Origin: Candidatus Taenariivivens baikalensis
GTDB taxonomy: Bacteria; Omnitrophota; Omnitrophia; Omnitrophales; Aquincolibacteriaceae
DNA length: 64,000 nt
Reading direction: 5' to 3'
Assembly (NCBI GenBank): GCA_009691445.1
Contig: SICL01000003.1
Location: forward strand, 25,834-89,833
Shown: positions 1 through 64,000 of the stretch, piece after piece
Layout: each line of letters opens with the position of its first letter
How positions within the stretch are numbered: the stretch's first letter is position 1
Notes under the pieces: generated by a model
The model's database searches: none
What the model was told of the DNA's origin: nothing
Seen by the model: only the letters and a program-made list of their open reading frames with translations
Made by a program: the position numbers and the translations under genes

Positions 1-44
1 ACCCTTGCTGAAGCGCTGATGATTTAGTCTAATAGGGTCATAAT

Positions 45-113
45 TCGAGATTGCTTCGCTCCGCTCGCAATGACGGCATTGCGAGAAGACCCGCAGGCCG
101 GCGGCGCAATCTC
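45..113. repeat. Family-R palindromic repeat (core gtcattgcgag-N-gcgaagcaatctc and its reverse complement), intergenic copy
   Basis: gagattgcttcgctccgctcgcaatgac is the reverse complement of gtcattgcgagcggagcgaagcaatctc; a second half-unit cattgcgag..gcaatctc follows; the same core recurs at >=8 other sites in the window. Confidence 0.7.
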
Positions 114-174
114 TAACCAGCCAAATTTGTGCAGGACAGCTTATTAATAAATAGATACGGGGAATCACTCATCA

Positions 175-579
175 ATGCTGAATCAAATAAAGCCTTATAT
201 TCACATTATTTTGACGGAAAAAGAATGGTCATGGTCGGTTGTCGCCTTGGCCGCTCTGATCGTAGGTCTTATCCTGCGTAGTTATGTACTAAGACCCATC
301 CTTCGGCGCATCAAGGATCTTGAAAAAGCTGATTACACGGAAGTGAAGAAGCAGTATCTCGCACGCTCTCTCTGGGGCTGGATTTTTTTTATTCTTGCCA
401 TTATTTTTGCTGTAGGCCTTTGGAAAACACCGGTATCTTTTCCTCTTAGCCGCCCCGAGACACTCATTGTGATGGGCCTCATGGCGAGCTTTTTTTTAAG
501 CCTTCTTTTTCACCTCCTCGCCATCGGTACGGCAACCGCCATTGTCTTCGGACAGCATAAAGAACTCTTTCGATCCTAA
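175..579 (+). CDS. hypothetical small membrane protein (3-4 predicted TM helices)
   Basis: hydrophobic stretches VVALAALIVGLIL, IFFILAIIFAVGL, MGLMASFFLSLLFHLLAI; no recognisable family. Confidence 0.4.
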   Translation: MLNQIKPYIHIILTEKEWSWSVVALAALIVGLILRSYVLRPILRRIKDLEKADYTEVKKQYLARSLWGWIFFILAIIFAVGLWKTPVSFPLSRPETLIVMGLMASFFLSLLFHLLAIGTATAIVFGQHKELFRS

Positions 580-655
580 ATTCAAAATACCAAACAATGA
601 TCAAATCCCAACGTTCAAATAAACCTTTTGAATTTTGGAATTTTGAATTTTTTTT

Positions 656-1411
656 ATGTTGACCAAGCGCATCATTCCCTGCCTCGACGTCAAAGACGGC
701 CGCGTGGTCAAGGGCATCAATTTCCTGAATCTCAAAGATGCCGGCGATCCCGTCGACTGTGCCATTGCCTATGACAAGGAAAAAGCCGATGAACTTATTT
801 TTCTTGATATAACCGCCTCCCACGAAAAACGCAATATTATGATCTCCGTCGTGGAGCGCGTCGCGGAATCCATCTACATTCCATTCACCGTCGGCGGGGG
901 AATTCGCGGCGTGCAGGATATTCGGGATCTTTTGAAAGCAGGCTGTGATAAAGTTTCTATCAACAGCGCCGCGATTAAAAACCCGAACCTGATCCGTGAA
1001 TCCAGCGAACGCTTTGGCTCTCAGTGCATCGTGCTTGCCATTGATGCCAAAAAGGAACCGGGATTCGGCTGGCGCGTGTTTACTCACGGAGGACGAAATC
1101 CGGAGCCCCTGGAAGCGGTTGCCTGGGCCAGAGAGGGAGAGAAACGCGGAGCCGGAGAAATTCTTCTTACCAGCATGGACCGGGATGGCACCAAAGACGG
1201 GTACGATCTTGAACTTTTGTGCGCTGTCTCAAGAGCGCTAAGAATTCCCGTGATTGCTTCGGGAGGCGCGGGAAAACTGGAACACTTCTACGATGGCTTT
1301 GTGAAAGGGGAAGCCGATGCCTGCCTCGCCGCCTCCATCTTTCATTTTGGAGAGTATAAAATCTCGGAAGTGAAGCAGTATCTGCGCGAAAAAAAATTAC
1401 CGATCCGCTGA
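656..1411 (+). CDS. hisF: imidazole glycerol phosphate synthase cyclase subunit HisF
   Basis: N-terminal [26 protein letters not shown] motifs typical of HisF (TIM barrel). Confidence 0.9.
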
Positions 1412-1815
1412 TCAAGTTATGCTAAACTTCTTCGTTTAGGAGATCTTTCATGGGACTCGTTCACGCTACGGACATGTTAAAGAATCCGCGTATAAGACCG
1501 TGGTCAATTCCGAAGCATTGCACTTGCGTATTCCCCAACATCTCAGAATTCAGTTAAAACCTGAAGAAACGCACACAAATAGGGCTCTTGTCATCATCGC
1601 AAGCCGTCGAGTTTTGGATGTGAATCCCGATAACCCCAATGTTTTCTGTACGATTGCTAAGGGCTTGGCAAAAGGATAATCTTATTTCGTATGACTGAAT
1701 GAAGACTCTAGAAGCATCTATTCCCTCCATTTTTTTTAAATAAACACCTGAAAGGCATGAGAAATACCGGCATTTTTATGGCGGCTTTGTGAACGAAAGG
1801 TAAACGCCTGTCTTC

Positions 1816-4800
1816 ATGCACCCATCATCTTTAACTCCTATGGATCTATCCTTGTTAAACAATGACATCCCGCCCTTGCTACAAATGATTTCGTCTTTTA
1901 GTGAAACAGAAATCAGCCGCTTGACGGGGGGAGTTAGCTTCAGAAAAGGCTGGGATTATTTGCAGACGAAGAGATTAGAGGATTTTTTTTGGGGAGAAGA
2001 ATCCATCAGCCTTTGCGCAAAAATCAGAGGGACAAATCTTTATCAAGTCACTCTAACCCAGAATCAAAAAAAAGATAAGATCAAAGGCCATTGTTCATGT
2101 CCTGCCTGGAATAACGGGACAAACTGCAAACACGTTGCCTGCGCTCTCCTAGGGATCCTGCAGTTGATCAAACCTAATTTCAATCAAGGAAATATCAATT
2201 TAGATTATCTTGAAAAAATGCGGGTAAAAATTATGAGTTTCCCAACTCCTGCAGCCACGACACAATCCGGATCTCCCCCGTTGGAATCTCAGACCAAAGG
2301 TCTTGCGATTTATCTTAAAAAAAATCAGGCAGGGGAACTCACCGCTGAATGCAAAAAAAATAATCGCCGCGTCAACGCACTCCGGTTGGAAAACACTCAT
2401 GATTTCAATTCTCCCTATCACCAGGAAGCTTCCAGCACCGAGGCCACTGAGCTAGCGCTTTTCGACTTCCTTCATCAGGCCCAGAAAGACCCTTTTGAAC
2501 TTTATGTTGAAACGGACCAGGGTGTCTTAAGAGCAACCTGGGATCCCCACCTACAAATCGAAACGGAGCTTTCGCTCCATCTGATCTCCGAACAAAATAT
2601 GGAAATCAGATGCGTTCCTTCAAAAGATTCCAAGCCTCTCCAGAATTTTTATCAACTCGGACGCTGCCTGTGTCTGGATTCTGAATCAGGAAACCTTCAT
2701 TTTGCCGAGGATTTGTCGGCCCTTAGCTATTTTTATGAACTTAAAATGAAAATCAAAAAGGATTCGTTTCCTGACAGCGATATCCTTGACCCAAAACCCC
2801 AGTTTCAACCCATTGAATCCATCAAACTTTTTACCTGGGAATGGAATGATCTTGGCATTATCCTGTCACCAAATCTCTTTAAAAAAACCACTTTTTACAC
2901 TCAGGACATCCGGCAGGCCCCTGAGAGTCAAGCCCCTGAATTTCGGTTGGAAATTGAGCAGGATGTCAGGTCTCAAAATTCATACACCGTGCAAACTGAG
3001 TGGCAAATTAATGGCAAGCCCCTCGTTGCGAAGTACCATCCGATACGCGATCTTGTGAAAATGGTCATCAATCACCCCGAACTTTCGTCCATGTATCAAA
3101 GTGATAGAAACCGTGTGTATCAAGCTTTCCTTGAATTTCTAAATCTGCCCAGCCCTGAAGAACAAACATTATTTCAGACGAATTTCTTGAATTCACTTTC
3201 ATTTCGATATTACGAAAGAAAAGAAGCTCGTACGCTTTTTAAAATTCTGAACGATTGGCGTGACCCAAACCTCAATCCCCGTCAGCCTCTCATCAAAGAG
3301 GGTGCTTGGCAGATTATTGAGTACGACATCTTACGCGCATTTCGTTTGCTTGGAACAACGGGATTTGTCCTCAATCATTTGCCAAGCCTTGCTCTTCTTG
3401 AAAAAGAGGAGCGCATTTCAGTTTCAGCAAAGAAAGTCCTTTCCATCCTTCTGGATCTTAAGAAATCCGTTGAAGATCTAGGCGGATCCCTTTACTGGAA
3501 GAAAAAAGAGATCCTCGTTTCAAGTCTGGAAGTTTCGATTGACGCCTCGGTAAGCAATCAAGATTGGTTTGAAATTAGACCTGAAATCAAATTGAATGGA
3601 GAGCCTCTGAACGAAAAAGATTGGCAAAATATTCTGGACTCCACCTTTCTTGAAAACCAATCAGGGATTCATATTCTGGATTCCAATGCCCTTGCAATTC
3701 TAACCCGTCTGAAAAAATCCCTCACTTCCAAACCCGGAACTTTAAACTCCCGGGAATTCATCCCGATTCCACGGCTCGAAATCTTTGATCTCTTTTCACT
3801 GCGCAAGCTTGGAGCCCGGGTGCGATTCTCTGAAAATGATGAACGCATCCTGACCAACCTGATGCATCTGGAATCCATTCCGCCAAGAGAAATTCCGGCT
3901 GCATTTCAGGGGGAACTTCGGGATTATCAAAAACGAGGTTACGACTGGCTTTGCTTCTTATATGAACACCGTTTCGGCGCCTGCCTGGCTGATGATATGG
4001 GCCTTGGCAAAACGGTACAGGCCTTGACCCTTCTTGCCGGCCTTAAAGAGCAAAAGCTGCGAAGTCCTTTTCCCAATTCCAAAACGCCTCATCTAATTGT
4101 GGTTCCGCCCAGCCTGGTCTTCAATTGGGAGAATGAAATTAGAAAATTTTATCCCGATCTTCGCGTCAAACTTTATACACAGCCGGCGGCGAACTTATCC
4201 TTTTCCGATTGCGATATTGTCCTTGGAACTTATGACCGGGTCCGTCTGGATATCGAAGTGCTTAAAAAAATAAGATTTCACGTCATTTTGTTTGATGAGG
4301 CGCAGTGGATTAAAAATATTTTTGCGGCACGGACAAGCGCGGTCCGCCAACTCAAGGGAAACTTCAAAATTTGTTTAACCGGAACCCCCCTTGAAAATCA
4401 CGTGGGGGAGTATTATTCTGTCATGGATCTTTGTCTTCCAGGTTTACTGGGAAACCCTAGAGAATTCCGGTCACTGGCCCAAGAGCAAAACAGAGCCCTC
4501 TTCCTGGACCGAACCCGGCCCTTTGTTCTGCGGCGCCTCAAACAGACCATCCTTAAAGAACTTCCCCCAAAAATTGAAACCGAAGTTTATCTTGATCTGA
4601 GCGAGGAACAAAAACAGCTTTATCACAAAATGGTCAACGAAGTGCGAAATGAAATTGCCAAAGCCTATTCCAAAAAAACGGAGTCACAGGCGAGAATTAT
4701 TGCCCTGACCGCTATTTTAAGGCTTCGCCAAATCTGCGTTTCCTCTCGTTTGTTAAATCCGGATTCTAAAGAACTCTCTCCGAAACTTGAATTCATGACC

Positions 4801-5295
4801 CACAAACTGCTGGAACTGCAGGACGAAGGCCACGCCTGCGTGGTTTTTTCACAATTCACGCGTTTTCTCAACCTCGCGGAAGAAGCACTCAAGAATGCTA
4901 AACTAGACTTCATAAGGATGGACGGAAAAACTCCCATTCCAAAACGGAAATTCCTTGTTGAGAATTTTCAAAATCCAGAAGGACCTCCCATTTTTCTGGT
5001 CAGCCTTAAAACCGGAGGCGTCGGACTCAATCTAACCCGGGCAAGTTATGTCCTTCATCTGGATCCCTGGTGGAATCCCGCCGTGGATCAGCAGGCCTCT
5101 GACAGGGTGCACCGGATTGGACAGACGCAGACCGTCTTCATTCACCGGATCTTGATGCGCCACACCATTGAAGAAAAAATGATGAGCCTTCGCCAAAGTA
5201 AACTCGAACTCTTCAAAAGCATTTTGGATGAACAGTCCAGCACGGGACCCGATCTAAAAATTACTAAAGCGGATTTTGACTTTCTCCTTACTTAA
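1816..5295 (+). CDS. SNF2-family helicase with N-terminal SWIM zinc finger
   Basis: SWIM-like CxC...CxH (CSCPAWNNGTNCKHVACALL); SNF2 ATPase motifs DDMGLGKT (Walker A), DEAQWIKN (DEAQ box), C-terminal helicase domain (LVSLKTGGVGLNLT, HRIGQTQ). Confidence 0.85.
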   Translation: MHPSSLTPMDLSLLNNDIPPLLQMISSFSETEISRLTGGVSFRKGWDYLQTKRLEDFFWGEESISLCAKIRGTNLYQVTLTQNQKKDKIKGHCSCPAWNNGTNCKHVACALLGILQLIKPNFNQGNINLDYLEKMRVKIMSFPTPAATTQSGSPPLESQTKGLAIYLKKNQAGELTAECKKNNRRVNALRLENTHDFNSPYHQEASSTEATELALFDFLHQAQKDPFELYVETDQGVLRATWDPHLQIETELSLHLISEQNMEIRCVPSKDSKPLQNFYQLGRCLCLDSESGNLHFAEDLSALSYFYELKMKIKKDSFPDSDILDPKPQFQPIESIKLFTWEWNDLGIILSPNLFKKTTFYTQDIRQAPESQAPEFRLEIEQDVRSQNSYTVQTEWQINGKPLVAKYHPIRDLVKMVINHPELSSMYQSDRNRVYQAFLEFLNLPSPEEQTLFQTNFLNSLSFRYYERKEARTLFKILNDWRDPNLNPRQPLIKEGAWQIIEYDILRAFRLLGTTGFVLNHLPSLALLEKEERISVSAKKVLSILLDLKKSVEDLGGSLYWKKKEILVSSLEVSIDASVSNQDWFEIRPEIKLNGEPLNEKDWQNILDSTFLENQSGIHILDSNALAILTRLKKSLTSKPGTLNSREFIPIPRLEIFDLFSLRKLGARVRFSENDERILTNLMHLESIPPREIPAAFQGELRDYQKRGYDWLCFLYEHRFGACLADDMGLGKTVQALTLLAGLKEQKLRSPFPNSKTPHLIVVPPSLVFNWENEIRKFYPDLRVKLYTQPAANLSFSDCDIVLGTYDRVRLDIEVLKKIRFHVILFDEAQWIKNIFAARTSAVRQLKGNFKICLTGTPLENHVGEYYSVMDLCLPGLLGNPREFRSLAQEQNRALFLDRTRPFVLRRLKQTILKELPPKIETEVYLDLSEEQKQLYHKMVNEVRNEIAKAYSKKTESQARIIALTAILRLRQICVSSRLLNPDSKELSPKLEFMTHKLLELQDEGHACVVFSQFTRFLNLAEEALKNAKLDFIRMDGKTPIPKRKFLVENFQNPEGPPIFLVSLKTGGVGLNLTRASYVLHLDPWWNPAVDQQASDRVHRIGQTQTVFIHRILMRHTIEEKMMSLRQSKLELFKSILDEQSSTGPDLKITKADFDFLLT

Positions 5296-5647
5296 TGCTT
5301 GTGGTATTATGACCGCTATGATCTTGAGCCGCTTGACAGATCCCAAACTTCTTCGACAGATTGTCCGTATCCTTTTAAAAAGAAAACCCGTTTCCAAAGT
5401 TGTCCTTTTTGGATCGCGTGCAAGAGGAGATGCGACAACGGTCTCAGATCTGGACATCGCTATTTTTGACCGCCGCTGGACGGACCGGGACGTCAATCTT
5501 GCCAAGCAAGATTTGGAAGAAATGCTCTCCACGCCACTCAAAATTGATCTTGTCGAATATTATGGAATCCAAAAGGAAAAACTTCGGAAGAATATTTTAA
5601 AAGAAGGGAAGGTTCTCTATGACAGCAGACCGGGCCAGCGATCTTAA
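5276..5647 (+). CDS. minimal nucleotidyltransferase (MNT-type, TA antitoxin-like)
   Basis: VVLFGSRARGDATTVSDLDIAIF is the GS-x9-DxD nucleotidyltransferase motif; true start probably an internal Met about 5310-5320; overlaps next ORF. Confidence 0.75.
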   Translation: MTFSLLNACGIMTAMILSRLTDPKLLRQIVRILLKRKPVSKVVLFGSRARGDATTVSDLDIAIFDRRWTDRDVNLAKQDLEEMLSTPLKIDLVEYYGIQKEKLRKNILKEGKVLYDSRPGQRS

Positions 5648-6014
5648 ACACGATTACCTTAAAGCCCTCAAACGTCTTCGTGAAGCTGTCGAAGAAGATC
5701 TTTCGAAGGGAAGCATTGTCATTGATGGGACAATCCAGCGTTTTGAATTTGTCTATGAACTGGGATGGAAACTTCTGAAAGCGGTACTGGATTTTCAGGG
5801 CGTCAATGCTCCCACTCCCCGTCAAGCGATTAAAGAAGCCTTTCAAGCCGGGCTGATTCCCAATGGCGAAGATTGGATTGATATGCTTGAAGATAGAAAC
5901 CGGACTTCTCATATTTACGACGAAAAGTCGGCCAAAAAAATTTACCAAAAAATCAAGCGTGTTCATTTGAAGACTCTTGAAGGATTACCCCTCCATTTAC
6001 CAAAGAATATCTGA
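5619..6014 (+). CDS. HEPN-domain protein (HI0074-like nucleotidyltransferase substrate-binding protein), partner of the upstream MNT
   Basis: size, position immediately downstream and overlapping an MNT gene, and R-x4-HxY-like motif (RNRTSHIYD). Confidence 0.7.
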   Translation: MTADRASDLKHDYLKALKRLREAVEEDLSKGSIVIDGTIQRFEFVYELGWKLLKAVLDFQGVNAPTPRQAIKEAFQAGLIPNGEDWIDMLEDRNRTSHIYDEKSAKKIYQKIKRVHLKTLEGLPLHLPKNI

Positions 6015-6180
6015 ACGAGCCCAGGCCTCCTTGCCGCCCCGGATTTTCCTTAAAAATAATCCTGCTATAAAATGCTTGCTCATGAGCGAATAAATTCCCC
6101 CTCTTGGGCTTGATTAATGAATTTTCATCGTGCATACTTCTTGTTAATATTTATTCTACTTTTAGAAAGGGCATATTATC

Positions 6181-9100
6181 GTGACCTCCGTTCCGAAAAA
6201 AATGATGAAAAATCTTCCTAAAAAATCAGTCGCCCTGATCACGGGAATTGCCTTTGCCGTCACCAGCTTTGTCGCTCCCGCGTCTTATGCCGCACCCGTT
6301 CGCTTGACGGTACCGGGTACCGCCGCACCGAGTACTGCGCCGATGCCCAAAGAGTTTGGAGAAATTGTCTCGGAATATCACACCCAGGGAAATCAGACTT
6401 CTGTCTTTCTTATCCAGGATGCTCACGCAATACCAGAAGCACAAAAAAACATTCAAAAAATTATTCGTTTTCTGGCAGACAACTACGGCGTTCAAACCGT
6501 CGGCGTTGAAGGTGCTTCCAAAGAACTCGATACACAAATTTTTAAAAGTTTCCCGGATGCAAAGCGCTTGCAGGAAGTCTTTGATGATTATATGGAAAAA
6601 GGGGAACTCACGGGAGCGGCGGCGGCTGCGATTTTTAGGCAAGGAGCAGAGAGCAAGGAGCAAGGAGTCAAACCCCATGCCCCAAGCACCATGCTCCATG
6701 CTAAGTTTTATGGCTTAGAAGACCAACCCCTCTACGAAGAAGGCCTGAAGCTTTATCAGGAAGCGGCAGGGAAAGAGGCCGACCTCAAGACGAAGTTGGA
6801 AGTTAGAAGTAAGAAGTTAGAAGAAGAGAAGACGAAAGCGTATTCCAAAGCATTACTTGCGATTGATGAAGTCTTGGGTGCTTTCAATGAAAATCACGCA
6901 AATCTGACGGATGTCCTCTTTCTTCTCTCCAAAATCCGCAAACCGGAAAAGGGAAGTGAACTCCGGGCCATTCTGGATGAAATGAAACTTGAGAAGTCGG
7001 ACCGGACTTCGAGTGTGATCCAGGTGAGACGGCTTGCAAAAGAAGTGGAATGCGAAATGACGCAAAGTGCAAAGCGCATAGCGCATAGTGAAAAAAATTC
7101 AGAAAAACGCTTTGCCCTTAGCGCTATGCTCTATGCCGACTTCCACGCTAAACTCCAGCAATTCAACACTTCCCAGCTCACGCCTCAAGCATTTGCGTTT
7201 TATCTCAAAGAAGTGATCACGGAAAACAAGTTACCCCTGAAAGTATCCGATCATCTGCTCGGATTAGTCCGCCATCAAAAAACAGTTCAGGAAATTCAGG
7301 GAACAAAGCTGTTCAAAGATCTTGAAACCTACGCAGCGGCCATCAAAGAATCCCTTTTTGAAAATGCCGGACAGCGGGACCTCGATCGCAAGACGCATCA
7401 GCTTCAGCTGCTCACCAAACTCACAAAGCTTGAGCTCGCGAGGGAAGAGTGGGAAGAAGTAAAAAGGTTAGAAGTCGGAGGTTGGAAGTTGGAAGGAAAA
7501 TCGTCTTCACTTCAAACTCCTCATCTGTCTTTCTACCGCAACGCCGAAGCCCGGGAACGAGCCTTCCTGACGAAGTTAGACGTTAGAAGTTCGAAGTTAG
7601 AAGAGAAAAACCGCAGAGGCTCGTTACTTCCATCCTCCAACTTCAAACTTCAAACTTCTATCGTGGTCGCTGGCGGCTTCCACACCCAGGGCCTGGCCCA
7701 CAATCTCAAAGCCCGTGGAATTTCCTATCAAGTCATTATGCCGCGTATCCAGTCGCTTCCTGAACAGTCTTCTTACCGGGAGCAGATGAAAGGGAATGTT
7801 TCGTGGTCTTCTTATATGAAAGCAAAAGATGGACGGGTTAATTTGTATGAAGCTTTTACACGCGCTACGCGCGATAAACTCTTGAAGTTAGACGTTAGAA
7901 GTTTGAAGTTAGAAGAAAAAGAAGGAAATCAACCTGTCCAACTTCCGACCTCTAACTTGCAACTTCTTAAGCCTTGGCGAGACCAAATCCTAATCGACCT
8001 CGCTCAAACCGAACAGCTCGACAAGGCCGGAGAGTACACGCGGTTCATTGACGAAATCAGCAGAGAGCATAGTGCAGACCTGCCCGCCGAAGCGAAGCGG
8101 CAGGCGGGGAGCAGAGGGTCTGACTCTATGCCCTATGCCCTTAGCTCTATGCATCAGAAGTGGCAAGCCGCCGTTAAAAAATTTACCGATGGAATAATCC
8201 GCCTTGAATCCCAGGGCCGGTACACGCCGGATAATATCGTTCGCCTTCTTCAGCCTGCGACGATTCTTCCTGAAACGGGATTGGGACAATTTAATCCCGG
8301 ACAAACCTTTCCAGTATTTAGAGAAGGTCCGATGAGCGCGGAAGGGTTAACGGGTAAGCCGGTGCGCGGGTTCACGGGTACGAGCGCTCGCATACCCGCA
8401 TACACGCGTACCCGCACACGACAACCTCGCTCCGAAGCAAGAAATAATCTGCAATTAGGAGGGCCAAATGGAACGATTCGGTGGGTAGACATGAAATGGG
8501 GAAGCCAGCAGCTTCAACTTTCAGAAGCCATTCAATCTATGAATGATCCTGACATAAGCATAGCTCAAACCATAAAGGCCATAAAAGATTTTTATCTTGC
8601 GATTCAAGAAAGCGGAGAGGACGGGATGTATGATAGCATCGACAAACAGGATATCCTGACTGGGAACCTGCCTAACTTTTTACGCGCCTTGGGGATGCCC
8701 AAAAGCGACTCCGGAGAATCATTAACAGAAGCAGAAGCTCAATTTTCTTTTAATTATTTAAAAGAGCGATTCCATGATTTAGAATCTTTGAACGTTTCGT
8801 TTACAGGTTTGAATAATCCCTCTCTCAAGATCGAAATCTACTGGTGGATTTTTGTGCTTCTGTTAGTGGCTGATCACAACACGGCATCAGCGTCATCCGC
8901 CGACATTCAGGCTCTTTCAGAGACTGAAGAACTTTTGGCTCTGCTGATCTGTGCTATTTCCAGCGATCATGTGAGAGGACAAATTTCACAAAATCCCAAG
9001 GATTTGATTGAATCAAGATTGCTGGACTTGACCCGTACACAGCCTTTGCTTGGAAAATCCATTTCGAAAATCATGCGGCATTGGGATCCTTGGATTTCTG

Positions 9101-12100
9101 AAGGACAACGGATATGGATGGAGGCGGTGCATGCGGTCGGAGATGCCCAAGATGGGCAAGACTTTGAGCTGAAACCGGATCGTGCTGTTTCCGAGGCCTC
9201 GAAAGCCAAAAGATTATTTGATAAACTCACCGAATTAACCAATGTGTTAAAACCCAGTAACTCGGAAGAACTACGCCATTGGAATGAGCCTCTTACCACA
9301 GCCGTTGAAATAGCCTCTCAAGCGGAGACCGTTTTATTTGACGGTGCTCGTGCGGCTTTTTTGGGGGCAAAACAACCCGGATCTGATTTCTCCTGGGGAA
9401 CGGATTTTCAATTTTCGTGGCTGGAAGAAATGGCCCGGAAGGGTTGGAAACAAATCGCGTTTGTTGTAGATGATACCTACACCAAGGATTTGATCACTTT
9501 TTTTCCTTCTGAAGATCAAATCTCCGGCGATCAAATGGTTCTGAGTTTGGAAAAATACCTACATCTTCCTCAAGAAGCAACTCTGCGTGATTATTTACAT
9601 CTGCCCAAGGAGCATGAAAATCCAAGAGTGACTCGCGCGATTCAGTTTTGGCAAAGAATGAGAAGCCTTGTTCAGAAGCAAAACCTAAAAATTCATTTGA
9701 TTGTTTATCAACCTTTTGAAACGCACGAGCAAAACGAATGGCTTGAAAAAACTCCGGGTAAAAAGATTTTGTGGGATTCTTTGTTGGTTATGAGGCCTTA
9801 CAAAACAACCGGCATGGTTTCTATTGCGCAGTTTCTGACAAGAAATCAATACGAACAAGAAACCTTCAATCCGCCACTCGCCGTATCTTATGCGGCGCAT
9901 CAAGCCGCGATGGATCAGGGATGGGGGGAGTATCACTCAGTCGGATTCAAATTATCTAAACGCTTGGAAAATTTTATGCTTGCACAGCCTTTGATAAAAA
10001 CACCTCGTTCCATTTCTCTTGCGCGCCTGGACAGTGTGGATTTTTCAATTTATACAGGATCGGATGACGGAAAATTAGACGAGATGGAAATAGGTCTTCC
10101 CGAAGCTCCGGAAAAAGTCCCTGGTCCGAATGTTTTAGAACCCACCACCCGCTCCGAAGTGCGGGGCGGAGAAGGTGATTGGAGAACACGAGGTACGCCC
10201 ATCCAAGATTTTTCACGGCAAAAAATGGAAAAAAATGCTTATGAAGAGCTGGATGTTCCACGGAATGCAAGTGAGGATGAAATCAAAAGGGCATTTCGAA
10301 AACTAGCCGTTATCCATCACCCGGATAAAAATCCAAGTGACCGCCAAGGAGCGGAAGTGAAATTTAAGCGTTTAGGGGTTGCCTATGAACTTTTAATGGA
10401 CCCAGACCAGCGACGAGTCTATGATCAATTGCTTGATTCCAACTCGGCTCCGCGACCAAGCTCTTCCACGTTTACTGGTTACAAAGACCGGGCAGAAGTG
10501 CCTAACCGTGTCATGAGCTACGACGATATTGACAGGCACATCGACGAGATTCCCAAAGCACACCGGCCCAGCATCGGCTTTAACCTCGAAAGAGATCCAC
10601 AAGGGGGAGCCGTTTTGAACATTATCACAGAATACACGAAACAGTTGTGGAAGCAGGAAACGAACATTTTAGATTTTACTGCGCATAAAAATGAAGTTTT
10701 TATACTCCATCCTCGCTCCGCAAAGATAGCGGATAAACACGAGATTCATTGGTTTAATGGCTTTGGCTATTATCTTGTTTTATCCGAAGACGATCTCATT
10801 AAGTCATTTCCTGTCGTAGCTAAACGATTTGGATTTAAAAAGGAAATTAAAAACGATCCGCGCTTCATGACGCGGGTGGATATCTTCAATCAACTAAACA
10901 TGGATGAAAGTTGGAGTAAGCGAGGCAATTCCAAGCCTACGCTTCCAGGGATTAAAGCGTTAGTGGTTGGAAACCCGGGGAAAGATTTTTTGTGGATCTA
11001 TACGGAAATTTCGGCTGACCCTGTGGGAATCAATAACATTGTTGGCTTTTCACGTGAGCAGCACAACTTTTTTGTTCTTCATCACGATACGCCGGAAAGT
11101 CCTGAACCTATGATCTCAAGGTTTGATTCCGAAGGCCGGTTTGAACCCACTGTTTCCAGCGAGACGGTCTGGCCTGATTTTCCGGAGACAGCTTTGGAGT
11201 TCAAATTACCTCCGGTCAAAATAAAAATGAACGCCGAAGGACCGGCGATGAGAAGGGGGGAAATCATACTCCGGAATCAGGATTTATTGCAAGCTGCTAC
11301 GGCGGCCAGAATGAAGCTTGGGCCTCATCTCCCTCTAAATCCCGGGGATTTGGAAGTTGACACCAGGGAGAGAGAGCAGTGGTTCAGACGTAAACTTACC
11401 GGCGTTACGGCTTATACCATTTTTCAGAACCATTTTTTTGGGGTCAAACGCCGCGAGGGAGAGGATATCACAATTGCGCGGATTTCTGGCGATAACCCCG
11501 GAGCCGCTCAGCTCCTTAGCCGGAAAGAGCTCCTCGATCAATATCCGATTGTTGCGGCAGAATTCTCCCTCCGCTCCGAGGTGAGGGAAAAAGAGGTAGC
11601 GGGTTTGCGGGTAACTCGGTTAACGGGGGAACAGCCCGCCCCCGCCACTCAATCTTTGGCGGACAAGCGCACACAGGCTCACTCGCTCACCGGCACACCC
11701 GATTCCTCCCGTTCCGAAGTGAGGGGAGTCAGTAGCCGATCATTCTTGAAGACATTGGCCGTAGCTGCAAGCGCAATAGCTTTCCACCCACTCACCGCTT
11801 CAAGTCAGATGAATCCAGAAAATCAAACCATCAGCAAAATGCGCGATCTTTTTATTCCGGGCCGAGGAATTGATCGGACCACAGGGTATCCGCTTGATGT
11901 TGTGATCGGATCTGAAGGATGGAAAACAACTCAGCCCACGAGCATTGGTTTCCGGGCCGAAGAGCTGGCCTTATCCGCATCGAATAGGCTTCCCGTAAAA
12001 ACCGGCGGCGCCGCAACCGCGCAAGCCGAGGATCTTCAAACTCTCACAGAATTATTAACCCGGCTCCAAGGGGATCAAAAGTCGTCGCTTGCCTGGAAAG

Positions 12101-15100
12101 GTTTAATTCCCTGGTTCAAACTCACGAGCGAAGGGGCTGCCGCTGACCGAGATGAAATTGCCTACGTCGATAATGCCAATCTGTCAGGCAGTTTAATGGT
12201 CGTGATTGGGGCTTTACTTGAGGCAAAAAGAGCAAAGCCCCAACCATCCAAGGCCTTCGATGCCGCCATTGAAAAGGCCCAACAGATTCTGGATGCACAA
12301 AAAAAAGGTTACGAAGCGCTCTTTAATCCGGCGCGTGGACTTTTCCGCGGCGGGATTAAAAAATCATCCGGAGACTGGATTCATCCTAATTATTATATCG
12401 ATCGATTATTTTCTGAACATGCCGGAAAAACCGCAGCCATTATCAGTTACTTTGGTTTCGATGAAGCCGGATATACCAACCTCGGCCCCGCATTTCGAAC
12501 CCATACTTTCCGCGATCAGTCCACGGGCGACATTGCAGCGACCTGGGACGGTGGCGTTTTTCAATTTATTTGGAACTTTCCTTTTGTTGGCGATTCCAAA
12601 CTTTGGAAAACCTTGGCAGAAAATCATTTAAAAGCAATTACGGATGAGGCTCATCAAAAAAATCTTGGCGGAGTATTGTCCGCTTCCTGGGATGGCGCTT
12701 CTTATAATGCCGGAATTGGTCATGCTTTCCGTGAAAATAGCAATCCCGTCATCAAAAATAATGTCGCCTCGCTTTACAGTCTGGATGGATATACCTCAAT
12801 CTCTGCAAAAACAGTCGCCGCTTGGCGCTCGGGAATCGTAACCCAAGTTCCAGAGTTGATGGGACCCTACGGAAATTTTGATTCAATGACCGAGGGTGTT
12901 GTGAATTCGGGCGTCTATGTTGCGGTCGATCATTTATCTTCCATTTTAGGATCGGCGGCAGAAGCAAGGGCCAGTGCTTTTCGAACGCTGATGAAACAAA
13001 AAGCGAACCGTTACGAAGGCTTTCTTCAATTAATTGAAAAACCTCTGCTTCACGCTCAAACCAGTCATCCCAACGCTTTTCAAAAACTTAACATTGATTA
13101 CGCGCCCGTTCCTCAGGTTAAAAAAAATAAGCGCAGCGTGAGCGATGTACAGATCGTGGATAAGGGAAAAGTGATTAAGGCGGATGAAAAGAATTCTAAA
13201 ATTTCTTACGCGGACATTCCGAATGGTTTTGGATTCACGTATGAAGCAGACGCAGGTGATTTTGCGGGAACCTTTGCCAGCTTGAATATGCAAAAACCCG
13301 CAGGAAAAAAGCTGTCGTGGAAATGGGAAAAAATTAAGAATTATCCGCTCTCACCCGTCGTGACAGTGAAACTTGAGTGGGGCGGCACGACAAAGTTTCA
13401 GCAAACATTGCAGGTAGATCTCTCAAACCCTCGCGCTGAAATTGAGCTACCTTCGGACACGCCATCCGGTTTTACCTTTGTTCTTGTCATTGATGCCTGG
13501 GATACCGCCAAGGGATTTCATAAAAGAAGACAGGCTCTCGGCGCCGCCAACTTTTCTCTCCGCTCCGAGGTGAGGGAAGACGAAGAGGCTATGGAGTTAC
13601 CAGACTCAGCAGGTTCGACGAAATCAATGGGTGAACTCAAGCATCCGAATATTCTGGCGACGTCTCGCGCACCTGACGCTCGTGCTGAGCTAAGAACCCA
13701 TGCACCCAAAGATCTTAAAATAGGGAAGCTTGATTTATCACTGTCGAGGAAATTTTTATCAAACGACTCCACTCTTGAGAGTTTTGCCAACGAGTTACTC
13801 AAGGCAAGCGTCCTGGCTCCCGACGACCAAAGAGTCCATGGAATAACAAGCACCTCACTGAGAGAATATGATCATTTAATCTCACTTGGTTTTTCTACGA
13901 ATACTTCAAAAGAGACCGCCGTTAAAAACGCCACGGACAATCAAAGATCGAAGATTCAGAGAGCTCTAACGCTCGCTAATATTTGGGATATTGCCTATGA
14001 TTCTAAGGCGCAACGCATCACGCTTACCTTGGATGGAGGGGAACTCCTTCTGTTTAATGCGCCTGGTGATAAAGAACTCGCGTTGCTATCTGCAAAATTC
14101 CGTCACCTGCTATCCAACTCTCAACCTTTAACCGCGAATACAGCGAAAAGGGCGGCTCTTTCTTCAGGACTTAATAGTTTTCTGACTTATCTTGATCACG
14201 GAACTATTTCACCCCTAGACGAACCCAGTGAGGTCACGGCTGATTTTTTTATTCCTAATCAAGCCGCAAAGCAAGCGATTCTTCATCATATGTCTCAAAC
14301 TTTTGGATCAGATATCGTGACCACGGGCAGGGAAGCCTTGGATCGTTGGCTCATGGATGAGGAATCCTATCAGCAGTCTTTAGCCCTTGCCGATGCAGCC
14401 CATACCAAGGCCCTGGCTGAGCAGACAATCTTGGATAAGCAAGCGGCCGTAGCTCGAGCCGCAGAGGAATTCCGCCAGGCTCAAGAAACGGAGGCCAAAA
14501 AACGGTTGCAAAAAATCCATCAAACAAGAATCAGACGAATCAAAATATCCGCCGCCATCGCGGGTGTCCTTGCGGCCTTCGTTGGGATTGTTCTTGCGGT
14601 GAATGCTTTCACCGCCCGCTACCAAAAAGCAAAAAACGAAACAAGACTAACTCATGCCGAAGATTCAAAGCAAAAAGAATTCAGAAAGCGAACCATGGCG
14701 ACTTTAGTCGCTGATTTCAGAAATAATTTTCCTCACCCGGAAAATTATGGGAGTTTTATTCAGCATCTCGCAGGTAAAAACAAGCTTAATCAAGCTTGGG
14801 ATCTTCCCGAGATTAATTCCTATGCTTTGATTAAGGATGTTTATGATTCCTTATCACGCATCGAGTACGAACCAAAAAGGAACAGCCTCACACCCGCACG
14901 ACGAGCAGTAGATCCTATATTTCTCGCTTTGATGGAACTGGAGACTCAACTGCCAACGGAAAAAGCGGGCGGTATTTCCAAGGTGATAGCGAACGCACGT
15001 CTTATCGAGAGCGAACAAAAAAATACTTTACTCCAGCATTTAGTAATTAATTCTCTAAATCTGGTCAACCAGTGGCACCAATTCCCAGAGACAGAACGCA

Positions 15101-18100
15101 TTAAAAAACTCAAGGACCTTCTCGTGGGTTATGAAGAATATGTCGCCGTGAAACTAAGTCCTGAGAGCGCCATGATTGCATTGAAACAATTAATTCCTCC
15201 TCACCTTTTCGGAAATACTCGTAAAATAATGGGCGCAAAGTTAATCGGTGCGATCATCCAGGAGACTCAGACTTGGGAACTTCTTACTCCATCCTTGAAT
15301 ACTGCGCTGATGTTCAATGCTGAGTTAATGATCGATTTTATGAAGGTGTCGCCCCCCAAACTCGATTCATGGACGCAACCGAATAAGAATCTGGACAAGA
15401 AAAAAGCAATAACGCTAGCGGATGCTCAATCGATGCTGGAATTGACCATAGAGGAACGACAAACAAATAGAACAACAGCCACTTTTATTATGAAAGAAGA
15501 TGGGATTTCCTTTACTGACATGATCGAAGCCGGATATAAAATTCTCGCCCAGGAAGATCCTCGAATTTCAAGAGACATAGTCTTCATTTCTCTCAATGGG
15601 AAAGTGTTTGCTAATGTTGCAGAATGCTTCGCCGTCCGAATGAAGGCAGGCGACAGGGCTCTCCTTACTTATCTCCGCTCAGAGGTGAGGACAAAGAAAA
15701 TTGTGGGACAGGATATTTCAACCCGGGTTAATCCATTACGTTCTGCAACAGTTCCCGCTGAACGGTTTCAACCCGCGTCAAAGTCCCACCAGGAACTTCG
15801 AAGACATGATCCGATTGCAAAGAGGTTAACGCCCCTAAAAAAACCGCAGGCGAAGGCGGGGCCCAATCTACCCCCAAATAATCGCTCCAAAGCGAGTATG
15901 AAACAGACGCCCGGAGAGCTGATCCAGCTCGCGAATGACTGGCTTGGGATGCATCTGTTAGTTTCCGAGCATGGAGTGACGTCCACGATTCACGTGGTTC
16001 TGGACTCGACGATCCAAAGGTCGACCGCGAGTCGAAAAGAGTATGATAATTCTATAGGGAACAACGTTGATTTTAATATTACTATCCGGGTGCCGACAGC
16101 CCAAATCACATCCGTGACAAAGCTTATAGCCCAGATTGATGGTGCCTTGAAAAGCAAGGGATTAGACGTCAGCACTCCCTCTCCCCACATTCCGGCAGAA
16201 GGAGAGATTTCCTGGTCTAGGAATCTGAAATCGGATATGAAATTTGACTTTGGACAAAATGCTTCTGATGAGGCGATTGGGGAAATGACGCAAAAGATTA
16301 ACAGGATTTTGAGGCGGCATCCCTTTGCCGGCTATAAGAATCTCTTTGCCGAACAGACACGCCATGAATTCTACGATAGTCATTTTGATGTGGAGATCTT
16401 GCCGGCCGGTGAACCTACTGTCGATCAGCCGAGAGGAGGGTATGTTGTGTATTCCTGGTGGAGTGGTATGCTCATTCAGGTGCGCGGGAACTTACTCACG
16501 GGTCCCAAGTGGAAGAAGAAGCTCGTGGAGGAAGTTATCAAACAATTTAGAAACTATGTGACCCGCTATAAAATGCGATTTTATGCACCAGCTTTAAAAA
16601 GAATTATACTCAAAGATCCGCCCTATCAAGGGCACTACTGGGGGGATCCTGACAGCGAACAGTGGAAGAGCTATCTAAGCAGTACGCAGGCACACGTAAA
16701 ACAAATTGAAGCCAAACTTAGAACGTTATTAAAGCCCCCCCCCGCAGTCAAGCGAGCTGAAGTGAGGACTCAAAACGATCTGGATCAGATGACCAATTAT
16801 CAAGATGTTGATATTTCGCAGATAGGCACGCACATCCGTGCGGAGCTGCGAAGTATCAATCTAAGCAATGCAGCAATGTCAACCCTCCGCCGAATGTTGA
16901 GTTTGACGGAAGCGGAACTGAACCCTCAAGGTTTGACAACGAGTAAGGTCTCAGCTATATATGTTTCTCCGGATGAGCGTGTTGCTATTGTGTTGCCGGG
17001 TATGTTGACGAGGGTGGAAGGTCAGACAGACCCACAACTTGTAAAAATCTTTCATTTAGTAGGCGCGGAAGAGGTCCAAAGTCATGGTGTACCGAGTAAT
17101 ATAAAGGATGTGTTGTTTCAAAATGGTGGCTTTACAGTCAGTTATTGGGATCCAACAAAAACGCCTGAAACCTTCCAAATTCTGGATCAAAAGCCGTGGG
17201 TTCAAAAAGTTGAAGACCGCTCCGAGGTGAGAAGTAAGAAGGCGACCGAGAGCACATTATCCGGAGGCCATACGAAAGTAGTTAAGCCACGCTTTGCGGC
17301 ATCGGCGAAAAAAAATGCTTCGGATTTTAATCTCCCCCCCGCTCAAAGGGAGCGCAATAAGAACTTGAAGAATGATTCGCCCCAGGACCGATCTGAGATT
17401 CGGAGAATTATTTCGGATGAGGTATTACGCGTGGTTTGGGCAGGAATGACAGGAGAGCCTGCAGAAAATGTTTCTTCCAAATCAGTTGGCCCTTTGACCA
17501 AAGTTTCCGCAAACGAGGCCGCTGAAATGATCATTGCGTTGAGTGAAACCTACTTCCAAAATCACGCGGCTGAAGTAACGGCATTCAGACAAACCGATCA
17601 AGTTTTAGCGGGCAGTGCTCAAAGGATTGCGGCGAAGATTGCGAGCCTCAAACAAACGGTTGTGATTCGCCAGACGCTTACAAATGAACAGCTGAAAGCA
17701 AGCGGTGATCCGCAGGCAGCCGTCCGTCAATGGATGAAAGCTGCCGGAAATTTAGCGGCATCCACCGATAAACTTTTGATTCACGTGACGCTTCCTGCCA
17801 ATTTCAGATTTAAAAATCTGGACTATAACCGGCTTGCCGGCTGGAAGGTCGTACCGACAGGGGACGGGGGATACGCGGTGGTTAATTCCACAGTGGATAC
17901 AAACGCCATTAACTTTAACAGCCTTATTCCCACACTAGTGATTTCTGATGAAGCGCTTGATCAAACCCAGGAAACACTCATTTCCGGCACCGACGCGCAT
18001 GGAAATAATCTGACACTGAAACCTGCTGATTTTGCCAATATTCTGACGGCGGGTGCCGGTTTTATTGCGGATAAACTTTCTTTGCGAAGCTGGATTGTTT

Positions 18101-18213
18101 CCAAAGGTTCGATTTCTTTCTTTGAAGATCAAAATGCCCTGGCTCATGCTGTTGATGCTGCACGTCTGATTCAAAGAGCTTTGGCTTCCAGAAGAACTGC
18201 GTACTCGGCGTAA
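6181..18213 (+). CDS. giant (4010 aa) secreted/membrane-associated multidomain protein with TraB/GumN/TIKI-like N-terminal region, embedded DnaJ J-domain and one internal TM helix
   Basis: uninterrupted 12 kb ORF; N-terminal signal-like peptide ([26 protein letters not shown]); [14 protein letters not shown]...VQTVGVEGA and later [19 protein letters not shown] resemble the GTxH...AGHL signature of the TraB/PrgY/GumN family; J-domain with HPD motif ([31 protein letters not shown]) at nt about 10234-10440; hydrophobic helix [22 protein letters not shown] at nt about 14540-14610; GTG start at 6181 (alternative ATG 6202). Confidence 0.75.
6640..6703. repeat. Family-B palindromic insert (agcaaggag.../...ctccatgct) in-frame inside the 4010-aa gene
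   Basis: agcaaggagcaaggag ... ccatgctccatgct is an imperfect inverted repeat; related copies at 7071-7137, 8061-8152 and 30586-30660. Confidence 0.6.
6790..6828. repeat. Family-C repeat (gaagttagaag iterations) in-frame in the giant gene
   Basis: gaagttggaagttagaagtaagaagttagaagaag; related to copies at 7466-7520, 7572-7659, 7884-7968. Confidence 0.6.
7071..7137. repeat. Family-B palindromic insert in-frame (gcgcatagcgcatag ... cttagcgctatgctctatgc)
   Basis: clear inverted repeat flanking about 30 nt; encodes ...FALSAMLYA... Confidence 0.65.
7466..7520. repeat. Family-C palindromic insert in-frame (ggttagaagtcggaggttggaagttggaag ... cttcacttcaaactcc)
   Basis: inverted repeat of the gaagtt/aacttc motif. 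Confidence 0.55.
7572..7659. repeat. Family-C palindromic insert in-frame (gaagttagacgttagaagttcgaagttagaag ... ccaacttcaaacttcaaacttc)
   Basis: long imperfect inverted repeat; arms encode [11 protein letters not shown] and NFKLQTS. Confidence 0.7.
7884..7968. repeat. Family-C palindromic insert in-frame (gaagttagacgttagaagtttgaagttagaag ... ccaacttccgacctctaacttgcaacttc)
   Basis: near-identical left arm to the copy at 7572; right arm inverted. Confidence 0.7.
8061..8152. repeat. Family-B palindromic insert in-frame (cagagagcatagtgcagacc ... ggtctgactctatgccctatgcccttagctctatgc)
   Basis: inverted repeat gcagacc/ggtctgac and gagcatag/ctctatgc; encodes ...MPYALSSMH... (compare MPSALSSML in the nuclease gene at 30586-30660). 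Confidence 0.7.
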
Positions 18214-18273
18214 AATAAACGTTCCTTCCCAAAATTTAAAATTCTGATAAGATGCCATCTCACGGAGATCTGT

Positions 18274-18498
18274 ATGAAAAAAAAATTGATTACAAGTTCT
18301 AAAGATGTACTGGGAGGCACTCCCGTTTTTGCCAAAACCAGGGTTCCGGTCAGAGCCCTGTTTGACTATCTAGGAGCAGGCAGGTCTTTGGATGAGTTTC
18401 TTGATGATTTTCCCTCCGTAAAACGCAGCCAGGCTGTAGGCGTTCTGGGACAATTCAAAACCGTTGTCTTGGGTCCTTTTTATGAACGTGCTGCTTGA
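18274..18498 (+). CDS. DUF433-domain protein (antitoxin-like)
   Basis: VLGGTPVFAKTRVPVRALFDYLGAGRSLDEFLDDFPSV matches the DUF433 consensus (GG.P.i.GTRi.v..il..l..G.s.eeil.dyP.l). Confidence 0.75.
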   Translation: MKKKLITSSKDVLGGTPVFAKTRVPVRALFDYLGAGRSLDEFLDDFPSVKRSQAVGVLGQFKTVVLGPFYERAA

Positions 18499-18802
18499 CG
18501 AATGCCTGCCTCGCAAGCTGAAATTCGAGATCAAGGGACATTTTGTTTCCACGGTTACCCAAGAAGGCTGGACTGGGAAAAAAAATGGAGAACTGCTAAG
18601 ACTGGCGGAGAAAAAATTTGCCGTATTTGTCACCGTGGATCAAAACTTAAGTTATCAACAGAACATTAGCAAGTTCAAAATTTCTGTCATTCTTCTGACT
18701 GCAAAAGACAATGATCTTGAAACGTTAAAGCCGTTCATGCCGAAAGTTCATCAAGCACTTGACAAACTGGAAGCTGGAAGGATTTTCAGGATTCCGCCTT
18801 AA
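18482..18802 (+). CDS. DUF5615-domain protein (PIN-like putative toxin paired with DUF433)
   Basis: MNVLLDECLPRKL start typical of DUF5615 (LLDENLP); overlaps the DUF433 gene; the track ORF starts 18464, but the ATG at 18482 is more likely. Confidence 0.65.
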   Translation: MNVLLDECLPRKLKFEIKGHFVSTVTQEGWTGKKNGELLRLAEKKFAVFVTVDQNLSYQQNISKFKISVILLTAKDNDLETLKPFMPKVHQALDKLEAGRIFRIPP

Positions 18803-18806
18803 AAAA

Positions 18807-18845
18807 GGGGACAGGTTTTAAAACCTGTCCCCTTTTGATTTTGTT
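18807..18845. terminator. bidirectional rho-independent terminator between convergent genes
   Basis: ggggacaggtttt aaaacctgtcccc perfect 13-bp stem flanked by A-run on one side and ttttgatttt on the other. Confidence 0.75.
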
Positions 18846-18853
18846 TTAAGTCT

Positions 18854-19810
18854 TTATGTGGTCGTTTCCTGAGTAGCGCTGGTCCCACTGTTTGAAGAAT
18901 CAGAATTCATAGTCCCGCCGCCTTGCTGCCCTTGCTGCTGATAATTTCCTTGCGGTGGCGGACGACGAGGACGCTTTTTCTTTTTATGAGGAGGCGGCAT
19001 CGTCCCGCCCTGGTCCTCACTTATCTCACTGCTGCTTTCAGAATCTGAACTTTCTGATTCTGAAATCGCTTCACTCGATTCCGTGGAGCTCCCAGACGAT
19101 GCGCTTTCCGTCATGCCTTCCTGCGACCCTTCCTGCATTCCTTCTTGAGAAGGAGGCATCATTCCCGATCCGTCGCCGCCTTGCATTCCTCCACCATTCA
19201 TTCCGCCACCGGGTCCCATTCCCATTTGCCCTTGGCCACCGCCATTTTGACCACCGTTCATTCCACCATTAGGCCCCCCCTGCATTCCGCCAGGACCACC
19301 GCCGTTCATACCTCCGCCTCCAGGACCACCACCGTTCATGCCTCCACCTGGGCCACCCATCCCGCGACCTCCGGGACCACCACCGTTCATACCTCCGCCA
19401 GGTCCACCCATTCCGCCACCGCCGCCAGGACCACCACCGTTCATACCTCCGCCTGGGCCGCCCATTCCGCCACCGCCACCAGGACCACCACCGTTCATGC
19501 CTCCGCCTGGGCCGCCCATTCCGCCACCGCCACCAGGACCACCACCGTTCATGCCGCCGCCTGGGCCGCCCATTCCGCCACCGCCTCCAGGACCACCGCC
19601 GTTCATGCCTCCGCCAGGTCCGCCCATCCCGCCACCGCCGCCGCCGCCTTGCATACCTGGACCACCGCCTCCGGGGCCGCCACCACCGCGCCGTTCACCG
19701 CCGCCGCCGCCGCCACCACCGGGCCCACCGCCGCCAGGTCGGGCTTCAAGCGAGGTGACAAAAACAAGATTGGAAATAATTGCGAGCGCAATCAGGGAAG
19801 GACGCTTCAA
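18854..19810 (-). CDS. secreted glycine-rich low-complexity protein with tandem 19-aa repeats (GGMGGPGGGMNGGGPGGGG) and acidic Ser/Glu tail
   Basis: signal peptide MKRPSLIALAIISNLVFVTSLEA; >=6 near-identical 57-nt tandem units; chosen over the plus-strand Pro-rich shadow ORFs because of the signal peptide and convergent terminator. Confidence 0.55.
   Translation of the reverse strand: MKRPSLIALAIISNLVFVTSLEARPGGGGPGGGGGGGGERRGGGGPGGGGPGMQGGGGGGGMGGPGGGMNGGGPGGGGGMGGPGGGMNGGGPGGGGGMGGPGGGMNGGGPGGGGGMGGPGGGMNGGGPGGGGGMGGPGGGMNGGGPGGRGMGGPGGGMNGGGPGGGGMNGGGPGGMQGGPNGGMNGGQNGGGQGQMGMGPGGGMNGGGMQGGDGSGMMPPSQEGMQEGSQEGMTESASSGSSTESSEAISESESSDSESSSEISEDQGGTMPPPHKKKKRPRRPPPQGNYQQQGQQGGGTMNSDSSNSGTSATQETTT
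19290..19640. repeat. 57-nt tandem repeat array (coding, inside the Gly-rich protein)
   Basis: ccgccaccgccaccaggaccaccaccgttcatgcctccgcctgggccgcccattccg repeated head-to-tail. Confidence 0.8.
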
Positions 19811-20032
19811 TGGAATCTCCTTGGGTGAACTTCTTGGGTTGAGAACATGAACTCCGAATCCTCATGAAATATCGATAAAAACGCAACAAACTTGAATGTT
19901 GGCTTACTCAAATTTTTTGAAAATGTTCCGAAAGCGATGACGCTTATCAAAAAAATTCAGAACGAATCCAGTATTATGAAAAAAATTATTCCACTCCCGC
20001 AACGAAAGCTTAATCTTCGAAACTATTTTTCT

Positions 20033-20143
20033 GTCATTGCGAGGCCCGCGCTTTGGCGGAGACCTGCCTCGCCGGCAGGCGGGCGCGGCAATCCCGGAGC
20101 ATAACCCGAGATTGCTTCGGTCACTTCGTTCCCTCGCAATAAC
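20033..20143. repeat. Family-R composite palindromic repeat, intergenic (upstream of hisI)
   Basis: gtcattgcgaggcccgcgctttggcgg...cggcaatcccgg...cccgagattgcttcggtcacttcgttccctcgcaataac; about 80% similar to the copy at 45050-45190. Confidence 0.75.
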
Positions 20144-20224
20144 AAATGATCAGATCATTATGTATCCCCTTGACACACCTAGAGGATATCGGCATACTTC
20201 TGGCAATACAAATAGGAGAAAAAA

Positions 20225-20602
20225 ATGCATTCCTTCAAATTCAATGATCAAGGCCTTTTACCCGTCATTATTCAGGACTCTGAAAACGGAGAAGTCCTCA
20301 TGCTCGCCTATATGGATAAAATCGCCATTGAGCGGACCCTTTCCGAGAAAAAGAGCGTCTTCTATTCCCGTTCGCGCAACAAATACTGGGTCAAGGGGGA
20401 GAGCTCAGGCCACGTGCAAGCCGTTCTTCTGGCTCTAACAGACTGCGACAGCGATACCATTCTGATTAAGGTCACGCAAAAGGGAGGCGCCTGCCATCTT
20501 GGTTACCGGAGCTGTTTTGTTCATGAACTGGACAGCAAGGGCGATATTTCCCGCGTGACTCAGGAGAAATTTTTTGATCCGGATACCGTCTATAAAAAAT
20601 GA
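20225..20602 (+). CDS. hisI: phosphoribosyl-AMP cyclohydrolase HisI
   Basis: LLPVIIQD...GEVLMLAYM...YSRSR...WVKGESSGH...DCD.D..L..V.Q.GGACH.G..SCF conserved HisI motifs. Confidence 0.9.
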   Translation: MHSFKFNDQGLLPVIIQDSENGEVLMLAYMDKIAIERTLSEKKSVFYSRSRNKYWVKGESSGHVQAVLLALTDCDSDTILIKVTQKGGACHLGYRSCFVHELDSKGDISRVTQEKFFDPDTVYKK

Positions 20603-22074
20603 TTCTGTCTCCCGATTTTTCCACTTTTTCCAGGCTCGCCCGAAAGGGGAATCTGATTGCGGTTCAATTTTCCATCCCCGCAGATCTTGAAACTCCAGTC
20701 TCCGCTTATTTAAAACTCGCTCACAAAGAAGAACATTCGTTTTTGCTTGAATCCGCAGAACAAGGTGAAAAGGTCGGGCGCTACTCATTCATCGGGTTAA
20801 AACCCAGTTCTGTCATTTCGAGCGAAGCGAAGCAATCTCAGGCAAGAAAGATTGCTTCGTCGCTTACAGTTCCTTGCAATGACACAATCCTGGACCTGCT
20901 TGAAAAAAATATTTCCAAATTCAAACTTGCTAATCCCGAAACCCTGCCTGATTTCTGCGGCGGTTACGTCGGCTTTCTGTCGTATGAAAATGTCCGGGAT
21001 TTTGAACAGGTCAAACTGCAGGAAAAACCGGGGCCGAAAATCCCTCAATCCGTTTTTTTTCTGACTCGTGAATTCCTGGTCTTTGATCATTTCCGTAAAA
21101 ATCTTTCCATTGTGATTCTCGCCGACACCGGTTCATCCGCATCTCTGAAAACGGTGTATGCCCAGACACAAGTGAAAATCGAAAGCTATCTCAAGAAACT
21201 CTCGGCACCTCTAAAACAAACCACCACCGCTCGAAGCTCCAAAAGTCGCTTTGTTTCGAATATGAAACCCGCGCAGTATTACGCCAAGGTCAACCGCATC
21301 AAGGAATACATCCGCGCAGGGGATTGCATCCAAACCGTACTTTCCCAGCGTTTTCAGATTCCGGCATCGGGTGATGATTTTCAAATTTACCGTGCCCTTC
21401 GTTCGATTAATCCGTCGCCTTATATGTTTTATTTTCGCTCCGGAGATCTGCGGCTCATCGGATCGTCTCCGGAACTTCTCGTCAAGAAAAAGGGGAGGAT
21501 GGCAGAAGTGCGTCCCATTGCCGGCACAAGACCCCGCGGTAAAAATCAGGAAGACGATCAGCATCAGGAAGAAAATCTCAAGCGCTCTAAGAAAGAAGCA
21601 GCGGAACATTTAATGCTCGTCGATCTTGGCCGCAATGATTTGGGCCGCGTTTGCGAGTTCAGTACCATCCAAGTGAAAAATTTTGCGCGCGTCGAGCGTT
21701 ACTCTCATGTCATGCATTTGGTCAGCGATGTCGAGGGACGATTGAAGTCGGGGAAGACCGCTTTTGATTTACTGAAAGCAACGTTCCCGGCAGGGACAGT
21801 GACCGGAGCTCCCAAAATTCGTGCGATGGAAATCATCAATGAACTGGAGCCCGAAAAACGCGGGCCTTATGCCGGATGCCTTGGCTATTTCAGTTTCAAT
21901 CAGAATATGGATATGTGCATCACAATCCGCACCTTGGTAAACGATGGGAAAAAGATTTATCTTCAGGCGGGAGCTGGAATCGTCAAAGACTCCAATCCTC
22001 GAAGAGAATATCAAGAGACCGTCAACAAGGCCAAAGCACTGCTGAAGGCCGTCGAAATTAGAAATGATTTTTAA
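20599..22074 (+). CDS. trpE: anthranilate synthase component I TrpE
   Basis: [21 protein letters not shown]-terminal and [44 protein letters not shown]-terminal chorismate-binding signature; 4-nt overlap with hisI. Confidence 0.9.
20812..20868. repeat. Family-R palindromic repeat inserted in-frame (57 nt, 19 codons) in trpE
   Basis: tgtcatttcgagcgaagcgaagcaatctcaggcaagaaagattgcttcgtcgcttacag; translated [22 protein letters not shown] immediately after the conserved [10 protein letters not shown] motif. Confidence 0.8.
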
Positions 22075-22092
22075 ATAGCACGCACAATGTTT

Positions 22093-22122
22093 GTCATTGC
22101 GAACAAAGCGAAACAATCTCGA
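22093..22122. repeat. Family-R half-repeat, intergenic trpE-trpG
   Basis: gtcattgcgaacaaagcgaaacaatctc. Confidence 0.6.
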
Positions 22123-22139
22123 TTTGGAATTTAAACTTT

Positions 22140-22736
22140 ATGTTACTCGTCATCGATAACTACGACTCCTTTACCTATAACCTAGTCCAGTATCTCGGGG
22201 AGCTTAAGGCTGCACCCGTGGTCTACCGCAATGACCAGATCACGATTGAGCGCATCAAAAAAATGAAACCGGCTCAGATTGTGATTTCACCCGGACCGTG
22301 CACGCCCAAAGAGGCGGGGATTTCTCGTGACGTGATCCGTGCTTTCAGCGGAAAAATTCCGATCCTCGGCGTCTGCCTTGGGCATCAATGTCTCGGGGAT
22401 GTGTTCGGAGGAAAAATCATCCGCGCCAAAAGAATCATGCACGGGAAAACCTCACCGATTCATCATAAAAATACGGATATCTTCCAAGGCCTGAAAAATC
22501 CCTTTGAAGCGACGCGTTACCATTCGCTTTTGATTGAAAATAAATCCTTTCCATCGAAGGAACTCCAAATCACAGCCTGGACCAAGGAGAAAGAAATTAT
22601 GGGTGTCGCGCATAAATCGCATCCAACCTGGGGCGTTCAGTTTCATCCGGAATCGATTCTCACGACCGAAGGCATGAAACTCCTGAAAAATTTCCTTGAG
22701 CTTTCAAAGAAATTCCACAAAAAAAAGTTGTCATGA
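22140..22736 (+). CDS. trpG: anthranilate synthase component II / glutamine amidotransferase TrpG
   Basis: [26 protein letters not shown] catalytic Cys, HPES His/Glu. Confidence 0.9.
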
Positions 22737-23887
22737 AAATCAGCGATACTTTTGCTTCATTACTTGCCGGGCAAGATCTTTCCCTCAAAGTTTCCTGCTG
22801 GATTTTTCGGAATCTTTTTTTATCGTCATTGCGAGCAACGCAAAACAATCTGACTCAGAGTGTCATCCTGAGTGCAACGAAGGATCTCAATTCTGAGATT
22901 CTTCACTCCGTTCAGAATGACAAAAAACGTCAGATTGCCACGGCCGTCAAAAAAAATGACGAGCTTGCAATGACAAACGCTGAAGCCAAAAATCTACTGA
23001 TCCTTCTGGCACGCAAGGGCGAGGCACCGGATGAAATTGCAGGATGTCTTGCCGCCCTCAAATCTCTGGAGAATCCGCGAAAGACCGGGATCCTTCATCT
23101 GATGGACACCTGCGGCACCGGGGGAGATGGCAGCCACTCGGCTAATATCTCCACACTCGCGGCATTGGTCATTGCCGGAGCCGGAGGAAAAATTGCCAAA
23201 CACGGAAACCGGAGCCTTTCCTCAAAGTGCGGAAGCTCGGATCTCCTTGAAGCTCTTGGGGTCAATCTGAATGCTGGAGAAAATAAAATGGTTCAGTCCA
23301 TCCGCGAATCCGGGATCGGCTATTTTCATGCGCCCTTTTTTCATCCCGTTTTTTCCAGAATGCAGCCGCTGAGAAAATCCCTGGGCATCCGAACGATATT
23401 TAACTTTCTAGGCCCCCTGGCTAATCCGCTTGAACTTTCGTATCAGCTGATTGGGGTTTCAAAAAAAGAAATGGTAAAAACTTTTGCGGAAGTGCTTCGA
23501 CAAAAAAAAATCCACCACGCTCTAGTCTGTCACAGTGAGAATGGCCTCGATGAGCTGACCACCACTGCCGCTGCCTTTTGTGCTGAGGTGCAAAAGGGAA
23601 GGATTCAATATTTTACTCTCGAGCCAGGAAAGTTGGGATTCAAAAAGGCATCCGTATCCGATCTTCGAGGTGGAAATATTTCACGAAACAAACAACTGGC
23701 CCTGAAACTTCTTTCCGGGAAAACCAAAGACGCTCTTCGTGATACCGTCATCCTCAACGCCGGCGCCGGTCTGTGGATCAGCGGAATTTCGAAAAATTTG
23801 AAAGACGGAATAACCTTGGCACGGAAATCACTGGATAATGGCAATGCGTATTCAGCGCTCCAAAACTTGGTAAAAATTAGTTGCTAA
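22733..23887 (+). CDS. trpD: anthranilate phosphoribosyltransferase TrpD (N-terminal helix region carries an in-frame repeat insert)
   Basis: LLAGQDLS...[20 protein letters not shown]...[17 protein letters not shown]...GNRS..S..GSSD signature; overlaps trpG stop by 4 nt. Confidence 0.85.
22824..22910. repeat. Family-R palindromic repeat inserted in-frame in the trpD 5' region
   Basis: cgtcattgcgagcaacgcaaaacaatctgactcagagtgtcatcctgagtgcaacgaaggatctcaattctgagattcttcac; encodes [29 protein letters not shown] between the two conserved N-terminal helices. Confidence 0.75.
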
Positions 23888-24033
23888 TAACCAAGATACA
23901 AGGTACAAGAAACAAATAATTTCCAATTTTAAAAATAAAATTTCAAATGACCGTTTTTAAAATTAAAAATTGGAATTTTAATCATTTTTTGTATCTTGTT
24001 TCTTGTATCTTGAAATTTAAATAGGGCAATTTT

Positions 24034-24843
24034 ATGACTATTTTAGATGAAATTATTATTCGCCGAAAAAAGGACCTAGCGGAACTCAAGGAGAGATTTC
24101 CTTTAACGCGCCTCTCTCAGGCCGTAGAAAGTCAGAAGCGCTCCGAGCCCCGCTCCTTTCGCAAAGCCATTTCCAATCCCAAGCGGATTAATTTGATCTG
24201 CGAACTGAAGAAGGCTTCTCCGTCTGAAGGCTTGCTCCGTGAGGATTTCCAACCGCTTCGCATTGCCACTCATTTTGAATTTGCAGGCGCAGCCGCTATT
24301 TCCGTTTTAACCGAGCCGCATTACTTTAAAGGCCGGACCAGTTATTTGAAAACCGTTCGGCAGGTGACGAAGCTTCCGCTGCTGCGCAAAGACTTCATTT
24401 TTGAGACTTACCAGCTTTATGAAAGCCGGCTTTTGGAGGCCGACGCCTTTTTACTGATCGCCTCGATTCTGACTGAGAAAGAGATCAGGAACCTGATTGT
24501 GCTGGGACAAAAACTTGAGATGGATGCGCTCGTGGAAGTTCACAACGATGAAGACCTGCAGAAGGCACTTTCTGCCGGAGCCTTGATCATTGGTATCAAT
24601 AACCGGGATCTACGCACGTTTGCGACCGATCCTTACCGCGCCCAAAATCTTCTCCCGCATATTCCCAAGAATATTTCCGTGGTGATTGAAAGCGGAATCA
24701 AAACACATGAAGAAATTATGAGTTACAAAAGCCTAGGCGTTCATTCTTTTTTAATCGGAACCGCGCTCATGCGCGCCGACAACATCATCGACGCAATTGA
24801 GAATCTGCTGGGGCCTTCCTATAGAAAGGGACGGGTCTCATAG
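24034..24843 (+). CDS. trpC: indole-3-glycerol phosphate synthase TrpC
   Basis: ICELKKASPSEG, LRKDFI, INNRDL, TALMRA motifs. Confidence 0.85.
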   Translation: MTILDEIIIRRKKDLAELKERFPLTRLSQAVESQKRSEPRSFRKAISNPKRINLICELKKASPSEGLLREDFQPLRIATHFEFAGAAAISVLTEPHYFKGRTSYLKTVRQVTKLPLLRKDFIFETYQLYESRLLEADAFLLIASILTEKEIRNLIVLGQKLEMDALVEVHNDEDLQKALSAGALIIGINNRDLRTFATDPYRAQNLLPHIPKNISVVIESGIKTHEEIMSYKSLGVHSFLIGTALMRADNIIDAIENLLGPSYRKGRVS

Positions 24844-24936
24844 ACGATCTCATCATCGCCAAGTTGTGTTGAATATTTTCAATCAATATTTGACAGAACA
24901 GCGAAAGTGTCTGAGAACCGTCCCTGAGGGGAACAC

Positions 24937-25593
24937 ATGACCAAAGTAAAAGTTTGCGGAAACACTAACGCCGAGGATGTGACGCTCGCAATTTCACTCG
25001 GCGTGGATTATTTGGGATTCATCTTCGCGGAAAGCAAACGCCGCATTGAACCCACGATGGCGGCCAGAATCATCACGGCTGTTCCTGATTTCAAAAATTT
25101 CGTCGGAGTATTTGTGAATCATCCCAAAAAAGACGTGGAGCAAATCTCCCAAGATCTTGGGATAAAAATTCTCCAGTTTCACGGCGATGAGACGGCGCTC
25201 TATTGCCAATATTTTATGGACCATGGATTTCAGGTCATCAAAACCTTCCGCATCAAAGATGCGATGAGTCTCAAGCGGATGGATGAATACAATGTCGCGG
25301 CCTTTCTTTTTGATGCTTTTCAAAAAGATTCGTCAGGGGGTACCGGAATTCCCTTCGACTGGAACCTCATTGAAAAAAATCCTTATGTTCAGGAAAAATT
25401 ATTTCTTGCCGGCGGCCTGAATCCTGACAACCTGGAAGACGCGATCCAAAAAATCCATCCCTATGCCGTGGATGTGGCAAGCGGTGTGGAAAAATCTCCA
25501 GGCAAAAAAGATCCGGTGCTTCTTGAACGTTTTATTTCTATCGCGAAAAATTCTTTAGGATTGTCATCCGGGCCCCCGAGCCGGGATCCATGA
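24937..25593 (+). CDS. trpF: phosphoribosylanthranilate isomerase TrpF
   Basis: VKVCGNTNAEDV...GVDYLGFIF...LAGGLNPDN pattern. Confidence 0.85.
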   Translation: MTKVKVCGNTNAEDVTLAISLGVDYLGFIFAESKRRIEPTMAARIITAVPDFKNFVGVFVNHPKKDVEQISQDLGIKILQFHGDETALYCQYFMDHGFQVIKTFRIKDAMSLKRMDEYNVAAFLFDAFQKDSSGGTGIPFDWNLIEKNPYVQEKLFLAGGLNPDNLEDAIQKIHPYAVDVASGVEKSPGKKDPVLLERFISIAKNSLGLSSGPPSRDP

Positions 25594-25610
25594 CTTACGC
25601 GTCATTGCGA

Positions 25611-25675
25611 GCAAAGCGAAGCAATCTCAGGCTTTAGGATTGCCGCGTCGCCCTCAAGGGCGCATCGTCGTGACA
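25611..25675. repeat. Family-R palindromic repeat, intergenic (trpF to histidine kinase)
   Basis: gtcattgcgagcaaagcgaagcaatctcaggctttaggattgccgcgtcgccctcaagggcgcatcgtcgtgac. Confidence 0.8.
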
Positions 25676-25689
25676 TAATGGGAGAATGA

Positions 25690-26850
25690 ATGCTCCGAAA
25701 AGCCCCGTTCGTCCATAAACTGCTTGAGCGGCTTGACAAACTCAGCCCGCGCGAGATTCAAAAATATTTTGAAGAACTCGCCAGTGAGAATGCTGCTCTG
25801 GATCAAATCTTAGATCATCTGGAAGAAGGCGTCCTAATCCTGGATGAAAACGGAATGATTCAATATGCCAACCGCCAATCCTGCCGCTGGATTTTTCAGG
25901 ATGCCGAGTCCGGCAGAGAGCATCAAAAAATTTCGGAAATTATCAGTGACGCCCCTTTCAGCACTTGGGTTCTTGAAAATCTTGACGCCCTGAAAGACCC
26001 CGTCACGAAGGATTTTGATCTCATCGCTCCAAGAGAACTCAGAATCCGAGCTTCGCTTTTACCCCTCGTGGGGAAACGCGATAAGAAGATCCTTCTCCTT
26101 CTCTCACAACTTCAGGGCTCGGAGCCTTCGGACTCCGACAAACTTTATCACCTCACTTCGCTGCTGCGTCTCTCGGCCGGCATTGCCCATGAAATTGGGA
26201 ACCCCCTCAACTCGATCGGGATTCATTTGGAACTGCTTAAAAAACAAATCGAGGGAATTCCAGCGGATGCCAAAAGGAAAAATGTTGAAAAAAATCTGAA
26301 CGTCATCCGCGCTGAAACCCAGCGGCTTGATCACATTATCAAAAATTTCCTGAAGGCCACACGGAGGCCGCCGCTTCGTTTTAAAACCGAAAACCTCAAT
26401 CAGCTTCTTGAAGCCGCCATTTCTTTTATGGAGCCGGAACTCCGCCAAAACCGTGTGGCGCTTCAATTTCTCCGGGATCCCGCTCTCCCCGACTGCCTCG
26501 TGGACCGAGAAAGACTGCATCAGGTCTTCATCAACCTGATCAAAAATTCCATGGAAGCCATTGCTCCCAAGGACAAGGGGGGTAAATTGGACATTCGAAT
26601 CACGCATCGGGGCAAGGCCCTCTGGCTCCGGTTCAAGGATGACGGACTCGGCATTGAGGAAAAAGATTTACCGCATATTTTTGAGGCTTATTTCACGACC
26701 AAAAAAGAAGGCTCCGGCCTCGGGCTGATGACGGTTTATCAAATTGTCCGCGAGCACGGCGGAAGAATTGAAGTGGCGAGTCGACCAGGAAAGGGAAGCG
26801 AGTTTACAATTATTCTCCCTATCCGACAGCCGAAACTACAACTCACGTAA
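25690..26850 (+). CDS. sensor histidine kinase (NtrB-like; HisKA + HATPase_c)
   Basis: H-box SAGIAHEIGNPLNSI; G-boxes DDGLGI, GSGLGLMTVYQIVREHGGRIEV. Confidence 0.85.
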   Translation: MLRKAPFVHKLLERLDKLSPREIQKYFEELASENAALDQILDHLEEGVLILDENGMIQYANRQSCRWIFQDAESGREHQKISEIISDAPFSTWVLENLDALKDPVTKDFDLIAPRELRIRASLLPLVGKRDKKILLLLSQLQGSEPSDSDKLYHLTSLLRLSAGIAHEIGNPLNSIGIHLELLKKQIEGIPADAKRKNVEKNLNVIRAETQRLDHIIKNFLKATRRPPLRFKTENLNQLLEAAISFMEPELRQNRVALQFLRDPALPDCLVDRERLHQVFINLIKNSMEAIAPKDKGGKLDIRITHRGKALWLRFKDDGLGIEEKDLPHIFEAYFTTKKEGSGLGLMTVYQIVREHGGRIEVASRPGKGSEFTIILPIRQPKLQLT

Positions 26851-26905
26851 GATCCAAGAAACAATGGATCTTGTTTCTTGTATCTTGGTTATTCATTTGA
26901 GGTAA

Positions 26906-28279
26906 TTGATGTCTGCTTTTTCAAAAATCCTAATTGTTGACGACGAAAAAAATACCTGCGAAGGCCTGGCTCAATTTCTGGAAGCCCTCGATTATGATGT
27001 CCTCACGGCTTCAAGCGGAGAGGACGGCTGGAAAATTTATCAGCAGGAAAAACCCGATTTGATTTTGAGCGATATTAAAATGCCGGGAATGGGCGGCATT
27101 GAGCTGCTTGAAAAAATCAAACGCGCGAATCCTCGGGAACTCGTCATCTTGCTGACCGCTTACGGCTCCGTGGAAGACGCGGTTCAGTCCATGAAAAAGG
27201 GCGCCTATTACTATCTCACCAAGCCGGTGAATCTCGAGGAGCTGGAACTGCTCGTCAAAAAAGCCCTCAAAAGCCGCGAACTCGAAGAAGAAAATCAGGA
27301 ACTGAAGACCGCGCTTTTTTCCGAGCGGTTTGAAGAAGGTGAAATTCAGGGGAATTCATCGGTCATCAAAAATCTCCTGAACAAAGTCGATCAGGTAGCC
27401 AAATCAAATGCGACAGTCCTCATTGAAGGAGAAAGCGGTACGGGCAAAGAGCTGATTGCTCACAGGATTCATGAAAAGAGTGGGCGCGCTCATCATTCTT
27501 TTGTCGCCGTTCACTGCGCGGCCTTGACCGAGACACTTCTGGCGAGTGAGCTTTTTGGCCACGAGCGCGGAGCCTTTACCGGTGCTTACGAACGAAAGAT
27601 CGGACGTTTTGAAAAAGCCCATCAAGGAACCCTGTTCCTGGATGAAATCGGAGAGATCTCTCCCGAAACTCAGGTGAAATTACTGCGCGTTCTTCAGGGC
27701 GGGGAATTTGAACGCGTAGGCGGAACCAAAACCATCAAAGTGAATGTTCGTCTGGTTTGTGCGACCAATAAAAATCTTACGGATGAAGTGGCCAAAGGAA
27801 AATTCCGTGAAGATCTCTATTACCGAATCAATGTGATTTATCTGAAAGTGCCGCCGCTCCGGGAGCGCAAGGAAGATATCCCGCTTCTCGCTCATTCCTT
27901 CCTCAAGCATTTTGCACGTCTCAATGTAAAAAAAATCACAACCTTGGATGCCGACGCCCTGGAAGTCCTCAAAAAATATCCCTGGCCCGGAAATATCCGC
28001 GAGCTCAAAAATATCCTGGAGCGGATGGTCGTGCTCAGCACCAAAGATAAAATCACCCTGGATCTTGTCCCCGAGGATATTCGGCGTTCTTCAGTTTCCG
28101 GTTCTCCGGCCTTTGCTCCTGCTTCTGCTCCTGTTCCCGCTTCCATCCCCGAAATGGAAAAAGAACTGATCATCCGCACCCTCGCCGAAGTCAAAGGCAA
28201 CAAATCCATCGCCGCCAAGAAGCTCGGCATTTCGCGTCGGACTCTGTACCGGAAACTCGACGAATATAGGCTGGAGTAA
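26906..28279 (+). CDS. sigma-54-dependent response regulator (NtrC family: REC-AAA-Fis HTH)
   Basis: REC Asp (LILSDIKMPGMGG); GESGTGKE Walker A; GAFTGA sigma54 contact motif; C-terminal HTH ISRRTLYRKL. Confidence 0.9.
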   Translation: MMSAFSKILIVDDEKNTCEGLAQFLEALDYDVLTASSGEDGWKIYQQEKPDLILSDIKMPGMGGIELLEKIKRANPRELVILLTAYGSVEDAVQSMKKGAYYYLTKPVNLEELELLVKKALKSRELEEENQELKTALFSERFEEGEIQGNSSVIKNLLNKVDQVAKSNATVLIEGESGTGKELIAHRIHEKSGRAHHSFVAVHCAALTETLLASELFGHERGAFTGAYERKIGRFEKAHQGTLFLDEIGEISPETQVKLLRVLQGGEFERVGGTKTIKVNVRLVCATNKNLTDEVAKGKFREDLYYRINVIYLKVPPLRERKEDIPLLAHSFLKHFARLNVKKITTLDADALEVLKKYPWPGNIRELKNILERMVVLSTKDKITLDLVPEDIRRSSVSGSPAFAPASAPVPASIPEMEKELIIRTLAEVKGNKSIAAKKLGISRRTLYRKLDEYRLE

Positions 28280-28360
28280 GAGGTTACGTGTTATAATATC
28301 AGACAATATAACTAATAAACACAGCTTGAAATTATTAGTTTAATAGCATATAGTTATAGC

Positions 28361-28825
28361 ATGAAGAAACAAACCCTCGATTTTGAAATGAATGCCCAGT
28401 TCCGTCCCCAAGAGGAATTCCCCGCCTTTTTAAAAGACCGGCCTCCGCTTTCAGAGCAGATCAAGCAAATGCGTGAAGCGCTTGGGATGACTCAGTCTCA
28501 GCTTGCACAACGGGCTGGGATCAGTCAAAGCCGCTTGGCACAAATCGAGGGAAATCCGGACCAAGACCTGCAGGTCTCTACGCTCAAAAAATTGTCCGCC
28601 GCACTTGGATGTCATCTTCTGGAAGCACTTGTTCCCAATCAGGAAATTTCAAAAACGCTGGATGAGAAAGCAGGCCGGGTTGCCGCCAAGCTGATGAGAA
28701 TTTCTTCCGGCAATGCCGCACTTGAACTCCAGCTTCCGCAAAAAGCGTATCTGGATTTTCAATTCAAGCAAATGAAGGAAGAAATTCTTTCCAAATACCG
28801 CAAAGATTTATGGAAAGAACTCTAA
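28361..28825 (+). CDS. XRE-family HTH protein (mobile mystery protein A-like)
   Basis: MTQSQLAQRAGISQSRLAQIEG helix-turn-helix; overlaps and precedes a Fic-domain gene, the arrangement described for the mobile mystery protein A/B pairs. Confidence 0.7.
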   Translation: MKKQTLDFEMNAQFRPQEEFPAFLKDRPPLSEQIKQMREALGMTQSQLAQRAGISQSRLAQIEGNPDQDLQVSTLKKLSAALGCHLLEALVPNQEISKTLDEKAGRVAAKLMRISSGNAALELQLPQKAYLDFQFKQMKEEILSKYRKDLWKEL

Positions 28826-29421
28826 GCGGAACACCGGTTCCGGCCGAAACCCAGCTCAAAGATATTTCAGGCTTGATCCCAAAGCACGTGCGCACCAGGG
28901 AATCTCTGGATCGTGCCGAATTCGAAAATATCACCGCGATTTCGCGGAAATATTTTTTGAGCGTTCCCAGCCGTAAAAAAGCGCCGTTTACCTTCAAATG
29001 GTTCTCGGCACTTCACCGGGAAATGTTCGGAGAGGTTTGGGAGTGGGCCGGTCAGATCCGCACCACGGATGTCGGGATCGGATGCGCTCCGTCCAAAATC
29101 GGTGCTGAATTGCACAAACTGATTTACGATCTTGGTCTGTGGGAAAAAGAAAAGAAAGATGCTTTTGAAATCGCGGTCCGGCTGCATCATCGCCTGGTCT
29201 GGATCCATCCCTTTAACGGGGGCAATGGACGCTGGGCAAGAACCGCGGCCAATATTTATCTGGCGCAGTCCGGCCTTCTACTTTTTGAATGGCCGGAAGA
29301 CCGGATCAAAATTGAAGGTCGGATCCGAAAAGAATATGTCGAGGCTTTACGCAATGCCGACCACGGCGACATTCATCCTCTCCTTCGCTTTCACAAACGG
29401 TATTGGAAGGAGAAGAGGTGA
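28810..29421 (+). CDS. Fic/Doc family protein (mobile mystery protein B-like)
   Basis: Fic motif HPFNGGNGRWAR (HxFx[DE]GNGRxxR). Confidence 0.85.
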   Translation: MERTLSGTPVPAETQLKDISGLIPKHVRTRESLDRAEFENITAISRKYFLSVPSRKKAPFTFKWFSALHREMFGEVWEWAGQIRTTDVGIGCAPSKIGAELHKLIYDLGLWEKEKKDAFEIAVRLHHRLVWIHPFNGGNGRWARTAANIYLAQSGLLLFEWPEDRIKIEGRIRKEYVEALRNADHGDIHPLLRFHKRYWKEKR

Positions 29422-29518
29422 GTTGAATTCCCGGGACACTTAACTTAATTATTTTTTGGAATTCTGAATTTTGTGATGTGTCCTCAGAAAGAGAATTGGA
29501 ATAACCAGAGAGGGAGAA

Positions 29519-30736
29519 TTGCCTGTCATGGAATACGGCGTACTAAGTACTGTGGAAAATAAAAACGCCAGAACTCAACGTGGTACGCAGCGCGCAATAC
29601 TCAGTACTGGTTATAGTTCCTACGCCGAACTTCGTGACAAGGTTCGGAAAACCCTTCTCGAAGGCCAGCGTAAAATTGAACTCGCAAAGGTCCAGACTTA
29701 TTGGGATACCGGCAAACACATTAATGAGCACCTTCGGATTCATGAAGGGCGCACCGAGTACAAAAAGAAAACGCTGATCAGGCTGGGTAAAGATCTTGAT
29801 CTGGACGACAGTGTCCTTCGGCGGTGCGCAGAATTGAAGGAGGGATTCCCGGATTTACCAATTCGTGCCGGCTGGCACAAATCTGGTAATAATAGAATAA
29901 TCTCTATTAAAAAATATCCCTGGGCCTGCTTACACTGGAGTCATTTTCGGGCACTTCTTCCTCTTGAGGACCTGAAAACCCGCTACGAACTTGCCGATCA
30001 AGCCGCAGAAAAAGGCTGGATTGCCGAAGAGCTCGAAGCAAAGGTGAGGAAGATCAATGAAGATATCAGAGAAAAAAATGGCGGCGGGGGAAAACATCCC
30101 GTTCGTCCCTCGGAGCTGCTGACGCCCAAACTCGGTAAAACCGGCATTTATCAAATGATTCAGGACGGGGACTCGCTGACCGTGGATCTTGGGTTCACGT
30201 CTTACTGCAAACTTCCCAAGAATCAGGCAAGCAAATTCAAAGCCGGGGATTACTGCCTTTGGAAAGGCGACGCGCCGCCGAAAAAAATCCAGGGTGCGCC
30301 TTCCGATTTATTTACTTACGAAGCCGAAGTGCTGAAAGTCGTGGACGGGGATACGCTCTGGCTCAAGATCTGGCTCGCGGACGATCTGTGGCTGAAGGAA
30401 AAGGTACGGCTGCGCGGTATCAATTGTCCGGAGATGGATACGAGGGAAGGGAAGGATGCGAAAAAATTCGTGGAGTCCGTCATTGCGAGCAGTGCGAAGC
30501 AATCTCGCATCCTTATTGCTACGACGAAGCCCGACAAATACGATCGCTATCTAACGGATGTGTTTTTGCCAATCAGCATGGAGCAGAGAGCAAGGAGCAT
30601 AGAGAATAAATCTTTGAACTCCATGCCCTCTGCCCTAAGCTCTATGCTTTTTCTAAACAACGAACTCCTCAAGCACGGCTTGGCCGAGAAGAAAACCAAT
30701 TACTCGTTTAGCGATTGGGGAGATTTGGAACGCTGA
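29519..30736 (+). CDS. fusion protein: DUF1016 (YhcG-type) N-terminal domain + staphylococcal-nuclease-like (SNase/thermonuclease) C-terminal domain; carries two in-frame palindromic inserts
   Basis: N-term: LHWSHFRALLPLEDLKTRYELADQAAEKGWIAEELEAKV matches the DUF1016 N-domain consensus (LPWSHYR.LL...D...R.FY...A...GWS.R.LE.QI); C-term: VVDGDTLWL...VRLRGINCPE...GKDAKKFVE...YDRYLTDVF is the SNase fold pattern (GDT...RL.GIDaPE...G.eA......V......DrYGR.la.V). Confidence 0.7.
   Translation: MPVMEYGVLSTVENKNARTQRGTQRAILSTGYSSYAELRDKVRKTLLEGQRKIELAKVQTYWDTGKHINEHLRIHEGRTEYKKKTLIRLGKDLDLDDSVLRRCAELKEGFPDLPIRAGWHKSGNNRIISIKKYPWACLHWSHFRALLPLEDLKTRYELADQAAEKGWIAEELEAKVRKINEDIREKNGGGGKHPVRPSELLTPKLGKTGIYQMIQDGDSLTVDLGFTSYCKLPKNQASKFKAGDYCLWKGDAPPKKIQGAPSDLFTYEAEVLKVVDGDTLWLKIWLADDLWLKEKVRLRGINCPEMDTREGKDAKKFVESVIASSAKQSRILIATTKPDKYDRYLTDVFLPISMEQRARSIENKSLNSMPSALSSMLFLNNELLKHGLAEKKTNYSFSDWGDLER
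30479..30530. repeat. Family-R palindromic repeat in-frame inside the SNase domain
   Basis: gtcattgcgagcagtgcgaagcaatctcgcatccttattgctacgacgaag; encodes VIASSAKQSRILIATT. Confidence 0.75.
30586..30660. repeat. Family-B palindromic insert in-frame near the 3' end of the nuclease gene
   Basis: gagcagagagcaaggagcatagag ... ccatgccctctgccctaagctctatgc; same family as the three copies in the 4010-aa gene. Confidence 0.7.
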
Positions 30737-30737
30737 T

Positions 30738-31325
30738 TTATTCCAGATCCCGATGAAACCCGATTCGCCGTTTTGGTTTCTCCGGTTCCGGTGCCGGCTC
30801 AAGCAGCTGCTTCAAGGCATCAAAGACGACCTTAAACTGCAGGTCATACTTTTTCTCCATTGCCTCAATTTTCCGGCGCAGTTCTTTGTGCGCATCCAGC
30901 ATCTGTCTGATTTTCGTAAAGGTTCGCATGATTTGAATATTCACCTGAATCGCCCGTTTGCTTTTCAAAACACTTGAGAGCATGGAAACACCCTGTTCAG
31001 TAAAAGCGTAGGGAACTGCCCGTCTCAATCCTCCCCAACTTGAAGTCACAAATTGTGACTTCAAGTTGGTAAACTCTTCCGCGCTCAATTGAAACATGAA
31101 GTCCGAGGGAAACCTGTCCTGATTTCTTTTGACGGCTTGGATCAGTGCTTTTGGTTTCACCTGATAAAGATCAGCTAAATCGAGACTAAGCATGACCTTC
31201 TGATTCCGAAGAAAATAAATCTTTTGTCGAAGGGTTTCGTGGGAAATAGAAGCAGTATTTGAATCTCGAGTTTTCATTTTGGGCCTCCTGGAGTTGTTGG
31301 ATGTTTTACTTACTCCGAAAGCCAA
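30738..31325 (-). CDS. ORF6N-domain protein (KilA-N/antirepressor-like), copy 1
   Basis: KVMLSLDLADLYQV...QAVKRNQDRFPSDFMFQL...VTSSWGGLRRAVPYAFTEQGVSMLSSVLKSKRAIQVNIQIMR matches the ORF6N consensus. Confidence 0.8.
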   Translation of the reverse strand: MAFGVSKTSNNSRRPKMKTRDSNTASISHETLRQKIYFLRNQKVMLSLDLADLYQVKPKALIQAVKRNQDRFPSDFMFQLSAEEFTNLKSQFVTSSWGGLRRAVPYAFTEQGVSMLSSVLKSKRAIQVNIQIMRTFTKIRQMLDAHKELRRKIEAMEKKYDLQFKVVFDALKQLLEPAPEPEKPKRRIGFHRDLE

Positions 31326-31454
31326 AAAAAAAGAAGAACCCGCGGAGGAGTTTCACTTTCCGCAAGTTCTTCGCCCGTTGAAATGATACCAAAAAAGAGG
31401 ACTGAATCAACCGTTTTGTTCATTTCCCGGTACATTTTTTTGACGCTAGCAAAT

Positions 31455-31610
31455 GCTAGAAAAAGATCGTTGATCAGAAAAAAGGGTGAGCGGGTGAATG
31501 AGTATGCGAGTGCGCGCGTTGAAATTAACCCGTTAACCCTTGCGCTTTTTCATTTAATTTCACCTTCGGCGGGTTTACTCTGTCCCTCGGGCGGGGACTG
31601 TCCCCTTGAA
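31455..31610. repeat. Family-H hairpin repeat, copy 1 (long form)
   Basis: ...gatcgttgatcag...gcgcgcgttgaaattaacccgttaacccttgcgctttttcatttaatttcaccttcggcgggtttactctgtccctcgggcggggactgtcccctt; about 90% identical to the copy at 32460-32600; the core hairpin ctgtccc-tcgggc-ggggacag recurs at 40520-40595. Confidence 0.8.
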
Positions 31611-31945
31611 GTTCTCAAGCACGGCTTGGCCGAGAAGAAAACCAATTACTCGTTTAGCGATTGGGGAGATTTGGAACGCTGATTTATTCCAGATCCCGAT
31701 GAAACCCGATTCTCCGTTTTGGTTTCTCCGGTTGCGGTGCCGGCTCAAGCAGCTGCTTCAAGGCATCAAAGACGACCTTAAACTGCAGGTCATACTTTTT
31801 CTCCATTGCCTCAATTTTCTGGCGCAGATCTTTGTGCGCATCCAGCATCTGTCTGATTTTCGAAAAGGTCCTCATGATTTGTATATTGACTTGAATGGCG
31901 CGTTTGCTTTTCAAAACACTTGAAAGCATAGAGACGCCTTGTTCC
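31606..31945. repeat. segmental duplication: copy of 30672-31010 (3' tail of the nuclease gene plus 3' half of the ORF6N gene)
   Basis: about 340 bp at >90% identity read directly from both places (ctcaagcacggcttggccgagaagaaaaccaattactcgtttagcgattggggagatttggaacgctgatttattccagatcccgatgaaacccgattc...). Confidence 0.85.
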
Positions 31946-32235
31946 GTGAATATATAAGGCAAACTTCGCCGTCCTCCACGTCCCATGTTTGAAGTCACAT
32001 TTTGTGATATCAAAGCTCTAACCTCCTGCAAAGTAAGGCGTTGCATAAAATCATCAGGAAATCTTTCCCGGTTTCTTTTGACCGCTTGAATCAAGGCCCC
32101 GGTTGTGACTCCATAAAGTAAGGCCAAATCACTATCGAGCATGACCTTTCTGCCGCGAATGAAATAGATCTTTTGCTCGATCGCTTCTGAATCGTGGATA
32201 GCAGGTGTCTTGGTTGGTTTGATGGTTTTTGACAT
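31684..32235 (-). CDS. ORF6N-domain protein, copy 2 (paralog of 30738..31325; C-terminal 60 aa nearly identical, N-terminus diverged)
   Basis: KVMLDSDLALLYGV...QAVKRNRERFPDDFM...VTSNMGRGGRRSLPYIFTEQGVSMLSSVLKSKRAIQVNIQIMR. Confidence 0.8.
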   Translation of the reverse strand: MSKTIKPTKTPAIHDSEAIEQKIYFIRGRKVMLDSDLALLYGVTTGALIQAVKRNRERFPDDFMQRLTLQEVRALISQNVTSNMGRGGRRSLPYIFTEQGVSMLSSVLKSKRAIQVNIQIMRTFSKIRQMLDAHKDLRQKIEAMEKKYDLQFKVVFDALKQLLEPAPQPEKPKRRIGFHRDLE

Positions 32236-32459
32236 AAAAAAACCCTCCTAAGGTTGTGATGTTAGGAAGGTCTGAGCTCGCCATCAAAAAAAAGGGACGA
32301 GCATCAAACCTTCGTAGATGCTCGTCCGCCAAGCCTTATATCGTGGGAGTAGTCTAATAAATTCACGAATCAAATCAAGAAGAAAATCAGAGATTTCTCG
32401 GAACTTTTGGAGTAAGAACCGCTTGTTATAAGTTGCTACTTGTGGTGAGCCTGTCGAAC

Positions 32460-32600
32460 CAGCAAAAGATCGTTGATCAGGAAACCCGAGTTCACGAGTG
32501 CGCGGGTTGAAATTAACCCGTTAACCCTTGCGCTTTTTCATTTAATTTCCACCCTCAGCGGGTTTACTCTGTCCCTCGAGCGGGGACTGTCCCCTTGAAG
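32460..32600. repeat. Family-H hairpin repeat, copy 2 (long form), 3' of the subtilase giant gene
   Basis: agatcgttgatcaggaaacccgagttcacgagtgcgcgggttgaaattaacccgttaacccttgcgctttttcatttaatttccaccctcagcgggtttactctgtccctcgagcggggactgtcccctt. Confidence 0.8.
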
Positions 32601-32901
32601 TTTTCGATGACAATGATAGCCTCGACGATTTCAGAAGTGTGTTCCGAAGGAACCTCGCCGATGGCGTTAGAAATTTACCGCCAGACCAGGGCTTTTGGAA
32701 ATACCTTTGTTTTTTTAGTGGGCGGCATGGCCACGGATTACACGGTGATCGGGCTTCTTTGGAAAAACCTCAGAAAAAAAACAGGGCTTTGGATGCTTGT
32801 AATCAACATTCCCCAGATTATTTTCTTCGGCTGGATCTTTAATCGATTTTGATTTTTGGTAATCGGAAAGCGTTGCCCAAAATAGACTCTGAAGTTTCAC
32901 C

Positions 32902-35900
32902 CTATCCTTGAAGTAATCTTGCGAGCTCAGCACGTTTCGCTACAATTTGAGCGCGAAGTTCTTCCATTTCCCACTTGGGCCACAGTGAATATTCCGGCGC
33001 CATTTTGATTATATTTTGGGCTTGCAGGTCAAATTTACTTAAGCTTAAAAAAGATCCAGAAAATAGCGGCTGTTTGTATTCAATATCAAATATCTTCCGG
33101 TTCACCTCGTTTCTGACAGCTCCTACGGTGTTCATAATCGAAGAATAGGATTTAGGCGAGTTTCCGGTCGTTCCATCAAAACTACTTTCAATTTGCATGA
33201 TTCTTTCATGAAGTAATTTGAGATTTTCGAGATTGTTGTCTATGTGAATTTCTGTGTAGGTTTGATCGCTGACAATCACATAAGGATCCCGGTCTTTTTC
33301 TAGAACCAGAGAAATGGATTTGTAATATCCTCCGCGCCTGTCGGGCGAGCGTACGAATGAGGTCGAATTGATTTGTGTAGGGGCCACTGCCAGAGTGGTT
33401 TCGCCTATGGTGATCGATTGGCCAATGTCAGCGGCAGGTATCTCCCATGTCTGATTTCTCCCGGTTTCTTTTCCGGTTTCAGGATTGTAGGTGATGGCAA
33501 GGGCCATTACGACGGTTTGGGTATAGGTATTATAGTTTTCATCCAGCCTTTTTTGGAGATGCCCTTGCACGAAAGTATCCGTGACAATCCTGGAAGGTTT
33601 AGCTGTGGTGGAGTAGTAGCTAATTTGCTGCTGCGTTTCTAAGAGATTTTGGGAATCAAATATATCAATCGTTTTTTCGAGCAGATTCCCTCGTCCGTCG
33701 AATTGACTCACAGTGGTTTGATGAGGTTCTTGTGTTCCGGAGTCAAAAATAGTTAAAGTCTCCTGAGTGGGGAAACCTTGCGGATTAATTATCTTCACAG
33801 TTTTGCTTAGGATTTGATTTTGACTATTGGTCACGGTCTTTGTTTCGTTGACATTGTCATCAAAATCTTTCACGGAGATTGTTTCTACCGAATTTCCATC
33901 TTTATCAGTCGTAAAAGTTTTGACCGGAGGATAGATAATATCTATTTTTAACTCGAGGAGATGCTGCTCTCCTAATTGAACTTTTCCGGTTGCAGGATCC
34001 GTGATGATCGATTGGTAAGCCATCTGGACTTTATCTCCCCAAAGAAAGGCATAATTGATAACCACCGGCCGGCCTTGAGCGTCTTGATTAAACTCTTCCA
34101 TTCGGTTTCCCTGTGGATCCACAAGCATTACAGCTTGGGCTGTTTTATGAAAGATTCTAAAAGTGTTTCTGATCTGATCATTTGCGGAAGGGATCTTGGC
34201 GTAGTCTTCAACCAATAAAAGAAGAAACCTTCCATCGGGAGTGGATTGGGGAATGAATTTCGGATTCGTATAGTCCATCCGATACCAATAATGTTGTGCT
34301 AGGTTCTTATAACCCGCTATATAGAGAGCAAATCCAACTTGCAACCCATTCTCAAGGTTGTTGCTTTTGACATCGTAGCGCCAAAAACCTCTGGGCCAAA
34401 GAGAGATGGTATTATTCAGCGTAGTGGCTCGTTCATAAAAAGAAATTTTATCGATCACAAGACCACTTGGTTTCGATAAATCGATTTCAAAAAAGAAGGG
34501 ATTTTTTTCCCGGTCCAAACCCCCGGCAAGGGCTTTTGTTTTGGAACTCAAAATATCCACTCCGGTCATATCCATTCCGGTCCAAAGGGAATTTTTGAGG
34601 GTAAGTGAGCCTGGAGATTCTTCAAAAGTGATAATGCTTCGTCCGCTGGCAGCAACCAGCAGAGGAGTTCCCTGAGAATTTTGAGTCAGGGTAAGGTCTT
34701 TGATAGGACCGAGATTTGAAAAATGGCCTGAGGCCAAGCGGTGTGGTTCTTTGGGGTTGTTTAAATCCCAGCTTTCAAGGGTCACTCCGCCATCCGGTGT
34801 AATTTGAGTGACATAAACCTTGGTGCCAAAGGCATACATTCCGTTGACACTCTCAGATGGAATAGTGCCTTCCACTTGGCCGGTATTGGTATTCACAATT
34901 TGAATACCCGAATTACCGCCAAGGTGAACCAAGACACGGGCTGAGTCAAGAACTTCGACAAGGCCCGCGGAACGCTCCACTGGATTTTGGGAAGATGGAC
35001 GTGTGAGCTTTATCGTTTTTTCTAATTTCAGATTTTTAGGCTGCGTGACATCATAAATTTCTAATATCATTTCCTGCTCCAAAGCAGGAGATTGAGGAAG
35101 GGATTTAAGGATATAGGCTTTATTCCCGGCAAGGGCAAAATCTTTAATCTCTGCAGGAGAAGAGTTTGATTCCGGACGGATGGTGCCAATTTCAGGCCCT
35201 AAAGTACCGTTAAGATGGTCGGCATAGGCACGGTCGCTCAGATCAAAAATATGGATAGTTGAATCCGGGCTCATGACATAGAGATAATTACCTTGAAGTT
35301 TATAAGACCGGACGTCTCCTATATAGACCCATTTTTCTTTAACGTCATATGAATTCAACATACAGACTTGTTGATTGGCACAGTCCGAGTAATTCGACTC
35401 GGACACGCCAGTCGCGGAATGACCACTGTGGGAATCTGACATTACAGAAAAGATGGGGGTGGGCATAAATTCAGTGCCTTGGCCCAGGAAAGAATTTTTT
35501 TCGGGTTTACTCCAGGGAGCCGTTGGTACAGGATCAGTATTCGTAGGAGGAGGAGTATTATTTTTTTGTTCAAGGGCGGATTTTAAAGCACCTTCGGCAT
35601 TGAGAATTCCCTTTCCAAGATATTGATCGGCCGTATAGGGTTGTGCGCTTTTTGTCAGGTCACTTAAAATTTGGTCCGGAGTGTACTGGGGATTTAAGGT
35701 TTTGATCAAAGCGGCAACGCCCGCAACCTGCGGTGCTGCTGCGGAAGTTCCATTGTAGGAATCATATTTTTCTCCGGGCATCGTGGAATGAATTCCAATG
35801 GCAGGGGCTGCAATATCAACATCATTGCCATAATTGGATCCTGCTGTATCACCCGGTTTCGTTCCAAACATGGCCCGGTGGTCTGCTTTGTCAGTTCCTC

Positions 35901-38900
35901 CGACAGTGATCATGCCGGGGGTATTGGCAAGTACGCGATCTTTAGTGTCCTTACCCTCATTACCTGCCGCGGCAACCACCACAATATTTTTAAGATGAGC
36001 AAAATAAGTCACATCTGAAAAGGATCTGAAATCACGGCCGGAACCCGAGGCCTCACCGCCTAAAGAAAGATTAATGATATCCGCATTATGAAAAATGGCA
36101 TAGCCCATGCCGCTAAGAACATTGCTCAGTTTAATATTAGTTCCTTCGTTTCCGACTTTAACTCCCATTAAAGTGGCCCACGGAGCCACTCCCATGACTT
36201 CTCCATCGGCTGAACGGGCCCCGATTATTCCTGCAACGTAGGTCCCGTGGAAATGGTTGTCAGAAATATCGTTACCATTTCCATTCGTAGTATCGAAATT
36301 CCAGGACAAAATATCATCGATGTGATTATCGTTATCATTATCAATGCCGTCAAAAAGCACGGCCAGTTCATCAGGGCTCACTTTGCCGTCTTGACGCGCA
36401 GCGCTCCATTCGATTTTTCCAGCACGAGTTCTAATGAGGCCGTCGATATCCTCCAGGCTAATACGCGGTTTCCCATCAGGCATAAAATCCTGGTTGAAAT
36501 TCGCATCGGCTGAAGTAATTTTGCCGTCCCCGTTCTGGTCGCCAACTGCGTAGGCAATTTCCTGGGCGTTGACCCAAACATTATTAAAAAGCGCGGGATG
36601 ATTGAAGTCCATTCCCGTATCGATGAAAGCTACTGTAACACCCTTTCCAGGTTGCGTTTCTCCCGGGTCCCACTGTCCATTATGGTTCAGATCAAACAAG
36701 GCCCATGCCTCCGGAACGTTCGTTTTGTCCAGATGCCAAAGCTCGGAAATATTTTGATTAAGAAGATTATTTAACTCGGCCGGTGACAAAGCATTGGAAG
36801 TAGGCGTGACAACTTGGAATAAAACATTGGGATCCACATACTCCACCCAGTCATTGTTTTCCAAAGTGCTCTTTGCATTTTCAAACGGATGCGCGGCTTC
36901 GTCATATTTCACCAGGTACATATTATCCAGAGCTTTTTCAGCGTCACTTGCTGGATTCATCGCGCCAAATAATTTTTCTACCGCTTTGACACCAAGATTC
37001 ATAAAAGCATTGGTGAGAGAAGAGGAGAAATCAGAAACTGTATTTTGAACCGCATCCTTTATTCCAGTTAAGAAATTCTTAAATCCTTCGACCGCGGATT
37101 TGGCTTCTTCTTTAAACCGTACGATCAATTCCCCAAAGACATGGTCCGTGGGTTTGGGCTGAGAAACTACCGGATTTTTTCCGGTGTCGGTCGACGTTGT
37201 CGTTTGGGTTGTGGTCCCGGTAGTTGTAATTGTCTGGGTCGTGGAAGTGGTGGTTGTGGTCACTACAGTTGATTGAATAGTATTCCCAGTGCTGGTTTCA
37301 ATACCATTAATCGCGGCCAAAGGAGTGCTGCTTTGAGTTGCGATAGTAGTAGCTTCTCCCGAAGAGGAAACATCCGGCGGCGTCTGAAGCGGCGGCACAG
37401 GAAGTGGGGTTGGTCTTAAATCATTGGCCGGAGGCTGCGGAACAATCACGTTAGGAAGAGGTGTTGCGGACGAATTTCCCGAAGAACTTTGTGCCGCAGC
37501 CATCTTCGGCTGATTTGAAAGCATCTCAGCCGGAGAATTAGGTTGAGCTTGAGACTTCTCAAAAATGGTTTTCTTTTGAAGATCTACGGTGATCCACTTT
37601 TGATTTGAAGCATTGTCCATGTCATAAATCAGGATTTGCACTTGAGTGTCCGAGAGAAGCCGGTCATCTTGATAATTCAAGTTATTAAAGTCATCACGTT
37701 GTAATCCTAAAATCCCTGTAACCTGTTCAGGATTCTGGACAAGCAAATCAAAGGCAAGAGAGACGTTCTCTTGGGCTTTGAGCGAAGCAGCATCAATCAG
37801 AATATGCGGTTTTTTTTCAGAAGGGTTATCTTTTTTTTGCAGTTCATCCAGATATTTTAGGGATTGATAGGTCGCCAAGTAGCCATTTCTTTCAGTTTCA
37901 AGGGGAGCAATGTTTGGATTGTTTCGGCGGTCAAGGACATGTATGGCCTCATGGGCAATCTTGGTGATGAGCCAGCGTTTTTGGGCTTCGGCATCCGGCA
38001 AAGCGGCAAACGCTTCATATCCCACGACGACCATTCCTGGGTTCTCCGTCAAAGCCAAGGCAAAACTTTCCTGATTAGGAAGTCCTTTTAAAAAAAGGAC
38101 GGGGATATAGCCGGGGTCATCAACAGAATCCGTTTGCATAAAGCGGGGCATGACGTTTGCTTGGACAAGAGATTGGTAAGCCTCAAGTACTTCTTTTTGA
38201 TGAGCTCTTGAGAAATCCAGAGACTCCCTAAGAATCGATTCATTCACGTCTCCCAGGTTGGTATTTTTTTCTAACCGCTTTTGGATATCCCCCAAAGTCA
38301 TATTGCGGGTATTGAAGCTGAAATTAACCTCGCCCGGGGAATTGGGACTACCCGCATCCGGAACAACGGTCACTTCGTACATGCCATTTCCTCGGTAGCC
38401 AAAAACGTAAACATAGGTTTTCCCTTTGTCAAGATTCGGCCAGTCCCAGTGCGCCATCTTGATATCTTTTAAGAGCGTAACCTTCCCATTAGTCTTGAAT
38501 GTCCCTGTGTTAGTGGCCTCGTCTATATTAAGCTCACCGGGCGTTTTTGTGCCGTCAATCGCATTAAGAGAAGAATCTAAATATTTTCTTTGAACAATAC
38601 GGTCATTTTCGTAACTAAAAATCGAATTGAGTTGATCACGAAAATAGTTTTCGGTTCGGCCTTGGCCGTTTATCTCCGGATTGTTTCGAATGACGCGGGA
38701 TGACCACACGAGTTCGGGTTGTCCGGCAGGATTATCATAATAACCTTCAATCAAACGCATTCGTCCCTGGCTATTATAGAAATAGGTCTCGTCGTTACGG
38801 CTGTTTCTTCCATCCTGGTACCAAACGGTTTGAGTTGGAATACCCGTAATCGCTTCATGACGGAGCGTCAAGGGGTTGTACCACGAAGTCATCCGCTCAA

Positions 38901-40349
38901 AATTAAGATCACTGGAGAACCAAGATGCAGAAAATACTTCTTGTGAAGGAGCCGGGACTTTTGTCTGTAACGGAGTGGATTCTTCCCGTAATGTGTAATG
39001 GTTGACGACAAAAACTCCTCCGACATTTTCGATGGATTTATCTCCGATCTGGGTCAAAATATTCAGAGTGGAAGTCGAAGGCGATCGATTGGAAGCCGTG
39101 CCGTTTTTAATAATTTTTTCAAGCTGTCCGGCATTGTTATATTGGAAGTTCATCGTTTCGCCGTTGGAGGCGGTGTCTTTGACGATGCGGCCATTTTGAA
39201 TGATTTGATGATGGACCACTCCAGAAATATCTGTGGATTCAGCTTCGATAGGAATGATTCCCAGCCCATCAAACACCGATGCGATACTAGAAATGCTTTT
39301 TGATTGAGCTTCGTCTGGAACCCATCGTTCGCTGTCAAAAAACGGCGGTTGATTTCTAATCGAGGGCATATTGAAAAGGTTCCCGAAGTTTTTTAATGCC
39401 AAAGGATCCTTGGAAAGAGAAAAGATCACTTTGGCAGGAAGGACCTCGACGACACGAAAGAAACCGCTTGTGCCGCTTACGGCTTCTTTATAAGTCATTG
39501 CGGCTCCGGTCCCTTGGAGTTCGCCTACATTTTTCCAAGTTGAGGAAGAAAGATCAAAACTTTTTTGGATGACGTAGCGTTTTCCGGCAGATGAGTTAAA
39601 AGACACCTCAATTTTCCCCTGGTGGATTTGAATGGATGATTCCTTTGCTGCCAGGGCTGGGATTTCTGCGGTCAAACGCATGGTTTGAAAGTCAAAAGTT
39701 GCTTTTTCAAGACCTGGAAATGTGGTTGATCGAGGCAAAGTCATTACGGCCTGAAGCAGCCGGCCGTTTTCATATTTGAATTCAATTCGGGGCGCTAAAG
39801 GGTTATTGATAAGACTCGTGGCGTCTTGCCGGAGCAGAGTGCCTTTGGTGTCGAATGATTGCACGACAAAGTCAGGATAAACAATGACTTGCGGCTTTGT
39901 CGCTGCTACAGGATTCGGGGGCAAACTCGAAGTATTTGAAAGAGTTTCAACTGGGGAATTGGCTTGCGAGACGGCAGCATGAGAGTTAGATTTTTGAATA
40001 GAAGGAGTTGGACTTACCGGTTTTGAATTTGCCAGCATCCAATGAGTGGTTGAGTTGTCCATAGCCGTGGAAGTCGTCGTGTCCGTGGTTCTCGTTGAGT
40101 GTTCTATGGATGATGCTGTGGTTGTTTGAGTTCCGGCCTGGTCGCCGGTCGCCGTACTTGTTTCCATCGACGTGTAATTCTTGGTTTGGATATAAGAGGT
40201 CTTTTCATATTGAGTAGGAACAGATTCAGCCAGGAGAGCCTGCGGGCCTAAGGTCAGGCATTGGGCCATGAGAAAGACAGAAGCAATCAAAGCGCTCACT
40301 GATTTTTTAAAAGCCAGCTTTGAGTTTAAGAGGGCGAGAAGTTTTTTCA
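32902..40349 (-). CDS. giant (about 2480 aa) secreted multidomain protein with S8 subtilisin-like peptidase domain, Thr-rich linkers and an HExxH-containing segment
   Basis: S8 catalytic triad contexts VAFIDTGMD (Asp), HGTYVAGIIGA (His), GTSAAAPQVAGVAALI (Ser); signal peptide MKKLLALLNSKLAFKKSVSALIASVFLMAQ; poly-Thr tracts; IAHEAIHVLD (HExxH); the track ORF extends to 40521, but the Met at 40349 with signal peptide and upstream aaggtaagg is the more likely start. Confidence 0.8.
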
Positions 40350-40519
40350 TAGATCTGTTTAACCTTACCTTTTTAGCAGACCGCTCACTTATTAAGTAAA
40401 AGATAACCCATTGGAGAGGGAATACAAGAACCCCTTTAAGGGAGTTCTCATTTTTTATAAGGATAGTAAGATTATATGGGAATGTTATGAAATGATTGAA
40501 TTTGAGATTTTGAGATCCC

Positions 40520-40595
40520 ATGCTGCGTTTTTCATTTGATTTCCGTCTTTAGCAGGTTTAACCTGTCCCTCGAACGGGGACTGTCCCCTTACCTT
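40520..40595. repeat. Family-H hairpin repeat, copy 3 (short form), immediately upstream of the subtilase gene promoter region
   Basis: cgtttttcatttgatttccgtctttagcaggtttaacctgtccctcgaacggggactgtcccctt shares ttttcatttaatttc...ggtttac-ctgtccctcg-rcggggactgtcccctt with copies 1 and 2. Confidence 0.75.
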
Positions 40596-40739
40596 GGACC
40601 CTGCGAAACCGCGTTAACCATTGCCCAGGAGGGAATCCCCGCGGTCATTCCTATTGAAATGTGCTATTTGGGATGGCAGGAATCACTCCAGCAGTTGGCA
40701 AATCTTATTGAACCGGAAATTGCTGGGTAAAAAGGAGGT

Positions 40740-40928
40740 TTGAAAAAAATTATGAAATCGAAAGCACTTATTGTTTTGGCTTTTATGGTCGCGACCTTTT
40801 ATAGTTTAGAGATTGTTATCATGGTGTCGGGAAAGCAGTTTGGGGTGCCCCTCATTCTTAAGCTGATTATTGCGGCCCTGTGTTTTTCTTACGGAATTAA
40901 AAATAGTCGGAGAGATGGGGATAAATAA
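40740..40928 (+). CDS. hypothetical small membrane protein (two hydrophobic helices)
   Basis: ALIVLAFMVATFYSLEIVIMV and LILKLIIAALCFSYGI; weak support. Confidence 0.3.
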   Translation: MKKIMKSKALIVLAFMVATFYSLEIVIMVSGKQFGVPLILKLIIAALCFSYGIKNSRRDGDK

Positions 40929-40974
40929 TGCAGTAGAGAAGGCAGTCGGCAGGAGGCAGGAGCGGTAAACCCCA

Positions 40975-41181
40975 GGTGACAGTCACCCAAACAGGGGACA
41001 GAGGAAAATTACTACGCTATTAGCGTAGTAGCTCCAAAACTTGCACCAATGGTGCAAGAAATAGGGAACTTAAATCTCCAACCATTGGTTGAAGATATCT
41101 AAAACGGGTCTTAAGGTCAAAAAAACTCTCGCCATGGGTGAGAGAAATGGGGCCAGAGTTTCTACACACGGTGTGTGCAGA
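40975..41181. other. array of six different short perfect hairpins/palindromes (13-21 nt each) with semi-conserved linkers; candidate structured ncRNA or protein-binding array
   Basis: ggtgacagtcacc; actacgctattagcgtagt; cttgcaccaatggtgcaag; ctccaaccattggttgaag; ctctcgccatgggtgagag; tctacacacggtgtgtgcaga. Three are followed by agaaatRgRg, two by ctccaaaac/tctaaaac. No ORF >=60 aa in the region. Confidence 0.5.
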
Positions 41182-41224
41182 AATGAGAGTTAGGTAGAAA
41201 GAATGCTATCAGTAACGCTGCCTC

Positions 41225-41673
41225 TTGATTTTTCCTGACCAAGATCTTTCACTAGCATTAGCTAGCCCTTTATTTTTTCTGAAAAAGCTCTGGAAGTTTC
41301 GGCCTGTCTTTTCTATAATTCTCCTCACTAGACGTGGCGGACGCGTGAAACCGGAAGGTTTGACGCTCCGCCTTTTTTGTGTGGCCCGCCAAGCTTTCCT
41401 AAACGAACAATTTTATGTGCTGATCGATCTCAAAGCGGGAAGGTTGACGCATCAGGATTTTTTTAGATGCAAATGTATGTTAATTATTACGACCGTGAAA
41501 TCCTGGAAAAGGATGATGATCCGACGGTGGGTTTGATCTTGTACGAAGACAAGAAAGAGGCGGTGGTTCGTTACACGCTCTCCAAAGCTAACCGACAAAT
41601 TTTCGCGTCCCGCTATAAGCTCTATTTACCAACTGAAGAAACGCTCAAGCATCAGATAAGGGCTAGAGCTTAA
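41225..41673 (+). pseudogene. degraded DUF1016 (YhcG-type PDDEXK nuclease) C-terminal fragment, frameshifted
   Basis: two ORFs in different frames (41225..41536 frame 2; 41467..41673 frame 1) together spell ...FCVARQAFLNEQFYVLIDLKAGRL...//...YVNYYDREILEKDDDPTVGLILYEDKKEAVVRYTLSKANRQIFASRYKLYLPTEETLK, matching the DUF1016 C-terminal consensus (F.ArQ....d..FyiDLLfY.R.L..LVaiELK.g.F....GQm.fYl...D......enPtIGliLC..Kn..vveYaL......IgVa.Y.L...LP.el); the frame switch sits at a T7 homopolymer (gattttttt) about 41455; the N-terminal half is missing. Confidence 0.65.
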
Positions 41674-41809
41674 AATTTAATCTAACGATAACAGAAGCGT
41701 GAGAAACTCGTGCTGGTATGTCCCCCTGTGTTCGTCGCCGCTTTAACGAAATTAAAATACGACTTACGAAGAAACATATTGAGTTATTGAATTTGATAGG
41801 TTATTATTC

Positions 41810-42088
41810 ATGATAATGTGGCGTATTCACGAACACCGGCAGGTTGAAAAGATTTGCCCAAAATTGCCCTCGCAGGTGCTCAAAAAATATGAGCTCTGGA
41901 AAAGTCTTGTTTACAGGCATGGCCCTGAAAAGCTGAAAGAATTTCCGGGCTTTCATGATGAGGCGCTGGAAGGACGTCGTCAGGGGCAACGATCCTCCCG
42001 GCTCAGTCTTAAATACCGGGTTATTTACGAGGCCGAAAATGATGTGGTTACCGTCTACGTGCTGGAAATTACACCGCATCAATATTAG
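41810..42088 (+). CDS. RelE/ParE-superfamily toxin (HigB-like; toxin encoded upstream of antitoxin)
   Basis: size about 90 aa, C-terminal YRVIYEAENDVVTVYVLEITPH typical of RelE/HigB; followed 9 nt later by an XRE-HTH gene. Confidence 0.6.
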   Translation: MIMWRIHEHRQVEKICPKLPSQVLKKYELWKSLVYRHGPEKLKEFPGFHDEALEGRRQGQRSSRLSLKYRVIYEAENDVVTVYVLEITPHQY

Positions 42089-42097
42089 GAGAATACT

Positions 42098-42376
42098 ATG
42101 ACTAAGAAAAAACTGAAAGATTTTATGCCGGCTAAATCACACGTGGTTCTTACCACGGGTGAAGCGATTCGAATGCTGCGTGAATTAAAAGGCTGGACTC
42201 AGGATCAGCTGGCGGAAAAATCGGGGATTCATGCGGTGAATATCAGCTCCCTTGAAAATAACCGAATTGATATCGGGAAAAAACGGGCAGAACAGTTAGC
42301 TTCGGCCTTTAAAGTCCATCCCGCTATTTTTATGTTTCCGGAGTATGAATCTGAACTCATTCGTAAAGCAGCTTAG
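42098..42376 (+). CDS. XRE-family HTH antitoxin (HigA-like)
   Basis: LKGWTQDQLAEKSGIHAVNISSLENNR helix-turn-helix. Confidence 0.7.
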   Translation: MTKKKLKDFMPAKSHVVLTTGEAIRMLRELKGWTQDQLAEKSGIHAVNISSLENNRIDIGKKRAEQLASAFKVHPAIFMFPEYESELIRKAA

Positions 42377-42433
42377 AAAAAAGCAGACGGCAGTGAGCAG
42401 TAAACACTCAGCAGAAGGCGGAAGGGGAATCAG

Positions 42434-42889
42434 TTGTTTGAGATTTATGTCGACGCCGATGCTTGTCCGGTGAAACAGGAAGTCATCAAGGTGGCGGAAC
42501 GCTTTGAATGTCACGTCACTTTTGTGGCGAATGCAGCTATGCGAATTCCTGAATCCCAGAGAAGCAAACTGGTGGTGGTTGAAAGCCGTCAGCTCGACGC
42601 GGCCGATGACTGGATTGTGAACCATCTTTCTCGGGATGATCTTGTCATTACCACGGACATTCCCTTGGCGTATCGATGCGTTCAAGCCGGGGCCGCGGCG
42701 CTTGATTCTTCAGGGCATATTTTTACCGAAGAAAATGTGGGACAGCTGCTGGCTCAACGCGATCTGATGTCCTCGCTTCGGGACACGGGCATGGTCACTG
42801 GAGGAGGTCCGGCTCCGTTTCAAAAACAGGATCGTTCGCGTTTTCTCCATAGTCTTGATCAGATGATTCGGAACCGAGCACGCCAATAG
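42434..42889 (+). CDS. yaiI: YaiI/UPF0178 (DUF188) family protein
   Basis: IYVDADACPVKQEVIKVAER...VANAAMRIP...DLVITTDIPLAYRCVQAGAAALDSSGH matches the UPF0178 consensus (IWVDADACP..v.e.i...A.R.....vaN........DLVITaDIPLAa......A.Aln.rGe). Confidence 0.8.
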   Translation: MFEIYVDADACPVKQEVIKVAERFECHVTFVANAAMRIPESQRSKLVVVESRQLDAADDWIVNHLSRDDLVITTDIPLAYRCVQAGAAALDSSGHIFTEENVGQLLAQRDLMSSLRDTGMVTGGGPAPFQKQDRSRFLHSLDQMIRNRARQ

Positions 42890-43106
42890 GTTACAGTCGT
42901 GCGTGCCATGATGACTCAACACCCACTCAATCGCCCCCGATGAAATCCTAGAAAATTAACTTAACCTGTGATGATGATATGAGTTATAATTCGCGCTCAC
43001 TCTTGGCATCATTCTTGAAGGATTAAGGCCGAGGGACAGGTCTACGAAAGCAAAACAGACCTTTCCCTGAGTTCTAAACGTTTTCATTAAAAGGAGCACG
43101 AACAAT

Positions 43107-45041
43107 ATGGGTAAAGTTCTCGGAATCGATTTAGGAACGACCAATTCATGTATGGCTATTATGGAAGGGGGAGAGCCGAAGGTTATTCCCAATAAAGAGG
43201 GAAACCGCACCACGCCTTCCGTGGTTGCCTTTACCAAGACCAAGGAAAGACTGGTCGGGCAATCTGCCAAACGTCAGGCAGTTACCAATCCCGAAAACAC
43301 AATTTTCAGCGCCAAACGTTTCATCGGACGCCGCTTCACTGAAGTGGAACGCGAAAGCAAACTCGTCCCGTTTAAGGTCAGCGCCGGGAAACATGGGGAA
43401 GCGGTTATTCAGGTCCCCGCAGAAAACCGGGATTTCACGCCTCCGGAAATCTCCGCAATGGTACTTCAGAAACTTAAAGCCGATGCAGAAGCTTATCTCG
43501 GCGAGCCCATCACGCAAGCCGTGATTACAGTTCCTGCTTATTTTAATGACTCCCAGCGCCAGGCTACCAAAGATGCGGGGCAGGTAGCGGGACTTGAAGT
43601 GCTTCGTATTATCAACGAACCGACAGCCGCTTCGCTTGCCTACGGTCTAGATAAAAAGAAAGATGAAAAAATTGTCGTCTATGATTTGGGCGGCGGAACC
43701 TTTGACGTTTCGATTCTTGAAATCGGCGAAGGCGTTTTTGAGGTCAAATCCACCAACGGTGACACTCATCTCGGCGGTGATGATTTTGACCACAAGATCA
43801 TTGAATGGATGATTCAAGAATTCAAGAAATCTGAAGGCATTGATCTGGGCAAAGACCGTATGGCGCTCCAGCGTTTGAAAGAAGCCGGGGAAAAAGCCAA
43901 ATGCGAACTTTCCACAGCGCAAAGCACGGAAATTAATCTGCCGTTTATCACGGCCGATGCATCCGGCCCCAAGCATTTCCTCCTGTCTCTCACACGAGCC
44001 AAACTCGAACAGCTCGTGGAAGATCTGATTGAGCGGACTGTCGCCCCGTGTGTGAATGCCCTCAAGGATTCAGGCATTGACGCCAAGAATATTGATGAAG
44101 TGATTCTCGTCGGTGGTCAGACGCGTATGCCGGCGGTGGTGGCAAAAGTCCGCAAGCTCTTCGGTAAGGATCCTCACCAGGGTGTGAATCCGGATGAAGT
44201 CGTTGCTGTCGGTGCTGCCATTCAAGGCGGAGTATTAAAAGGCGACGTCAAAGATATTGTCCTTCTGGACGTAACCCCGCTTTCTCTGGGTATCGAAACC
44301 CTGGGCGGCATCTTGACCAAGCTGATCGAAAGAAACACGACCATCCCCACGCAAAAGTCAGAGATTTTCTCCACGGCTGCAGATAGTCAAACCGCAGTCA
44401 CGGTTAAGGTGCTCCAAGGGGAACGCGAGATGGCTAATGACAACCGGTCACTCGGAATTTTTAATCTGGAAGGACTTCCTCCGGCTCCACGCGGAGTGCC
44501 TCAGATTGAAGTGACCTTTGACATTGACGCCAACGGTATTGTCCATGTCTCAGCCAAGGATCTCGGGACCGGAAAATCTCAAAAAATCCGCATCGAGTCT
44601 TCTTCCGGCCTTTCCAAAGAAGAAGTCGAGAAGCTCATTAAGGAAGCGGAAGCTCATGCCGCGGATGATAAAAAGAAACACGAAGTCATCACTGCCCGCA
44701 ATCAGCTCGATAACCTGATTTACGCCACGGAAAAAAGTCTGAAGGATTACGGCGATAAAATCACCGAGGATGAAAAGAAAAAAGTCGAAGAGGCTTTAGA
44801 AGAAGCAAAGAAATCTTTGACCACGGATTCTGCAGAAACGCTTCAGCAGGCGACGACAAAACTCACGACTGCTTCGCATACGATCGCACAGAAAGTCTAC
44901 GAAGAAGCCGCCAAGAAAGCTCAAGCTTCCAAAGACGGCCCCTCCGCTGGACAGGGTGAAGATGATGCGCCTAAAAAAGAAGATGTTGTGGACGCAGATT
45001 ACGAAGTCGTTGACGAAGAAGGCAAAGAAAAAAAGAAATAA
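43107..45041 (+). CDS. dnaK: molecular chaperone DnaK (Hsp70)
   Basis: [28 protein letters not shown]...[12 protein letters not shown]...[11 protein letters not shown] canonical Hsp70 motifs; no grpE/dnaJ adjacent. Confidence 0.95.
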
Positions 45042-45049
45042 GGTTTTGG

Positions 45050-45190
45050 TCGTTGCGCGAGAGGAGTCCCCGCAGGGCGACGAAGCAATCTCGGGCTACA
45101 ACCCGAGATTGCTTCGATGCGCGCGCGCAATGTCCAACCCTCGTGTCATTGCGAGTCCCGCGCTTTGGCGGCGACGCGGCAATCTCAAGT
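45050..45190. repeat. Family-R composite palindromic repeat, intergenic downstream of dnaK
   Basis: gtcgttgcgcgag...cgacgaagcaatctcgggctacaacccgagattgcttcgatgcgcgcgcgcaatg...gtcattgcgagtcccgcgctttggcggcgacgcggcaatctc; shares cccgagattgcttcg and gtcattgcgag[gt]cccgcgctttggcgg with the copy at 20033-20143. Confidence 0.8.
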
Positions 45191-45246
45191 GCACAACCAG
45201 GAGATTACTTTTCTGCAGCTCCTAATGTCAGCACCCAGTTCTGTAT

Positions 45247-46126
45247 TATGAAAAAATATCGTTTGGCTTTATTTTTTCTGTTCTATTTTTATCTACCCCT
45301 TTGTCTTTTCGCTTCGACTCCTAAATTTGAAGTCTCTCTGTCAAACTCCCGCGTCCAAACCGGGGAGAGCGTCCTTTACACGATTACGGCAAAATGGCCT
45401 AAATCGAATTCTTCTTACTCCTTTCTATCCCCCGATCCTCTCCTAGAAAATCTCATCCTTCTCCGGAAAGGGGAGTCCCAGGAAGTCATTGTCGATGAAG
45501 GGAAGGAATGGCTCCAGAAAACCTTTGAACTGGAATTTAGCGCCCCAGTAAAAGGACAGGCCCGAATCAGATCCTTTGATTTGAATTATCTTTCCCGTTC
45601 AGAAGAGGCGGGTGACGCTCAAAACCAAATCACGGGAAAATTCAATTCTCCCGAACAAATACTGTCGATTCAGTCCCCTGAAAAATTCACTCCCCTTCAT
45701 TTACTTCTGTTTTCCCTTCTCGGGATAGGCGGCGCAGCCTTAGGGGGATTTCTGATCTTTTTCCCAAAGAAATCTGCTCCGGAAGCTTGCCTCATTGTTG
45801 AAACTCCTCAGGAAATCGCCCTTAGAGGGATTAAAGTTCTGGGGGAATCCTTAACCCTTTCTCCCAAAGAAATTCTTCAGGAACTTTTTTTTCAATTTCG
45901 TGATTTCATTATTCGGCATTTTGATTTATCATTAGCCGCTCATTCCGAAGCGGATCTCATTCGAATTTTAAATGAATCAGGTAAGGAGATCGGAAAAACG
46001 CCCGTTTGCATTCTGGAAAAGATCAGTGAACTCCGATATGCGAACGAAGAACTCAGCCGCGAACCAATGGTTTCGCTCATCAAAGATGTCCTGCGTTATA
46101 TCGAAGTAACTAAATCTGTTTCATAA
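45247..46126 (+). CDS. hypothetical membrane-anchored protein (signal peptide + one TM; possibly BatD-like)
   Basis: MKKYRLALFFLFYFYLPLCLFAS signal; TM LLLFSLLGIGGAALGGFLIFF; the track ORF starts 45053, but that extension reads through the Family-R repeat and is rejected. Confidence 0.45.
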
Positions 46127-46265
46127 AAGAAATAAGATATAAACTTTAATCGCTAAGAAACAAGATGCGAATAAATTGCGTTTCATCAAATCCGGATTTT
46201 GAAATTAGAAATTGAAATTTGGTCTTTATTTGGAACTTGATTTTATATAAAAACGAGGAGAACTT

Positions 46266-47255
46266 ATGGATGCTAACATTCAGGAAATCAATGCACGAGT
46301 CAAAGAAGCCAGCACTTCAGTCAATGAGGTTCTGCGGGAAATTGGAAAAGTCATTGTCGGTCAGCAATACCTGATCGAACGTCTTATTATTGCCTTACTC
46401 GCGGATGGTCACGTGCTGATTGAAGGCGTGCCGGGACTCGCCAAAACTCTTTCGGTTAAAACCCTAGCCCAAACTCTGAATACCAAGTTCCAGCGAATTC
46501 AGTTTACCCCGGATCTTCTTCCGGCCGATATTATCGGAACACTTGTGTATAACCCCAAGGATGGGAATTTCACCACCAAACACGGGCCCATCTTCTCCAA
46601 TATTATTCTTGCCGATGAAATTAACCGTGCCCCATCCAAAGTCCAAAGCGCTCTTCTGGAAGCGATGCAGGAGCGCCAGGTAACCATCGGAGAAAAAACC
46701 TTTCCCTTGGAAAAACCCTTTCTGGTGCTTGCAACTCAAAACCCGATTGAACAGGAAGGAACCTATCCTCTTCCCGAAGCCCAAGTCGACCGCTTCATGC
46801 TGAAACTGCTCGTCACTTATCCCAGCAAAAAAGAGGAGAAAGAAATCCTGGAGCGAATGACCTCTGGAAAGCAAATTGATGCCAAACCCGTCCTGACGCT
46901 GGAAAGACTCCTCGAGCTTCGCGACCTCATGAATCAAATTTATGTGGATGATAAGGTGAAAGATTATGTGCTGGATCTTGTGTTCGCAACCCGCGAACCG
47001 GAAAAATACAAACTTGCAGATATCAAACCCCTGATCAGCTACGGGGCTTCGCCGCGCGCCAGCATCATGCTGACCAAGGCTGCCAAGGCCCACGCCTTTT
47101 TGCGCGGCAGGGGATATGTCACTCCCGATGATGTTAAATTGATCGGGTTTGACGTTCTGCGCCACCGAATTACCACCACCTACGAAGCAGAAGCGGAAGA
47201 AGTCACGTCCGATGACCTTGTCAAAAAGATATTTGACCAGGTCGAAGTTCCATGA
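46266..47255 (+). CDS. MoxR-family AAA+ ATPase
   Basis: VIVGQQYLIERLIIALLADGHVLIEGVPGLAKT Walker A; ILADEINRA Walker B; QNPIEQEGTYPLPEAQ. Confidence 0.9.
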   Translation: MDANIQEINARVKEASTSVNEVLREIGKVIVGQQYLIERLIIALLADGHVLIEGVPGLAKTLSVKTLAQTLNTKFQRIQFTPDLLPADIIGTLVYNPKDGNFTTKHGPIFSNIILADEINRAPSKVQSALLEAMQERQVTIGEKTFPLEKPFLVLATQNPIEQEGTYPLPEAQVDRFMLKLLVTYPSKKEEKEILERMTSGKQIDAKPVLTLERLLELRDLMNQIYVDDKVKDYVLDLVFATREPEKYKLADIKPLISYGASPRASIMLTKAAKAHAFLRGRGYVTPDDVKLIGFDVLRHRITTTYEAEAEEVTSDDLVKKIFDQVEVP

Positions 47256-48127
47256 TCCCAAAGGAAATCCTTCGAAAAGTCCGTCATATTGAACTCAGAA
47301 CCACCCGATTAGTGAACCATCTTTTCGGGGGAGAATATAAGTCTGTTTTCAAAGGACAAGGCATTGAGTTTGCGGACGTCCGCGAGTATGTTCCTGGCGA
47401 TGACATTCGCACAATTGACTGGAATGTCACCGCCAGGTCCCAGAATCCCTTTGTCAAAAAGTTTATTGAGGAACGCGAACTAACCGTCATGTTCGTGGTA
47501 GATATGTCTGGCTCCCAATTTTTCGGATCCGCCAACCGCCTAAAATCCGAAGTGGCGGCTGAAATCACCGCCCTTTTGGCTTTTTCTGCAGTGCGCAATC
47601 ACGACAAAACGGGCCTTTTGATCACAACCGATCGCGTTGAAAAATTCATTCCCCCTAAAAAGGGAAAGACCAACGTTCTTCGCGTGGTCCGCGAAATCCT
47701 GTACTTCAAGCCTAAGCGGCGTGAGACCAAACTCGCTGCGGTCTTTGAACATCTGAATAAAGCTCTCACCCGTACCGCCATCATCTTTGTCGTTTCAGAT
47801 TTTTTAGATGCGGGCTATGAAAAAAGCCTTAAAATTCTGAATCGCCGCCACGATGTGATTGTGCTTCATCTCAAGGACCGCCGTGAAGAGGAACTCCCCG
47901 ATCTAGGGCTTCTTATGGCTAAGGACCCGGAAACCGGCAAAGAATTTCTCGTGGATACCTCCCAGCGGAATCTCCGTGAAGACTATCATAAGAAATTCCA
48001 GCGGCATCAAACTCAGTTGGACAGTTTTTTTAAAACTCTCGGGATCGATAAAGTTGCCATTAATGCAGATCAATCTTACATTGAACCCATCATGCGATTT
48101 TTTAGGCTGAGGGAGAGAAGGTTGTGA
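47252..48127 (+). CDS. DUF58-domain protein (VWA-like, MoxR partner)
   Basis: REYVPGDDIRTIDWNVTAR is the DUF58 signature. Confidence 0.85.
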   Translation: MIPKEILRKVRHIELRTTRLVNHLFGGEYKSVFKGQGIEFADVREYVPGDDIRTIDWNVTARSQNPFVKKFIEERELTVMFVVDMSGSQFFGSANRLKSEVAAEITALLAFSAVRNHDKTGLLITTDRVEKFIPPKKGKTNVLRVVREILYFKPKRRETKLAAVFEHLNKALTRTAIIFVVSDFLDAGYEKSLKILNRRHDVIVLHLKDRREEELPDLGLLMAKDPETGKEFLVDTSQRNLREDYHKKFQRHQTQLDSFFKTLGIDKVAINADQSYIEPIMRFFRLRERRL

Positions 48128-49083
48128 AGTCAATCGTGTCATTGCGAACAAATCTAAGCACTCTGACTCTTTTCTTAGTCTGTTCCCTCAGCGCTTTTGC
48201 CGCTGTGCCGAAATCATCTTCGTCGATTTCGGTTAAGGCAGAAGTCGACCACGCATTTATCACGATTGGAGATCCCGTCACCTACAGCGTCACCATCAAG
48301 CACGCGGCCGATGTGTTGGTGCTTTCCACACTGAATCCGCCGTCCGAAGAGACGTTCAAACTTAAAAACATGCAAGAGATTCACCGCAAGGAAGGCGCCT
48401 TGACCGTGGAAGGCCGCAAATACACGCTGACCTGCCTACGGCTTGGAGAATTCATCCTGGATCCTCAGGAAATTCAGTACCGGGCCGGTGGGGGAGAAGT
48501 CAAAACGATTCGAACTGAAAAAATTTATGTCACGGTAAAAAGCGTCGCCGAAGGAGAAGAGAAAAAGGACATTCGCGGAATTAAATCTGTGGTCCGCCTT
48601 GAGATTTCTCTCATTCCTTGGATCATTACCGGAATCGTCCTTTTAATTTGCGTCGTGGGATTCATGATTTATCAAAAAATTAAAAAGAGCAAGGGTCAGC
48701 CGCCCAAGCCAGAAACCAGGCTTTCCCTGGAAGAACAAGCCCTTCTCGATCTCGACCAGCTTTACGACTCTGATTTTCTCCGAAATGGGAAGATCAAGGA
48801 ATACCATTTACGACTCTCGGAAATTTTAAGGGTGTATTTTGAGCACCGCTATGACATTCTGGCGGCTGAATCCACCACCAGTGAAATCAGCCACTTGCTT
48901 CGGCAAAAAAATATGGACCTCAAGCTTCGCGAGAAAATTGAGACAGTGCTTGAGGCCGCTGATCTCGCTAAATTCGCCAAATGGAAACCCGATCCCCAGA
49001 TGATTAAAGAGAATTTTAAAAAAGCCAAGGAAATTGTTGAGGATTCTAAAGTCGTTCCCATTCAAGAGGGAGGAGCGGCATGA
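48124..49083 (+). CDS. hypothetical membrane protein of the Bat/MoxR aerotolerance-type operon (signal + TM; BatD-like?)
   Basis: signal LTLFLVCSLSAFAA; TM ISLIPWIITGIVLLICVVGFMIY; operon context only. Confidence 0.4.
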   Translation: MKSIVSLRTNLSTLTLFLVCSLSAFAAVPKSSSSISVKAEVDHAFITIGDPVTYSVTIKHAADVLVLSTLNPPSEETFKLKNMQEIHRKEGALTVEGRKYTLTCLRLGEFILDPQEIQYRAGGGEVKTIRTEKIYVTVKSVAEGEEKKDIRGIKSVVRLEISLIPWIITGIVLLICVVGFMIYQKIKKSKGQPPKPETRLSLEEQALLDLDQLYDSDFLRNGKIKEYHLRLSEILRVYFEHRYDILAAESTTSEISHLLRQKNMDLKLREKIETVLEAADLAKFAKWKPDPQMIKENFKKAKEIVEDSKVVPIQEGGAA

Positions 49084-50063
49084 TTGAGTTTCGCCATCCG
49101 GCCTTTTTCTTTTTGATTTTTTTGCTTCCCCTCATTTTTTACTTCTCTTTCCGAAGAAAAAAATCTACGCTTATTTATTCAACCGCTGCGTTTCTTGAAC
49201 ATCAGTCACTTTCCTGGCGGATGATGGGCTATCGCTTCATGCCCATTGCGCACGCCCTCGTATTTCTCCTTTTCATTATCGCTTTGGCGCGTCCCCAGCG
49301 CGTCACCGCCGAACGGGATGTTCAATCCTTTGGGGTCGATATTATCCTGGCTCTGGATATCTCCGGATCCATGCTGGCTGAAGATTTTAAGCCTGAAAAC
49401 CGTATGCAAGTAGCCAAGCAGGAAGCCGCAAAATTTATTCAGGGACGTCAAAATGACCGGATTGGTTTGGTCGTGTTTGCCCGTAAGGCCTTCACACAAT
49501 GCCCGCTCACGATGGATTACGATGTCCTGCTCCGCCTGTTGAAGGAAATTAAAATCGGGATGATTTCGGATGGTACGGCCGTCGGAATGGGGCTGGCAAC
49601 GGCGGTGAACCGTCTGCGGGACAGTCATGCTAAAAGTAAGGTGATTATCCTTCTGACGGATGGTGATAGTAACGCCGGCAATATTGATCCGATTACGGCG
49701 GCCGAGCTTGCCAAGACATTCGGGCTCAAGGTCTACACGATTTGTGTCGGCAGGGGAGGGCTTGTGCCTTTTCCGGTCAATGATCCGCTTTTTGGAAAAC
49801 GTTATGTCCAGGCGAGTATTGAAGTGGATGAAACGGTTCTAAAACGTATCGCCGATATCACCGGCGGTCTTTTCTTCCGCGCCCGCGACCCCAAGGGCCT
49901 GTCCGAGATTTATGAGAAGATCAATCGGCTTGAAAAAACGGAAATCAAGGTCAAGGTCTTCCGAACCTATGACGAGCTTTTCTCCTTATTTTTGATCCCG
50001 GCGCTTTGCCTTCTTTTGCTCGAATCCCTTTTGAATCATACGATTTTTTCCAAGGTGCCCTAA
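49080..50063 (+). CDS. VWA-domain protein BatA-like
   Basis: two N-terminal TMs then VWA MIDAS motif DIILALDISGSM...LTDGDSN. Confidence 0.8.
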   Translation: MIEFRHPAFFFLIFLLPLIFYFSFRRKKSTLIYSTAAFLEHQSLSWRMMGYRFMPIAHALVFLLFIIALARPQRVTAERDVQSFGVDIILALDISGSMLAEDFKPENRMQVAKQEAAKFIQGRQNDRIGLVVFARKAFTQCPLTMDYDVLLRLLKEIKIGMISDGTAVGMGLATAVNRLRDSHAKSKVIILLTDGDSNAGNIDPITAAELAKTFGLKVYTICVGRGGLVPFPVNDPLFGKRYVQASIEVDETVLKRIADITGGLFFRARDPKGLSEIYEKINRLEKTEIKVKVFRTYDELFSLFLIPALCLLLLESLLNHTIFSKVP

Positions 50064-50064
50064 G

Positions 50065-52137
50065 ATGCAATTTTACGCGCCTGAATATTTCAATTTTTTC
50101 TGGTCGGTGTCGCTTCTTGCCGGTATTTTCTGGCTGACTCAGGCTGACTGGAAGCGGCGTATCGCCAAAATAGGAAACCGCGATTTGGTGCTCTCTAAAC
50201 TGATGCCCAACTTTGATCCCTCCACCAAACTTAAACAGTTTTTCTTTCTCATCCTGGCCATCATTTTCGCAACGATCGCTCTGGCAAGACCGCAATGGGG
50301 TGAGGAAAAGAAAAAAATTCAGCGCAAGGGGATTGATCTTCTCTTTATGCTCGATACCTCACTCAGCATGCTCGCGGAGGATATCAAACCAAGCCGTTTA
50401 GAAAAATCAAAGAGTGAAATCCGAAGTGTTCTGCGGCAGCTCAAGGGCGACCGCGTCGGCATGATTGCCTTTGCCGGAACAAGTTACCTCCAGTCGCCTC
50501 TCACCCTTGATTATTCTGCCTTCCAGCTCTTTGTTGATGCTATCCAGACCGGCTATATTCCTGACCCTGGAACTTCCCTGAGTCAGGCCCTCATGTTGGC
50601 AATTAAGTCGTTTCCTCCTGATAATCTTAAACATAAGGCCGTCATTCTTTTTTCGGATGGGGAAGACCTCGAAGGGGGCGTGGAAGAGGCCTTAAAGCAG
50701 GCCGCTGCTTCAGGACTGCGAATCTATGTCCTGGGAACAGGTTCTGAAAAAGGGGATCCGATTCCTCTCAAAAATGAAGCCAAACAAAAATCCGGATTCA
50801 AAAAAGACCGTAACGGCCAGATTGTGATTACTAAATTAAACCGGCCTTTACTCGAACAAATCGCTCAGAAAGCGGGCGGTCTTTATCTTCCCGCCACACC
50901 CGGTGAACAGGAAATTCCTGTCATTCTAAAACACATGGGAACCTTGGATAAAAAACAATTCAAAGAAAACGTGATCACCGATAAAGAAGATCATTTCCAG
51001 CTGTTCCTTATGTTGTCTTTCCTGATGCTTTGCTTGGAGATGTTCGTACGGCAAGCGAAAAAAAATAAGAAGAACAACGGACAATCCAATGGAGTGATCG
51101 TCGCAGGACTCGCCGCGCTTTGGATACTTCATTCGGGTTTTTTTGAAAATTCAAAGTCGTTGAATAATAAGGCGAATGAGGAGTACAAGCAAAAAAAATA
51201 TCAATCTGCCATTGAAAAGTACCGAAAAGCAGAGATCAAAACACCCGAAGATCCTACGATCCGGTACAACCTTGGATCCACCCTTTATCAGGTTCAAAAC
51301 TACAATCAAGCCGCCAAGGAATTGCAACATACACTTGAGCATAGCCTTCCAGATAATAAATCACTTTTAGCAAACGCCCAGTACAACTACGGCAATACCC
51401 AGTACCGTCTCGGGAACTTCGAAAAAGCGATTGATGCTTATCAGAAAACTCTGGATCTTGCCCCGGGAGATAAGGACGCAAAATATAATCTGGAGTTTCT
51501 GCAAATCAAAAAAAATGCCTTTGATAAAAAAGATCAGGAAAATAAGAAGCAGGATAAGCAACAGCAAAAAAATCAGCCCAAACCTAACGATCAAAAAGAT
51601 CAGCAGCAGAATCAACAGCAGCAGAAGCAAGACCAGCAACAGCAGAAAAATCAGGATCAAAGCAAAGACCAGGATAAGAAAGATCAGCAAGATCAAAAGG
51701 ATCAGCAGCAGCAGGACCAAAAAAAAGATCAACAAGACCAAAAAGATAAGCAAGACCAGGATCAAAAAAATCAGGATCAGAAGGAGCAAGGACAAAACAA
51801 GGATCAGGACGAGAAAAAGGATCAAGACCAACCTGATAAACAGAAAAACCCTGAGGAAGAAAATAAACGAGATCAGGAAAAAGAGGATGAAGAAAAGCAG
51901 CCCCAGGATCAAGACCCCCAGCAAAACGAGGAAAAGAAACCGGATCAGGAGGATCAAAAGGATCAGCAGAAGCCCCAGCCCGCTCAAGGTTCAAGCCAGC
52001 AGCAACTGCAGGGCCAAATGTCGCTTAATGACGCCTTGAGACTGCTCGAGGCCCTCAAAGACTCGGAGAAAGACCTTCAGGACCTTCGGCGGCCTCCAAT
52101 TCCTGAACGGCCGAGACAGGTCGAAAAAGATTGGTAA
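50065..52137 (+). CDS. VWA + TPR protein BatB-like with long C-terminal low-complexity K/D/Q/E-rich tail
   Basis: DLLFMLDTSLSM...FSDGEDL VWA motifs; TPR repeats (YNLGSTLYQVQNYNQAAKE, YNYGNTQYRLGNFEKAIDAYQKTL); about 170-aa KDQQ-type repeat tail. Confidence 0.8.
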   Translation: MQFYAPEYFNFFWSVSLLAGIFWLTQADWKRRIAKIGNRDLVLSKLMPNFDPSTKLKQFFFLILAIIFATIALARPQWGEEKKKIQRKGIDLLFMLDTSLSMLAEDIKPSRLEKSKSEIRSVLRQLKGDRVGMIAFAGTSYLQSPLTLDYSAFQLFVDAIQTGYIPDPGTSLSQALMLAIKSFPPDNLKHKAVILFSDGEDLEGGVEEALKQAAASGLRIYVLGTGSEKGDPIPLKNEAKQKSGFKKDRNGQIVITKLNRPLLEQIAQKAGGLYLPATPGEQEIPVILKHMGTLDKKQFKENVITDKEDHFQLFLMLSFLMLCLEMFVRQAKKNKKNNGQSNGVIVAGLAALWILHSGFFENSKSLNNKANEEYKQKKYQSAIEKYRKAEIKTPEDPTIRYNLGSTLYQVQNYNQAAKELQHTLEHSLPDNKSLLANAQYNYGNTQYRLGNFEKAIDAYQKTLDLAPGDKDAKYNLEFLQIKKNAFDKKDQENKKQDKQQQKNQPKPNDQKDQQQNQQQQKQDQQQQKNQDQSKDQDKKDQQDQKDQQQQDQKKDQQDQKDKQDQDQKNQDQKEQGQNKDQDEKKDQDQPDKQKNPEEENKRDQEKEDEEKQPQDQDPQQNEEKKPDQEDQKDQQKPQPAQGSSQQQLQGQMSLNDALRLLEALKDSEKDLQDLRRPPIPERPRQVEKDW
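51500..51990. repeat. coding low-complexity nucleotide repeat (aaagatcagcag / caggatcaaaaa iterations) inside the BatB-like gene
   Basis: direct reading of cagcagcag / gatcaaaag iterations; generates shadow ORFs on all other frames. Confidence 0.8.
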
Positions 52138-52160
52138 GGAAGCTAGGCAAATTAACCGAT

Positions 52161-52616
52161 GGAGTTTTTATGTCTCTTAATCTTAGAATTGACGACGAAA
52201 TCAAACAAGCGATGAAGTCGAGAAATGCTGATGCGCTTTCAACACTGCGAATGTTGAAATCAGCAATCATGAACGACGCAATCAACAAAAAGAAAAACCA
52301 GTTGGAGGACACCGAGATTCTCGAGATCATCCAAAAACAGGTTAAACAGCGCAGGGAAAGCATTGACAGTTTTAAAGCTGCCGCCCGCATTGAACTTGCC
52401 CAAAAAGAGGAACGTGAGATTGAAGTTCTCCAGACTTATCTTCCCAAACAACTTTCCGAAGCGGAAATCAAGAATCTTGTCGAAAAGGCCATTGCCAGTA
52501 CCGGCGCCACAAAAAAGACTGAGCTTGGTAAGATCATGAAAGTGCTCATGCCGGATACCAAGGGACGCGCCGACGGTAAAGTTGTCAGCGATCTTGCCCA
52601 ATCCATGCTTCAGTAG
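52161..52616 (+). CDS. yqeY: GatB/YqeY-domain protein
   Basis: MSLNLRIDDEIKQAMKSRNADALSTLRMLKSAI...EILEIIQKQVKQRRESIDSFKAA...ELGKIMKVLMPDTKGRADGKVVSDL is the YqeY signature; start set at Met 52161 rather than track 52131. Confidence 0.8.
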   Translation, partial: GVFMSLNLRIDDEIKQAMKSRNADALSTLRMLKSAIMNDAINKKKNQLEDTEILEIIQKQVKQRRESIDSFKAAARIELAQKEEREIEVLQTYLPKQLSEAEIKNLVEKAIASTGATKKTELGKIMKVLMPDTKGRADGKVVSDLAQSMLQ

Positions 52617-52807
52617 ACCACAAATTTCGCCTTCCCACTTTACATAGTATCTATTTTACATAAGATACATTATAGGACGTTATTAATCCCTGTAGAGCAC
52701 AATTCACCACGATCGCTGTAAGGTTTGATGGTGGGAAAAGCCGCAAAAGAAGTCGCGTTCGACGTATTCGGAGCTACGCGCTGCTTCGCTGAAGACTTAG
52801 GAAAAAA

Positions 52808-53305
52808 CTAGTGGATCTTGCGAGGAAGCAGATCCCTTTTAAGGCTGGCAACTCGGTCGATAAAAAGCAAACCACTCAGATGATCGACTTCATGCTGAAT
52901 GCAGATGGCTTCAATCCCTTCGGAAATCTTCTGGAGCTTTCGGCCCTTCTCGTTGTGCCATTCCACCAAGATACGCTTATAGCGTTTGATATCACCCCGG
53001 TAATCCGGAATACTCATACACCCTTCACGACTAGTGGTCTCTTCCCAAAATTCGCGAATCAAGGGATTGATCAGGCAGAGCTTTTGGCCTTTAGGATCGC
53101 GCTCAGTAACATCGACAAGGGCCACCTGAAGCCCGCTTCCGATTTGAGGCGCTGCAAGCCCAATCCCGTGGGTTTGTTTTTTCATAATACGATGAAGATC
53201 GGATATCAAGCGCGTGAGCTCCACGGTACCAAAATCACGGACAACCTGACACGGCGTTCTGAGGATGGGGTCAGGAAAGATTCGGATTTTAGCTTCGGAA
53301 GACAT
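52808..53305 (-). CDS. def: peptide deformylase
   Basis: GIGLAAPQIG, EGCMSIP, HEVDHL three conserved PDF motifs. Confidence 0.9.
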   Translation of the reverse strand: MSSEAKIRIFPDPILRTPCQVVRDFGTVELTRLISDLHRIMKKQTHGIGLAAPQIGSGLQVALVDVTERDPKGQKLCLINPLIREFWEETTSREGCMSIPDYRGDIKRYKRILVEWHNEKGRKLQKISEGIEAICIQHEVDHLSGLLFIDRVASLKRDLLPRKIH

Positions 53306-53883
53306 TATGAGAAATCTAAAATTTCAATGGGTTTTAAGCGGATTTCAATCTGGAGCAAGAGGGCCAGAGTTTTTAATTTTTTCTCAAGAACCGCCGCAAT
53401 GGCCTTGGACGGAAGAAAAGTTTCGAGCATTAACGAATAGAGATTTCCGGAAGAGGCTTCCAACACTTTACAATTCAGATCCGTAATGTTCAACCCTTGA
53501 CTCGCCAAAATCCGGCTGAGTTTATAAACAATCCCGGTTTGATCCGGCCCAATCACACTGATCAAATAATTGGCTTCCTGAGACGCTTTACATTGATGGT
53601 GCTTGGATGATGGCGAGGCCGGGAATTCCTTTAAAAAACAGCTCAGATTTTCACTTTTCTCAAAAAGTCCGGCAGCTTTTTTAAACGCATCGAGCTTGGC
53701 GGTCGAGAGAGTAAATACCATCATCATGGCGAATTTCCCATCCAAAAGAGTCATGCTGGCATCTTCCAGGTTTCCACCGTGGTTAAAAAGAATCCGGGTC
53801 ACGGAGGCAATAATCCCGGGACGGTCTTCTCCTGCCACATTTAAAAAAACCAGCCGTTGAGATGATGATGCGGGCGTCTTCAT
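53305..53883 (-). CDS. tandem ACT-domain protein (GcvR-like)
   Basis: two repeats of the ACT pattern (VFLNVAGEDRPGIIASVTRILFNHGGNL; ISVIGPDQTGIVYKLSRILASQGLNI). Confidence 0.65.
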   Translation of the reverse strand: MKTPASSSQRLVFLNVAGEDRPGIIASVTRILFNHGGNLEDASMTLLDGKFAMMMVFTLSTAKLDAFKKAAGLFEKSENLSCFLKEFPASPSSKHHQCKASQEANYLISVIGPDQTGIVYKLSRILASQGLNITDLNCKVLEASSGNLYSLMLETFLPSKAIAAVLEKKLKTLALLLQIEIRLKPIEILDFS

Positions 53884-54377
53884 CGCGAAAATCGTCCTTT
53901 TCCCTTTAGGGGATGTTCCTCATATGACCAAATCCCCTGGCCCGTTTGCTTTGCCTCGGCTTCCAGTGCGAGGAACTTTTCTTTAAGCTTAAAAATAGCC
54001 TTGGTATCTCCATCGACTTTGGCAGCTCCCGTCTTTAAAAGCACTTCGTTCACCATATAGCGCTTGGCCTCGGGCTGCTCGCCAAGTTTAAAGGGAAGGG
54101 GCAATTCGCTTGTATTCACGTAGAGATACCCGCACGGGTTCCCCTCTGTCTCCCCTTCAAAATCCACGTCCTTTTTTGATAAAAGGGCCGCAAGAAATGG
54201 GTGTGACTCCTCGCTCAATTTGAGTCCGGCAAGACAGATACTTTTCCCATTTTCCAGGATGATTGACCCTTGCGGCTCTATACTTTTGACGTGTTGGGAA
54301 AAACCGGGCGCAGGGATAGAACCCAGAAGGATAAAACTAAAAACCAATAATTTGGCAGGGAAATATCGCATCAACAT
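53880..54377 (-). CDS. hypothetical secreted protein
   Basis: signal peptide LLVFSFILLGSIPAPGFSQ; no family recognised. Confidence 0.35.
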   Translation of the reverse strand: MLMRYFPAKLLVFSFILLGSIPAPGFSQHVKSIEPQGSIILENGKSICLAGLKLSEESHPFLAALLSKKDVDFEGETEGNPCGYLYVNTSELPLPFKLGEQPEAKRYMVNEVLLKTGAAKVDGDTKAIFKLKEKFLALEAEAKQTGQGIWSYEEHPLKGKGRFSR

Positions 54378-54428
54378 TTGAGTACTCTAGCATAGGGGAA
54401 ACAAAAAAGGAACTCTCGCAGAAAAAAA

Positions 54429-54977
54429 TCAGGACGCCGAAGAACCCTTACCTTCACTATCGATGAGCGGTAAATTCATACTCAAACCGAAAGCCGGCTT
54501 TTCAATCTTTTGAGTCGCTTCTTTCTGAGGAAAATGTTCATAACTCACCATCTGCCCCTGGGCATAAACCACTCCACCGGGAAAGGCTTCGGAATCAAGC
54601 GCAGGCCAGTACTTCACATGGATAACGGCATCTGCCCCATAGTGATCTCTGGCTTTCACCTGAAGCTGATGATCTAATTTTTCTTTAAGCTTTTGAGCGC
54701 GGCTGGGAGTTTTTTTGAAGCCCAAAGTCAAGAGTTTGAGAGGCCTATAAAAAATATCTGAGGGACGAAAGATAGAAGCTTTTTCCTGAACTTCCAAAAT
54801 CCCAAGGGCCTGGTACGGGATATTGATATCACCTTCAAGGACTCGTAATTTCTCGACACGGGCAAACCCCAGCATCAAACTCACGCTCAGAAAGAAAAAG
54901 AGATATTTTAAAAAACCAGTGGGCGGATAAGCGTGTGTATTCATAATTATAATTGTATCACTAGATCGGGAAAACAC
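54429..54977 (-). CDS. hypothetical exported/membrane-anchored protein
   Basis: N-terminal hydrophobic segment LKYLFFFLSVSLMLGFA; no family recognised. Confidence 0.35.
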   Translation of the reverse strand: MFSRSSDTIIIMNTHAYPPTGFLKYLFFFLSVSLMLGFARVEKLRVLEGDINIPYQALGILEVQEKASIFRPSDIFYRPLKLLTLGFKKTPSRAQKLKEKLDHQLQVKARDHYGADAVIHVKYWPALDSEAFPGGVVYAQGQMVSYEHFPQKEATQKIEKPAFGLSMNLPLIDSEGKGSSAS

Positions 54978-55033
54978 GAAAAAACCTTTAGAAGAAAACT
55001 GAATCCTCTCTCATCCTAATGACCCTTCCGATA

Positions 55034-56365
55034 TCAGGCCTGATATTTATCCCGAATCATTTGACGGGCGTACTCCAAAGCTTCTTCGCGTCCCGGAAAA
55101 CGGCCTTCAAGCTGAAGTTCATAGAGCTCTTCCAGGGCCTCCTTCATGGACGGACTCGGTTTCATGCCCAGAGCCATCAGATCATGACCATTCAGAAGAG
55201 GCTTAGGCTGAAGCTCCTCTTTTTCAAATTCTTTCAACTTGGACTCGAGAAAATGGTAATTATCCAGCATCCCGTGACTTGAAGCACAGTCGATCCGATG
55301 AAGTTCCATCTCATCCGTAAAGGTATTCCGGACAATAAATCTTTTGAGCTTTCCGGAGCGCATTTTCTGAACATCTGCGAATTTCATATGGTTTTTTACG
55401 CATTCCGTTACATCCCGAATCTCATCATTTGAAAACCGCAGACGCTTCATGATTGTTTGCGTGATTTCCGCGCCCAAATGTTCGTGCTGATAAAACGTTA
55501 TTTTTCCATTTCTTACCTCAAAAGTACCGGGTTTCCCCACATCATGAAACAAGGCCCCTAAAGCCAGAGCGGTGGAAGGTTTCTCAAGCTTCTCCATCAA
55601 AAGATGCGTATGCACGAAGACATCTCCCTCTGGATGATAATCCGGCTGCTGTTGAACGCCTTTCATGGTCTCAATCTCAGGCAAAACTTCTTTCATAAGA
55701 CCCGATTCACTCAAAAGCAAAAAACCACGCCCTGAATCTTTTCGGGTAAAAATTTTTATCAGCTCATCGCGGATCCGCTCTGGACTCACCTGGTGAATCA
55801 AATTTGATTTTTGACACACGGCTTTCCAGGTATCCGGATCAATCTTAAAACCAAGCGTGGAAGCAAACCTTACCGCCCGAAGCAGTCTTAGCTTATCTTC
55901 ATCAAAGCGGTCTTCTGGATTTCCAATCGCTCGGATCAGCTTTCCTTTTATATCCGCCTCCCCTCCCACAAAATCAATCACCTGCTCCTTAAAAGGATCA
56001 TAAAAAAGTCCGTTGACCGTAAAATCACGGCGTTTAGCATCTTCTTCCGGAACTGTAAATTCCACTTGGGTTGGATGGCGGCCATCCACATAACCGCCCT
56101 CAGAACGAAAAGTCGCCACCTCAAAAGTCAGGTCTTCCTCGACAACCAGCACCACCCCAAACTGTTTTCCCACCGGAATGGTACGCGGGAAAATTTTTTC
56201 AACCTGGTCCGGAGTTGCCGTGGTCGCGATATCAATATCGTAAGATTCCAATGCCATCAAATGGTCCCGAACACAACCGCCCGCAAAATAGGCAGTGCAT
56301 CCATGATCCTTGAGTGTTTTTGCAATCTGAAAAGCAATCTTTGCCTTACCAGCGGATAAGTTCAT
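55034..56365 (-). CDS. cca: CCA-adding tRNA nucleotidyltransferase / poly(A) polymerase family with HD domain
   Basis: GGCVRDHLM...DIDIAT head motif (GGxVRD...DxD) and HD-domain HTHLLMEK...FHDVGK. Confidence 0.85.
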   Translation of the reverse strand: MNLSAGKAKIAFQIAKTLKDHGCTAYFAGGCVRDHLMALESYDIDIATTATPDQVEKIFPRTIPVGKQFGVVLVVEEDLTFEVATFRSEGGYVDGRHPTQVEFTVPEEDAKRRDFTVNGLFYDPFKEQVIDFVGGEADIKGKLIRAIGNPEDRFDEDKLRLLRAVRFASTLGFKIDPDTWKAVCQKSNLIHQVSPERIRDELIKIFTRKDSGRGFLLLSESGLMKEVLPEIETMKGVQQQPDYHPEGDVFVHTHLLMEKLEKPSTALALGALFHDVGKPGTFEVRNGKITFYQHEHLGAEITQTIMKRLRFSNDEIRDVTECVKNHMKFADVQKMRSGKLKRFIVRNTFTDEMELHRIDCASSHGMLDNYHFLESKLKEFEKEELQPKPLLNGHDLMALGMKPSPSMKEALEELYELQLEGRFPGREEALEYARQMIRDKYQA

Positions 56366-57612
56366 ATGTGATAGTATCCGGGATAGAGGCGCACTTTACG
56401 GACAAAAATAAGACCTGAAAGCAAAAAGAATCCGGTGACAATGATCAAAGTTTGTAAGCTTAAAGCTCCGTAGATTTTACCGCCAATAAATCCAAAGAAA
56501 ATTTGTCCTGAATTAAATATCCCCATTAAGACCGCAAAAAAAGTCCCTTCAACTCCTGTTTTATGAAGAAGCGCTGCCGAAGCTGTCACAAGGCAAAGCA
56601 TCGTGATGCAAGCGGCGGTGCCTCCCAGAGACATTAATAGAACCGCCATTAGTTTCTGATGCACGAGCAGACAGGCTAGGGTCAGAAGCGAATTAATCCA
56701 GATCGCATGAGTGAGGAGTTTTTCCTGAGGCACTTTGCGCAGTACTAAAAAATAAAATACACTGCCCAAAACGCCCCCGGCACTGAACAGACTATTGAGC
56801 AGTCCCAGAAAATCTTCATCAAAACCCAGGGTCTCCCTCATGAAAAAAAAGAACGGGACACCGAAGAGTGATCCCGTGGAGAACACCACCAAAAGCATCA
56901 TATACCAACGCATATTATCGGTTTTAATAATATCCCAGCAACGGGAGAGCGATGTTTTAAAAGAAGCCGAGGGTTTAAATTCCACTTTTGACTCCCGAGC
57001 AAGAAACGTGGCAAAGATCACCAGAAGAGGAAGAATGACGGGAATCATAAAAACTGGCTTTAAATCATGTCTCCAGTGGTGCGCAAGAATCCCGCCGACA
57101 TAACCCGAAATAAAAGCCCCCACATTCCGGGATCCCCAGGCGACGCTTTGAAAAAAGGAACTGAGGGGTCCCCGGGAATACTCCACAATCAAACCGTCGG
57201 TTACCACATCCACTGCAGCAAATCCGAGATTGGCAAGAGCAAGCGATAAAACTATCCAGGACGTCCTTGGAGGCAGAGTGATTAAAAGGAACCAACCGAG
57301 GGAAGAAAGGATCGAACAAATAATTAAGTAGGGCTTTCTTCGGTAGCCAAAAAGAGGGAAACTATCCGAAAGAAAGCCATAAAATATTTTGAAGATCCAG
57401 GGAAATCCAACCAGTGCTGAAATCTGGGCAATCTTTCCAATCGACCAGCCAAGGCCTCGTAAATATAGCGGGAGTGCCACTCCCGCCACTCCCAAAGCGC
57501 CTTGAATAAAATAGACAACACCCGCCAGAATAGCAATTTGCCGAACCGGTTTATCCAAAGATGTCCCGCGCCTTTTTTTTGCCCAAAATCTTGGCGTAGT
57601 CACTGTAGTCAA
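56362..57612 (-). CDS. MFS transporter
   Basis: about 12 predicted TM helices; the 5' 60 nt overlap the next ORF, so the true start is probably an internal codon. Confidence 0.7.
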   Translation of the reverse strand: MTTVTTPRFWAKKRRGTSLDKPVRQIAILAGVVYFIQGALGVAGVALPLYLRGLGWSIGKIAQISALVGFPWIFKIFYGFLSDSFPLFGYRRKPYLIICSILSSLGWFLLITLPPRTSWIVLSLALANLGFAAVDVVTDGLIVEYSRGPLSSFFQSVAWGSRNVGAFISGYVGGILAHHWRHDLKPVFMIPVILPLLVIFATFLARESKVEFKPSASFKTSLSRCWDIIKTDNMRWYMMLLVVFSTGSLFGVPFFFFMRETLGFDEDFLGLLNSLFSAGGVLGSVFYFLVLRKVPQEKLLTHAIWINSLLTLACLLVHQKLMAVLLMSLGGTAACITMLCLVTASAALLHKTGVEGTFFAVLMGIFNSGQIFFGFIGGKIYGALSLQTLIIVTGFFLLSGLIFVRKVRLYPGYYHI

Positions 57613-57868
57613 TCAAAGTGAGGTCGGGCCGCTTTTCCTGCATATGGCGAGCCCACTGAAATCTTTCTCCAGGATTCATCTCAAGCCGGCGACTGGCACA
57701 ATACTTGAAAGGTGTTCCGCACTCCGGGCAGGTTTCCGCCGAATAAAAATCAATTCCCAAAGCCCGGCAGGAAGCACAATCTCCTTTAAGATCCCCACTA
57801 ATCAGGAGATGTTTTTCAACCTCATCGAAATCAAAAAGTCTGAAGGTTCTCAGATATTCTTTAGCCAT
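57551..57868 (-). CDS. hypothetical protein with Cys4 zinc-ribbon
   Basis: CASCRALGIDFYSAETCPECGTPFKYC. Confidence 0.4.
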   Translation of the reverse strand: MAKEYLRTFRLFDFDEVEKHLLISGDLKGDCASCRALGIDFYSAETCPECGTPFKYCASRRLEMNPGERFQWARHMQEKRPDLTLIDYSDYAKILGKKKARDIFG

Positions 57869-57877
57869 AACTTCTGA

Positions 57878-58648
57878 TTATCGCCCCGCAGAAACGTAAT
57901 CCACCCGAAATACCTGGTCCCCCTCAATGACGGGGTCCTGCACCTTCATTCCAACTTCTTCCCCCACCCGACCGACAGTGACGGGCTGATGATTCATCTC
58001 AAGAGAGGTAATCTTCTGGCGAAATTTAGTCTTCTCGCCTTCAAAGGCCAGAAGGTCATTGACCTGCACAGCTCCCTTTTGAACCTTCACGATGGCGACA
58101 CTTAACTCAGCAAGATACTGGGTCACTGTTCCCACAAGAAATTTGCGTTCTTCTCGGGGTAAAGAGGATGCACTAGGTCTCTGGGAGTAACGATTACCGC
58201 CGCCGCTCCCACCCGATGATCCATACTGGCGATTTCCGCCACGGTCGCGCGAAGAAGGCCTTCCTCCTCTTCCACGATCATAACCACCCCGGTCCCTTGG
58301 GGCGCTTGGACTGCGATCCCGGTTGTAATTGGGATTCCGGTCCCGTGAATCGCGTGAATCCCGCGAATGCCCTTGTCCCTGGCCAGCTTGGCTCTGGCCC
58401 TGGCTTGAACTTCCTCCGCCACTGCCACTACGATTTTCAGGTCTGCCGCCACTATTTCGATAGTTTCGTCCGCCGCTCCGAGGATTGCCTCCCCGGTAAT
58501 CTTTCTGCCGGGCAGAATACGAATCGCGGTCCTGATCTCTCTGCGATCTCGTCGATTCATTAATTTTAAGATCTTTAAGATCCATGGAATCTGATTTGAT
58601 TCCCAATACACCTTTGAAAAATTTTTGAACTTGCTTTAAGACTCCCAT
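57878..58648 (-). CDS. hypothetical protein: Arg/Gly/Ser-rich disordered N-terminal region + C-terminal EF-Tu-domain-2-like beta-barrel
   Basis: RGG/SGG repeats; C-term VGTVTQYLAELSVAIVKVQKGAVQVNDLLAFEGEKT...GEEVGMKVQDPVIEGDQVFRV resembles the translation-factor barrel fold pattern. Confidence 0.4.
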   Translation of the reverse strand: MGVLKQVQKFFKGVLGIKSDSMDLKDLKINESTRSQRDQDRDSYSARQKDYRGGNPRSGGRNYRNSGGRPENRSGSGGGSSSQGQSQAGQGQGHSRDSRDSRDRNPNYNRDRSPSAPRDRGGYDRGRGGRPSSRDRGGNRQYGSSGGSGGGNRYSQRPSASSLPREERKFLVGTVTQYLAELSVAIVKVQKGAVQVNDLLAFEGEKTKFRQKITSLEMNHQPVTVGRVGEEVGMKVQDPVIEGDQVFRVDYVSAGR

Positions 58649-58752
58649 TCCCTCTCCAAAACGTTAAAAAGTTAAATTGATGAGACTTTGATATTTATTT
58701 TCGCAGCTATTTCCATCTCACCTGCCGGCCTCAAAGACCGAGGCTTGCCGCA

Positions 58753-59832
58753 TCAGGCGGATACCTCACTCGCGATGAGTTTCTTTTCTCCTTCTTCTCC
58801 GAGGGTGTTAAGTCTCGTTTGAAGTTTCACCATTCCCTTCAGGGACCTTTCATAGGCGCTTTGGGCATTCGTAAAGTGACCGCCTATTTTTTCAAAATCA
58901 TCCATCACTTTACGAAAATCATTTTCCAGTTGCTGAAGACTTTCAAGAATCACGGACGCTGAACGTTCAATTTTAAGCCCCCGGAGCCCTTTGGCAATGA
59001 CCCCAAGATACGCATAAAGACTATTGGGAGAAACCGGAATGACGTGTCTTTTCTGTGCGTATTCCGAGAGACTCTCTTTTTGAGAATCCCCTTTGATGAG
59101 AATCTCATAATACACATTCTCGGCAGGAATATACATCAACGCGAAATCATAGGTTCCTTCCTGGGGAAGAATGTATTTTGAAGCGATCTCATCCACACGC
59201 TTTCGGACATCGGACATGAATTGTTTGCGGGACTGTTGCTGCTTCTCTTCATCCTTTTCCTCAAGATACCGTCTAAAATTCTCCAAAGGGAATTTAGCAT
59301 CCACAGGAATCAGACCATCACCCATCCGAATCACAGCATCCACTTTGGATCCATCCCGGAAGGCGTACTGAAGCGTGAAATTTTCCTCCGGCAAAATCTG
59401 GGCGAGAAGTTGCTCAAGCAAAAACTCTCCTAACCCGCCTCTCAATTTGGGTGATCTCAAAATATCCTGCAAAGAAGCAATATCCTTGCCGATCCCCACC
59501 ATCGTTTGCGTCGCATGCTGAAGCTCACCGAGACGATTCTGAACTTTTTCCACGGAATCAGAATACCCCTTATGCGAATCAATCAAAAATCGGGTATTTT
59601 GAGAATATTGATCAGTAATCTGACGGTTGAGTCCCAAGACTTGATCCTGGAAAGAGTGTCGAAACTCTGCCATTTCTTTTTGCATCTTCGCCAAGGCTTC
59701 ATTCATAAAAACAGCCTCAGGATTAGGCCGCGCAGTCGATGCCGTACGTTGGATTTTCCAAAGCATGACACCGATTCCGGCCAAAATCAAGATCAACAAA
59801 AAGCCCAAAAAAAACATGGGGTCGATACTCAT
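58753..59832 (-). CDS. rmuC: DNA recombination protein RmuC
   Basis: N-terminal TM, coiled coil, then RmuC-domain region LRGGLGEFLLEQLLAQILPEENFTLQYAF...DAVIRMGDGLIPVDAKFPLENF. Confidence 0.8.
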   Translation of the reverse strand: MSIDPMFFLGFLLILILAGIGVMLWKIQRTASTARPNPEAVFMNEALAKMQKEMAEFRHSFQDQVLGLNRQITDQYSQNTRFLIDSHKGYSDSVEKVQNRLGELQHATQTMVGIGKDIASLQDILRSPKLRGGLGEFLLEQLLAQILPEENFTLQYAFRDGSKVDAVIRMGDGLIPVDAKFPLENFRRYLEEKDEEKQQQSRKQFMSDVRKRVDEIASKYILPQEGTYDFALMYIPAENVYYEILIKGDSQKESLSEYAQKRHVIPVSPNSLYAYLGVIAKGLRGLKIERSASVILESLQQLENDFRKVMDDFEKIGGHFTNAQSAYERSLKGMVKLQTRLNTLGEEGEKKLIASEVSA

Positions 59833-61343
59833 TTAATAAACGTAATATTCACATCTTCAATGTGAAGCGTATGATCCGCATACGCAAAAATCCGACAGTG
59901 ATGCATCTTTTCAAGTTCCTGGAGTGTTTTCTTTTCCTGTTCCAGAAGACGCTCTGAAATTTTGGGATGCACGTACACATTTAGCACTTTTCCTTGCGTG
60001 TGTCCCAATGCTTTACGAATCTCCTTCACCGCCTGAATCACCATCGTGGTGGGTGATTTGACACGTCCCTTACCTTCACAGTACGGACAAGCATCATACA
60101 CCGCACTTTCCAGTGAGGGACGCATACGCTGACGCGTCATTTCAACAAGACCAAGCTCGGAAATCTGAAGAAGATTTGTCTTTGCCCGGTCCCGGCGCAT
60201 CGCCTCTTTAAAAGTCCGGAAAAGTTGACGCCGATGATCTTCGGTATCCAAGTCAATAAAGTCAATAATAATGATTCCCCCAACGTCTCTCAATCTTAAC
60301 TGACGTGCCACTTCATCCGCGGCTTCCATATTCGTTTTAAAAACCGTCTCTTCCAAATTCTTGGACCCGGTAAATTTCCCGGTATTGACGTCGATCGCCA
60401 CAAGCCCTTCGGTCTGTTCAATCACAATGTGGCCGCCTGACTTCAGAATAACGTTTTTCTGAAAAGTCCTCTCAATCTCTTTTTCGATATTGTATTTTTC
60501 AAAAAGAGAAATCTTTGAATCGTGATACAGCACGTCCATATGACTGTCTGGGATATAAAAGCTTAGAAATTTCTGCACCTGCCGCTTAATTTCAGGGCTA
60601 TCGGTAATCAGCAGATGCGTATCATCCGTCATGTGATCCCGGATCGTGCGCTCCACAAGATCGAGCTCTTCATGAATCAGCGCCGAGCCACGCTTTTGTT
60701 GCGCCGTAATCGCTTCCTGAATTTTCTTCCAAAGCTTGGTCAAATAGCGGATGTCCCGGATAAATTCTTTTTCTGATTTTCCCTCTGCGGCTGTACGGAC
60801 AATGAATCCGGCGCCCTTGGGAATTTCAATCTGCTTAAAGATACCGCGGATTCTGTCACGTTCCCGACGGTCTTCAATCCGGCGCGAGACGCCCACCTTG
60901 CTTTCTCCGGGCATCATCACAAGGTAACGGGCAGGCAGTGAAAAGCACGTGGTAAGCCGCGGCCCTTTGCTTCGAATGGGATCCTTGACCACCTGAACAA
61001 TAATTTCCTGTCCGTTTTTGAGCACATCCTCAATTCTCTTCATGCGTTCGTGCCGGCGATGATCCCGCCCGCGTTCGGTAGGTGCGTCATCAAATTCAAC
61101 ATCCATATCCGAAGGATCATTGAGCGCATCCGCGACATACAAAAACCCGTCTTTCTTGGTACCAAGATCCACGAATGCCGCCTGCATCCCCGGGACAATG
61201 CTTTTAACAATCCCCTTGTAGATATGGCCGCACATCCGGCTCGCATCTGACCTCTCAATATAATATTCTTCCAGACGGCCATCTTCGAGAATCGCCACCC
61301 GTTTTTCATTTGAATCTTCACTGATCAGAATTTCACGTTTCAT
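59829..61343 (-). CDS. rng: ribonuclease G (RNase E/G family)
   Basis: S1 domain N-term; catalytic region LVAIDVNTGKFTG; CPYCEGKGRVKS zinc-link motif. Confidence 0.85.
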   Translation of the reverse strand: MKREILISEDSNEKRVAILEDGRLEEYYIERSDASRMCGHIYKGIVKSIVPGMQAAFVDLGTKKDGFLYVADALNDPSDMDVEFDDAPTERGRDHRRHERMKRIEDVLKNGQEIIVQVVKDPIRSKGPRLTTCFSLPARYLVMMPGESKVGVSRRIEDRRERDRIRGIFKQIEIPKGAGFIVRTAAEGKSEKEFIRDIRYLTKLWKKIQEAITAQQKRGSALIHEELDLVERTIRDHMTDDTHLLITDSPEIKRQVQKFLSFYIPDSHMDVLYHDSKISLFEKYNIEKEIERTFQKNVILKSGGHIVIEQTEGLVAIDVNTGKFTGSKNLEETVFKTNMEAADEVARQLRLRDVGGIIIIDFIDLDTEDHRRQLFRTFKEAMRRDRAKTNLLQISELGLVEMTRQRMRPSLESAVYDACPYCEGKGRVKSPTTMVIQAVKEIRKALGHTQGKVLNVYVHPKISERLLEQEKKTLQELEKMHHCRIFAYADHTLHIEDVNITFIK

Positions 61344-61526
61344 CTTGATGATCCTTTAGACTTGTTTCATGTAAGTCTCCACGTGCAACACAGTAGAGAC
61401 TTACTTTTTCATTATTCCCCAAAGGGGAAATGAAGGGTTGCTTCCTTGATGGAATAGAAGGAGGGAACAAAACAAAACCGCACGAAACGTAGAAAATAAA
61501 TAATCCGAAAGTTTGTCATGCAACGA

Positions 61527-63251
61527 TCAAGCTGCTTTAACAGACCCCGTAACTAGCGTTTTCTGTGTGGGTCCCATAGGATCCATGACGACAGAATTTT
61601 CGGCTTCTTGTTTTGATCCGCCAACATTCATTTCTTCGGCCCCAACCTGTAATGCCCTCGGGGCATTGGCCGCAGCATGACCGCCTTGCTTGCGCTGTTT
61701 CCTTTCTTCAAGGCGATGGCCCATCGGTTGACCTTCCGTATCCACCATTGTTACTGTAATAAAAAAGAGCGTTTCTACTTTCCCGTTACCTGACCCCGAT
61801 GTTTGGCGCTTAGAACGAAATAATTTCCCAATAATTGGAATATCCCCCAAAAAGGGAACGGACACCTGATTCGTTTGAGAAGTATCCGTTAAAAGCCCTC
61901 CGATAGCAATGGTTTCACCACTACGTATCAGCACCTGGGTATTGGCCTGCGTAATATTGAAACTGGGCATTTGAAACTCTCCAAAATCAATCGTTTCGCC
62001 GACAGAACTCACTTCGGGAGCCAATTCGACCAGAATCTCCTCTTCTGAGTTAATATGCGGCGTCACATTCATGACCACGCCCACATCCCGATAATTAAAT
62101 CCGGTCACTTCCACGCTCCCGGTAGTTTCGTTCCGTTCATAGTTGGGAAGCGGAATTTGTTTTCCCACCTGGACTTTCGCCTTTTGATTATTGAGAACCA
62201 CGATTCTAGGATTAGAAACAACCTTGGTATCACTCCTGCTTTTTAAAGCCTGCAGAGCGGCTGAAAAATCTGTAAAACTCAGAGTTCCATAGGTATACGC
62301 TGCCGTTGCCGTAAGACCAGGCGCTGGAAAGGTGCGAATATCCGAATTATTCAATGTGGCTGATGTCAAGCTAACCGCTGTACCATGATCGGTCGGAGCC
62401 GGATTAAAAGGAAAAAAACTCTTGATGACATCTGGGATCGCTTCCCGGTCATCCTTCGATCGCAGAAAAAAAGGAAAGGTCGTTGGCCTGCTGCTACCCG
62501 CAAGACTCATCGCAGGGTTCCACTGGACTCCCAGATTTTCCGCCACCGTAAAGTTAGTATTCACAATTTTAGAATCAATAAAGGCCTGAGCCGTACGCTG
62601 ATCCAGTTTTCTAATCACCTCCTGAAGACGATACAGGTTGGTCGGAATATCCGTAACAATCAAAGCATTGGTTCTCTCAGCAATACGAATTCTCCCGCGC
62701 TCGGTCAACATATCCTTCACTGAATCTTGCACCTCGACGGCACGCGTATAGTTCAAAATATAAGTTTGCGTCACTACGGGCTCTTGGGACATTTTTTCCC
62801 GAGTTGTCACCCGGATAATATTATCGTTTCTTTCATACACATAATTATAGGTTCGCAGCACCACCTCGAGCGCCTTCTCCCAGGCCACATTCTCCAAACG
62901 GATCGTCACGGTTCCCTGAACCTCTGGACCTGCAACAATATTCACCCTACTTTTAAGACTCAGGACACGAAGCACCGTATTAATATCCGCATCCTTAAAG
63001 TCGAGGGTAATACTATTAGGATCATCCGAATTGTTTACCACCGACGCAGAAACAGCATCCCGCTGTGCAGACTCCGCAGCTGGATCAGACGATGAGGCCG
63101 ACGACGAAGGGCTTGAGGAACGCGGCGACGTCGGGGAAGAATTATCTGCCCATAAATACGGAGTGAAAAAAATCCCTAACAAACCGCTGCCAATCATGAG
63201 TCTAAAAACTCTTACGGTTACCATCCTTTGAAAAAACCACCTGCATCGCAT
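61527..63251 (-). CDS. pilQ: secretin (type IV pilus PilQ / GspD family)
   Basis: C-terminal secretin motif VLIRSGETIAIGGLL...VPFLGDIPIIGKLFRS; N-terminal Ser/Pro-rich linker after signal peptide. Confidence 0.85.
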   Translation of the reverse strand: MRCRWFFQRMVTVRVFRLMIGSGLLGIFFTPYLWADNSSPTSPRSSSPSSSASSSDPAAESAQRDAVSASVVNNSDDPNSITLDFKDADINTVLRVLSLKSRVNIVAGPEVQGTVTIRLENVAWEKALEVVLRTYNYVYERNDNIIRVTTREKMSQEPVVTQTYILNYTRAVEVQDSVKDMLTERGRIRIAERTNALIVTDIPTNLYRLQEVIRKLDQRTAQAFIDSKIVNTNFTVAENLGVQWNPAMSLAGSSRPTTFPFFLRSKDDREAIPDVIKSFFPFNPAPTDHGTAVSLTSATLNNSDIRTFPAPGLTATAAYTYGTLSFTDFSAALQALKSRSDTKVVSNPRIVVLNNQKAKVQVGKQIPLPNYERNETTGSVEVTGFNYRDVGVVMNVTPHINSEEEILVELAPEVSSVGETIDFGEFQMPSFNITQANTQVLIRSGETIAIGGLLTDTSQTNQVSVPFLGDIPIIGKLFRSKRQTSGSGNGKVETLFFITVTMVDTEGQPMGHRLEERKQRKQGGHAAANAPRALQVGAEEMNVGGSKQEAENSVVMDPMGPTQKTLVTGSVKAA

Positions 63252-63692
63252 CTATTTTTGTCCTACAATTTCTTCCCGGAGCCAAAAAATTTTCTCCGCA
63301 TCATTGACGGATAGAACAACCCGGTCTTTGAAGATGGAGATGAGCTGCGCATTATCCACTTGCTCACCTTCTTTATAAAATTTGCCATTGATCAGAGCGA
63401 ACGAGCCACCCTTTGGATCAAAGATAATACCCTCTACTTTCAGCCCGCTTGATTTTTTTACTCCTACCGCTGTTATTGCCATCGCACCTTCGGAAGTGAC
63501 GAGCGGAATAAATGGATTTCGCTGACCGGCACTATCATACTTAATTTCTTCAGCCGAAGCCAACGGAAAAAAAAGAACGATCACGAGCACACCCAACCCA
63601 CACCCTTTCAAAACCCGTGAAAGATTCTTACCTCTAAATCGACTCAAAGAACCTGAAGCCTTAGTTCGAAAAATCCCAGTCTGGCACTTCAT
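63252..63692 (-). CDS. small pilus-assembly lipoprotein, PilP-like (by size and position upstream of pilQ)
   Basis: N-terminal hydrophobic anchor LGVLVIVLFFPLASA; synteny only. Confidence 0.45.
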   Translation of the reverse strand: MKCQTGIFRTKASGSLSRFRGKNLSRVLKGCGLGVLVIVLFFPLASAEEIKYDSAGQRNPFIPLVTSEGAMAITAVGVKKSSGLKVEGIIFDPKGGSFALINGKFYKEGEQVDNAQLISIFKDRVVLSVNDAEKIFWLREEIVGQK

Positions 63693-63997
63693 GGCGGAGA
63701 TCCTTCTTTTAAAGAAATGGCCGCGACAGTCAAGCTCGCCATCTGAGTGGTTACTTCCTTGCCTTTGACCAAACTGGGATGGATCTGAAAATTCTGTACG
63801 CGGAACAATTTTGGATGGGATTCGATCCTCGCCGCCAGAGTTCCGATTTCGTGGTAGCCACCCTCGAGCGTGAATTCACAAAGGTTGGCTTCATAAAGAG
63901 TATCAAAAGGCGCTGGGAATTTTTCAGAAACCTCTTTGGGACTCGAAGAAACAATCGCGACCTTGCTTTCATTGGCAAGTTTTGAAATCGTCCCCAA
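63689..63997 (-). CDS. PilO-like pilus assembly protein, N-terminally truncated by the window edge
   Basis: position upstream of the PilP/PilQ-like genes, overlapping stop/start; the ORF runs off the window. Confidence 0.4.
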   Translation of the reverse strand: MGTISKLANESKVAIVSSSPKEVSEKFPAPFDTLYEANLCEFTLEGGYHEIGTLAARIESHPKLFRVQNFQIHPSLVKGKEVTTQMASLTVAAISLKEGSPP

Positions 63998-64000
63998 AAG

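Follow-up and report, generated by a model that had tools for sequence, protein, structure and literature searches.

A giant Omnitrophota protein with a predicted TIKI-like head, an embedded J domain and RSExR-separated modules belongs to a large family

The window analysed here, a 64-kb stretch of Omnitrophota DNA, contains a single reading frame of 12 kb that combines a signal peptide with a J domain. It raises the question of what so large a protein is made of, whether it is cut into smaller parts, and where these would act.

The reading frame and its island

The giant frame was listed with a GTG start; the NCBI gene call begins at ATG 6202 and gives a protein of 4003 aa (MSR76934.1, 'J domain-containing protein', from a Candidatus Omnitrophica/Omnitrophota MAG). 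Its translation has no internal stop, as expected for the single uninterrupted frame described in the initial annotation, and with the stop-trinucleotide frequency of the window (0.038) the random chance of 4010 stop-free codons is ~1e-68. The gene context also agrees with the view that the gene is accessory, lying between hisF and hisI with toxin-antitoxin pairs on both sides, and that the dnaK of the window is an orphan:

656-1411, hisF, upstream border of the island
1816-5295, SNF2/SWIM gene, upstream of the giant ORF
5276..6014, + strand, MNT (nucleotidyltransferase)/HEPN-like toxin-antitoxin pair, directly upstream; island context, outside the protein
6181..18213, + strand, giant ORF, 4010 codons
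18274..18802, + strand, DUF433/DUF5615 (PIN-like) toxin-antitoxin pair, downstream of the giant ORF
18803-18836, bidirectional terminator with a perfect 17-bp stem, 3' of the DUF433/DUF5615 pair
20225-20602, hisI, downstream border of the island
43107-45041, dnaK, with neither grpE nor dnaJ adjoining

Such a frame could be an artefact: several genes might have been fused in a chimeric assembly, or chance read-through might run across a decaying pseudogene. The MAG was built from short reads, the exact protein is on record from one contig only, and the same MAG contains three paralogues, all of which would suit this explanation. However, the stop-free odds argue against it, the paralogue heads are 45–58% identical in protein and thus too divergent for co-assembly, the repeats are just ~30 nt in length, and hundreds of independent assemblies show the architecture of a head, RSExR-separated modules and an embedded J domain, making an artefact barely credible.

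The conserved head and its relatives

The N-terminal part of the protein carries the following features:

6202..6294, + strand, Sec-type signal peptide: basic n-region MMKNLPKK, 17-residue h-region, then PASYA/AP
6343..8280, + strand, conserved 'head' domain (aa ~55-700, ~650 aa): alpha/beta core with a large helical insertion, then a WRDQI/YTRFIDE extension
6412..6429, + strand, IQDAHA motif within VFLIQDAHA (aa 75-83), with D80 and H82 as candidate catalytic acid and His
6499..6519, + strand, VGVEGAS motif, with E110 as candidate catalytic Glu, 28 residues past H82
7666..7692, + strand, VAGGFHTQG motif (aa 495-504 region), with H501 as second candidate catalytic His

A phmmer search with aa 1-1200 against 1.84e9 cluster representatives returned 6067 matches at E<=1e-3 and 546 at E<=1e-30, beginning at residue ~10-100 in proteins of up to 7984 aa. 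All named matches belong to Omnitrophota, and GTDB species genomes contain at least 562 relatives, frequently arranged in tandem and with more than one in a MAG. Heads are nearly all N-terminal, in proteins of 0.5-8 kaa. Comparison with giant genes of related genomes, suggested as a check in the initial annotation, thus uncovers a large Omnitrophota family sharing the head and, judged by sequence, a large, undescribed family of apparently exported giant modular proteins, so far from Omnitrophota only. Both this phylum-specific head family and the RSExR punctuation described below are new and had escaped the first reading. A distant subfamily (~25% identity, ~490-aa head) likewise heads large proteins and lacks RSExR entirely, implying that the head has some role independent of the motif.

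The head, residues ~40-700 in a slightly wider delimitation, is Pfam-dark. Its AF2 model (pLDDT 83.6, pTM 0.77) has an alpha/beta fold with a parallel beta-sheet core, as the TIKI superfamily requires. VFLIQDAHA and the aa 495-504 motif are the most conserved motifs in the whole family; strict motif matches occur in 139 of 150 members of the family set, and the His-to-Glu spacing is 28 in 138 of these 139. D80, H82, E110 and H501 are invariant across 31 aligned sequences; Asn replaces D80 in two motif-rich members. The catalytic 2His/2Glu set of the TIKI superfamily comprises acid-x-His, Glu and His, and RRSP (H3902/E3930) and Bcr135 (H85/E113) have the same 28-residue His-Glu spacing (PMC6254334). 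The four candidate residues of the head supply this set by sequence position rather than by residue-by-residue superposition. The model and the residue pattern together place the head, by predicted fold and putative His/Glu active site, in the TIKI/erythromycin-esterase/ChaN/TraB/RRSP hydrolase superfamily.

The initial annotation had called this region TraB/GumN/TIKI-like, and only part of that assignment survives. Both motifs on which it drew exist, along with the TIKI-type fold and residues, but neither TraB/GumN (PF01963) nor ChaN or erythromycin esterase profiles match, which places the head outside the TraB/GumN family proper, and membership in TraB/PrgY/GumN was rejected. Searches with Pfam and NCBIfam profiles gave no connection between the head and a TIKI family; for the whole protein, Pfam at E<=1 returned only DnaJ and two weak matches in the TM region, and NCBIfam nothing significant. 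Foldseek against the PDB gave no significant match for the head, the best relevant one being 3b55 at E 0.76. The head resembles the named superfamily members (TIKI1/2, RRSP, EreA-D/Bcr135, ChaN, TraB/PrgY/GumN and HopBA1) in having acid-x-His after strand 1, Glu exactly 28 residues on and a C-terminal His past the last core strand. It differs from them in a ~300-residue helical insertion dividing the core, in the motifs QDAH, VEGA and GGFHT instead of GTxH/GExTHG, and in its nearly invariable N-terminal position behind a signal peptide, usually fused to thousands of residues. Since the superfamily also includes esterases (Ere) and the haem-binding ChaN, the fold does not imply protease activity.

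The head has also taken up, in frame and in surface loops, five or more hairpin DNA elements made of heptamer arrays:

6637..6705, + strand, element 1, (GCAAGGA)n array with inverted partner; 23 aa; z -4.2; pLDDT dip
7063..7137, + strand, element 2, inverted pair of CGCAAAG/GCGCATAG arrays
7573..7659, + strand, element 3, (GAAGTTA)4.6 with reverse complement; 29 aa; just ahead of the GGFH strand
7885..7965, + strand, element 4, (GAAGTTA)4.6 with reverse complement; common to the same-MAG paralogue P0013
8071..8151, + strand, element 5, GCAGAGAGCATAG... / (CTATGCC)n

Homologues have alignment gaps at the sites of all five segments, which marks these as genuine insertions, and the segments coincide with pLDDT dips in the head model. 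Element 1 is missing in homologues save P0013, and element 3 was found in the giant gene alone. Folding z values range from -0.5 to -4.2 for the hairpins in the ORF and reach -5.7 for an intergenic copy at 23880-24020. TRF detected 12 heptamer/octamer arrays, all inside 6639-8416. Of the 14 or more in-frame repeat insertions counted initially, the in-frame repeat DNA is thus real, with five true insertions, but the count itself mixes two features: set beside these 12 arrays, the 11 R[SA]ExR motifs of the protein indicate that it pools DNA hairpins with a peptide motif. Rickettsia palindromic elements (RPE) are reportedly selfish hairpin DNA residing in frame in protein-coding genes (Ogata et al., Science 2000). 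The elements described here are RPE-like in-frame insertions in that they are hairpin-capable, ~70-100 nt long, in frame within an ORF, located in low-confidence loops of the model and absent from the corresponding sites of relatives, with the same kind of element also present in intergenic DNA. They differ from RPE in consisting of short heptamer arrays plus reverse complement, in a unit that changes from element to element (GAAGTTA, GCAAGGA, CTATGCC, CAAGATA) and in being confined, among the genes of the window, to one.

Member-specific modules, the J domain and the RSExR motif

Past the head, ~3300 aa have no match in Pfam, NCBIfam or PDB sequences, the J domain aside, and beyond aa ~700 no module matches any of 149 relatives, J domains excepted, in agreement with the initial remark that most of some 3000 residues resembled nothing recognisable. 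The overall architecture is a Sec signal peptide, the ~650-aa conserved head and ~3300 aa of member-specific modules, which, as read from the sequence, are separated by the motif R-[S/A]-E-x-R. The single relative found for module M5 is a 27%-identical stretch of an RHS-repeat protein from another Omnitrophota MAG. Other family members carry effector-like cargo of their own, including HPr with a PEP-utiliser, a cNMP-binding domain with an MBL fold, a Ser/Thr kinase and more J domains. Polymorphic toxins of the Rhs/CdiA type also have a conserved N-terminal part, and they end in a short, variable toxin whose immunity gene lies next door. Assignment to this class was rejected, as the variable part of the giant is ~3300 aa long and multi-modular, and downstream lies the DUF433/PIN-like toxin-antitoxin pair, with no immunity gene conserved in the family.

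10234..10425, + strand, J domain (aa 1352-1415), Pfam PF00226, E=6.6e-22, 77.8 bits against a cut-off of 27.8
11806..13560, + strand, module M5 (aa ~1876-2460), one relative found

The J domain is canonical, as claimed initially: it covers 63 of 63 positions of PF00226, matches PDB J domains down to E=1e-16, has a basic helix II and contains HPD at aa 1380-1382 (nt 10318-10326) within HHPDKN (aa 1379-1384). A Met lies three residues ahead of its start. DnaJ_C and DnaJ_CXXCXGXG gave no Pfam match, and DnaJ equivalog models cover only their first ~75 positions, far under cut-off. A canonical class A/B DnaJ/Hsp40 was rejected, the G/F region, zinc finger and C-terminal client-binding domains being missing. 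An isolated J domain with HPD is likewise found in class C (type III) J proteins such as the membrane-anchored DjlA, and where viruses have borrowed a J domain, as in polyomavirus T antigens; unlike in these, it is located 1350 residues deep in a cysteine-poor giant with a signal peptide. To call this arrangement very unusual, however, was an overstatement, as at least three further family members carry a J domain and NCBI already labels two such giants J/DnaJ-domain proteins. J proteins generally bring Hsp70 to a place or client, and the J domain of the giant presumably does the same.

The R-[S/A]-E-x-R motif occurs in 11 in-frame copies in the giant protein and nowhere else in the 64 kb:

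8428..8442, + strand, RSEAR, aa 750, first copy, at the end of the head region
10150..10164, + strand, RSEVR, aa 1324; the J domain starts 24 residues on
11572..11586, + strand, RSEVR, aa 1798
11710..11724, + strand, RSEVR, aa 1844, followed by a signal-anchor-like segment
13561..13575, + strand, RSEVR, aa 2461
13681..13695, + strand, RAELR, aa 2501
15676..15690, + strand, RSEVR, aa 3166
16753..16767, + strand, RAEVR, aa 3525
16837..16851, + strand, RAELR, aa 3553
17218..17232, + strand, RSEVR, aa 3680
17389..17403, + strand, RSEIR, aa 3737

A six-frame search of the window for R[SA]E[VLIM]R placed all 10 matches in the giant ORF and in frame. Across the family the motif is enriched more than 100-fold, with observed against expected counts of 199 and 1.3 for RSELR, 181 and 0.7 for RSEVR, 132 and 1.1 for RSEAR, and 74 and 0.23 for RSEMR. 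None of 907 motifs family-wide falls in the first 560 aa; the first is found at a median of aa 674, and spacing between motifs peaks at 150-400 aa. The motif was never found inside the head. The flanks are diverse, with just ~2-fold enrichment of S/A/P/G, and the choice among synonymous codons is free. In P0093, P0097 and P0014 the motif directly adjoins the ends of J and HPr domains. At related loci it is confined to large ORFs, which bear a head, are adjacent on the same strand and run off the locus end, or continue family genes; ordinary neighbour genes at these loci lack it.

The motif could also be a joint at the DNA level, a heptamer-array relic or a recombination site for cassette shuffling, with no role in the protein. 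The motif DNA is fairly uniform in the giant gene (five copies read CGC TCC GAG GTG AGG), a 41-nt stretch is common to two copies at 80% identity, RSEVRSKK at 17218 resembles the heptamers GAGGTGA GAAGTAA, the fourth residue is more uniform within a protein than expected (0.41 against 0.21), and paralogue tails are hypervariable. These observations would fit a DNA element, but L002 spells the same motif with varying codons (for Arg, four at position 1 and five at position 5; for Ser, five), the fourth position may be L, V, A, M, T, S or I next to an unvarying R, E and R, and the window holds no out-of-frame or opposite-strand copy, so that a purely DNA-level origin is highly unlikely.

Export, possible processing and rival readings

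The export features reported initially were recovered. The h-region of the signal peptide has a Kyte-Doolittle hydropathy of 1.84, and hydrophobic N-termini of homologues align with it; the hydrophobic helix noted near aa 2790 is the sole strong internal hydrophobic segment.

11731..11805, + strand, internal signal-peptide-like/Tat-like segment (aa 1851-1875), weakly hydrophobic (Kyte-Doolittle 1.35), a reading of the letters
14545..14601, + strand, transmembrane helix (aa 2789-2807), Kyte-Doolittle 2.63, basic residues on either side

Cysteine amounts to 0.07% of the giant (3 Cys in 4003 aa) against 0.88% for the other genes of the window; the family median is 0.06%, and the depletion spans the whole protein, J module included.

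We tentatively favour, with a rough probability of 0.45, an exported, cysteine-poor, MARTX-like effector polyprotein that is cut at RSExR, with its own head as a possible protease. The polypeptide would leave the cytoplasm as an unfolded chain, and this would account for its having almost no cysteine. Cutting at the RSExR sites would then release domain-sized pieces; the TIKI-like head might do the cutting, since both TIKI and RRSP are endopeptidases that cleave at specific sites. Once freed, the pieces may serve as effectors, acting on the surface of a host or prey cell or inside it, and the Hsp70/DnaK of that cell would be recruited there by the J domain. Several observations weigh against parts of this scheme. 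A J domain needs an Hsp70 driven by ATP, and outside the cytoplasm there is none. The genes adjoining family members include no conserved secretion system or other partner, which lends no support to delivery into another cell, and the TM helix has a more basic flank on its N-side than on its C-side, which would suit a J-containing part in the cytoplasm. A stronger version, in which the head is a sequence-specific self-processing endopeptidase that cuts every R-S-E-x-R and frees strain-specific effectors, among them a J domain hijacking Hsp70 in a host bacterium or archaeon, is doubtful. If true, this version would add a previously unrecognised, Omnitrophota-wide effector-polyprotein system, a MARTX analogue of independent origin, and provide the cleavage code that has been lacking for the phylum's giant proteins.

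Alternatively, the protein could be an uncleaved scaffold of the surface or envelope, held by the TM helix at aa 2789-2807, with RSExR as a linker signature or partner-binding motif and the head as an esterase or peptidase acting on the envelope of host or prey. The signal peptide plus TM architecture, the linker-like, S/A/P/G-rich flanks of the motif and the distant head subfamily on top of large proteins without RSExR are consistent with this, as is the published view of Omnitrophota giants as membrane-associated surface proteins. A linker, however, needs no invariant R..E.R pentapeptide with sharp borders and freely varying flanks, and it is hard to see what cargo of cytoplasmic type, such as J, HPr, kinase and cNMP-binding domains, would do at the cell surface, making a scaffold unlikely.

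A DjlA-like inner-membrane protein, whose cytoplasmic J domain recruits the cell's own DnaK, seems slightly less likely still. Here the weakly hydrophobic stretches at aa ~882-897 and 1851-1875 would form extra passes, and the J domain would aid in folding, holding or translocating the giant or its neighbours. The canonical J domain with its basic helix II and HPD, the dnaK of the genome, the signal-anchor-like segment after RSEVR at aa 1844 and the charge bias of the TM helix all suit such a protein; yet TM-like hydrophobicity is reached by two segments only, cysteine is depleted even in the J module, and the J domains of P0093 and P0097 lie deep in giants without an obviously matching topology.

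Known polyproteins offer parallels to the effector-polyprotein reading. Gingipain/HagA proteins of Porphyromonas gingivalis are exported and cleaved behind Arg residues where domains meet, the protease domain belonging to the same protein family; their caspase-like cysteine protease fold, T9SS route and domains are all unrelated to those of the Omnitrophota giant. MARTX (multifunctional autoprocessing repeats-in-toxin) proteins of Vibrio and relatives, which on this reading would be its nearest functional counterpart although made of unrelated parts, share with it a giant size (3.5-5 kaa) and a conserved part joined to a strain-variable array of unrelated effector domains. In MARTX, short inter-domain sites are cut by a protease of the same polypeptide, whereas for the Omnitrophota giant we infer both cleavage and delivery. 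The giant lacks RTX/glycine-rich repeats, a cysteine protease domain (C80) and type I secretion signals or genes, having an N-terminal Sec signal instead, and the candidate for a protease in it is the head at the N-terminus, where MARTX have an internal CPD. Membership in MARTX proper was rejected on the Pfam search, the 3 Cys, the Sec signal and the absence of a conserved adjoining transporter.

Within the phylum, published giants (Archaeovorins, Dockerin-type and 'multi-enzyme' proteins) are described as having a signal peptide and TM segment, few annotated domains and poor conservation; they contain cytoplasm-type enzyme domains inside exported proteins and are suspected to be cleaved, at cut points not known. 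The 4-kaa protein shares their phylum, signal peptide plus TM, sparse domains and embedded cytoplasm-type domains. The published studies deal with giants of >=10-30 kaa that have dockerin, C39, S8 or SecA domains, none of which Pfam finds in the 4003-aa protein, and at this size it is not an Archaeovorin/Dockerin-type giant (>30 kaa; West-Roberts 2023). Term searches of three Omnitrophota giant-protein studies, covering J domains in all three, motifs and cleavage in two and N-terminal regions and linkers in one, gave no mention of a conserved head domain, a J domain or RSExR, and a full-text literature search for RSExR variants returned nothing relevant. Elsewhere in the window, an S8 domain is present in another ORF, of 2539 aa (32902-40521).

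The giant ORF and its product

The giant ORF (window 6181-18213, + strand) runs stop-free for 4010 codons from a GTG; at the stop-trinucleotide frequency of the window (0.038), the chance of an open run of this length is about 1e-68. The 4003-aa product from ATG 6202 exactly matches GenBank MSR76934.1, 'J domain-containing protein', which comes from a Candidatus Omnitrophica/Omnitrophota MAG (locus tags EXS63_, 116-kb contig), and HisF, TrpE, TrpD, TrpC and DnaK near the giant ORF belong to the same GenBank record. That the frame arose as an assembly artefact is hardly credible. The setting is as the initial annotation described it, with the giant ORF and its TA pairs lying between hisF and hisI.

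Features around the giant ORF (window coordinates)
656-1411, hisF, upstream of the giant ORF
1816-5295, SNF2/SWIM helicase, upstream of the giant ORF
5276-6014, MNT/HEPN pair, directly before the giant ORF
6181-18213, + strand, giant ORF
18274-18802, DUF433/PIN-like pair, after the giant ORF
18803-18836, perfect bidirectional terminator, after the DUF433/PIN-like pair
20225-20602, hisI, followed by trpEGDC
43107-45041, dnaK, adjoined by neither grpE nor dnaJ

Rfam and ARAGORN searches of the 64-kb window found no RNA families or tRNAs. A 318-aa ORF (18854-19810, - strand) converges with the DUF433/PIN-like TA pair, the two meeting at the terminator; it lies in a patch of 53-60% G+C (about 46% elsewhere in the window) with 33-nt CCG-rich repeats, and its glycine-rich protein, which has no Pfam match, consists of a signal-like N-terminus, about 200 residues of GGGPGGG(M/N) repeats and a Ser/Glu-rich tail. 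Between two-component/sigma-54 genes and an S8 giant ORF, a small accessory cluster (28361-32235) holds an HTH_3 regulator, a DUF1016/SNase-like protein and two ORF6N/Rha-like (phage antirepressor-type) genes on the - strand. In the dnaK region (43107-52137), a DUF188 (YaiI) gene lies upstream of dnaK, and downstream follow a 357-aa ORF lacking a Pfam match, a MoxR-type AAA+ ATPase (46266-47255), three ORFs and, further on, a 690-aa ORF (50065-52137) with tandem-repeat DNA at 51600-51970.

The giant protein begins with MMKNLPKK, a 17-residue hydrophobic core and ASYA/AP, which reads as a Sec signal peptide. Its sole significant Pfam domain is DnaJ at aa 1352-1415 (E=6.6e-22, 77.8 bits against a cut-off of 27.8, 63 of 63 profile positions), with HPD at aa 1380-1382 and solved J domains matching down to E=1e-16. 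NCBIfam searches of eight tiles gave DnaJ N-terminal matches only and no class A/B DnaJ parts after the J domain. A single strongly hydrophobic helix is located at aa 2789-2807, and apart from the J domain no tile matches Pfam, NCBIfam or PDB sequences. The signal peptide, the canonical J domain, the lone mid-protein transmembrane helix and the large unrecognised remainder, all proposed in the initial annotation, are thereby borne out.

Two much weaker hydrophobic segments were found at aa ~882-897 and 1851-1875, the latter directly following an RSEVR and looking like an internal signal peptide. Together with the basic residues on the N side of the transmembrane helix, this segment would fit a membrane protein that keeps its J domain on the cytoplasmic side in the producing cell and there recruits the cell's own DnaK, an arrangement that we regard as unlikely. 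Cysteine makes up 3 of 4003 residues (0.07%, compared with 0.88% in the window's other genes), and the median across the family described below is 0.06%; together with the signal peptide, this depletion suggests that the giant protein would be exported in an unfolded state.

The head domain and its family

A HMMER scan of 1.84 billion cluster representatives with aa 1-1200 found 6067 proteins at the threshold E<=1e-3, of which 546 reach E<=1e-30. Among the best 150 of the 6067, the matches cover query residues ~10-700, nearly all begin by residue ~100 of the hit, and hit lengths range from ~500 to 7984 aa, delimiting an N-terminal head domain. All organism-named hits are Omnitrophota, and the top three are paralogues from the window's own MAG. 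When one genome per GTDB species was scanned by pattern, at least 562 relatives were confirmed, frequently several per MAG; the best 80 loci from these genomes do not include the window's own MAG, and the closest match among them is 39% identical. Members of the close subfamily are >28% identical across ~660 residues, the WRDQI...YTRFIDE extension included, and those of the distant subfamily are ~25% identical and have a head of ~490 residues. The conserved, enzyme-like head is the defining part of thousands of giant proteins.

No conserved gene neighbours were found beside family genes, which also stand in tandem. In locus L002 (223-26267, ENA ERZ27247320 k141_38992), two of them, 4 nt apart, encode proteins of 6014 and 5937 aa, each with a signal peptide and a head domain, and the first contains 16 copies of the pentapeptide RSExR discussed below. 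The distant subfamily takes in stand-alone proteins of ~510 aa. One of these, the 531-aa P0183 (locus L003, 1-9596, GCA_043797125.1, JAZDPX010000045.1), is encoded 105 nt downstream of a gene for a 13,995-aa protein whose last 2632 residues are free of RSExR, indicating that the association of head and giant holds even where the two are unfused.

In an alignment of 31 head sequences (numbered as in the ORF), Q79, D80, H82, Q88, E110, G111, G178, F451, Y452, R458, G498, G499, F500, H501, P521 and Y532 are invariant, and both N-terminal motifs picked out in the initial annotation fall among these positions. An AlphaFold2 model built from the alignment is confident (pLDDT 83.6, pTM 0.77) and displays an alpha/beta core, with strands at model residues 23-43, 69-72, 138-141, 455-461 and 478-484, that a long helical insertion interrupts. 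Comparison with known structures returned the following proteins.

Structures in the head comparison, each with its two recorded values
2rad_A, Bcr135-type erythromycin-esterase homologue: 8.1; 161
6xcq_A, EreC: 7.8; 176
8bqs_DQ, TraB-family protein: 7.7; 172
2g5g_X, ChaN: 7.6; 153
2qgm_A, 'succinoglycan biosynthesis protein': 7.6; 165
5w6l_A, RRSP: 7.3; 136
5t09_A, HopBA1: 7.3; 152

The RRSP structure paper groups these proteins as the TIKI superfamily, with a 2His/2Glu catalytic set that in RRSP comprises E3900, H3902, E3930 and H4030, and names His85-Glu113 as the counterpart pair in Bcr135 (PMC6254334). In the head, D80-x-H82, E110 and H501 occupy places matching this set, and the Glu stands 28 residues after the His in 138 of the 139 members tested, just as it does in RRSP and Bcr135; Asn replaces D80 in two family members. 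Foldseek of the model gave a weak pointer only (3b55, E 0.76) and the head profile matched nothing among PDB sequences. In the searches made, Pfam, NCBIfam and PDB sequences gave no match to the head domain, and no sequence profile ties it to the TraB/GumN, ChaN or Ere families. The TIKI-like N-terminus of the initial annotation is therefore upheld by the model and the His/Glu residues, but in the Pfam sense the head is no TraB/GumN member. As judged from the model, it constitutes a new, divergent family of the TIKI superfamily, and its conserved residues suggest that it is probably an active hydrolase.

RSExR punctuation of the variable tail

Beyond the head, the ~3300-aa tail is punctuated by the pentapeptide R-[S/A]-E-x-R. 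A six-frame translation of the 64 kb contains R[SA]E[VLIM]R 10 times, in every case within the giant ORF and in frame; with the RSEAR at aa 750, the giant ORF has 11 motifs. Across 150 family members, the observed numbers far exceed expectation (RSELR, 199 against 1.3; RSEVR, 181 against 0.7; RSEAR, 132 against 1.1; RSEMR, 74 against 0.23). R1, E3 and R5 do not vary; the second residue is S (80%) or A, and the fourth can be L, V, A, M, T, S or I. Flanking residues are unconstrained apart from an enrichment of S, A, P and G that reaches only about 2-fold. Residue 4 is more uniform within a protein (0.41) than between proteins (0.21), implying that each lineage has a preference.

None of the 907 motifs in the 150 members lies within the first 560 residues; the first is found at median residue 674, the end of the head, and inter-motif spacing peaks at 150-400 residues, which is domain size. 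In the family members P0093 and P0097 the J domain runs straight into RSEAR, and in the same-MAG paralogue P0014 SELRSEIRSELRS comes after the HPr domain. Only large ORFs carry the motif in 79 related loci, namely those with close-subfamily heads, large same-strand ORFs beside them that extend past the end of the locus, and continuations of a family gene; ordinary neighbouring genes and the distant subfamily in these loci lack it. The motif codons in L002 vary freely (four Arg and five Ser codons), so the constraint acts on the peptide; a purely DNA-level origin of RSExR is accordingly very improbable. The idea that RSEVR is a Shine-Dalgarno sequence (GAGGTGA) translated at the joints of fused genes was rejected because RSELR and RSEAR are equally common and the codons vary.

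Modules past aa ~700 have no match in the other 149 top family members, barring the J domains of P0093 and P0097, and same-MAG paralogues 57-58% identical likewise lack matching tail modules. An embedded J domain is also present in locus L026; such recurrence makes it less unusual than the initial annotation had held. Domains seen in other members are HPr together with a PEP-utiliser fragment, cNMP-binding alongside a metallo-beta-lactamase fold, and a Ser/Thr kinase; many members have no Pfam domain. P0014 (MSR78099.1), annotated 'HPr family phosphocarrier protein', is a 3415-aa partial giant with a family head, an HPr domain at aa 1890-1969 and a PEP-utiliser fragment; automatic names of giants thus reflect whichever small domain is recognisable. 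The tail module M5 (aa ~1850-2460) gives the impression, from its sequence, of an (alpha/alpha)6 glycosidase; its single-sequence AlphaFold model (pLDDT 37.7) was discarded. Its one relative, 27% identical over 365 residues, lies in an RHS-repeat protein of another Omnitrophota MAG. In locus L079 (376-17035), the gene of the 2061-aa RHS-repeat protein whose C-terminal part resembles M5 precedes by 3 kb that of a head protein from the distant subfamily, one with a Ser/Thr protein kinase domain. No orthologue sharing the tail turned up in JGI metagenomes. A homologue search with aa 1848-2460 returned nothing; the same search of the head gave no hit >1142 aa and missed many larger known family members, so its silence on tail modules is weak evidence.

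We propose, at a probability of about 45%, that the giant is exported, cleaved at RSExR and releases modules that act in another cell, in the manner of MARTX toxins, none of whose parts are present in the giant protein. TIKI and RRSP are site-specific endopeptidases. As the sharp basic/acidic pentapeptide stands at domain borders and starts right after a TIKI-type head, the best explanation of RSExR is a processing site, possibly cut by the head itself. Domains of cytoplasmic type (J domain, HPr, kinase, cNMP-binding) recur in these cysteine-poor exported proteins, and published accounts regard Omnitrophota as probably predatory or parasitic; together this suggests that the modules would work within another cell, the J domain binding the Hsp70 of that target. 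The distant subfamily, in which no analogous punctuation motif was found, would suit an uncleaved surface scaffold with RSExR as just a linker or binding signature, a reading that appears rather unlikely. For the cleavage proposal, a conceivable trans-acting protease, with nothing tying it to the giant protein, is MSR76951.1, the product of the window's second large ORF (32902-40521, - strand): this 2539-aa protein, likewise cysteine-poor (0.12%) and lacking RSExR, combines an S8 subtilase domain (aa 1292-1635) with Thr-rich linkers.

Omnitrophota are a widespread, uncultured, probably host-dependent phylum of which giant genes are a hallmark. Published accounts already describe giant genes, signal-peptide-plus-transmembrane topology, embedded 'metabolic' domains and suspected proteolytic processing, with cleavage points unknown according to one of them; the giants there are much larger than the 4003-aa protein, and term searches of these accounts found no mention of a J domain. 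Term searches also gave no relevant sequence motif or cleavage site in the two preprints on Omnitrophota giants and no relevant N-terminal or linker feature in the 2026 preprint, and a full-text literature search for RSExR variants found nothing relevant. By marking off domain-sized modules in the variable tail, RSExR predicts exact neo-termini, and whether and where giants are cleaved becomes a testable prediction through this locus.

Heptamer hairpin elements

TRF identified twelve arrays of 7-nt units (one 8-nt), all within 6639-8416, paired with their own reverse complement 5-50 nt off and able to form long imperfect hairpins. In the head alignment, five elements are insertions that most homologues lack (aa 153-175, 295-319, 465-493, 569-595 and 631-657), and the confidence of the head model dips at all five; the same-MAG paralogue P0013 shares the corresponding insert at three (153-175, 569-595 and 631-657). 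A heptamer-like stretch at aa 205-217 aligns with a conserved helix and so is no insertion. Of the at least 14 repeat insertions in the initial annotation, five stand as true insertions, and the heptamer arrays and RSExR proved to be different things. Use of the arrays as slippage tracts for phase variation was judged unlikely because the copies are imperfect (75-88% matches, bar one short 2.9-copy array) and few (3-4.6).

The same type of element occurs in intergenic DNA, at 23880-24020 (trpD-trpC) and as arrays at 626-651, 26868-26887 and 40940-40962. Given the in-frame insertions, the confidence dips and the intergenic copies, the elements behave like Rickettsia palindromic elements, which are selfish hairpin DNA, in frame and tolerated in surface loops; RPE-like DNA is thus shown to be tolerated within coding sequence of a bacterium other than Rickettsia. 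The intergenic element at 23880-24020, the counterpart of those in frame, is a near-perfect hairpin of ~130 nt, formed by (CAAGATA)n and its reverse complement (TTGTATC)n, with a folding energy of -34.5 kcal/mol (z -5.7).

Follow-up and report, generated by a model that had tools for sequence, protein, structure and literature searches.

In-frame invasion of genes by palindromic repeats has, to our knowledge, been documented mainly for Rickettsia, whose palindromic elements (RPE; Ogata et al. 2000) reportedly form families of short palindromic repeats lying in frame in unrelated genes and encoding surface-exposed peptides. REPs, by contrast in location, lie by definition outside genes and go together with a RAYT gene, whose transposase mobilises them. 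In Nostoc, small dispersed repeats are reported to be nested in heptamer arrays (Elhai et al. 2008); we know of no link between these and in-frame insertion in a specific protein domain. Heptanucleotide repeats of the cyanobacterial STRR and TAACTGA types are mostly intergenic direct arrays, often just 5' of start codons, and where such repeats fall within ORFs some reading frames are constrained by stop codons (PMC4679880).

The window considered here is the whole stretch of Omnitrophota DNA that was analysed, 64 kb in length. Seven units of two sequence families, B and C, lie in a giant gene, within 6638-8152 of the window, where the first-pass annotation had placed them. As with RPE, there are several families, the host protein is not destroyed, and presence varies between relatives; unlike RPE, the units have an Omnitrophota host, are shorter (65-95 nt), have arms built of tandem heptamers with a mismatch every seventh base, and cluster in an extreme hotspot, a single protein domain in which different cassettes compete for shared slots. 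The RPE behaviour proposed in the annotation has two sides: the palindromy (five of the seven units plus a copy in a nuclease gene, z -1.7 to -5.0), the in-frame position in unrelated genes and the absence from orthologues of both the giant and the nuclease genes all stand, while membership of the Rickettsia RPE does not. From RPE consensus families and their Rickettsiales hosts the units are set apart by description, in having heptamer arms and a host gene whose homologues are Candidatus Omnitrophica, and no relationship in sequence to those families is to be expected. They resemble REP, BIME and REPIN sequences in being short imperfect palindromes with multiple families per genome and concerted evolution within a genome, but differ from REP/REPIN-RAYT systems in lying inside ORFs, in their heptamer-array arms, and in having no RAYT gene among the window ORFs scanned. 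With the small dispersed repeats of Nostoc they share the association of very small mobile repeats with tandem heptamers, although those are cyanobacterial. Like heptanucleotide STRR and LSSR repeats, they consist of tandem 7-nt units (at least three copies, head to tail) under stop-codon constraint in ORFs (PMC4679880); unlike them, most of the arrays are paired as the inverted arms of hairpins and placed in ORFs at conserved protein loops, with eight of the ten period-7 runs of the window in the giant ORF and a further unit in the nuclease ORF, rather than being mostly intergenic direct arrays.

The host ORF (6181-18213, forward strand; 4,010 aa) carries all seven units in its first 2 kb. 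Its N-terminus is signal-peptide-like, a DnaJ domain occupies aa 1352-1415, and its homologues are proteins from Candidatus Omnitrophica MAGs. The cassette hotspot is a conserved N-terminal domain of about 700 aa (6181-8340, forward strand), in which a fold search recognizes the alpha/beta core of the erythromycin-esterase/ChaN/TraB (Tiki-like) superfamily together with a large helical region. Pfam TraB, GumN and ChaN profiles matched neither the window protein nor 11 homologues, and PF04187 was found only in P0012, a distant match. The description of the units as interrupting a TraB-like domain is only approximate. RSEVR looked like a candidate for another family of DNA repeats, but was rejected as a peptide motif, because its codons vary.

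Within the window, the motif GAAGTTAGAAGTTAGAAG (at most three mismatches) has 14 matches against 0.04 expected, 13 of them within 6792-7966, and the family B motif has 12 against 0.06 expected, eight in 6639-8152 and four in 30576-30647. All seven units, each on the forward strand, preserve the reading frame, since the giant ORF is intact, and the peptides that the first-pass annotation had read from them are correct. Its count of seven inverted-repeat units is too generous: five are convincing hairpins, with RNA-fold z-scores of -5.0 (6640), -2.9 (7071), -2.0 (7572), -1.7 (7884) and -1.7 (8061), one (7464-7520) is weak, and one (6792-6826) is a solo arm. Scans of the window against Rfam and for tRNAs gave no hits.

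In family B, unit B1 (6638-6702; dG -27.4; 22 aa encoded) pairs a left arm of GCAAGGA GCAGAGA GCAAGGA GCAAGGA with a right arm of CCCATGC CCCAAGC ACCATGC TCCATGC. It is a 17-aa insertion common to only one homologue, P0001 (the closest relative), and has pLDDT below 50 at aa 155-171. Unit B2 (7062-7136; dG -25.7) has the arms GCAAAGT GCAAAGC GCATAGC GCATAGT and GCTTTGC CCTTAGC GCTATGC TCTATGC, in a slot whose length varies among orthologues. Unit B3 (8059-8152), with arms GCAGAGA GCATAGT and CTCTATG CCCTATG CCCTTAG CTCTATG, has pLDDT below 50 at aa 628-656 and is again an insertion common to P0001 only, with 84% amino acid identity as against 61% outside the units.

In family C, the arms of unit C3 (7570-7664; dG -24.5) are 24 nt long and 88% complementary, with GAAGTTA GACGTTA GAAGTTC GAAGTTA on the left and CAACTTC AAACTTC AAACTTC on the right; P0001 does not have this unit. 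Unit C4 (7884-7966), in a slot between the RDxLL and LLKxW motifs, has GAAGTTA GACGTTA GAAGTTT GAAGTTA on the left and CAACTTC CGACCTC TAACTTG CAACTTC on the right, with pLDDT below 50 at aa 573-594 of the predicted structure. The GAC variant is present in both C3 and C4, whose left arms are near-identical at two different slots. Unit C2 (7464-7520; z -1.1) is a degenerate (GAAGTTN) array, 73% identical to the family C reference copy, with a short, weak partner arm (CTTCACTTCAAACTCC); its slot is variable in orthologues, and in P0008 it holds a GAAGTT-type inverted repeat. Unit C1 (6792-6826; 13 aa encoded) is a solo array of five GAAGTTN copies with no partner arm. It does not qualify as a palindromic insertion, having no fold (z +0.7) and no indel relative to any orthologue: it aligns ungapped with every aligned orthologue and lies within a confidently predicted helix (pLDDT about 90). 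With this helical exception, the expectation that inserts would map to surface loops is borne out by structure prediction, four units falling in low-pLDDT segments or loops.

The construction of the arms was overlooked in the first-pass annotation. All of them consist of heptanucleotides repeated in tandem, GAAGTTN facing NAACTTC or GCAWRGN facing NCYWTGC. The window contains ten period-7 runs, as against zero to four for each of periods 4-6 and 8-12, and eight of these ten fall within 6644-7915. Avoidance of stop codons at every third unit is visible as a signature of selection: an ideal (GAAGTTA)n array would bring TAG into frame at precisely the position where the four real copies have TCG, TTG, AAG and TGG, and in C1 GAAGTAA stands in place of a unit with which TAG would fall in frame. 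Whichever unit would create a stop (TAG or TAA) in the host frame has been altered by a substitution, which gives the stem a periodic mismatch at every seventh base.

The repeats are not confined to the giant gene. A family B hairpin, B4 (30575-30650, forward strand; dG -32.6, z -4.3), lies in frame in a gene for a DUF1016/SNase-like nuclease (29519-30736) unrelated to the giant gene, and encodes ISMEQRARSIENKSLNSMPSALSSML. In the protein it falls at a beta-turn known from staphylococcal nuclease, the SNase ADGK turn, and it is absent from all nine nuclease orthologues compared, one of them syntenic and 67% identical. Despite different genes and different reading frames, B4 and B1 agree at 26 of 29 nt in their left arms, and B4 is the one clear inter-gene copy visible within the 64-kb window. 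A hairpin of a third family (23892-24012, forward strand; dG -34.5, z -7.2) lies between trpD and trpC, with arms of CAAGATA/CAAGGTA/CAAGAAA and TATCTTG around an inner AT-rich palindrome; a comparable near-perfect intergenic hairpin of the heptamer type is found in locus L154 (dG -68). The absence of the motifs elsewhere, which the annotation had named as evidence against its proposal, is contradicted both by the nuclease copy and by GAAGTT-type hairpins in other Omnitrophota loci. More widely, (GAAGTTA)n and (TCTATGC)n arrays occur in many phyla and in phage contigs. A scan of genome contigs with the family C motif returned at least 119 loci spread over many phyla, with no Omnitrophota record among the matches listed, and viral contigs scanned with the family B arms gave direct arrays of related heptamers and no hairpin. 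In a sample of GAAGTT-type hairpins across phyla, which was not unbiased, the GAAGTT arm comes first in 18 and the AACTTC arm first in none.

Comparison with orthologues shows that the units are cassettes that differ from lineage to lineage and occupy a small number of loops in the conserved N-terminal domain of Omnitrophota giant proteins. As the first-pass annotation anticipated, units are absent from relatives: B1 and B3 are missing in nine of ten homologues, and B4 in all nine orthologues of its own gene. Every slot is hairpin-free in many orthologues, the basal state being no hairpin; at the C4 slot, among about 50 orthologues, some 20 have a hairpin-free basal loop of 17 aa and some 25 have hairpins made of other heptamers. 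In a comparison with P0001, identity is 76-84% for three units, the other four being replaced or absent, in a surrounding protein of 61% identity, and even orthologue pairs at 77-79% nucleotide identity can carry unrelated cassettes in the same slots. Family-wide counts cover 78 loci and 163 lineage-specific inserts. Among these inserts, 23% have a fold z below -3 (3% of controls), and 19% have lag-7 periodicity (2.5% of controls), with 0% at lags 5, 6, 8 and 9. The domain has 5.9 period-7 arrays per 10 kb and its flanks have 0.32-0.33, an 18-fold difference across the 78 loci. For stems, the density per 10 kb is 5.7 in the domain, falling to 0.76 over the remainder of the ORF (7.5-fold fewer in the same ORFs) and to 0.1-0.3 when the sequence is shuffled. 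Cassettes thus have a strong hotspot in the Tiki/TraB-like domain at the N-terminus of Omnitrophota giant proteins.

On balance, the units are probably RPE-like selfish palindromic cassettes with tandem-heptamer arms, inserted in frame and tolerated in surface loops and turns. In outline, a cassette of the form (heptamer)n-loop-(complementary heptamer)n takes up a surface loop or turn, adding to or replacing a few codons, and only versions free of in-frame stops survive; the units described above show both of these steps. Cassettes may then be copied between slots and genes, and exchanged for other families faster than the host gene diverges. Candidate routes are a hairpin-recognising transposition activity, or ectopic gene conversion combined with template switching between palindromes. 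The host protein would not need the cassettes for any function, the left arm often just lengthening a helix, with probable disorder in the loop and in the right arm. No Y1/RAYT or other transposase was found in the ORFs of the 64-kb window that were scanned (all but those from 52131 to 63251), and inspection of the nuclease insertion and the C4 slot revealed no evident target-site duplication of the kind that flanks the terminal inverted repeats of MITEs; transposition is therefore put forward as a proposal. Three observations sit awkwardly with selfish cassettes that are simply tolerated. Tolerance leaves unaccounted for the 7-18 times lower frequency of cassettes in the rest of the giant ORF; C1 replaces a helix segment of conserved length with no indel, and is not a simple insertion; and the units shared with P0001 are conserved above the surrounding protein, which one would not expect of neutral junk and which hints that the nucleotide sequence itself is constrained.

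Another possibility is that nothing has moved: heptanucleotides would expand by slippage in loops that tolerate indels, and template switching at the resulting quasi-palindromes would keep the arms complementary. Heptanucleotides are the commonest class of long simple-sequence repeat in most prokaryote genomes, according to the summary of Mrazek et al. (2007) given in PMC4679880, many different heptamers occur in a single slot, and arms match the partner of their own lineage rather than those of other lineages (median score 10.5 vs 5.5), as co-variation by lineage would predict. The AGTCGNN-variant heptamers, related within one clade (L129, L147, L173 and L176), resemble descent with modification, and the results for transposases and target duplications are also as this explanation would have them. 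It has more difficulty with the family B copy in an unrelated gene, where a matching right arm accompanies the near-identical left arm, with the near-identical left arms of C3 and C4, and with the wholesale replacement of cassettes by unrelated ones between close orthologues. We regard local origin of this kind as rather unlikely.

The hairpins might instead be cis-acting structures in mRNA or DNA that assist very long genes, by export-linked pausing of translation, protection of the 5' end of the transcript, or loading of an antitermination factor. This would explain their position in the first 2 kb and their 18-fold (arrays) and 7.5-fold (stems) enrichment in the N-terminal domain, and it would suit the conservation of shared units above the flanking protein. 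In one clade, pairing is maintained across several stem changes by G-T/A-T alternation, although these few events are mostly of the wobble type, with one compensatory pair. Against it, for every slot there are many orthologues with no hairpin, the same type of cassette is found in a small nuclease gene and an intergenic spacer, and no Rfam family was matched. Selection on sense-RNA structure also gains no support from the stem mismatches, in which sense-strand G.U (27) is not in excess over A.C (45). A general role in expressing giant genes accordingly seems doubtful.

A more elaborate form of the cassette hypothesis, which we think equally doubtful, is that the N-terminal domain is a dedicated landing pad, at whose fixed loops a hairpin-recognising activity repeatedly installs and swaps cassettes, diversifying an exposed domain or supplying cis structures. 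If so, the exposed domain of a predatory or attachment protein would be diversified, or genes of 12 kb and more expressed by way of cis structures, and the conservation of shared cassettes, the 18-fold enrichment and the 18-to-0 GAAGTT-first polarity would all reflect recognition by a protein.

Arrays of a unit that is not a multiple of three, located 5' in the gene for a secreted giant protein, also recall the classical layout of contingency loci; slippage of 7-base units would then shift the reading frame and so turn production of a costly giant surface protein on or off. The arrays, however, hold only three to five imperfect units, and all 78 loci keep frame across them. Phase variation is very improbable and was rejected because the breaks in the frameshifted copies (L156, L167 and L184) fall at A or T homopolymer runs and not at heptamer arrays. 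Least plausible of all is that these are ordinary peptide-level protein repeats with incidental palindromy: three heptamers do make 21 nt, a 7-residue period, and left arms are modelled as helix extensions, but the period is 7 nt rather than any multiple of three, each arm is the reverse complement of its partner, the left arms of B1 and B4 are read in different frames as unrelated peptides (QGAESKEQG vs SMEQRARSIE), and the orthologues, in which the same peptides free of palindromy would by the first-pass annotation's own terms have refuted it, differ in sequence at the same loops.

Taken as in-frame palindromic cassettes, the units extend RPE-like behaviour to an unrelated, uncultured phylum, and add to it tandem-heptamer arms, stop avoidance, and a hotspot that recurs reproducibly in the head domain of the giant genes of that phylum. 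They also connect two poorly understood phenomena, heptanucleotide arrays and intragenic palindromes. The roughly 80 loci amount to natural replicates in which gain, loss and replacement of cassettes can be dated against divergence of the host gene. Because loops are enlarged and diversified by the cassettes, Omnitrophota giant proteins will be harder to align, to annotate for domains and to model in structure; the published accounts of these proteins that were searched make no mention of hairpins, palindromes or heptamers.

One further feature concerns the loop of B3, where the centroid structure contains a nested GC-rich palindrome (CCTGCCCGCC...GGCAGGCGGG; 8079-8108, forward strand). CCTGCCC/GGGCAGG palindromes like this one fill slots in loci L142 and L173.

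The giant ORF (6181-18213, + strand; 4,010 residues, beginning with a signal-peptide-like segment and containing a DnaJ domain) carries in its first 2 kb repeats of two families, B and C, which the first-pass annotation described as seven inverted-repeat units behaving like Rickettsia palindromic elements (RPEs). That observation is real and statistically strong: matches in the window number 14 for the family C motif (0.04 expected) and 12 for that of family B (0.06 expected). Direct-repeat copies lie at 6792, 7464, 7572 and 7884 (family C) and at about 6634, 7057 and 8048 (family B), with matching inverted partners. On RNA folding, five units are convincing hairpins (B1, 6638-6702; B2, 7062-7136; C3, 7570-7664; C4, 7884-7966; B3, 8059-8152), but C2 (7464-7520) folds weakly and C1 (6792-6826), an array with no partner arm, does not fold. 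All arms are tandem 7-nt arrays, GAAGTTN facing NAACTTC or GCA(A/T)(A/G)GN facing its complement, and the folded units have six-pair stems with one mismatch at each seventh base. The 64-kb window has 10 period-7 runs, against 0-4 at other periods; 8 of the 10 fall within 6644-7915. The RPE analogy fits the behavior well, but these are not RPEs; they are hairpin cassettes that sit in frame and have arms of tandem heptamers.

An ideal (GAAGTTA)n array in the host frame gives TAG at one in three units. In family C, the TAG-prone unit reads TCG, TTG, AAG and TGG in the four copies, each one substitution from TAG; by inspection, family B has AGG, GAG, GAC or AAG instead of TAG at the codon phase-0 unit and retains TAG in units out of phase. 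Avoidance of in-frame stops thus explains why the seventh base varies and why the stem mismatch recurs periodically.

The conserved N-terminal domain holding these units (N-domain, 6181-8340, about 700 aa) had been read as a TraB-like domain interrupted by them. The label is right at the level of fold, which Pfam profiles did not detect in this domain, but what separates the two core halves is a conserved stretch of helices, about 300 residues long, rather than the cassettes. In the AF2 model (pLDDT 71.9), B1, the C3 loop, C4 and B3 occupy low-confidence segments (aa 155-171, 481-488, 573-594 and 628-656, respectively), but C1 lies within a confident helix and shows no indel in the orthologue alignment.

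Matches to the N-terminal 720 residues are confined to Candidatus Omnitrophica proteins, the closest being P0001 (54-56% identity). B1 (6640) and B3 (8061) are insertions common only to the window and P0001, in which C4 (7884) is likewise present; at the remaining slots, length varies in every lineage. Protein identity to P0001 is 76-84% in B1, C4 and B3, versus 61% outside units; at C1, B2 and C2, where other sequence stands instead, it falls to 10-23%, and P0001 has no C3. At 6792-6826 and 7464-7498, where the window has GAAGTT-type arrays, P0001 has AVSSMQ each time. Back-translation suggests that a GCAGTTA-type array encodes these sites; if so, two direct arrays separated by 670 nt would have changed in concert.

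A metagenome scan gave 78 related loci, nearly all of them heads of very long ORFs. The C4 slot is flanked by conserved RDxLL and LLKxW; in about 20 of 50 orthologues it is a hairpin-free loop of 17 residues, and in about 25 it holds hairpins, 7 to 45 residues longer and down to -54 kcal/mol, whose arms are tandem heptamers differing between lineages (GACAAGA, GTCGCCC, GAGTCTT, AGTCGTG, GAGTTTN, AGCGGCG, AAGTACC, CTTCACG). Left arms pair with right arms of their own lineage, not of others (median score 10.5 vs 5.5). With all slots taken together, the 163 lineage-specific inserts (8 residues or longer) exceed length-matched control segments in fold z < -3 (23% vs 3%) and lag-7 periodicity (19% vs 2.5%); periodicity at lags 5, 6, 8 and 9 is 0% in both. 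Two pairs of loci, L134/L173 and L138/L142, are 77-79% identical in nucleotides, yet have unrelated cassettes in the same slots, among them hairpins of other heptamers and palindromes rich in GC, e.g., GGGGACAGTCCCC. Within this one conserved domain, cassettes turn over fast at a small number of loops, and stop-codon avoidance shapes them.

The reading favored over all rivals, with confidence a little above even, is that the cassettes are selfish, either mobile or convertible, and that loops tolerate them. No transposase was found among the window ORFs scanned (those outside 52131-63251), and no target duplication was evident on inspection of the nuclease insertion (B4, below) and the C4 slot. 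In-situ slippage alone, the best of the rivals, seems doubtful. A cis-acting function in expression is unlikely. Stem changes within one clade, too few to weigh either way, are mainly G-T/A-T alternations, with one compensatory pair; selection on sense-RNA structure gained no support, there being no wobble excess (27 G.T vs 45 A.C stem mismatches). Phase variation is very improbable: across the 78 loci no frameshift occurs at heptamer arrays, and the three copies with frameshifts lose their frame at homopolymers.

Family B is also found outside the giant gene, in frame within a DUF1016/SNase-like nuclease gene (B4, 30575-30650). The segment is absent from nine nuclease orthologues, one of them syntenic at 67% identity, and alignment to staphylococcal nuclease places it at the ADGK beta-turn. 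Its left arm matches that of the copy at 6639 at 26 of 29 nt, but the two are read in different frames, as SMEQRARSIE and QGAESKEQG, so the repeat exists at the level of DNA and a repeat of peptides is scarcely credible.

Over the 78 loci, period-7 arrays number 5.9 per 10 kb in the N-domain, versus 0.32 in the upstream flank and 0.33 downstream (the remainder of the giant ORF); for ungapped stems scoring at least 11 the densities are 5.7, 2.3 and 0.76 (shuffled, 0.1-0.3). Insertion tolerance alone gives no obvious account of the hotspot, as these ORFs are far poorer in cassettes elsewhere. At least 119 loci, from Flavobacteriia, Acidobacteriota, Planctomycetota, Cyanobacteria and other groups, carry the exact (GAAGTTA)n motif. 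Among the matches listed, 18 of 120 arrays have an inverted partner, GAAGTT-first in 18 and in the opposite order in none. The favored reading of tolerated selfish cassettes does not explain why the hotspot is domain-specific, why shared cassettes are conserved above background or why, among the matches listed, hairpin polarity is this strict.

Heptanucleotide arrays are an established repeat class (PMC4679880). In Flavobacteriia, among the matches listed, (GAAGTTA)n arrays often adjoin a start codon, a position like that reported for TAACTGA repeats. Another Omnitrophota locus, L154, has a nearly perfect intergenic (GAAGTTG)n hairpin (-68 kcal/mol). The papers on Omnitrophota giant genes that were searched by term made no mention of hairpins, palindromes or heptamers.

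Other palindromes occur in the window. The trpD-trpC spacer of the trp operon has a third hairpin with heptamer arms (23892-24012, z -7.2), of CAAGATA type and with an AT-rich palindrome nested in it. An in-frame 84-nt hairpin at 3304-3387 in a SNF2-family helicase ORF (1816-5295; 21-nt arms, 86% complementary; dG -35.4, z -4.2) is not built of heptamers and may be a further intragenic palindromic cassette. Two adjoining perfect intergenic stem-loops, CTACGCTattAGCGTAG and CTTGCACCaatGGTGCAAG (41010-41062, z -5.8), lie upstream of a giant S8-peptidase gene (32902-40521, minus strand). In-frame palindromes of other families also fill N-domain slots in L122 (P0007; 2180-2249 and 2539-2607) and, at various positions, in L129, L134, L138, L142 and L173; examples are GGGGACAGTCCCC, GGTGCCAGGCAC, CCTGCCC...GGGCAGG and elements translating as HSERSEES. 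From such sequences, several kinds of small palindromes appear to have widely invaded Omnitrophota genes.

Several genomes have two or three paralogous heads (e.g., Ga0247727_10000046, ORBV01000022). In L156, a second, upstream N-domain copy (548-2384) is split over three reading frames, both breaks examined lying at A-runs; it would be either a pseudogene or a product of homopolymer sequencing errors. The DnaJ domain of the giant protein (10234-10425, aa 1352-1415) is canonical (E 6.6e-22), and sits mid-way in a protein predicted to be secreted. The motif R-[SA]-E-[VIL]-R occurs 10 times between 10150 and 17403 (aa 1324, 1798, 1844, 2461, 2501, 3166, 3525, 3553, 3680 and 3737), with differing codons, and directly after the N-domain in the homologues P0001, P0002, P0008 and P0011. 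It seems to mark boundaries between modules and might be where a polyprotein is cleaved or sorted.

Follow-up and report, generated by a model that had tools for sequence, protein, structure and literature searches.

A palindromic repeat, termed Family R here, is dispersed through a 64-kb stretch of DNA (the window) from an uncultivated member of the Omnitrophota, and five of its ten loci in the window lie inside the 5.6-kb hisI-trpEGDCF operon. Family R is best read, with a probability of roughly 0.7, as a dispersed REP/REPIN-type repeat that forms hairpins, is non-autonomous and has accumulated in and around this operon, with the copies inside genes kept in frame at permissive sites. Judged from the DNA alone, Family-R sequence runs in frame and without stop codons through the predicted trpE, trpD and SNase ORFs, a trait of the Rickettsia palindromic elements (RPEs).

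Copies and anatomy of Family R

The 11-mer GTCATTGCGAG, with up to one mismatch allowed, had 13 matches in the 64 kb against 1.1 expected, and none of the shuffled sequences reached 13. A pattern describing a two-box half-unit matched 15 times in the window (0.33 expected by chance); 13 of these 15 matches were judged convincing, and the other two (19776 and 47366) probably arose by chance. Family R is a real repeat family, beyond chance. At least nine copies had been listed in the first-pass annotation, and each listed position was found to hold a Family-R copy with only small shifts in coordinates. Starts moved from 22824 to 22825, from 25611 to 25601 and from 48140 to 48138, the copy listed at 45 resolved into two half-units, and that listed at 45050 became a unit at 45049-45134 with an additional half-unit at 45145-45186. 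The recurring peptides that had been pointed out, such as LLRFARNDR, correspond to the three forward frames and the reverse frames of Family R. The repeat copies and operon genes are as follows.

47..113: intergenic TT pair of adjoining Family-R half-units, 47-74 (- strand) and 75-113 (+ strand), whose tags point inward; fold -29.7 kcal/mol, z = -2.65
20033..20143: complete 111-nt Family-R unit that precedes hisI and has its tags outward, with CCCGCGCTTTGGCGG inside its long left arm; RNA fold -51.2 kcal/mol, z = -2.9
20225..20602, + strand: hisI (PRA-CH), with a 4-nt overlap with the start of trpE
20599..22074, + strand: trpE, encoding anthranilate synthase component I of 491 aa; NCBI has an identical protein from a Candidatus Omnitrophica MAG
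20812..20883, + strand: full Family-R unit in trpE, 72 nt, 24 codons, in frame, encoding V72-D95; fold -25.3 kcal/mol, z = -4.0
22093..22120, + strand: one 28-nt Family-R half-unit between trpE and trpG; no significant fold alone
22140..22736, + strand: trpG, glutamine amidotransferase subunit, placed by its position between trpE and trpD and by a Pfam GATase match to a 198-aa product that is identical to it and comes from another contig of the same organism
22733..23887, + strand: trpD, anthranilate phosphoribosyltransferase, 384 aa, MSR76940.1
22825..22974, + strand: composite in-frame trpD insert, 150 nt, 50 codons, with Family-R halves at 22825-22852 (left) and 22931-22974 (right)
22862..22921, + strand: 60-nt unit (20 codons) of the sister family, nested within the trpD Family-R loop
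24034..24843, + strand: trpC (IGPS), with a Pfam match to its identical 269-aa counterpart from another contig
24937..25593, + strand: probable trpF, from operon position and a reading of the translation
25601..25672: Family-R unit directly downstream of trpF, left half intact, right half degenerate; fold not significant, z = -0.9
30479..30506, + strand: Family-R half-unit in the SNase domain of a DUF1016_N-SNase fusion ORF (29519-30736), read as VIASSAKQS
45049..45134: full Family-R unit, 86 nt, outer boxes diverged, directly downstream of dnaK; fold -46.9 kcal/mol, z = -4.8
45145..45186, + strand: Family-R half-unit with the arm TCCCGCGCTTTGGCGG, which corresponds to that of the copy at 20033
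48138..48165, + strand: degenerate Family-R half-unit, 6 of 28 positions mismatched, where the 5' end of a BatD-like ORF is annotated

A Family-R unit is an inverted doublet of the form yGTCATTGCGAG-arm-GCAATCTC-loop-GAGATTGC-arm-CTCGCAATGAC. Each half-unit opens with a Y-GTC tag and the core ATTGC, continues with GAG and a variable arm, and closes with GCAAT, the complement of the core, and the tail CTC; in the usual form two inverted half-units with tags outward make a hairpin or cruciform of 70-110 nt. Full units numbered 93 from genome loci (69-110 nt) and 136 with viral contigs added; terminal inverted repeats, a MITE-type trait, are present as 11-bp outer and 8-bp inner repeats. Adjacent pairs among 428 half-units had tags outward (HH) in 159 cases, a count inflated by the HH-type search pattern with which the loci were chosen, tags inward (TT) in 11 and a tandem arrangement (HT) in 24. 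Directly before GTC, the 428 half-units had T (225), C (179), G (13) or A (11), a pyrimidine in 404 of them, and a pyrimidine stood there in nine of ten copies in the window. Invariance of GTC is built into the search pattern, and conservation of the 3-nt tail, which reads CTC, is partly circular because the tail belongs to that pattern too.

The pairing of ATTGC with GCAAT spans 5 bp, the cores being separated by GAG and an arm of 9-44 nt. It is supported by co-variation between the outer and inner cores within a half-unit, since 26 of 47 non-TGC cases were exactly complementary (chance, 1/64). Lone half-units folded no better than shuffled sequences (z = -0.55 and -0.08), which indicates that a REP-like stem is weak. 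Full units folded significantly, with z = -4.0 in trpE and z = -8.5 for the trpD composite. Arms that act as 'subfamily' markers are shared by distant copies, CCCGCGCTTTGGCGG being common to those at 20033 and 45145, which suggests that Family R multiplies within genomes.

In-frame insertions in trpE and trpD

The trpE copy had been given as 57 nt, but measures 72 nt (24 codons) from end to end. TrpE shows a net gain of 17 aa over its closest orthologue (474 aa, 76-79 % identical), which lacks the inserted segment. The insert follows GRYSFIG directly, in a variable beta-meander, and has three strands (71-76, 79-84 and 90-93) in the AlphaFold2 (AF2) model. This site is a natural variable-length loop and an indel hotspot at which many orthologues have an unrelated segment of similar length, so the trpE copy is less remarkable than first thought. 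Here the insert replaces the variable meander, a permissive site.

The trpD insert, for which about 30 aa had been proposed, measures 150 nt (50 codons, 22825-22974) and adds 47 alignment columns. It comprises a 90-nt Family-R unit, with a compensatory change in its inner boxes (ACAATCTG / CAGATTGC), and a second unit of 60 nt, from a sister family, that occupies the Family-R loop (22862-22921; GTCATCCTGAG...GGATCTC / GAGATTC...CAGAATGAC). This composite folds as a nested hairpin (-64.1 kcal/mol, z = -8.5) and only one of its six frames is open, which is the frame in use. TrpD has 384 aa compared with 336-363 aa in orthologues, and a 47-column gap stands at the insert site in all 18 aligned orthologues. 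The site is the loop between two N-terminal helices; in the AF2 model (pLDDT 90 overall), the insert forms a protruding helical hairpin, a helix-turn-helix extension with pLDDT 53-77.

As judged by sequence comparison, the TrpE and TrpD segments are lineage-specific in-frame insertions. Repeat-derived peptides at the same sites in orthologues, which the first-pass annotation had named as the sign of an ancient protein feature, were not found: the 18 TrpD orthologues have a gap and the peptides are absent from the 239 other homologues (119 TrpE and 120 TrpD; 240 retrieved). The core of its reading, a dispersed palindromic repeat that colonised the operon and left lineage-specific, in-frame, stop-free copies in trpE and trpD, is upheld by this TrpD gap and by the closest TrpE orthologue. 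Its placement of a copy inside the SNase domain also proved correct, as the half-unit at 30479-30506 encodes residues ~321-330 and the Pfam SNase match spans 295-395. We infer the insertion event and its consequences at the target site from protein alignments only; a DNA-level empty site was not recovered. That the two segments are instead old functional parts of the proteins that merely resemble the repeat is vanishingly improbable. Segments of similar length do occur at the same place in many TrpE orthologues, and the AF2 strands of the TrpE segment are continuous with the fold. However, the orthologue segments are not homologous to the insert, the closest orthologue has none, and the insert DNA, which in the left half of the trpE copy agrees with the family consensus at 27 of 28 positions, is palindromic and has the family boxes in order, with no homologue containing such peptides; the TrpD insert lacks a counterpart in any of the 18 orthologues.

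Family R has many copies and the window comes from a metagenome-assembled genome, both of which would favour a repeat-induced chimera or other artefact of assembly or sequencing. Against this, at least three assemblies or runs, independent of one another (SRR8561390, SRR8561391 and ERZ1305449), gave the same 384-aa TrpD, Family-R copies are individually diverged rather than collapsed, and the reading frames flanking the inserts continue perfectly; an artefact can be given next to no weight.

The three inserts are 72, 90 and 60 nt long, all multiples of three, and the trpD composite is read in its sole open frame; both together would hardly be expected unless selection had kept the protein continuous. 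None of the six operon ORFs is disrupted, and the catalytic regions of TrpE and TrpD align near full length to solved structures (E-values 1e-98 and 1e-70). These observations make it unlikely that trpE and trpD are young pseudogenes, inactivated or being inactivated, or that the trp pathway is dispensable. Such decay would fit the failure of Pfam to detect the N-terminal TrpD domain PF02885, present in most orthologues, and the five repeat loci in one operon, which could mean relaxed selection. It would also fit the effect of exact removal of the elements, which would put TrpE 7-8 aa and TrpD 3 aa below the shortest aligned orthologue and indicates that the events were not clean additions. 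From the intact frames and conserved catalytic parts, TrpE and TrpD appear to tolerate their inserts, and both insert-bearing enzymes are probably still active. Proteins of wild-type length could also arise if the inserts were removed or bypassed in RNA or during translation (excision, editing or ribosomal hopping), and the trpD composite does place a hairpin of -64 kcal/mol inside a coding region. Removal would lift selection on frame and stop codons, yet the inserts consist of whole codons and the frames used are open, as are those of in-frame copies in other phyla. Rfam, including known ribozymes, gave no match at curated thresholds or at E-values up to 5, and bypass of this kind is extremely improbable.

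Accumulation of Family R at permissive sites may have proceeded as follows. Family R would move by copy-and-insert. Most copies are intergenic and, as RNA hairpins, may incidentally alter transcript stability. A few would have entered genes, the survivors being those of whole codons, with a stop-free frame, at structurally permissive sites, and these intragenic copies would be retained by purifying selection. At the trpD site, a Family-R unit probably came first and the sister-family unit then entered its loop; the resulting palindrome is predicted to be translated as the protruding helical hairpin between the N-terminal helices.

Distribution and association with insertion sequences

The same 27 specified bases were found at 120 or more genome loci from at least 15 phylum-level groups and on 40 viral contigs, and Family R also occurs on plasmids of Methylosinus and Methylocystis. 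In-frame units elsewhere lie in LeuRS, the GATase domain of GMP synthase (GuaA), a Mu-like phage portal and a PAS-GAF-HD protein, and their frames are likewise open. A repeat that was purely selfish and free to drift would hardly be expected to stay nearly identical over 27-34 nt across phyla, and this sequence comparison points to strong constraint or frequent transfer. Canonical CGTC REPs were seen nested with Family R in locus L170 and in the LeuRS of locus L065.

One origin to be weighed is that Family R consists of MITEs, internally deleted derivatives of IS256-family (IS1249-like) elements with termini GTCATTGCGGG...CCCGCAATGAC that are mobilised in trans. A Mutator-like transposase does lie between two Family-R units in locus L007, eight of nine relatives (41-100 % identity) have R outer-box sequence at their boundaries, and in locus L173 there are no other R parts in the vicinity. 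However, among copies of three IS species with identical transposases, identity is limited to the segment from GGG... through ...CCC, and collapsed IS contigs of ~1.07-1.1 kb begin and end exactly at GGG/CCC. The IS1249-like flanks vary (ATTGC, GCAAT, GGAAT, ATTCT, AGGAT, AGAAT or ATTCC), and in most copies the flank is a 5-bp direct duplication within the repeat box, for example CTC GCAAT[IS]GCAAT GAC or GTC ATTGC[IS]ATTGC GAG; R units themselves have no such duplication. Since IS identity stops at GGG/CCC and the boxes are duplicated in the flanks, the boxes are the target and not the ends of the IS. The GGG...CCC ends and the 5-bp duplication of repeat boxes contradict the IS1249-like IS as parent of Family R, and a MITE origin of this kind is highly improbable.

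Comparison with known repeat families

The label 'MITE-like', used in the first-pass annotation, holds for the terminal inverted repeats and fails for the direct target-site duplication and the parent IS, neither of which was seen. Bacterial MITEs resemble Family R in being dispersed, non-coding elements of 70-150 nt with 11-bp terminal inverted repeats and some in-frame ORF fusions. Unlike MITEs, Family R has no direct target-site duplication in the flanks of 93 units, which show only a palindromic yy/.../rr bias, and the sole IS family sharing its sequence context is a parasite, not a parent. A cognate transposase was not found in the 64-kb window or between paired copies. Insertion sequences that target REPs include IS1397 and ISKpn1 in BIMEs and IS110-family elements. 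The IS1249-like elements, which insert specifically into outer boxes, both those of Family R and those of its sister families, are comparable to these in their targeting, but belong to a different family (IS256/IS1249-like, not IS1397/ISKpn1/IS110) and duplicate the 5-bp core pentamer.

The architecture of Family R fits REP/REPIN-type repeats better than a MITE. REPINs of REP-RAYT systems share with it the inverted doublets that form a long hairpin, singletons that resemble decayed doublets, and a high-copy, mostly extragenic distribution. In contrast to GTAG-tagged REP-RAYT systems, its tag is yGTC, with no GTAG, and no RAYT-like gene was recognised among the window ORFs scanned. REP sequences are usually specific to a species or genus, whereas Family R keeps 27-34 nt across phyla.

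RPEs are palindromes of ~100-150 bp that lie in frame in unrelated housekeeping genes at fold-compatible positions, with several families per genome; their in-frame location in genes was reportedly described by Ogata et al. in 2000. Family R shares with them the in-frame insertion into unrelated housekeeping genes and the predicted peptide added at positions judged fold-compatible, and several families likewise coexist in the genome analysed here. Compared by description, RPEs occur only in Rickettsia, an alphaproteobacterium with an obligate intracellular life, whereas Family R occurs in many phyla, here in an Omnitrophota metagenome-assembled genome, and shows nested composite inserts and a half-unit/dimer organisation. 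RPEs are reviewed in PMC10969869.

Family R resembles the CGTC-tagged REP superfamily of Di Nocera, De Gregorio & Rocco (2013, PMC3733652), among whose members are Neisseria dRS3 and Rickettsia RPE-4 and RPE-6. These families have units of 20-40 bp with an 8-9 bp stem, a 4-5 nt loop and the tail CCA; TGTC or CCTC are also allowed as the tag, and HH dimers predominate, TT being rare and HT negligible (PMC3733652). Like Family R, they have an unpaired (C/T)GTC tag at one end, a paired core that starts A-T then T-A, a predominance of HH dimers with tags-inward pairs rare and singletons occurring, dimers that can form a single long hairpin, occasional intragenic units and a presence in several phyla. 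A 3-nt tail is seen in both, with the partial circularity given above for Family R; no dedicated transposase is known for the superfamily, and for Family R none was found in the window or between paired copies. They differ in stem, loop and tail: Family R has a 5-bp core pairing around GAG and a 9-44 nt arm, its tail is CTC, and its half-units have no significant fold alone. The Family-R sequence is absent from the text and supplements of PMC3733652, and no earlier account of this repeat family was found. In-frame palindromic inserts have been documented for REPs and Rickettsia RPEs inside genes (PMC3733652, PMC10969869). Family R is best placed among the REP/REPIN/RPE-like repeats, in which in-frame insertion into genes already has precedent.

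Family R units in the window and its operon

A search for GTCATTGCGAG with at most one mismatch returned 13 occurrences in the window, compared with 1.1 expected. The two-box pattern (GTCATTGCGAG with at most two mismatches, 4–50 nt, then GCAATCTC with at most one mismatch) gave 15 matches, 13 of them convincing, against 0.33 in Markov controls. Each half-unit of this palindromic repeat, Family R, consists in order of a pyrimidine, the tag GTC, ATTGC, GAG, a variable arm, GCAAT and the tail CTC. In the common form two inverted half-units are paired with their GTC tags outward, as GTCATTGCGAG-arm-GCAATCTC-loop-GAGATTGC-arm-CTCGCAATGAC.

Family R copies and the operon that holds many of them (window positions)
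20033–20143, 20812–20883, 22825–22974, 25601–25672 (right half decayed) and 45049–45134: full units
22093, 30479, 45145 and 48138: single half-units
47–113: tags-inward pair
20225–25593, + strand: compact operon hisI-trpE-trpG-trpD-trpC-trpF (ORFs, structure matches, Pfam)

All positions listed in the first-pass annotation were occupied by a repeat copy, with slightly corrected coordinates, and its outline reading of in-frame copies in trpE and trpD proved real. The sizes had been misreported: the trpE copy, given as 57 nt, measures 72 nt (20812–20883, 24 codons), and the trpD insert, given as about 30 aa, measures 150 nt (22825–22974, 50 codons). Full units folded significantly better than shuffled sequences (trpE unit, −25.3 kcal/mol, z=−4.0; 45049 unit, z=−4.8), and lone half-units folded no better than shuffles. 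One arm, CCCGCGCTTTGGCGG, is common to the copies at 20033 and 45145, which lie 25 kb from each other; this is the trace expected from copying inside a genome.

Five of the ten repeat loci lie within the 5.6-kb operon, a density about 10 times that of the rest of the window (P~0.002, post-hoc Poisson estimate). The TrpE is 100 % identical to an NCBI protein named Candidatus Omnitrophica (MAG) and the TrpD is NCBI MSR76940.1; both matched solved structures (E=5e-98 and 1e-70, respectively). Pfam matches were obtained for hisI, TrpE and TrpD, and are on record for trpG and trpC from identical products on other contigs of the same organism, while trpF was assigned from operon position and translation reading. 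The remainder of the window is ordinary chromosome, with hisF, an SNF2 helicase, two giant ORFs, dnaK, a MoxR/Bat cluster, a CCA-adding enzyme, RmuC, RNase G and a secretin among its genes.

Several other repeats were observed in the window. A glycine-rich low-complexity ORF of 318 aa (18854–19810, − strand), opposite proline-rich ORFs, is built on a 54-nt tandem repeat (array 19314–19642, 6.1 copies, 89 % match). Two adjoining ORF6N-domain (Rha/antirepressor-like) genes (30662–30961 and 31608–31907), with a Fic-domain gene nearby (28810–29421), are 95 % identical over 300 nt. Their 60–70-nt upstream segment is repeated (31500–31616 and 32488–32605) and occurs a third time at 40529–40599, adjoining a 2539-aa ORF. 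A Gln/Lys/Asp-rich low-complexity repeat (51523–51958) lies within a 690-aa ORF (50065–52137) of the Bat/MoxR cluster. The trpD-trpC spacer (23886–24022) is filled by another palindromic family, CAAGATACAAGAAACAAGATAC..., which recurs at 26865–26919, upstream of a sigma-54-type regulator gene, and at 46137–46174.

In-frame inserts in TrpE, TrpD and other proteins

The trpE insert follows a 12-residue stretch in a region of naturally variable length. At this site 7 of 20 orthologues are short, including the closest, P0002 (76–79 % identical, 474 aa), and the others carry an unrelated segment of ~18 aa. AlphaFold2 (mean pLDDT 82.6) predicted the insert, V72–D95, as strands 71–76, 79–84 and 90–93, suggesting that it fills the place of the variable meander.

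The trpD insert is a composite, in which a 90-nt Family R unit holds in its loop a 60-nt unit (22862–22921) of a sister family. The sister unit reads GTCATCCTGAG...GGATCTC / GAGATTC...CAGAATGAC. As both lengths are multiples of three, two successive in-frame insertions are possible. The composite forms a perfect nested hairpin (−64.1 kcal/mol, z=−8.5), the Family R inner boxes show a compensatory pair of changes (ACAATCTG and CAGATTGC), and only one of six frames across the 150 nt is open, the one that trpD uses. All 18 aligned TrpD orthologues from Omnitrophota (336–363 aa, 48–59 % identical) have a 47-column gap at the insert site, and each of the best 120 homologues falls well short of the 384 aa of the window TrpD. 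Assembled independently, SRR8561390, SRR8561391 and ERZ1305449 each gave an identical TrpD of 384 aa, indicating that the insert is not an artefact. One cluster representative (P0242), a 53-aa sequence with no relation to TrpD, was discarded as a clustering quirk. The N-terminal TrpD domain, PF02885, is present in most orthologues and was not detected by Pfam in the window TrpD. AlphaFold2, run on the orthologue alignment, modelled the catalytic domain confidently (mean pLDDT 90 for the protein) and, with low to moderate confidence (pLDDT 53–77), predicted that the insert extends helix 18–51 and returns as helix 58–76 in a protruding helical hairpin. The first-pass annotation had taken the inserts as a map of insertion-tolerant loops; in these models their predicted forms are a helical hairpin in TrpD and a meander substitute in TrpE.

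Repeat-derived peptides occurred in none of the other 239 retrieved TrpE/TrpD homologues. Together with the TrpD gap and the short TrpE of P0002, this bore out the earlier proposal that the extra segments are lineage-specific. No homologous peptides, the mark of an ancient protein feature, were found at the same sites in the orthologues, which argues that the inserts are young. They are not clean additions, since exact excision would leave TrpE 7–8 aa and TrpD 3 aa below any aligned orthologue length. Either insertion was accompanied by a small deletion or the ends of the element replaced native residues, as where the V-I encoded by GTCATT corresponds to the hydrophobic strand 'SVI' in P0002.

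Family R units were also found within four other proteins, each confirmed by Pfam.

Family R units in other proteins
L065:1023–3800, − strand: leucyl-tRNA synthetase (LeuRS) of Parcubacteria, three separate in-frame inserts derived from repeats
GMP synthase, gammaproteobacterial, 78-nt insertion in the GATase domain
Mu-like portal protein, viral contig
PAS-GAF-HD signalling protein

The GMP synthase insertion is presumably clean to about one residue, judged against known GuaA sequence patterns. The three LeuRS inserts are a Family R unit, a related CHCEESEGRRSNP-type unit and a canonical CGTC/dRS3-like pair read as VIPAQAGIQ...DPRFHGDD. Long stop-free frames spanning units in six high-GC loci (L115, L125, L134, L142, L146 and L156) were arginine-rich antisense artefacts and were left out of the in-frame insert count.

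Other palindromic families occur in frame in the window. The first ~700 codons of a 4010-aa ORF (6181–18213) contain several copies of two such families (e.g. 6634–6701, 6792–6828, 7107–7136, 7464–7660, 7884–7968 and 8048–8152), one GAAGTTAGAAGTT-type, whose reading begins with a 13-residue peptide, and one GCATAGAGCATAGGGC-type, whose reading ends in a 10-residue peptide; in-frame palindrome insertion here thus extends beyond Family R. A GCATAGAGC-type palindrome (30571–30647, read ISMEQRARSIENKSLNSMPSALSSM) lies inside the SNase domain of ORF 29519–30736, ~65 nt downstream of the Family R half-unit, placing two repeat families in one domain.

Distribution, unit structure and an insertion sequence in the boxes

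At least 120 stretches in one-genome-per-species contigs match 27 specified bases. The matches listed include Alpha- and Gammaproteobacteria, Desulfobacterota-type lineages, Nitrospirota, Planctomycetota, Chloroflexota, Patescibacteria, Bacteroidota, Elusimicrobiota, Zixibacteria, Margulisbacteria, Gemmatimonadota, Cyanobacteria, Omnitrophota and others. Isolates among the sources are Porticoccus sp. W117 and Pedobacter aquatilis, and one bin bears the label Halobacteria. The arm in the Halobacteria bin (L046, contig CAVYHX/CAVYIJ, sample MFD03551) equals that of two gammaproteobacterial loci from the same sample (L001 and L086), which suggests mis-binning rather than archaeal carriage. Family R also occurs on 40 viral contigs in IMG/VR and, without annotation, on plasmids of Methylosinus trichosporium OB3b and Methylocystis rosea.

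From the genome loci, 93 full units measuring 69–110 nt were obtained (136 with viral contigs added); the lengths of the 93 are evenly spread modulo three (31/30/32). Arms are often small hairpins themselves, or the cross-phylum consensus GAGCGAAGCGACGAA. No direct target duplication was found in the flanks of the 93 units, only a yy|...|rr bias. Among 428 half-units, tags-outward pairs predominated (159, against 11 tags-inward and 24 tandem), and the base before GTC was a pyrimidine in 94 %. The core triplet changes jointly in the outer (GTC-side) and inner (CTC-side) boxes: among 47 distinct half-unit-like matches with an outer core other than TGC, 26 had the exact complement in the inner box (chance 1/64), including TCT/AGA (n=12) and CCT/AGG (n=9), indicating that sister families exist. 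Stop-codon depletion was modest (2.68 vs 2.02 open frames of six) and does not argue strongly for a family 'designed' for coding compatibility.

A parent insertion sequence (IS), with Family R as its MITE, was considered and rejected. An IS256-family transposase (L007; Pfam Transposase_mut; NCBIfam IS1249/Zn-binding variant, below cut-off) lies between two Family R units, and nine metagenome relatives are mostly bounded by Family R outer-box sequence, which had suggested this relationship. When many copies of three IS species with identical transposases were fetched, copies of one species were identical only from GGG... to ...CCC, where collapsed contigs of ~1.07–1.1 kb also begin and end. The flanks vary by copy; in most, the core pentamer of a repeat box stands as a direct 5-bp duplication on the two sides of the IS, e.g. 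CTC GCAAT[IS]GCAAT GAC and GTC ATTGC[IS]ATTGC GAG, and likewise GGAAT, ATTCT, AGGAT, AGAAT and ATTCC. Mixed flanks are seen in a minority, the outcome expected of recombination between IS copies. The boxes of Family R and of its sisters are therefore the target of this IS, which is not the source of these repeats. These IS256-type, IS1249-like elements (Zn-finger variant, ~300 aa; L176–L202, L167–L175 and L007:653–1725) have the insertion target GTC|ATNNN|GAG in the outer boxes; of the candidates scored, 1766 were homologues with E≤1e-10, and the contigs carrying them are mostly about as long as the IS. No transposase was found among the window ORFs scanned, the IS1249-like type being absent from the window, and none between the paired units of L006, L059, L050 and L124, which enclose only housekeeping or phage genes.

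Proposed origin, significance and relation to known repeats

Most likely, Family R is a selfish hairpin repeat of the REP/REPIN kind, non-autonomous and multiplied within genomes by a putative mobilising enzyme. Most copies lie between genes, and those inside essential genes would survive only by adding whole codons in an open frame at a permissive position on the surface; the copies in trpE, trpD and SNase are probably survivors of this kind. Between the genes of the operon, copies may function as RNA hairpins.

A broader reading, to which we give a probability of roughly one in four, is that Family R belongs with its sisters to one pan-bacterial superfamily of four-box hairpins (GTCAT-NNN-GAG ... 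NNN-ATCTC, the variable core co-varying in the four boxes), moved or maintained by a mechanism acting across phyla and undescribed despite its presence in dozens of phyla, phage contigs and a Halobacteria-labelled contig. Pointing to such a mechanism, possibly structure-guided or HUH-like, are the 27–34 nt conserved across phyla, the lack of target duplication, the failure to find a cognate transposase and the IS that parasitises the boxes. If the superfamily is real, stop-poor palindromes would be a general source of hairpin-shaped peptide modules in essential enzymes. For protein engineering, the inserts mark natural permissive sites, and the predicted helical hairpin and beta-meander substitute serve as example peptides. 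Recognizing Family R would improve annotation and account for disrupted domain calls, among them the PF02885 lost from TrpD; its translations probably also appear as spurious short 'hypothetical proteins' in metagenome annotations.

Rfam gave no family over the whole window at gathering thresholds, and at E≤5 none in the operon fell on the repeats. Full-text literature searches with the repeat as DNA, RNA, reverse complement or translated peptides returned unrelated primers only, and its sequence is absent from the CGTC/GTAG REP paper and supplements (PMC3733652) and from the RepRanger paper. Among described repeats, the CGTC-tagged REP superfamily (Di Nocera et al. 2013, PMC3733652), with Neisseria dRS3 and Rickettsia RPE-4 and RPE-6 as members, comes nearest. 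Common to both are a CGTC/TGTC tag, a stem starting A-T then T-A, a dominance of tags-outward dimers and intragenic units. Family R also ends in a 3-nt tail, CTC (part of the search pattern) against a CCA consensus in those REPs, and, like them, may lack a dedicated transposase, none having been found among the window ORFs scanned or between the paired units. However, CGTC-tagged REPs have an 8–9 bp stem and a 4–5 nt loop, neither of which is seen in Family R. In-frame palindromic repeat insertion is a known hallmark of Rickettsia RPEs (PMC10969869), and the present data indicate that the phenomenon is not confined to Rickettsia: provided that the modified TrpE and TrpD retain activity, core enzymes and a 4010-aa protein of an uncultivated free-living lineage contain several palindromic families in frame, and Family R is in frame in LeuRS and GMP synthase of other phyla too. 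The phenomenon is of a known kind, of which Family R appears to be an undescribed variant.

Follow-up and report, generated by a model that had tools for sequence, protein, structure and literature searches.

An in-frame hairpin in a nuclease gene of Candidatus Omnitrophica is a variant within the known class of heptanucleotide-repeat arrays

In bacteria, heptanucleotide repeats became known in 1990. Those named STRRs, whose STRR1-3 motifs are CCCCAGT, TTGGTCA, and CAACAGT, can sit within a functional gene, as in helix P12 of the RNase P RNA. The Rickettsia palindromic elements (RPEs) are palindromic, selfish-looking DNA of 100-150 bp that lies in frame in unrelated protein-coding genes and is translated and tolerated at protein surfaces; they have conserved family sequences, lack a 7-nt periodicity, and are restricted to Rickettsia. 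The STRR heptanucleotide repeats of heterocystous cyanobacteria are said to go back to Mazel in 1990 and Vioque in 1997, and the RPEs to Ogata et al. in 2000 and 2002. As summarised in two later papers (PMC4692102, PMC4679880), Mrazek (2007) showed that, among long simple repeats, those of seven nucleotides are the most over-represented. Mrazek et al. also noted that the repeats found in coding sequence have, as a rule, a unit divisible by three. Inverted, paired heptanucleotide arrays have been reported in Xanthomonas (PMC4692102), TAACTGA direct repeats in Beggiatoaceae, Cyanobacteria, and Bacteroidetes (MacGregor 2015; PMC4679880), and the short, multi-copy, RAYT-mobilised hairpin repeats called REP/REPIN occur as inverted doublets (PMC3116915; PMC3733652).

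The window, by which we mean the whole 64-kb stretch of DNA that was analysed, comes from an uncultured host in Candidatus Omnitrophica, and the motif of the copy family described here is GAGCAnn / nnTGCTC. Copy 4 lies in frame within a DUF1016_N-SNase nuclease gene and spans 76 bases (30574-30649), its arms parsing as 4 + 4 heptamers: four GCAnnGA units, a 16-nt loop, and four CYnnGCY units. Its left arm reads cAGCATGGAGCAGAGAGCAAGGAGCATAGA. The window holds only three further family members, all in a gene encoding a protein of 4010 aa.

29519..30736, plus strand: host gene of copy 4, DUF1016_N + SNase nuclease, 405 aa
30574..30603, plus strand: left arm of copy 4, purine-rich, degenerate heptamers GCATGGA GCAGAGA GCAAGGA GCATAGA, peptide SMEQRARSIE
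30604..30619, plus strand: loop of copy 4, sequence GAATAAATCTTTGAAC
30620..30649, plus strand: right arm of copy 4, pyrimidine-rich, CCATGCC CTCTGCC CTAAGCT CTATGCT, peptide MPSALSSML
6637..6703, plus strand: copy 1, same heptamer family as copy 4, in the 4010-aa gene
7062..7136, plus strand: copy 2, GCAAAGT/GCATAGC variant, in the 4010-aa gene
8058..8152, plus strand: copy 3, right arm closest to copy 4 and same reading frame, common to the homologue P0121
8079..8109, plus strand: unrelated GC-rich palindrome CCTGCCCGCCGAAGCGAAGCGGCAGGCGGGG, nested in the loop of copy 3

The initial annotation had matched the nuclease element to copies near 6640, 7071, and 8061, and this resemblance proved real, the element being slightly wider than described there. 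With at most 3 mismatches, the window has 11 matches to the right-arm pattern GCCCYNNGCNCYNNGCTCYATGC, always inside the four elements, against an expectation of 0.18 from shuffles (0/100 shuffles reached 11), and the left-arm pattern has 16 matches against 1.41 expected. The right arm of copy 4 agrees with 8123-8152 at 27/30 positions, with 7107-7136 at 23/30, and with 6672-6701 at 22/30; in its left arm, 25/30 positions are the same as in 6637-6666, among them an unbroken run of 20 nt, GGAGCAGAGAGCAAGGAGCA. As read from the sequence, the left arms of copies 3 and 4 differ by insertions and deletions of whole heptamers. From the first GCA to the last TGC, copies 1-4 measure 63, 75, 93, and 72 nt, each divisible by 3. 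The arm anchors of copies 1 and 2 fall in codon phase 3 and those of copies 3 and 4 in phase 2, with right-arm peptides HAPSTMLHA and FALSAMLYA in the former and MPYALSSMH and MPSALSSML in the latter, the last two having been quoted correctly before. Because these arms are translated in two different frames, and because the elements are insertions relative to homologues, the element is not a protein motif but a DNA element, as the initial annotation had argued. In contrast to the perfect frame-switching tracts of phase-variable contingency-locus SSRs, its units are degenerate, it leaves the reading frame intact, and conservation of the inserts extends to P0121.

In the nuclease, copy 4 adds about 19 aa net. 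Alignment revealed 28 residues between YDRYLTDVF and FLNN in the host protein, compared with 8-9 in 73/113 homologues, the latter group including the nearest one (P0002, 52% identity), which is without the insert. In 40/113 homologues, the same SNase loop carries other repeat DNA, and it holds other heptamer arrays at two loci (L206, L207) and another palindrome at a third (L122). The insertion point aligns with the ADGK turn of staphylococcal nuclease (5jav), and in the AlphaFold model, pLDDT averages 74 over residues 351-360 and 54 over residues 361-370 of the insert, against about 90 for the flanking core; the alignment to a surface turn and this lower-confidence excursion both place the insert at the protein surface. 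In the manner of an RPE, the element is an in-frame insertion in unrelated protein-coding genes that is absent from homologues. In the giant gene, copy 1 inserts 17 aa in comparison with homologues at 35-40% identity; the 54%-identical homologue P0121 (EXS63_03425) has it too. At the site of copy 2, P0121 has a different sequence that, to judge from the peptide, would belong to another heptamer motif. Comparison of the window with P0121 gave three conserved element sites, three at which the sequence is almost wholly different, and one that is empty. P0121 is an independently assembled genome that shares elements with the window.

Heptanucleotide-repeat arrays form a very large class, in which the copy family represents a single motif. 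Autocorrelation at period 7 marked 9 regions of the window, against 0-3 at other periods, and the window contains the following further repeats and palindromes.

6791..6828, plus strand: GAAGTTA array, second heptamer family, single, no inverted partner
7464..7525, plus strand: GAAGTTA-family array with a weak partner
7572..7660, plus strand: GAAGTTA-family hairpin, insertion of ~24 aa, absent from P0121
7884..7968, plus strand: GAAGTTA-family hairpin, common to P0121
23886..24014, no strand assigned: intergenic hairpin, third heptamer family CAAGATA / TATCTTG, fold z = -7.2
30476..30513, plus strand: another short palindrome family, GTCATTGCGAGC...GCAATCTC, this copy also inside the nuclease ORF

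The four copy-family elements and the four second-family arrays all lie within ORFs rather than between genes, and other homologues have hairpins of other heptamer motifs at the site of 7884..7968. Stop-codon avoidance was considered as the cause of the periodic stem mismatches. It does fit the TAACTTC arms of the second family, where, worked out by hand, a pure repeat would close all three frames, but it leaves copy 4 unexplained, the perfect complement of its left arm being stop-free as well.

The period of seven was exclusive outside the window as well. The genome loci yielded 331 period-7 arrays and at most 41 at any other period, and the N-terminal domain of the giant gene, examined in 81 homologues (136 kb of coding sequence), yielded 89 against 0-1 at every other period. 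Array density in this domain, which no Pfam family matched, is 0.61/kb, compared with 0.01/kb in the 1.3 kb that follow in these ORFs, and this difference of about 60-fold is poorly explained by simple loop tolerance and hints at targeting or function. Within the domain, the arrays cluster at recurrent loop sites. Turnover of arrays is rapid: at one locus (L128), the site at which relatives of 84-89% identity have one array is taken by another, which is 21 nt longer and built on another motif. Two arrays of the same gene that lie over 150 nt apart have a common motif (at most 1 mismatch) in 23.7% of cases, against 3.6% between genes at different sites and 7.1% at the same site, so that sharing within a gene is 6.6 times that between genes; pairs within 150 nt share it in 50%, mostly in inverted orientation. 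This pattern supports a copying of arrays within genomes, and to that extent the copy-paste character proposed in the initial annotation stands, the mechanism being our inference. The motif of copy 4 was found at 119 or more loci in many phyla, mostly intergenic, with 109/122 of the external copies outside long ORFs. Arms identical over 21-28 nt occur in other phyla and could reflect horizontal spread by some agent; a scan of viral contigs returned only 2 matches to the motif and no sign of a phage vector. Most of the related loci derive from metagenome-assembled genomes. Arrays are also present in the isolate Emticicia sp. BO119 (L027), in a record titled as a complete genome (L050), and on contigs of up to 1.1 Mb.

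We consider it probable that 30574-30649 is an in-frame heptanucleotide-repeat hairpin insertion, one of a genome-wide set of 7-nt arrays that owes its existence to a DNA-level process and not to coding content. Arrays of a single motif would first be copied from one genome position to another, possibly through template switching or ectopic gene conversion primed by short repeats, and single units may be gained and lost by slippage. Within genes, the copies to survive would be those that are in frame, stop-free, and in a surface loop, and the insert would then be translated as a tolerated, presumably neutral, loop extension. This explanation does not draw on a directly seen copying event, and no donor/target pair with defined junctions was recovered. 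Translational bypassing and RNA-level excision of the insert were considered and rejected: with the frame kept and no stop in any insert, neither is needed.

Copy 4 also lies beside a tandem duplication, which the initial annotation had described as a 340-bp segmental duplication starting at 30672 with the element exactly at its upstream breakpoint.

30662..31607, no strand assigned: duplication unit 1, with the last 75 nt of the nuclease gene, a minus-strand ORF6N gene, and a leader-like segment
31608 to about 32595-32605, no strand assigned: duplication unit 2, in which 31608-31682 is a relic copy of the nuclease 3' end
31593..31605, no strand assigned: perfect palindrome GGGGACTGTCCCC, ending 3 nt ahead of the duplication junction

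The duplication measures ~950-990 bp, the segment first noticed being its well-conserved first 352 nt (93% identity). Its homology starts at 30662 rather than 30672, 13 nt downstream of the end of the right arm of copy 4, so that the breakpoint is close to the element and not exactly at it. The junction has an imperfect microhomology of 9 nt, GAAGTTCTC, and both breakpoints lie 3-21 nt from hairpin-forming sequence, in what is a single case. Template switching at quasipalindromes is a general mutational mechanism. Microhomology-mediated tandem duplication is described in a recent preprint (bioRxiv 10.64898/2026.02.28.708716). Both are general mutational mechanisms and do not define an element family, and the link to a hairpin here is one case.

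A non-autonomous mobile element of the MITE or REPIN type, that is, a hairpin moved or copied by a transposase encoded elsewhere in the genome, would share with our elements the hairpin architecture, the several genomic copies, the insertion relative to homologues, and the motif families specific to each genome; the different palindrome nested in the loop of copy 3 and an AAT a few bases ahead of the first unit, common to copies 2, 3, and 4, point the same way. However, the arms vary in unit number and sequence, many arrays are single without an inverted partner, and neither terminal inverted repeats nor a target-site duplication was recognised in the four copies. Nor was a flanking direct repeat common to the copies recognised, the whole element being an imperfect inverted repeat and the homologues being too divergent to provide empty-site DNA. 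In place of GTAG/CGTC heads, the ends of the four copies have no consistent tetranucleotide, an adjacent GACG occurring at copy 2 only, and the ORFs scanned across the 64-kb window contain no transposase or RAYT (Y1 transposase) domain. In the three window copies tested, an element's own arms pair no better with each other than with the arms of unrelated hairpins, and over 22 hairpins in total the own-arm pairing is weakly above the foreign-arm pairing (0.787 versus 0.760, permutation p = 0.018). We regard such a mobile element as unlikely. The initial annotation called the copies "clearly the same element". If this is taken to mean a discrete unit that these two genes alone have in common, it is not supported, in view of the arm pairing, the missing termini and transposase, the breadth of the heptamer class, and the finding that the 27/30 and 25/30 arm matches of copy 4 are equalled by 9 and 14 arrays, respectively, from unrelated phyla.

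Selection could alternatively keep the hairpin or array, for its effect in slowing ribosomes, stabilising mRNA, or binding a regulator, or for diversifying the exposed loops of secreted proteins. The predicted RNA fold of 30576-30655 is stable (-31.6 kcal/mol, z = -4.4; opposite strand, z = -5.4), yet Rfam 15 returned no match at or above the gathering score anywhere in the window, and the window copies lack arm-to-arm covariation. The same loop sites carry arrays in dozens of lineages, with the enrichment in one domain given above, and motifs are quickly replaced at a fixed site, but at any one site inserts of 8 aa or more occur in only 0-22% of homologues, and the insert is missing from the nearest nuclease homologue. 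Conservation in P0121 is somewhat higher in the retained element segments (63/81 aa) than elsewhere in the domain (274/445), which is unexpected for neutral loop filler, and the N-terminus of the giant protein appears signal-peptide-like from its sequence, as loop diversification in a secreted protein would have it; in contrast, most external copies are intergenic and hold no fixed position. Selective maintenance seems improbable.

Arrays may also be written into, and exchanged at, specific sites by a dedicated machinery transferable between lineages, which in Omnitrophota may be harnessed, or at least focused, to remodel exposed loops. Such a machinery could be a template-directed or a hairpin-targeting enzyme, and the loops in question would belong to the DUF1016_N-SNase nuclease and to giant secreted proteins. 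If true, it would explain the exclusive 7-nt period, the concentration of about 60-fold in one domain, the wholesale replacement of motifs, and the identical arrays in distant phyla, although we give this reading only a small chance. A functional peptide motif (MPxALSSM and similar) common to the two proteins is very improbable. The peptides of copies 3 and 4 are similar, but this reading is contradicted by the other frame of copies 1 and 2, and the absence of the tract from most homologues and the mostly non-coding position of the same DNA in other genomes also speak against it. Chance resemblance of low-complexity sequence or an assembly artefact, which the many metagenome-derived loci might suggest, can practically be dismissed given the excess of pattern matches over shuffles, the frame preserved through ORFs of 405 and 4010 aa, the elements common to P0121, and the arrays in an isolate, a complete-genome record, and long contigs.

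The arrays described here sit where they should be least tolerable, inside reading frames. This is odd, since a unit of 7 bases does not divide evenly into 3-base codons. Their restriction to recurrent protein loops and their turnover between close relatives provide a natural system for dating, on a protein alignment, when arrays were gained, lost, or replaced, and for then separating selection (on frame, stops, and loop position) from the mutational process. Peptides derived from such repeats inflate or distort loops in the annotated proteins of uncultured phyla and can be mistaken for motifs, as with the MPSALSSML-type tracts.

Compared with described systems, the elements resemble REPs and REPINs as short, multi-copy, hairpin-forming repeats in inverted doublets; REPs, however, are extragenic, have conserved GTAG/CGTC heads, and are linked to RAYTs, none of which was found for the window elements. 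With RPEs, they have in common that they are palindromic, in-frame, translated insertions at the protein surface in unrelated genes, whereas the inserts here are 63-93 nt long, are built from heptamers, turn over rapidly in motif, and belong to another phylum, a comparison made by description only. Like the TAACTGA repeats, they show one heptamer motif over distant phyla, mostly intergenic and with no evident mechanism of transfer; a minority of the TAACTGA repeats also lies within ORFs, at the protein periphery, and possible mobility has been raised for them (PMC4679880). Those repeats differ in motif and are direct repeats, mostly just upstream of start codons, proposed as regulator binding sites, with no hairpin pairs or internal loop insertions described, unlike the elements here (PMC4679880). 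The likeness to STRRs and LSSRs extends to degenerate 7-nt tandem units, many motifs per genome, and some inverted pairs giving stem-loops, as well as to polymerase slippage as a proposed origin. The motif GAGCAnn / nnTGCTC is not one of STRR1-3, the host phylum is Omnitrophota and not the heterocystous cyanobacteria, and the arrays here lie in frame inside protein-coding sequence. To our knowledge, a strong concentration in particular protein loops has not been described for STRRs. The in-frame hairpin of the nuclease gene is a variant within this known class of heptanucleotide-repeat arrays and hairpins, and not a discrete private element.

The nuclease gene in this Candidatus Omnitrophica metagenome-assembled genome, whose product is 100% identical to P0001, encoded on a 116-kb contig, carries a palindromic element (copy 4) made of two opposed runs of 7-nt units, the arms, on either side of a loop:

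29519-30736, + strand: nuclease ORF of 405 aa with DUF1016_N and SNase domains (domain search)
within 30574-30649, + strand: left run of copy 4, GCATGGA GCAGAGA GCAAGGA GCATAGA (sequence reading)
within 30574-30649, + strand: 16-nt loop of copy 4, between the two 4-unit runs (sequence reading)
within 30574-30649, + strand: right run of copy 4, CCATGCC CTCTGCC CTAAGCT CTATGCT (sequence reading)

Because the second run carries the complementary motif of the first, an imperfect hairpin is possible, and RNA folding gave -31.6 kcal/mol (z = -4.4) in the sense orientation; the antisense strand scored z = -5.4. With moderate confidence, we interpret the element as an in-frame heptanucleotide-repeat hairpin that arose by intragenomic copying and is tolerated because it lies in a surface loop of the protein.

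The initial annotation held that the element is common to the nuclease gene and the 4010-aa gene (hereafter the giant gene), and our pattern searches bore this out. A repeat search (families D9 and D17) grouped the right arm of copy 4 with segments at 6672, 7107 and 8123, and its left arm with segments at 6634 and 8048. With up to 3 mismatches tolerated, a degenerate right-arm pattern matched 11 times in the window, against 0.18 matches expected from shuffles, and was confined to four places (~6640, ~7070, ~8130 and ~30580); the left-arm pattern matched 16 times, against 1.41 expected. The right arm of copy 4 agrees with that of copy 3 at 27/30 positions and its left arm with that of copy 1 at 25/30, including 20 consecutive identical bases. 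The family totals exactly four in the 64 kb, three within the first 2 kb of the giant gene (copies 1-3) and one in the nuclease gene. The arm anchors of copies 1 and 2 are in codon phase 3 and those of copies 3 and 4 in phase 2, and because the same DNA is read in different phases, the peptides differ between the pairs (HAPSTMLHA and FALSAMLYA; MPYALSSMH and MPSALSSML). Translation of the same arms in two frames contradicts a shared peptide motif. With the first GCA and the last TGC as end points, copies 1-4 span 63, 75, 93 and 72 nt, every length being a multiple of three, as expected if selection had kept the frame open.

Our alignment of the nuclease (A1) set DIFVQTKDGEIFLNN in P0002, the nearest homologue (52% identity), against DVFLPISMEQRARSIENKSLNSMPSALSSMLFLNN in the window, which identifies copy 4 as an insertion. 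The flanking motifs were recognisable in 113 homologues: between them, 73 of these proteins have a basal 8-9 residues, and the remaining 40 have 12-41 residues that vary widely in sequence. Alignment to 5jav placed the insertion point at the ADGK turn of staphylococcal nuclease, at the strand/helix 2 junction, and the AlphaFold model shows the insert as an excursion of lower confidence (mean pLDDT 74 for residues 351-360 and 54 for residues 361-370) from a core with pLDDT of ~90. Other repeat DNA occupies the same SNase loop elsewhere: a GC-rich palindrome with a 12-mer repeat in locus L122, and heptamer-array pairs of quite different motifs in L206 and L207 (GTGACGA / CTTCAAC; GGACCAG / CTCTCAA). 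The surface loop of the nuclease would tolerate an in-frame hairpin insert of this kind.

Against homologues of 35-40% identity, the alignment of the giant gene's N-terminal domain (A2) shows three insertions: copy 1, copy 3 together with the palindrome nested in it, and a GAAGTTA-family hairpin at 7884. P0121, the closest homologue (54% identical, from another Omnitrophica genome), has all three as well, and they therefore predate the split of the two lineages. At three further sites P0121 is almost entirely different (3/13, 5/21 and 4/22 residues identical), two of these appearing, from the peptide AVSSMQ, to hold a GCAGTTA-type array; at one further element site P0121 has nothing. Protein identity with P0121 is 63/81 in the retained element segments, compared with 274/445 elsewhere in the domain. 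The loop of copy 3 (8079-8109) holds a nested GC-rich palindrome of another kind, which encodes 10 aa and is also present in the orthologue P0121. Arm-to-arm covariation beyond the family consensus was not detected in the window's coding hairpins, whose own-arm complementarity (0.71-0.76) is close to the cross-hairpin mean; it was present in several intergenic hairpins elsewhere (overall permutation p = 0.018).

A metagenome scan provided 80 homologues (L123-L202; 28-40% identity) of window 6181-8300. Their 136 kb of domain coding sequence contains 89 period-7 arrays, against 0-1 for each other period from 4 to 12, and 84 of the 89 map to about ten recurrent sites in alignment columns of low occupancy, every site occupied in the window being among them. 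Motifs vary by lineage and tend to agree inside one gene: same-gene array pairs more than 150 nt apart have a motif in common in 23.7% of cases, compared with 3.6% for different-gene pairs at different sites and 7.1% at the same site, and pairs within 150 nt do so in 50%, mostly in inverted orientation. This sharing of motifs inside genes, together with the two reading frames, supports the earlier proposal of a DNA element, rather than a protein motif, spread by copying; the heptanucleotide-repeat hairpin would have been copied from place to place within the genome. Array turnover is fast, as seen in L128, where (GGATGGC)n, 21 nt longer, stands at 3196-3315 instead of the (CTCAGnn)n found at the same position in its relatives (L132, L133, L146 and L148; 84-89% protein identity). 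Array density is 0.61 per kb in the domain, ~60 times the 0.01 per kb in the next 1.3 kb of the same giant ORFs and ~8 times that upstream (0.08 per kb). This domain-specific enrichment is unexplained by a simple tolerance model and would be compatible with a process that is targeted or functional. A Pfam search with the domain returned no match.

Of the repeat periods in the window, 7 alone is enriched (9 regions, against 0-3 at other periods), and other heptamer families also occur there:

giant gene: GAAGTTA family, four arrays
23886-24014: CAAGATA family, intergenic hairpin (fold z = -7.2)
626: TTGAATT family

When one genome per species was scanned, GCCCTNNGCNCTNNGCTCTATGC was found at at least 119 loci, with ~17 expected from uniform base composition. 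The matches listed come from Omnitrophota, Bacteroidota, Desulfobacterota, Nitrospirota, Verrucomicrobiota, Acidobacteriota, Calditrichia and others, and lie in long degenerate arrays, often adjoining arrays of other heptamers; among them, about twenty arrays have an inverted partner arm and ~109 of 122 arrays fall outside long ORFs. The 806 kb around the matches listed hold 145 distinct canonical motifs and 331 period-7 arrays, with no other period exceeding 41. Also among the matches listed, nine arrays from unrelated phyla agree with the right arm of copy 4 at 27/30 or better, and fourteen agree with its left arm at 25/30. Since arrays from unrelated phyla match equally well, the likeness between the nuclease and giant genes demonstrates a shared heptamer family but does not demonstrate direct copying from one to the other; the notion of one discrete element for these two genes was too narrow. 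One of the nine right-arm matches, in L027 (the isolate Emticicia sp. BO119), shares 28 identical nt with window 30620-30647, and the left arm of copy 2 (window 7062-7082) shares 21 identical nt with an arm in L012 (a Nitrospirota genome); such identities across phyla may be coincidental, the repeat family being constrained, or may reflect horizontal spread. In L037 (Omnitrophota Bin_214), arrays of GCATAGn, GGAAAAA and GGACnAC cluster at 5140-5260 in an ORF open for at least 8 kb, two of them ~30 nt apart and all three without an inverted partner.

A tandem duplication adjoins the element:

30662-31607: duplication unit 1
31608-32595: duplication unit 2
30738-31325, - strand: ORF6N-domain gene (domain search)
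31684-32235, - strand: its tandem ORF6N-domain paralogue (domain search)

The element had been placed exactly at the duplication breakpoint, but the upstream breakpoint lies 13 nt beyond it; the other lies 3 nt beyond the perfect palindrome GGGGACTGTCCCC. Each unit comprises the final 75 nt of the nuclease gene (in unit 2 as a relic copy), a minus-strand ORF6N gene and a leader-like segment. Identity between the units is high at both ends, with 93% in the first 352 nt and 92-93% in the last 118 nt, and drops to ~70% between them; the mosaic identity of the ORF6N genes (93% ends, ~70% middle) suggests gene conversion or recombination between alleles. With an imperfect 9-nt microhomology at the junction (GAACTCCTC, GAAGTTCTC, GAAGTTTTC), this single case fits duplication via hairpin-associated template switching, as we infer. 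The SNase gene and a convergent ORF6N gene are also paired on the P0002 contig. A segment of ~117 nt with three copies (31500-31616, 32488-32605 and 40529-40599) lies, on the minus strand, upstream of both ORF6N genes and directly before the ATG of a 2539-aa gene; it contains GGGGACTGTCCCC and a mini-ORF, MKKRKG*, had no match in Rfam, and is a candidate promoter or leader module common to these genes.

A second short-palindrome family has at least 9 copies in the window, up to 93% complementary to each other:

35-76, 20096-20129, 20809-20846, 22090-22127, 22822-22859, 25598-25635, 30476-30513, 45081-45126, 48135-48172: copies of GTCATTGCGAGC...GCAATCTC

Several separate neighbouring genes in a tryptophan-biosynthesis cluster. 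The copy within the nuclease ORF encodes VIASSAKQS, the homologous residues being replaced, not extended. The window further contains a 54-nt tandem repeat encoding a Pro/Gly-rich tract (19263-19691) in an ORF without a Pfam match, a long Gln/Lys/Asp-rich low-complexity tract in a VWA-TPR protein (51523-51958), a second, small SNase-domain protein (53880-54377, minus strand) and an RmuC-family protein (58753-59832, minus strand), a family associated with restraining rearrangements at short inverted repeats.

The ORFs scanned across the window yielded no transposase domain, and the window had no Rfam match. According to PMC4692102 and PMC4679880, no long simple repeats are more over-represented in many bacteria than heptanucleotide repeats, which lie mostly between genes and whose origin is unknown, with polymerase slippage proposed; the heptamer TAACTGA is reported from Beggiatoaceae, Cyanobacteria and Bacteroidetes, with a few copies at ORF edges (PMC4679880). 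The copy 4 element departs from REPIN/RAYT systems in its heads, no cognate gene of such a system was found among the ORFs scanned across the window, and it departs from phase-variable repeats in being without their defining perfect tracts. STRRs of cyanobacteria can lie within the gene for RNase P RNA and lengthen one of its helices, and Rickettsia palindromic elements (RPEs) are the classic in-frame palindromic DNA insertions at protein surfaces. Compared with RPEs by their description, copy 4 differs in sequence, size and taxon; it behaves like an RPE and is constructed like an STRR.
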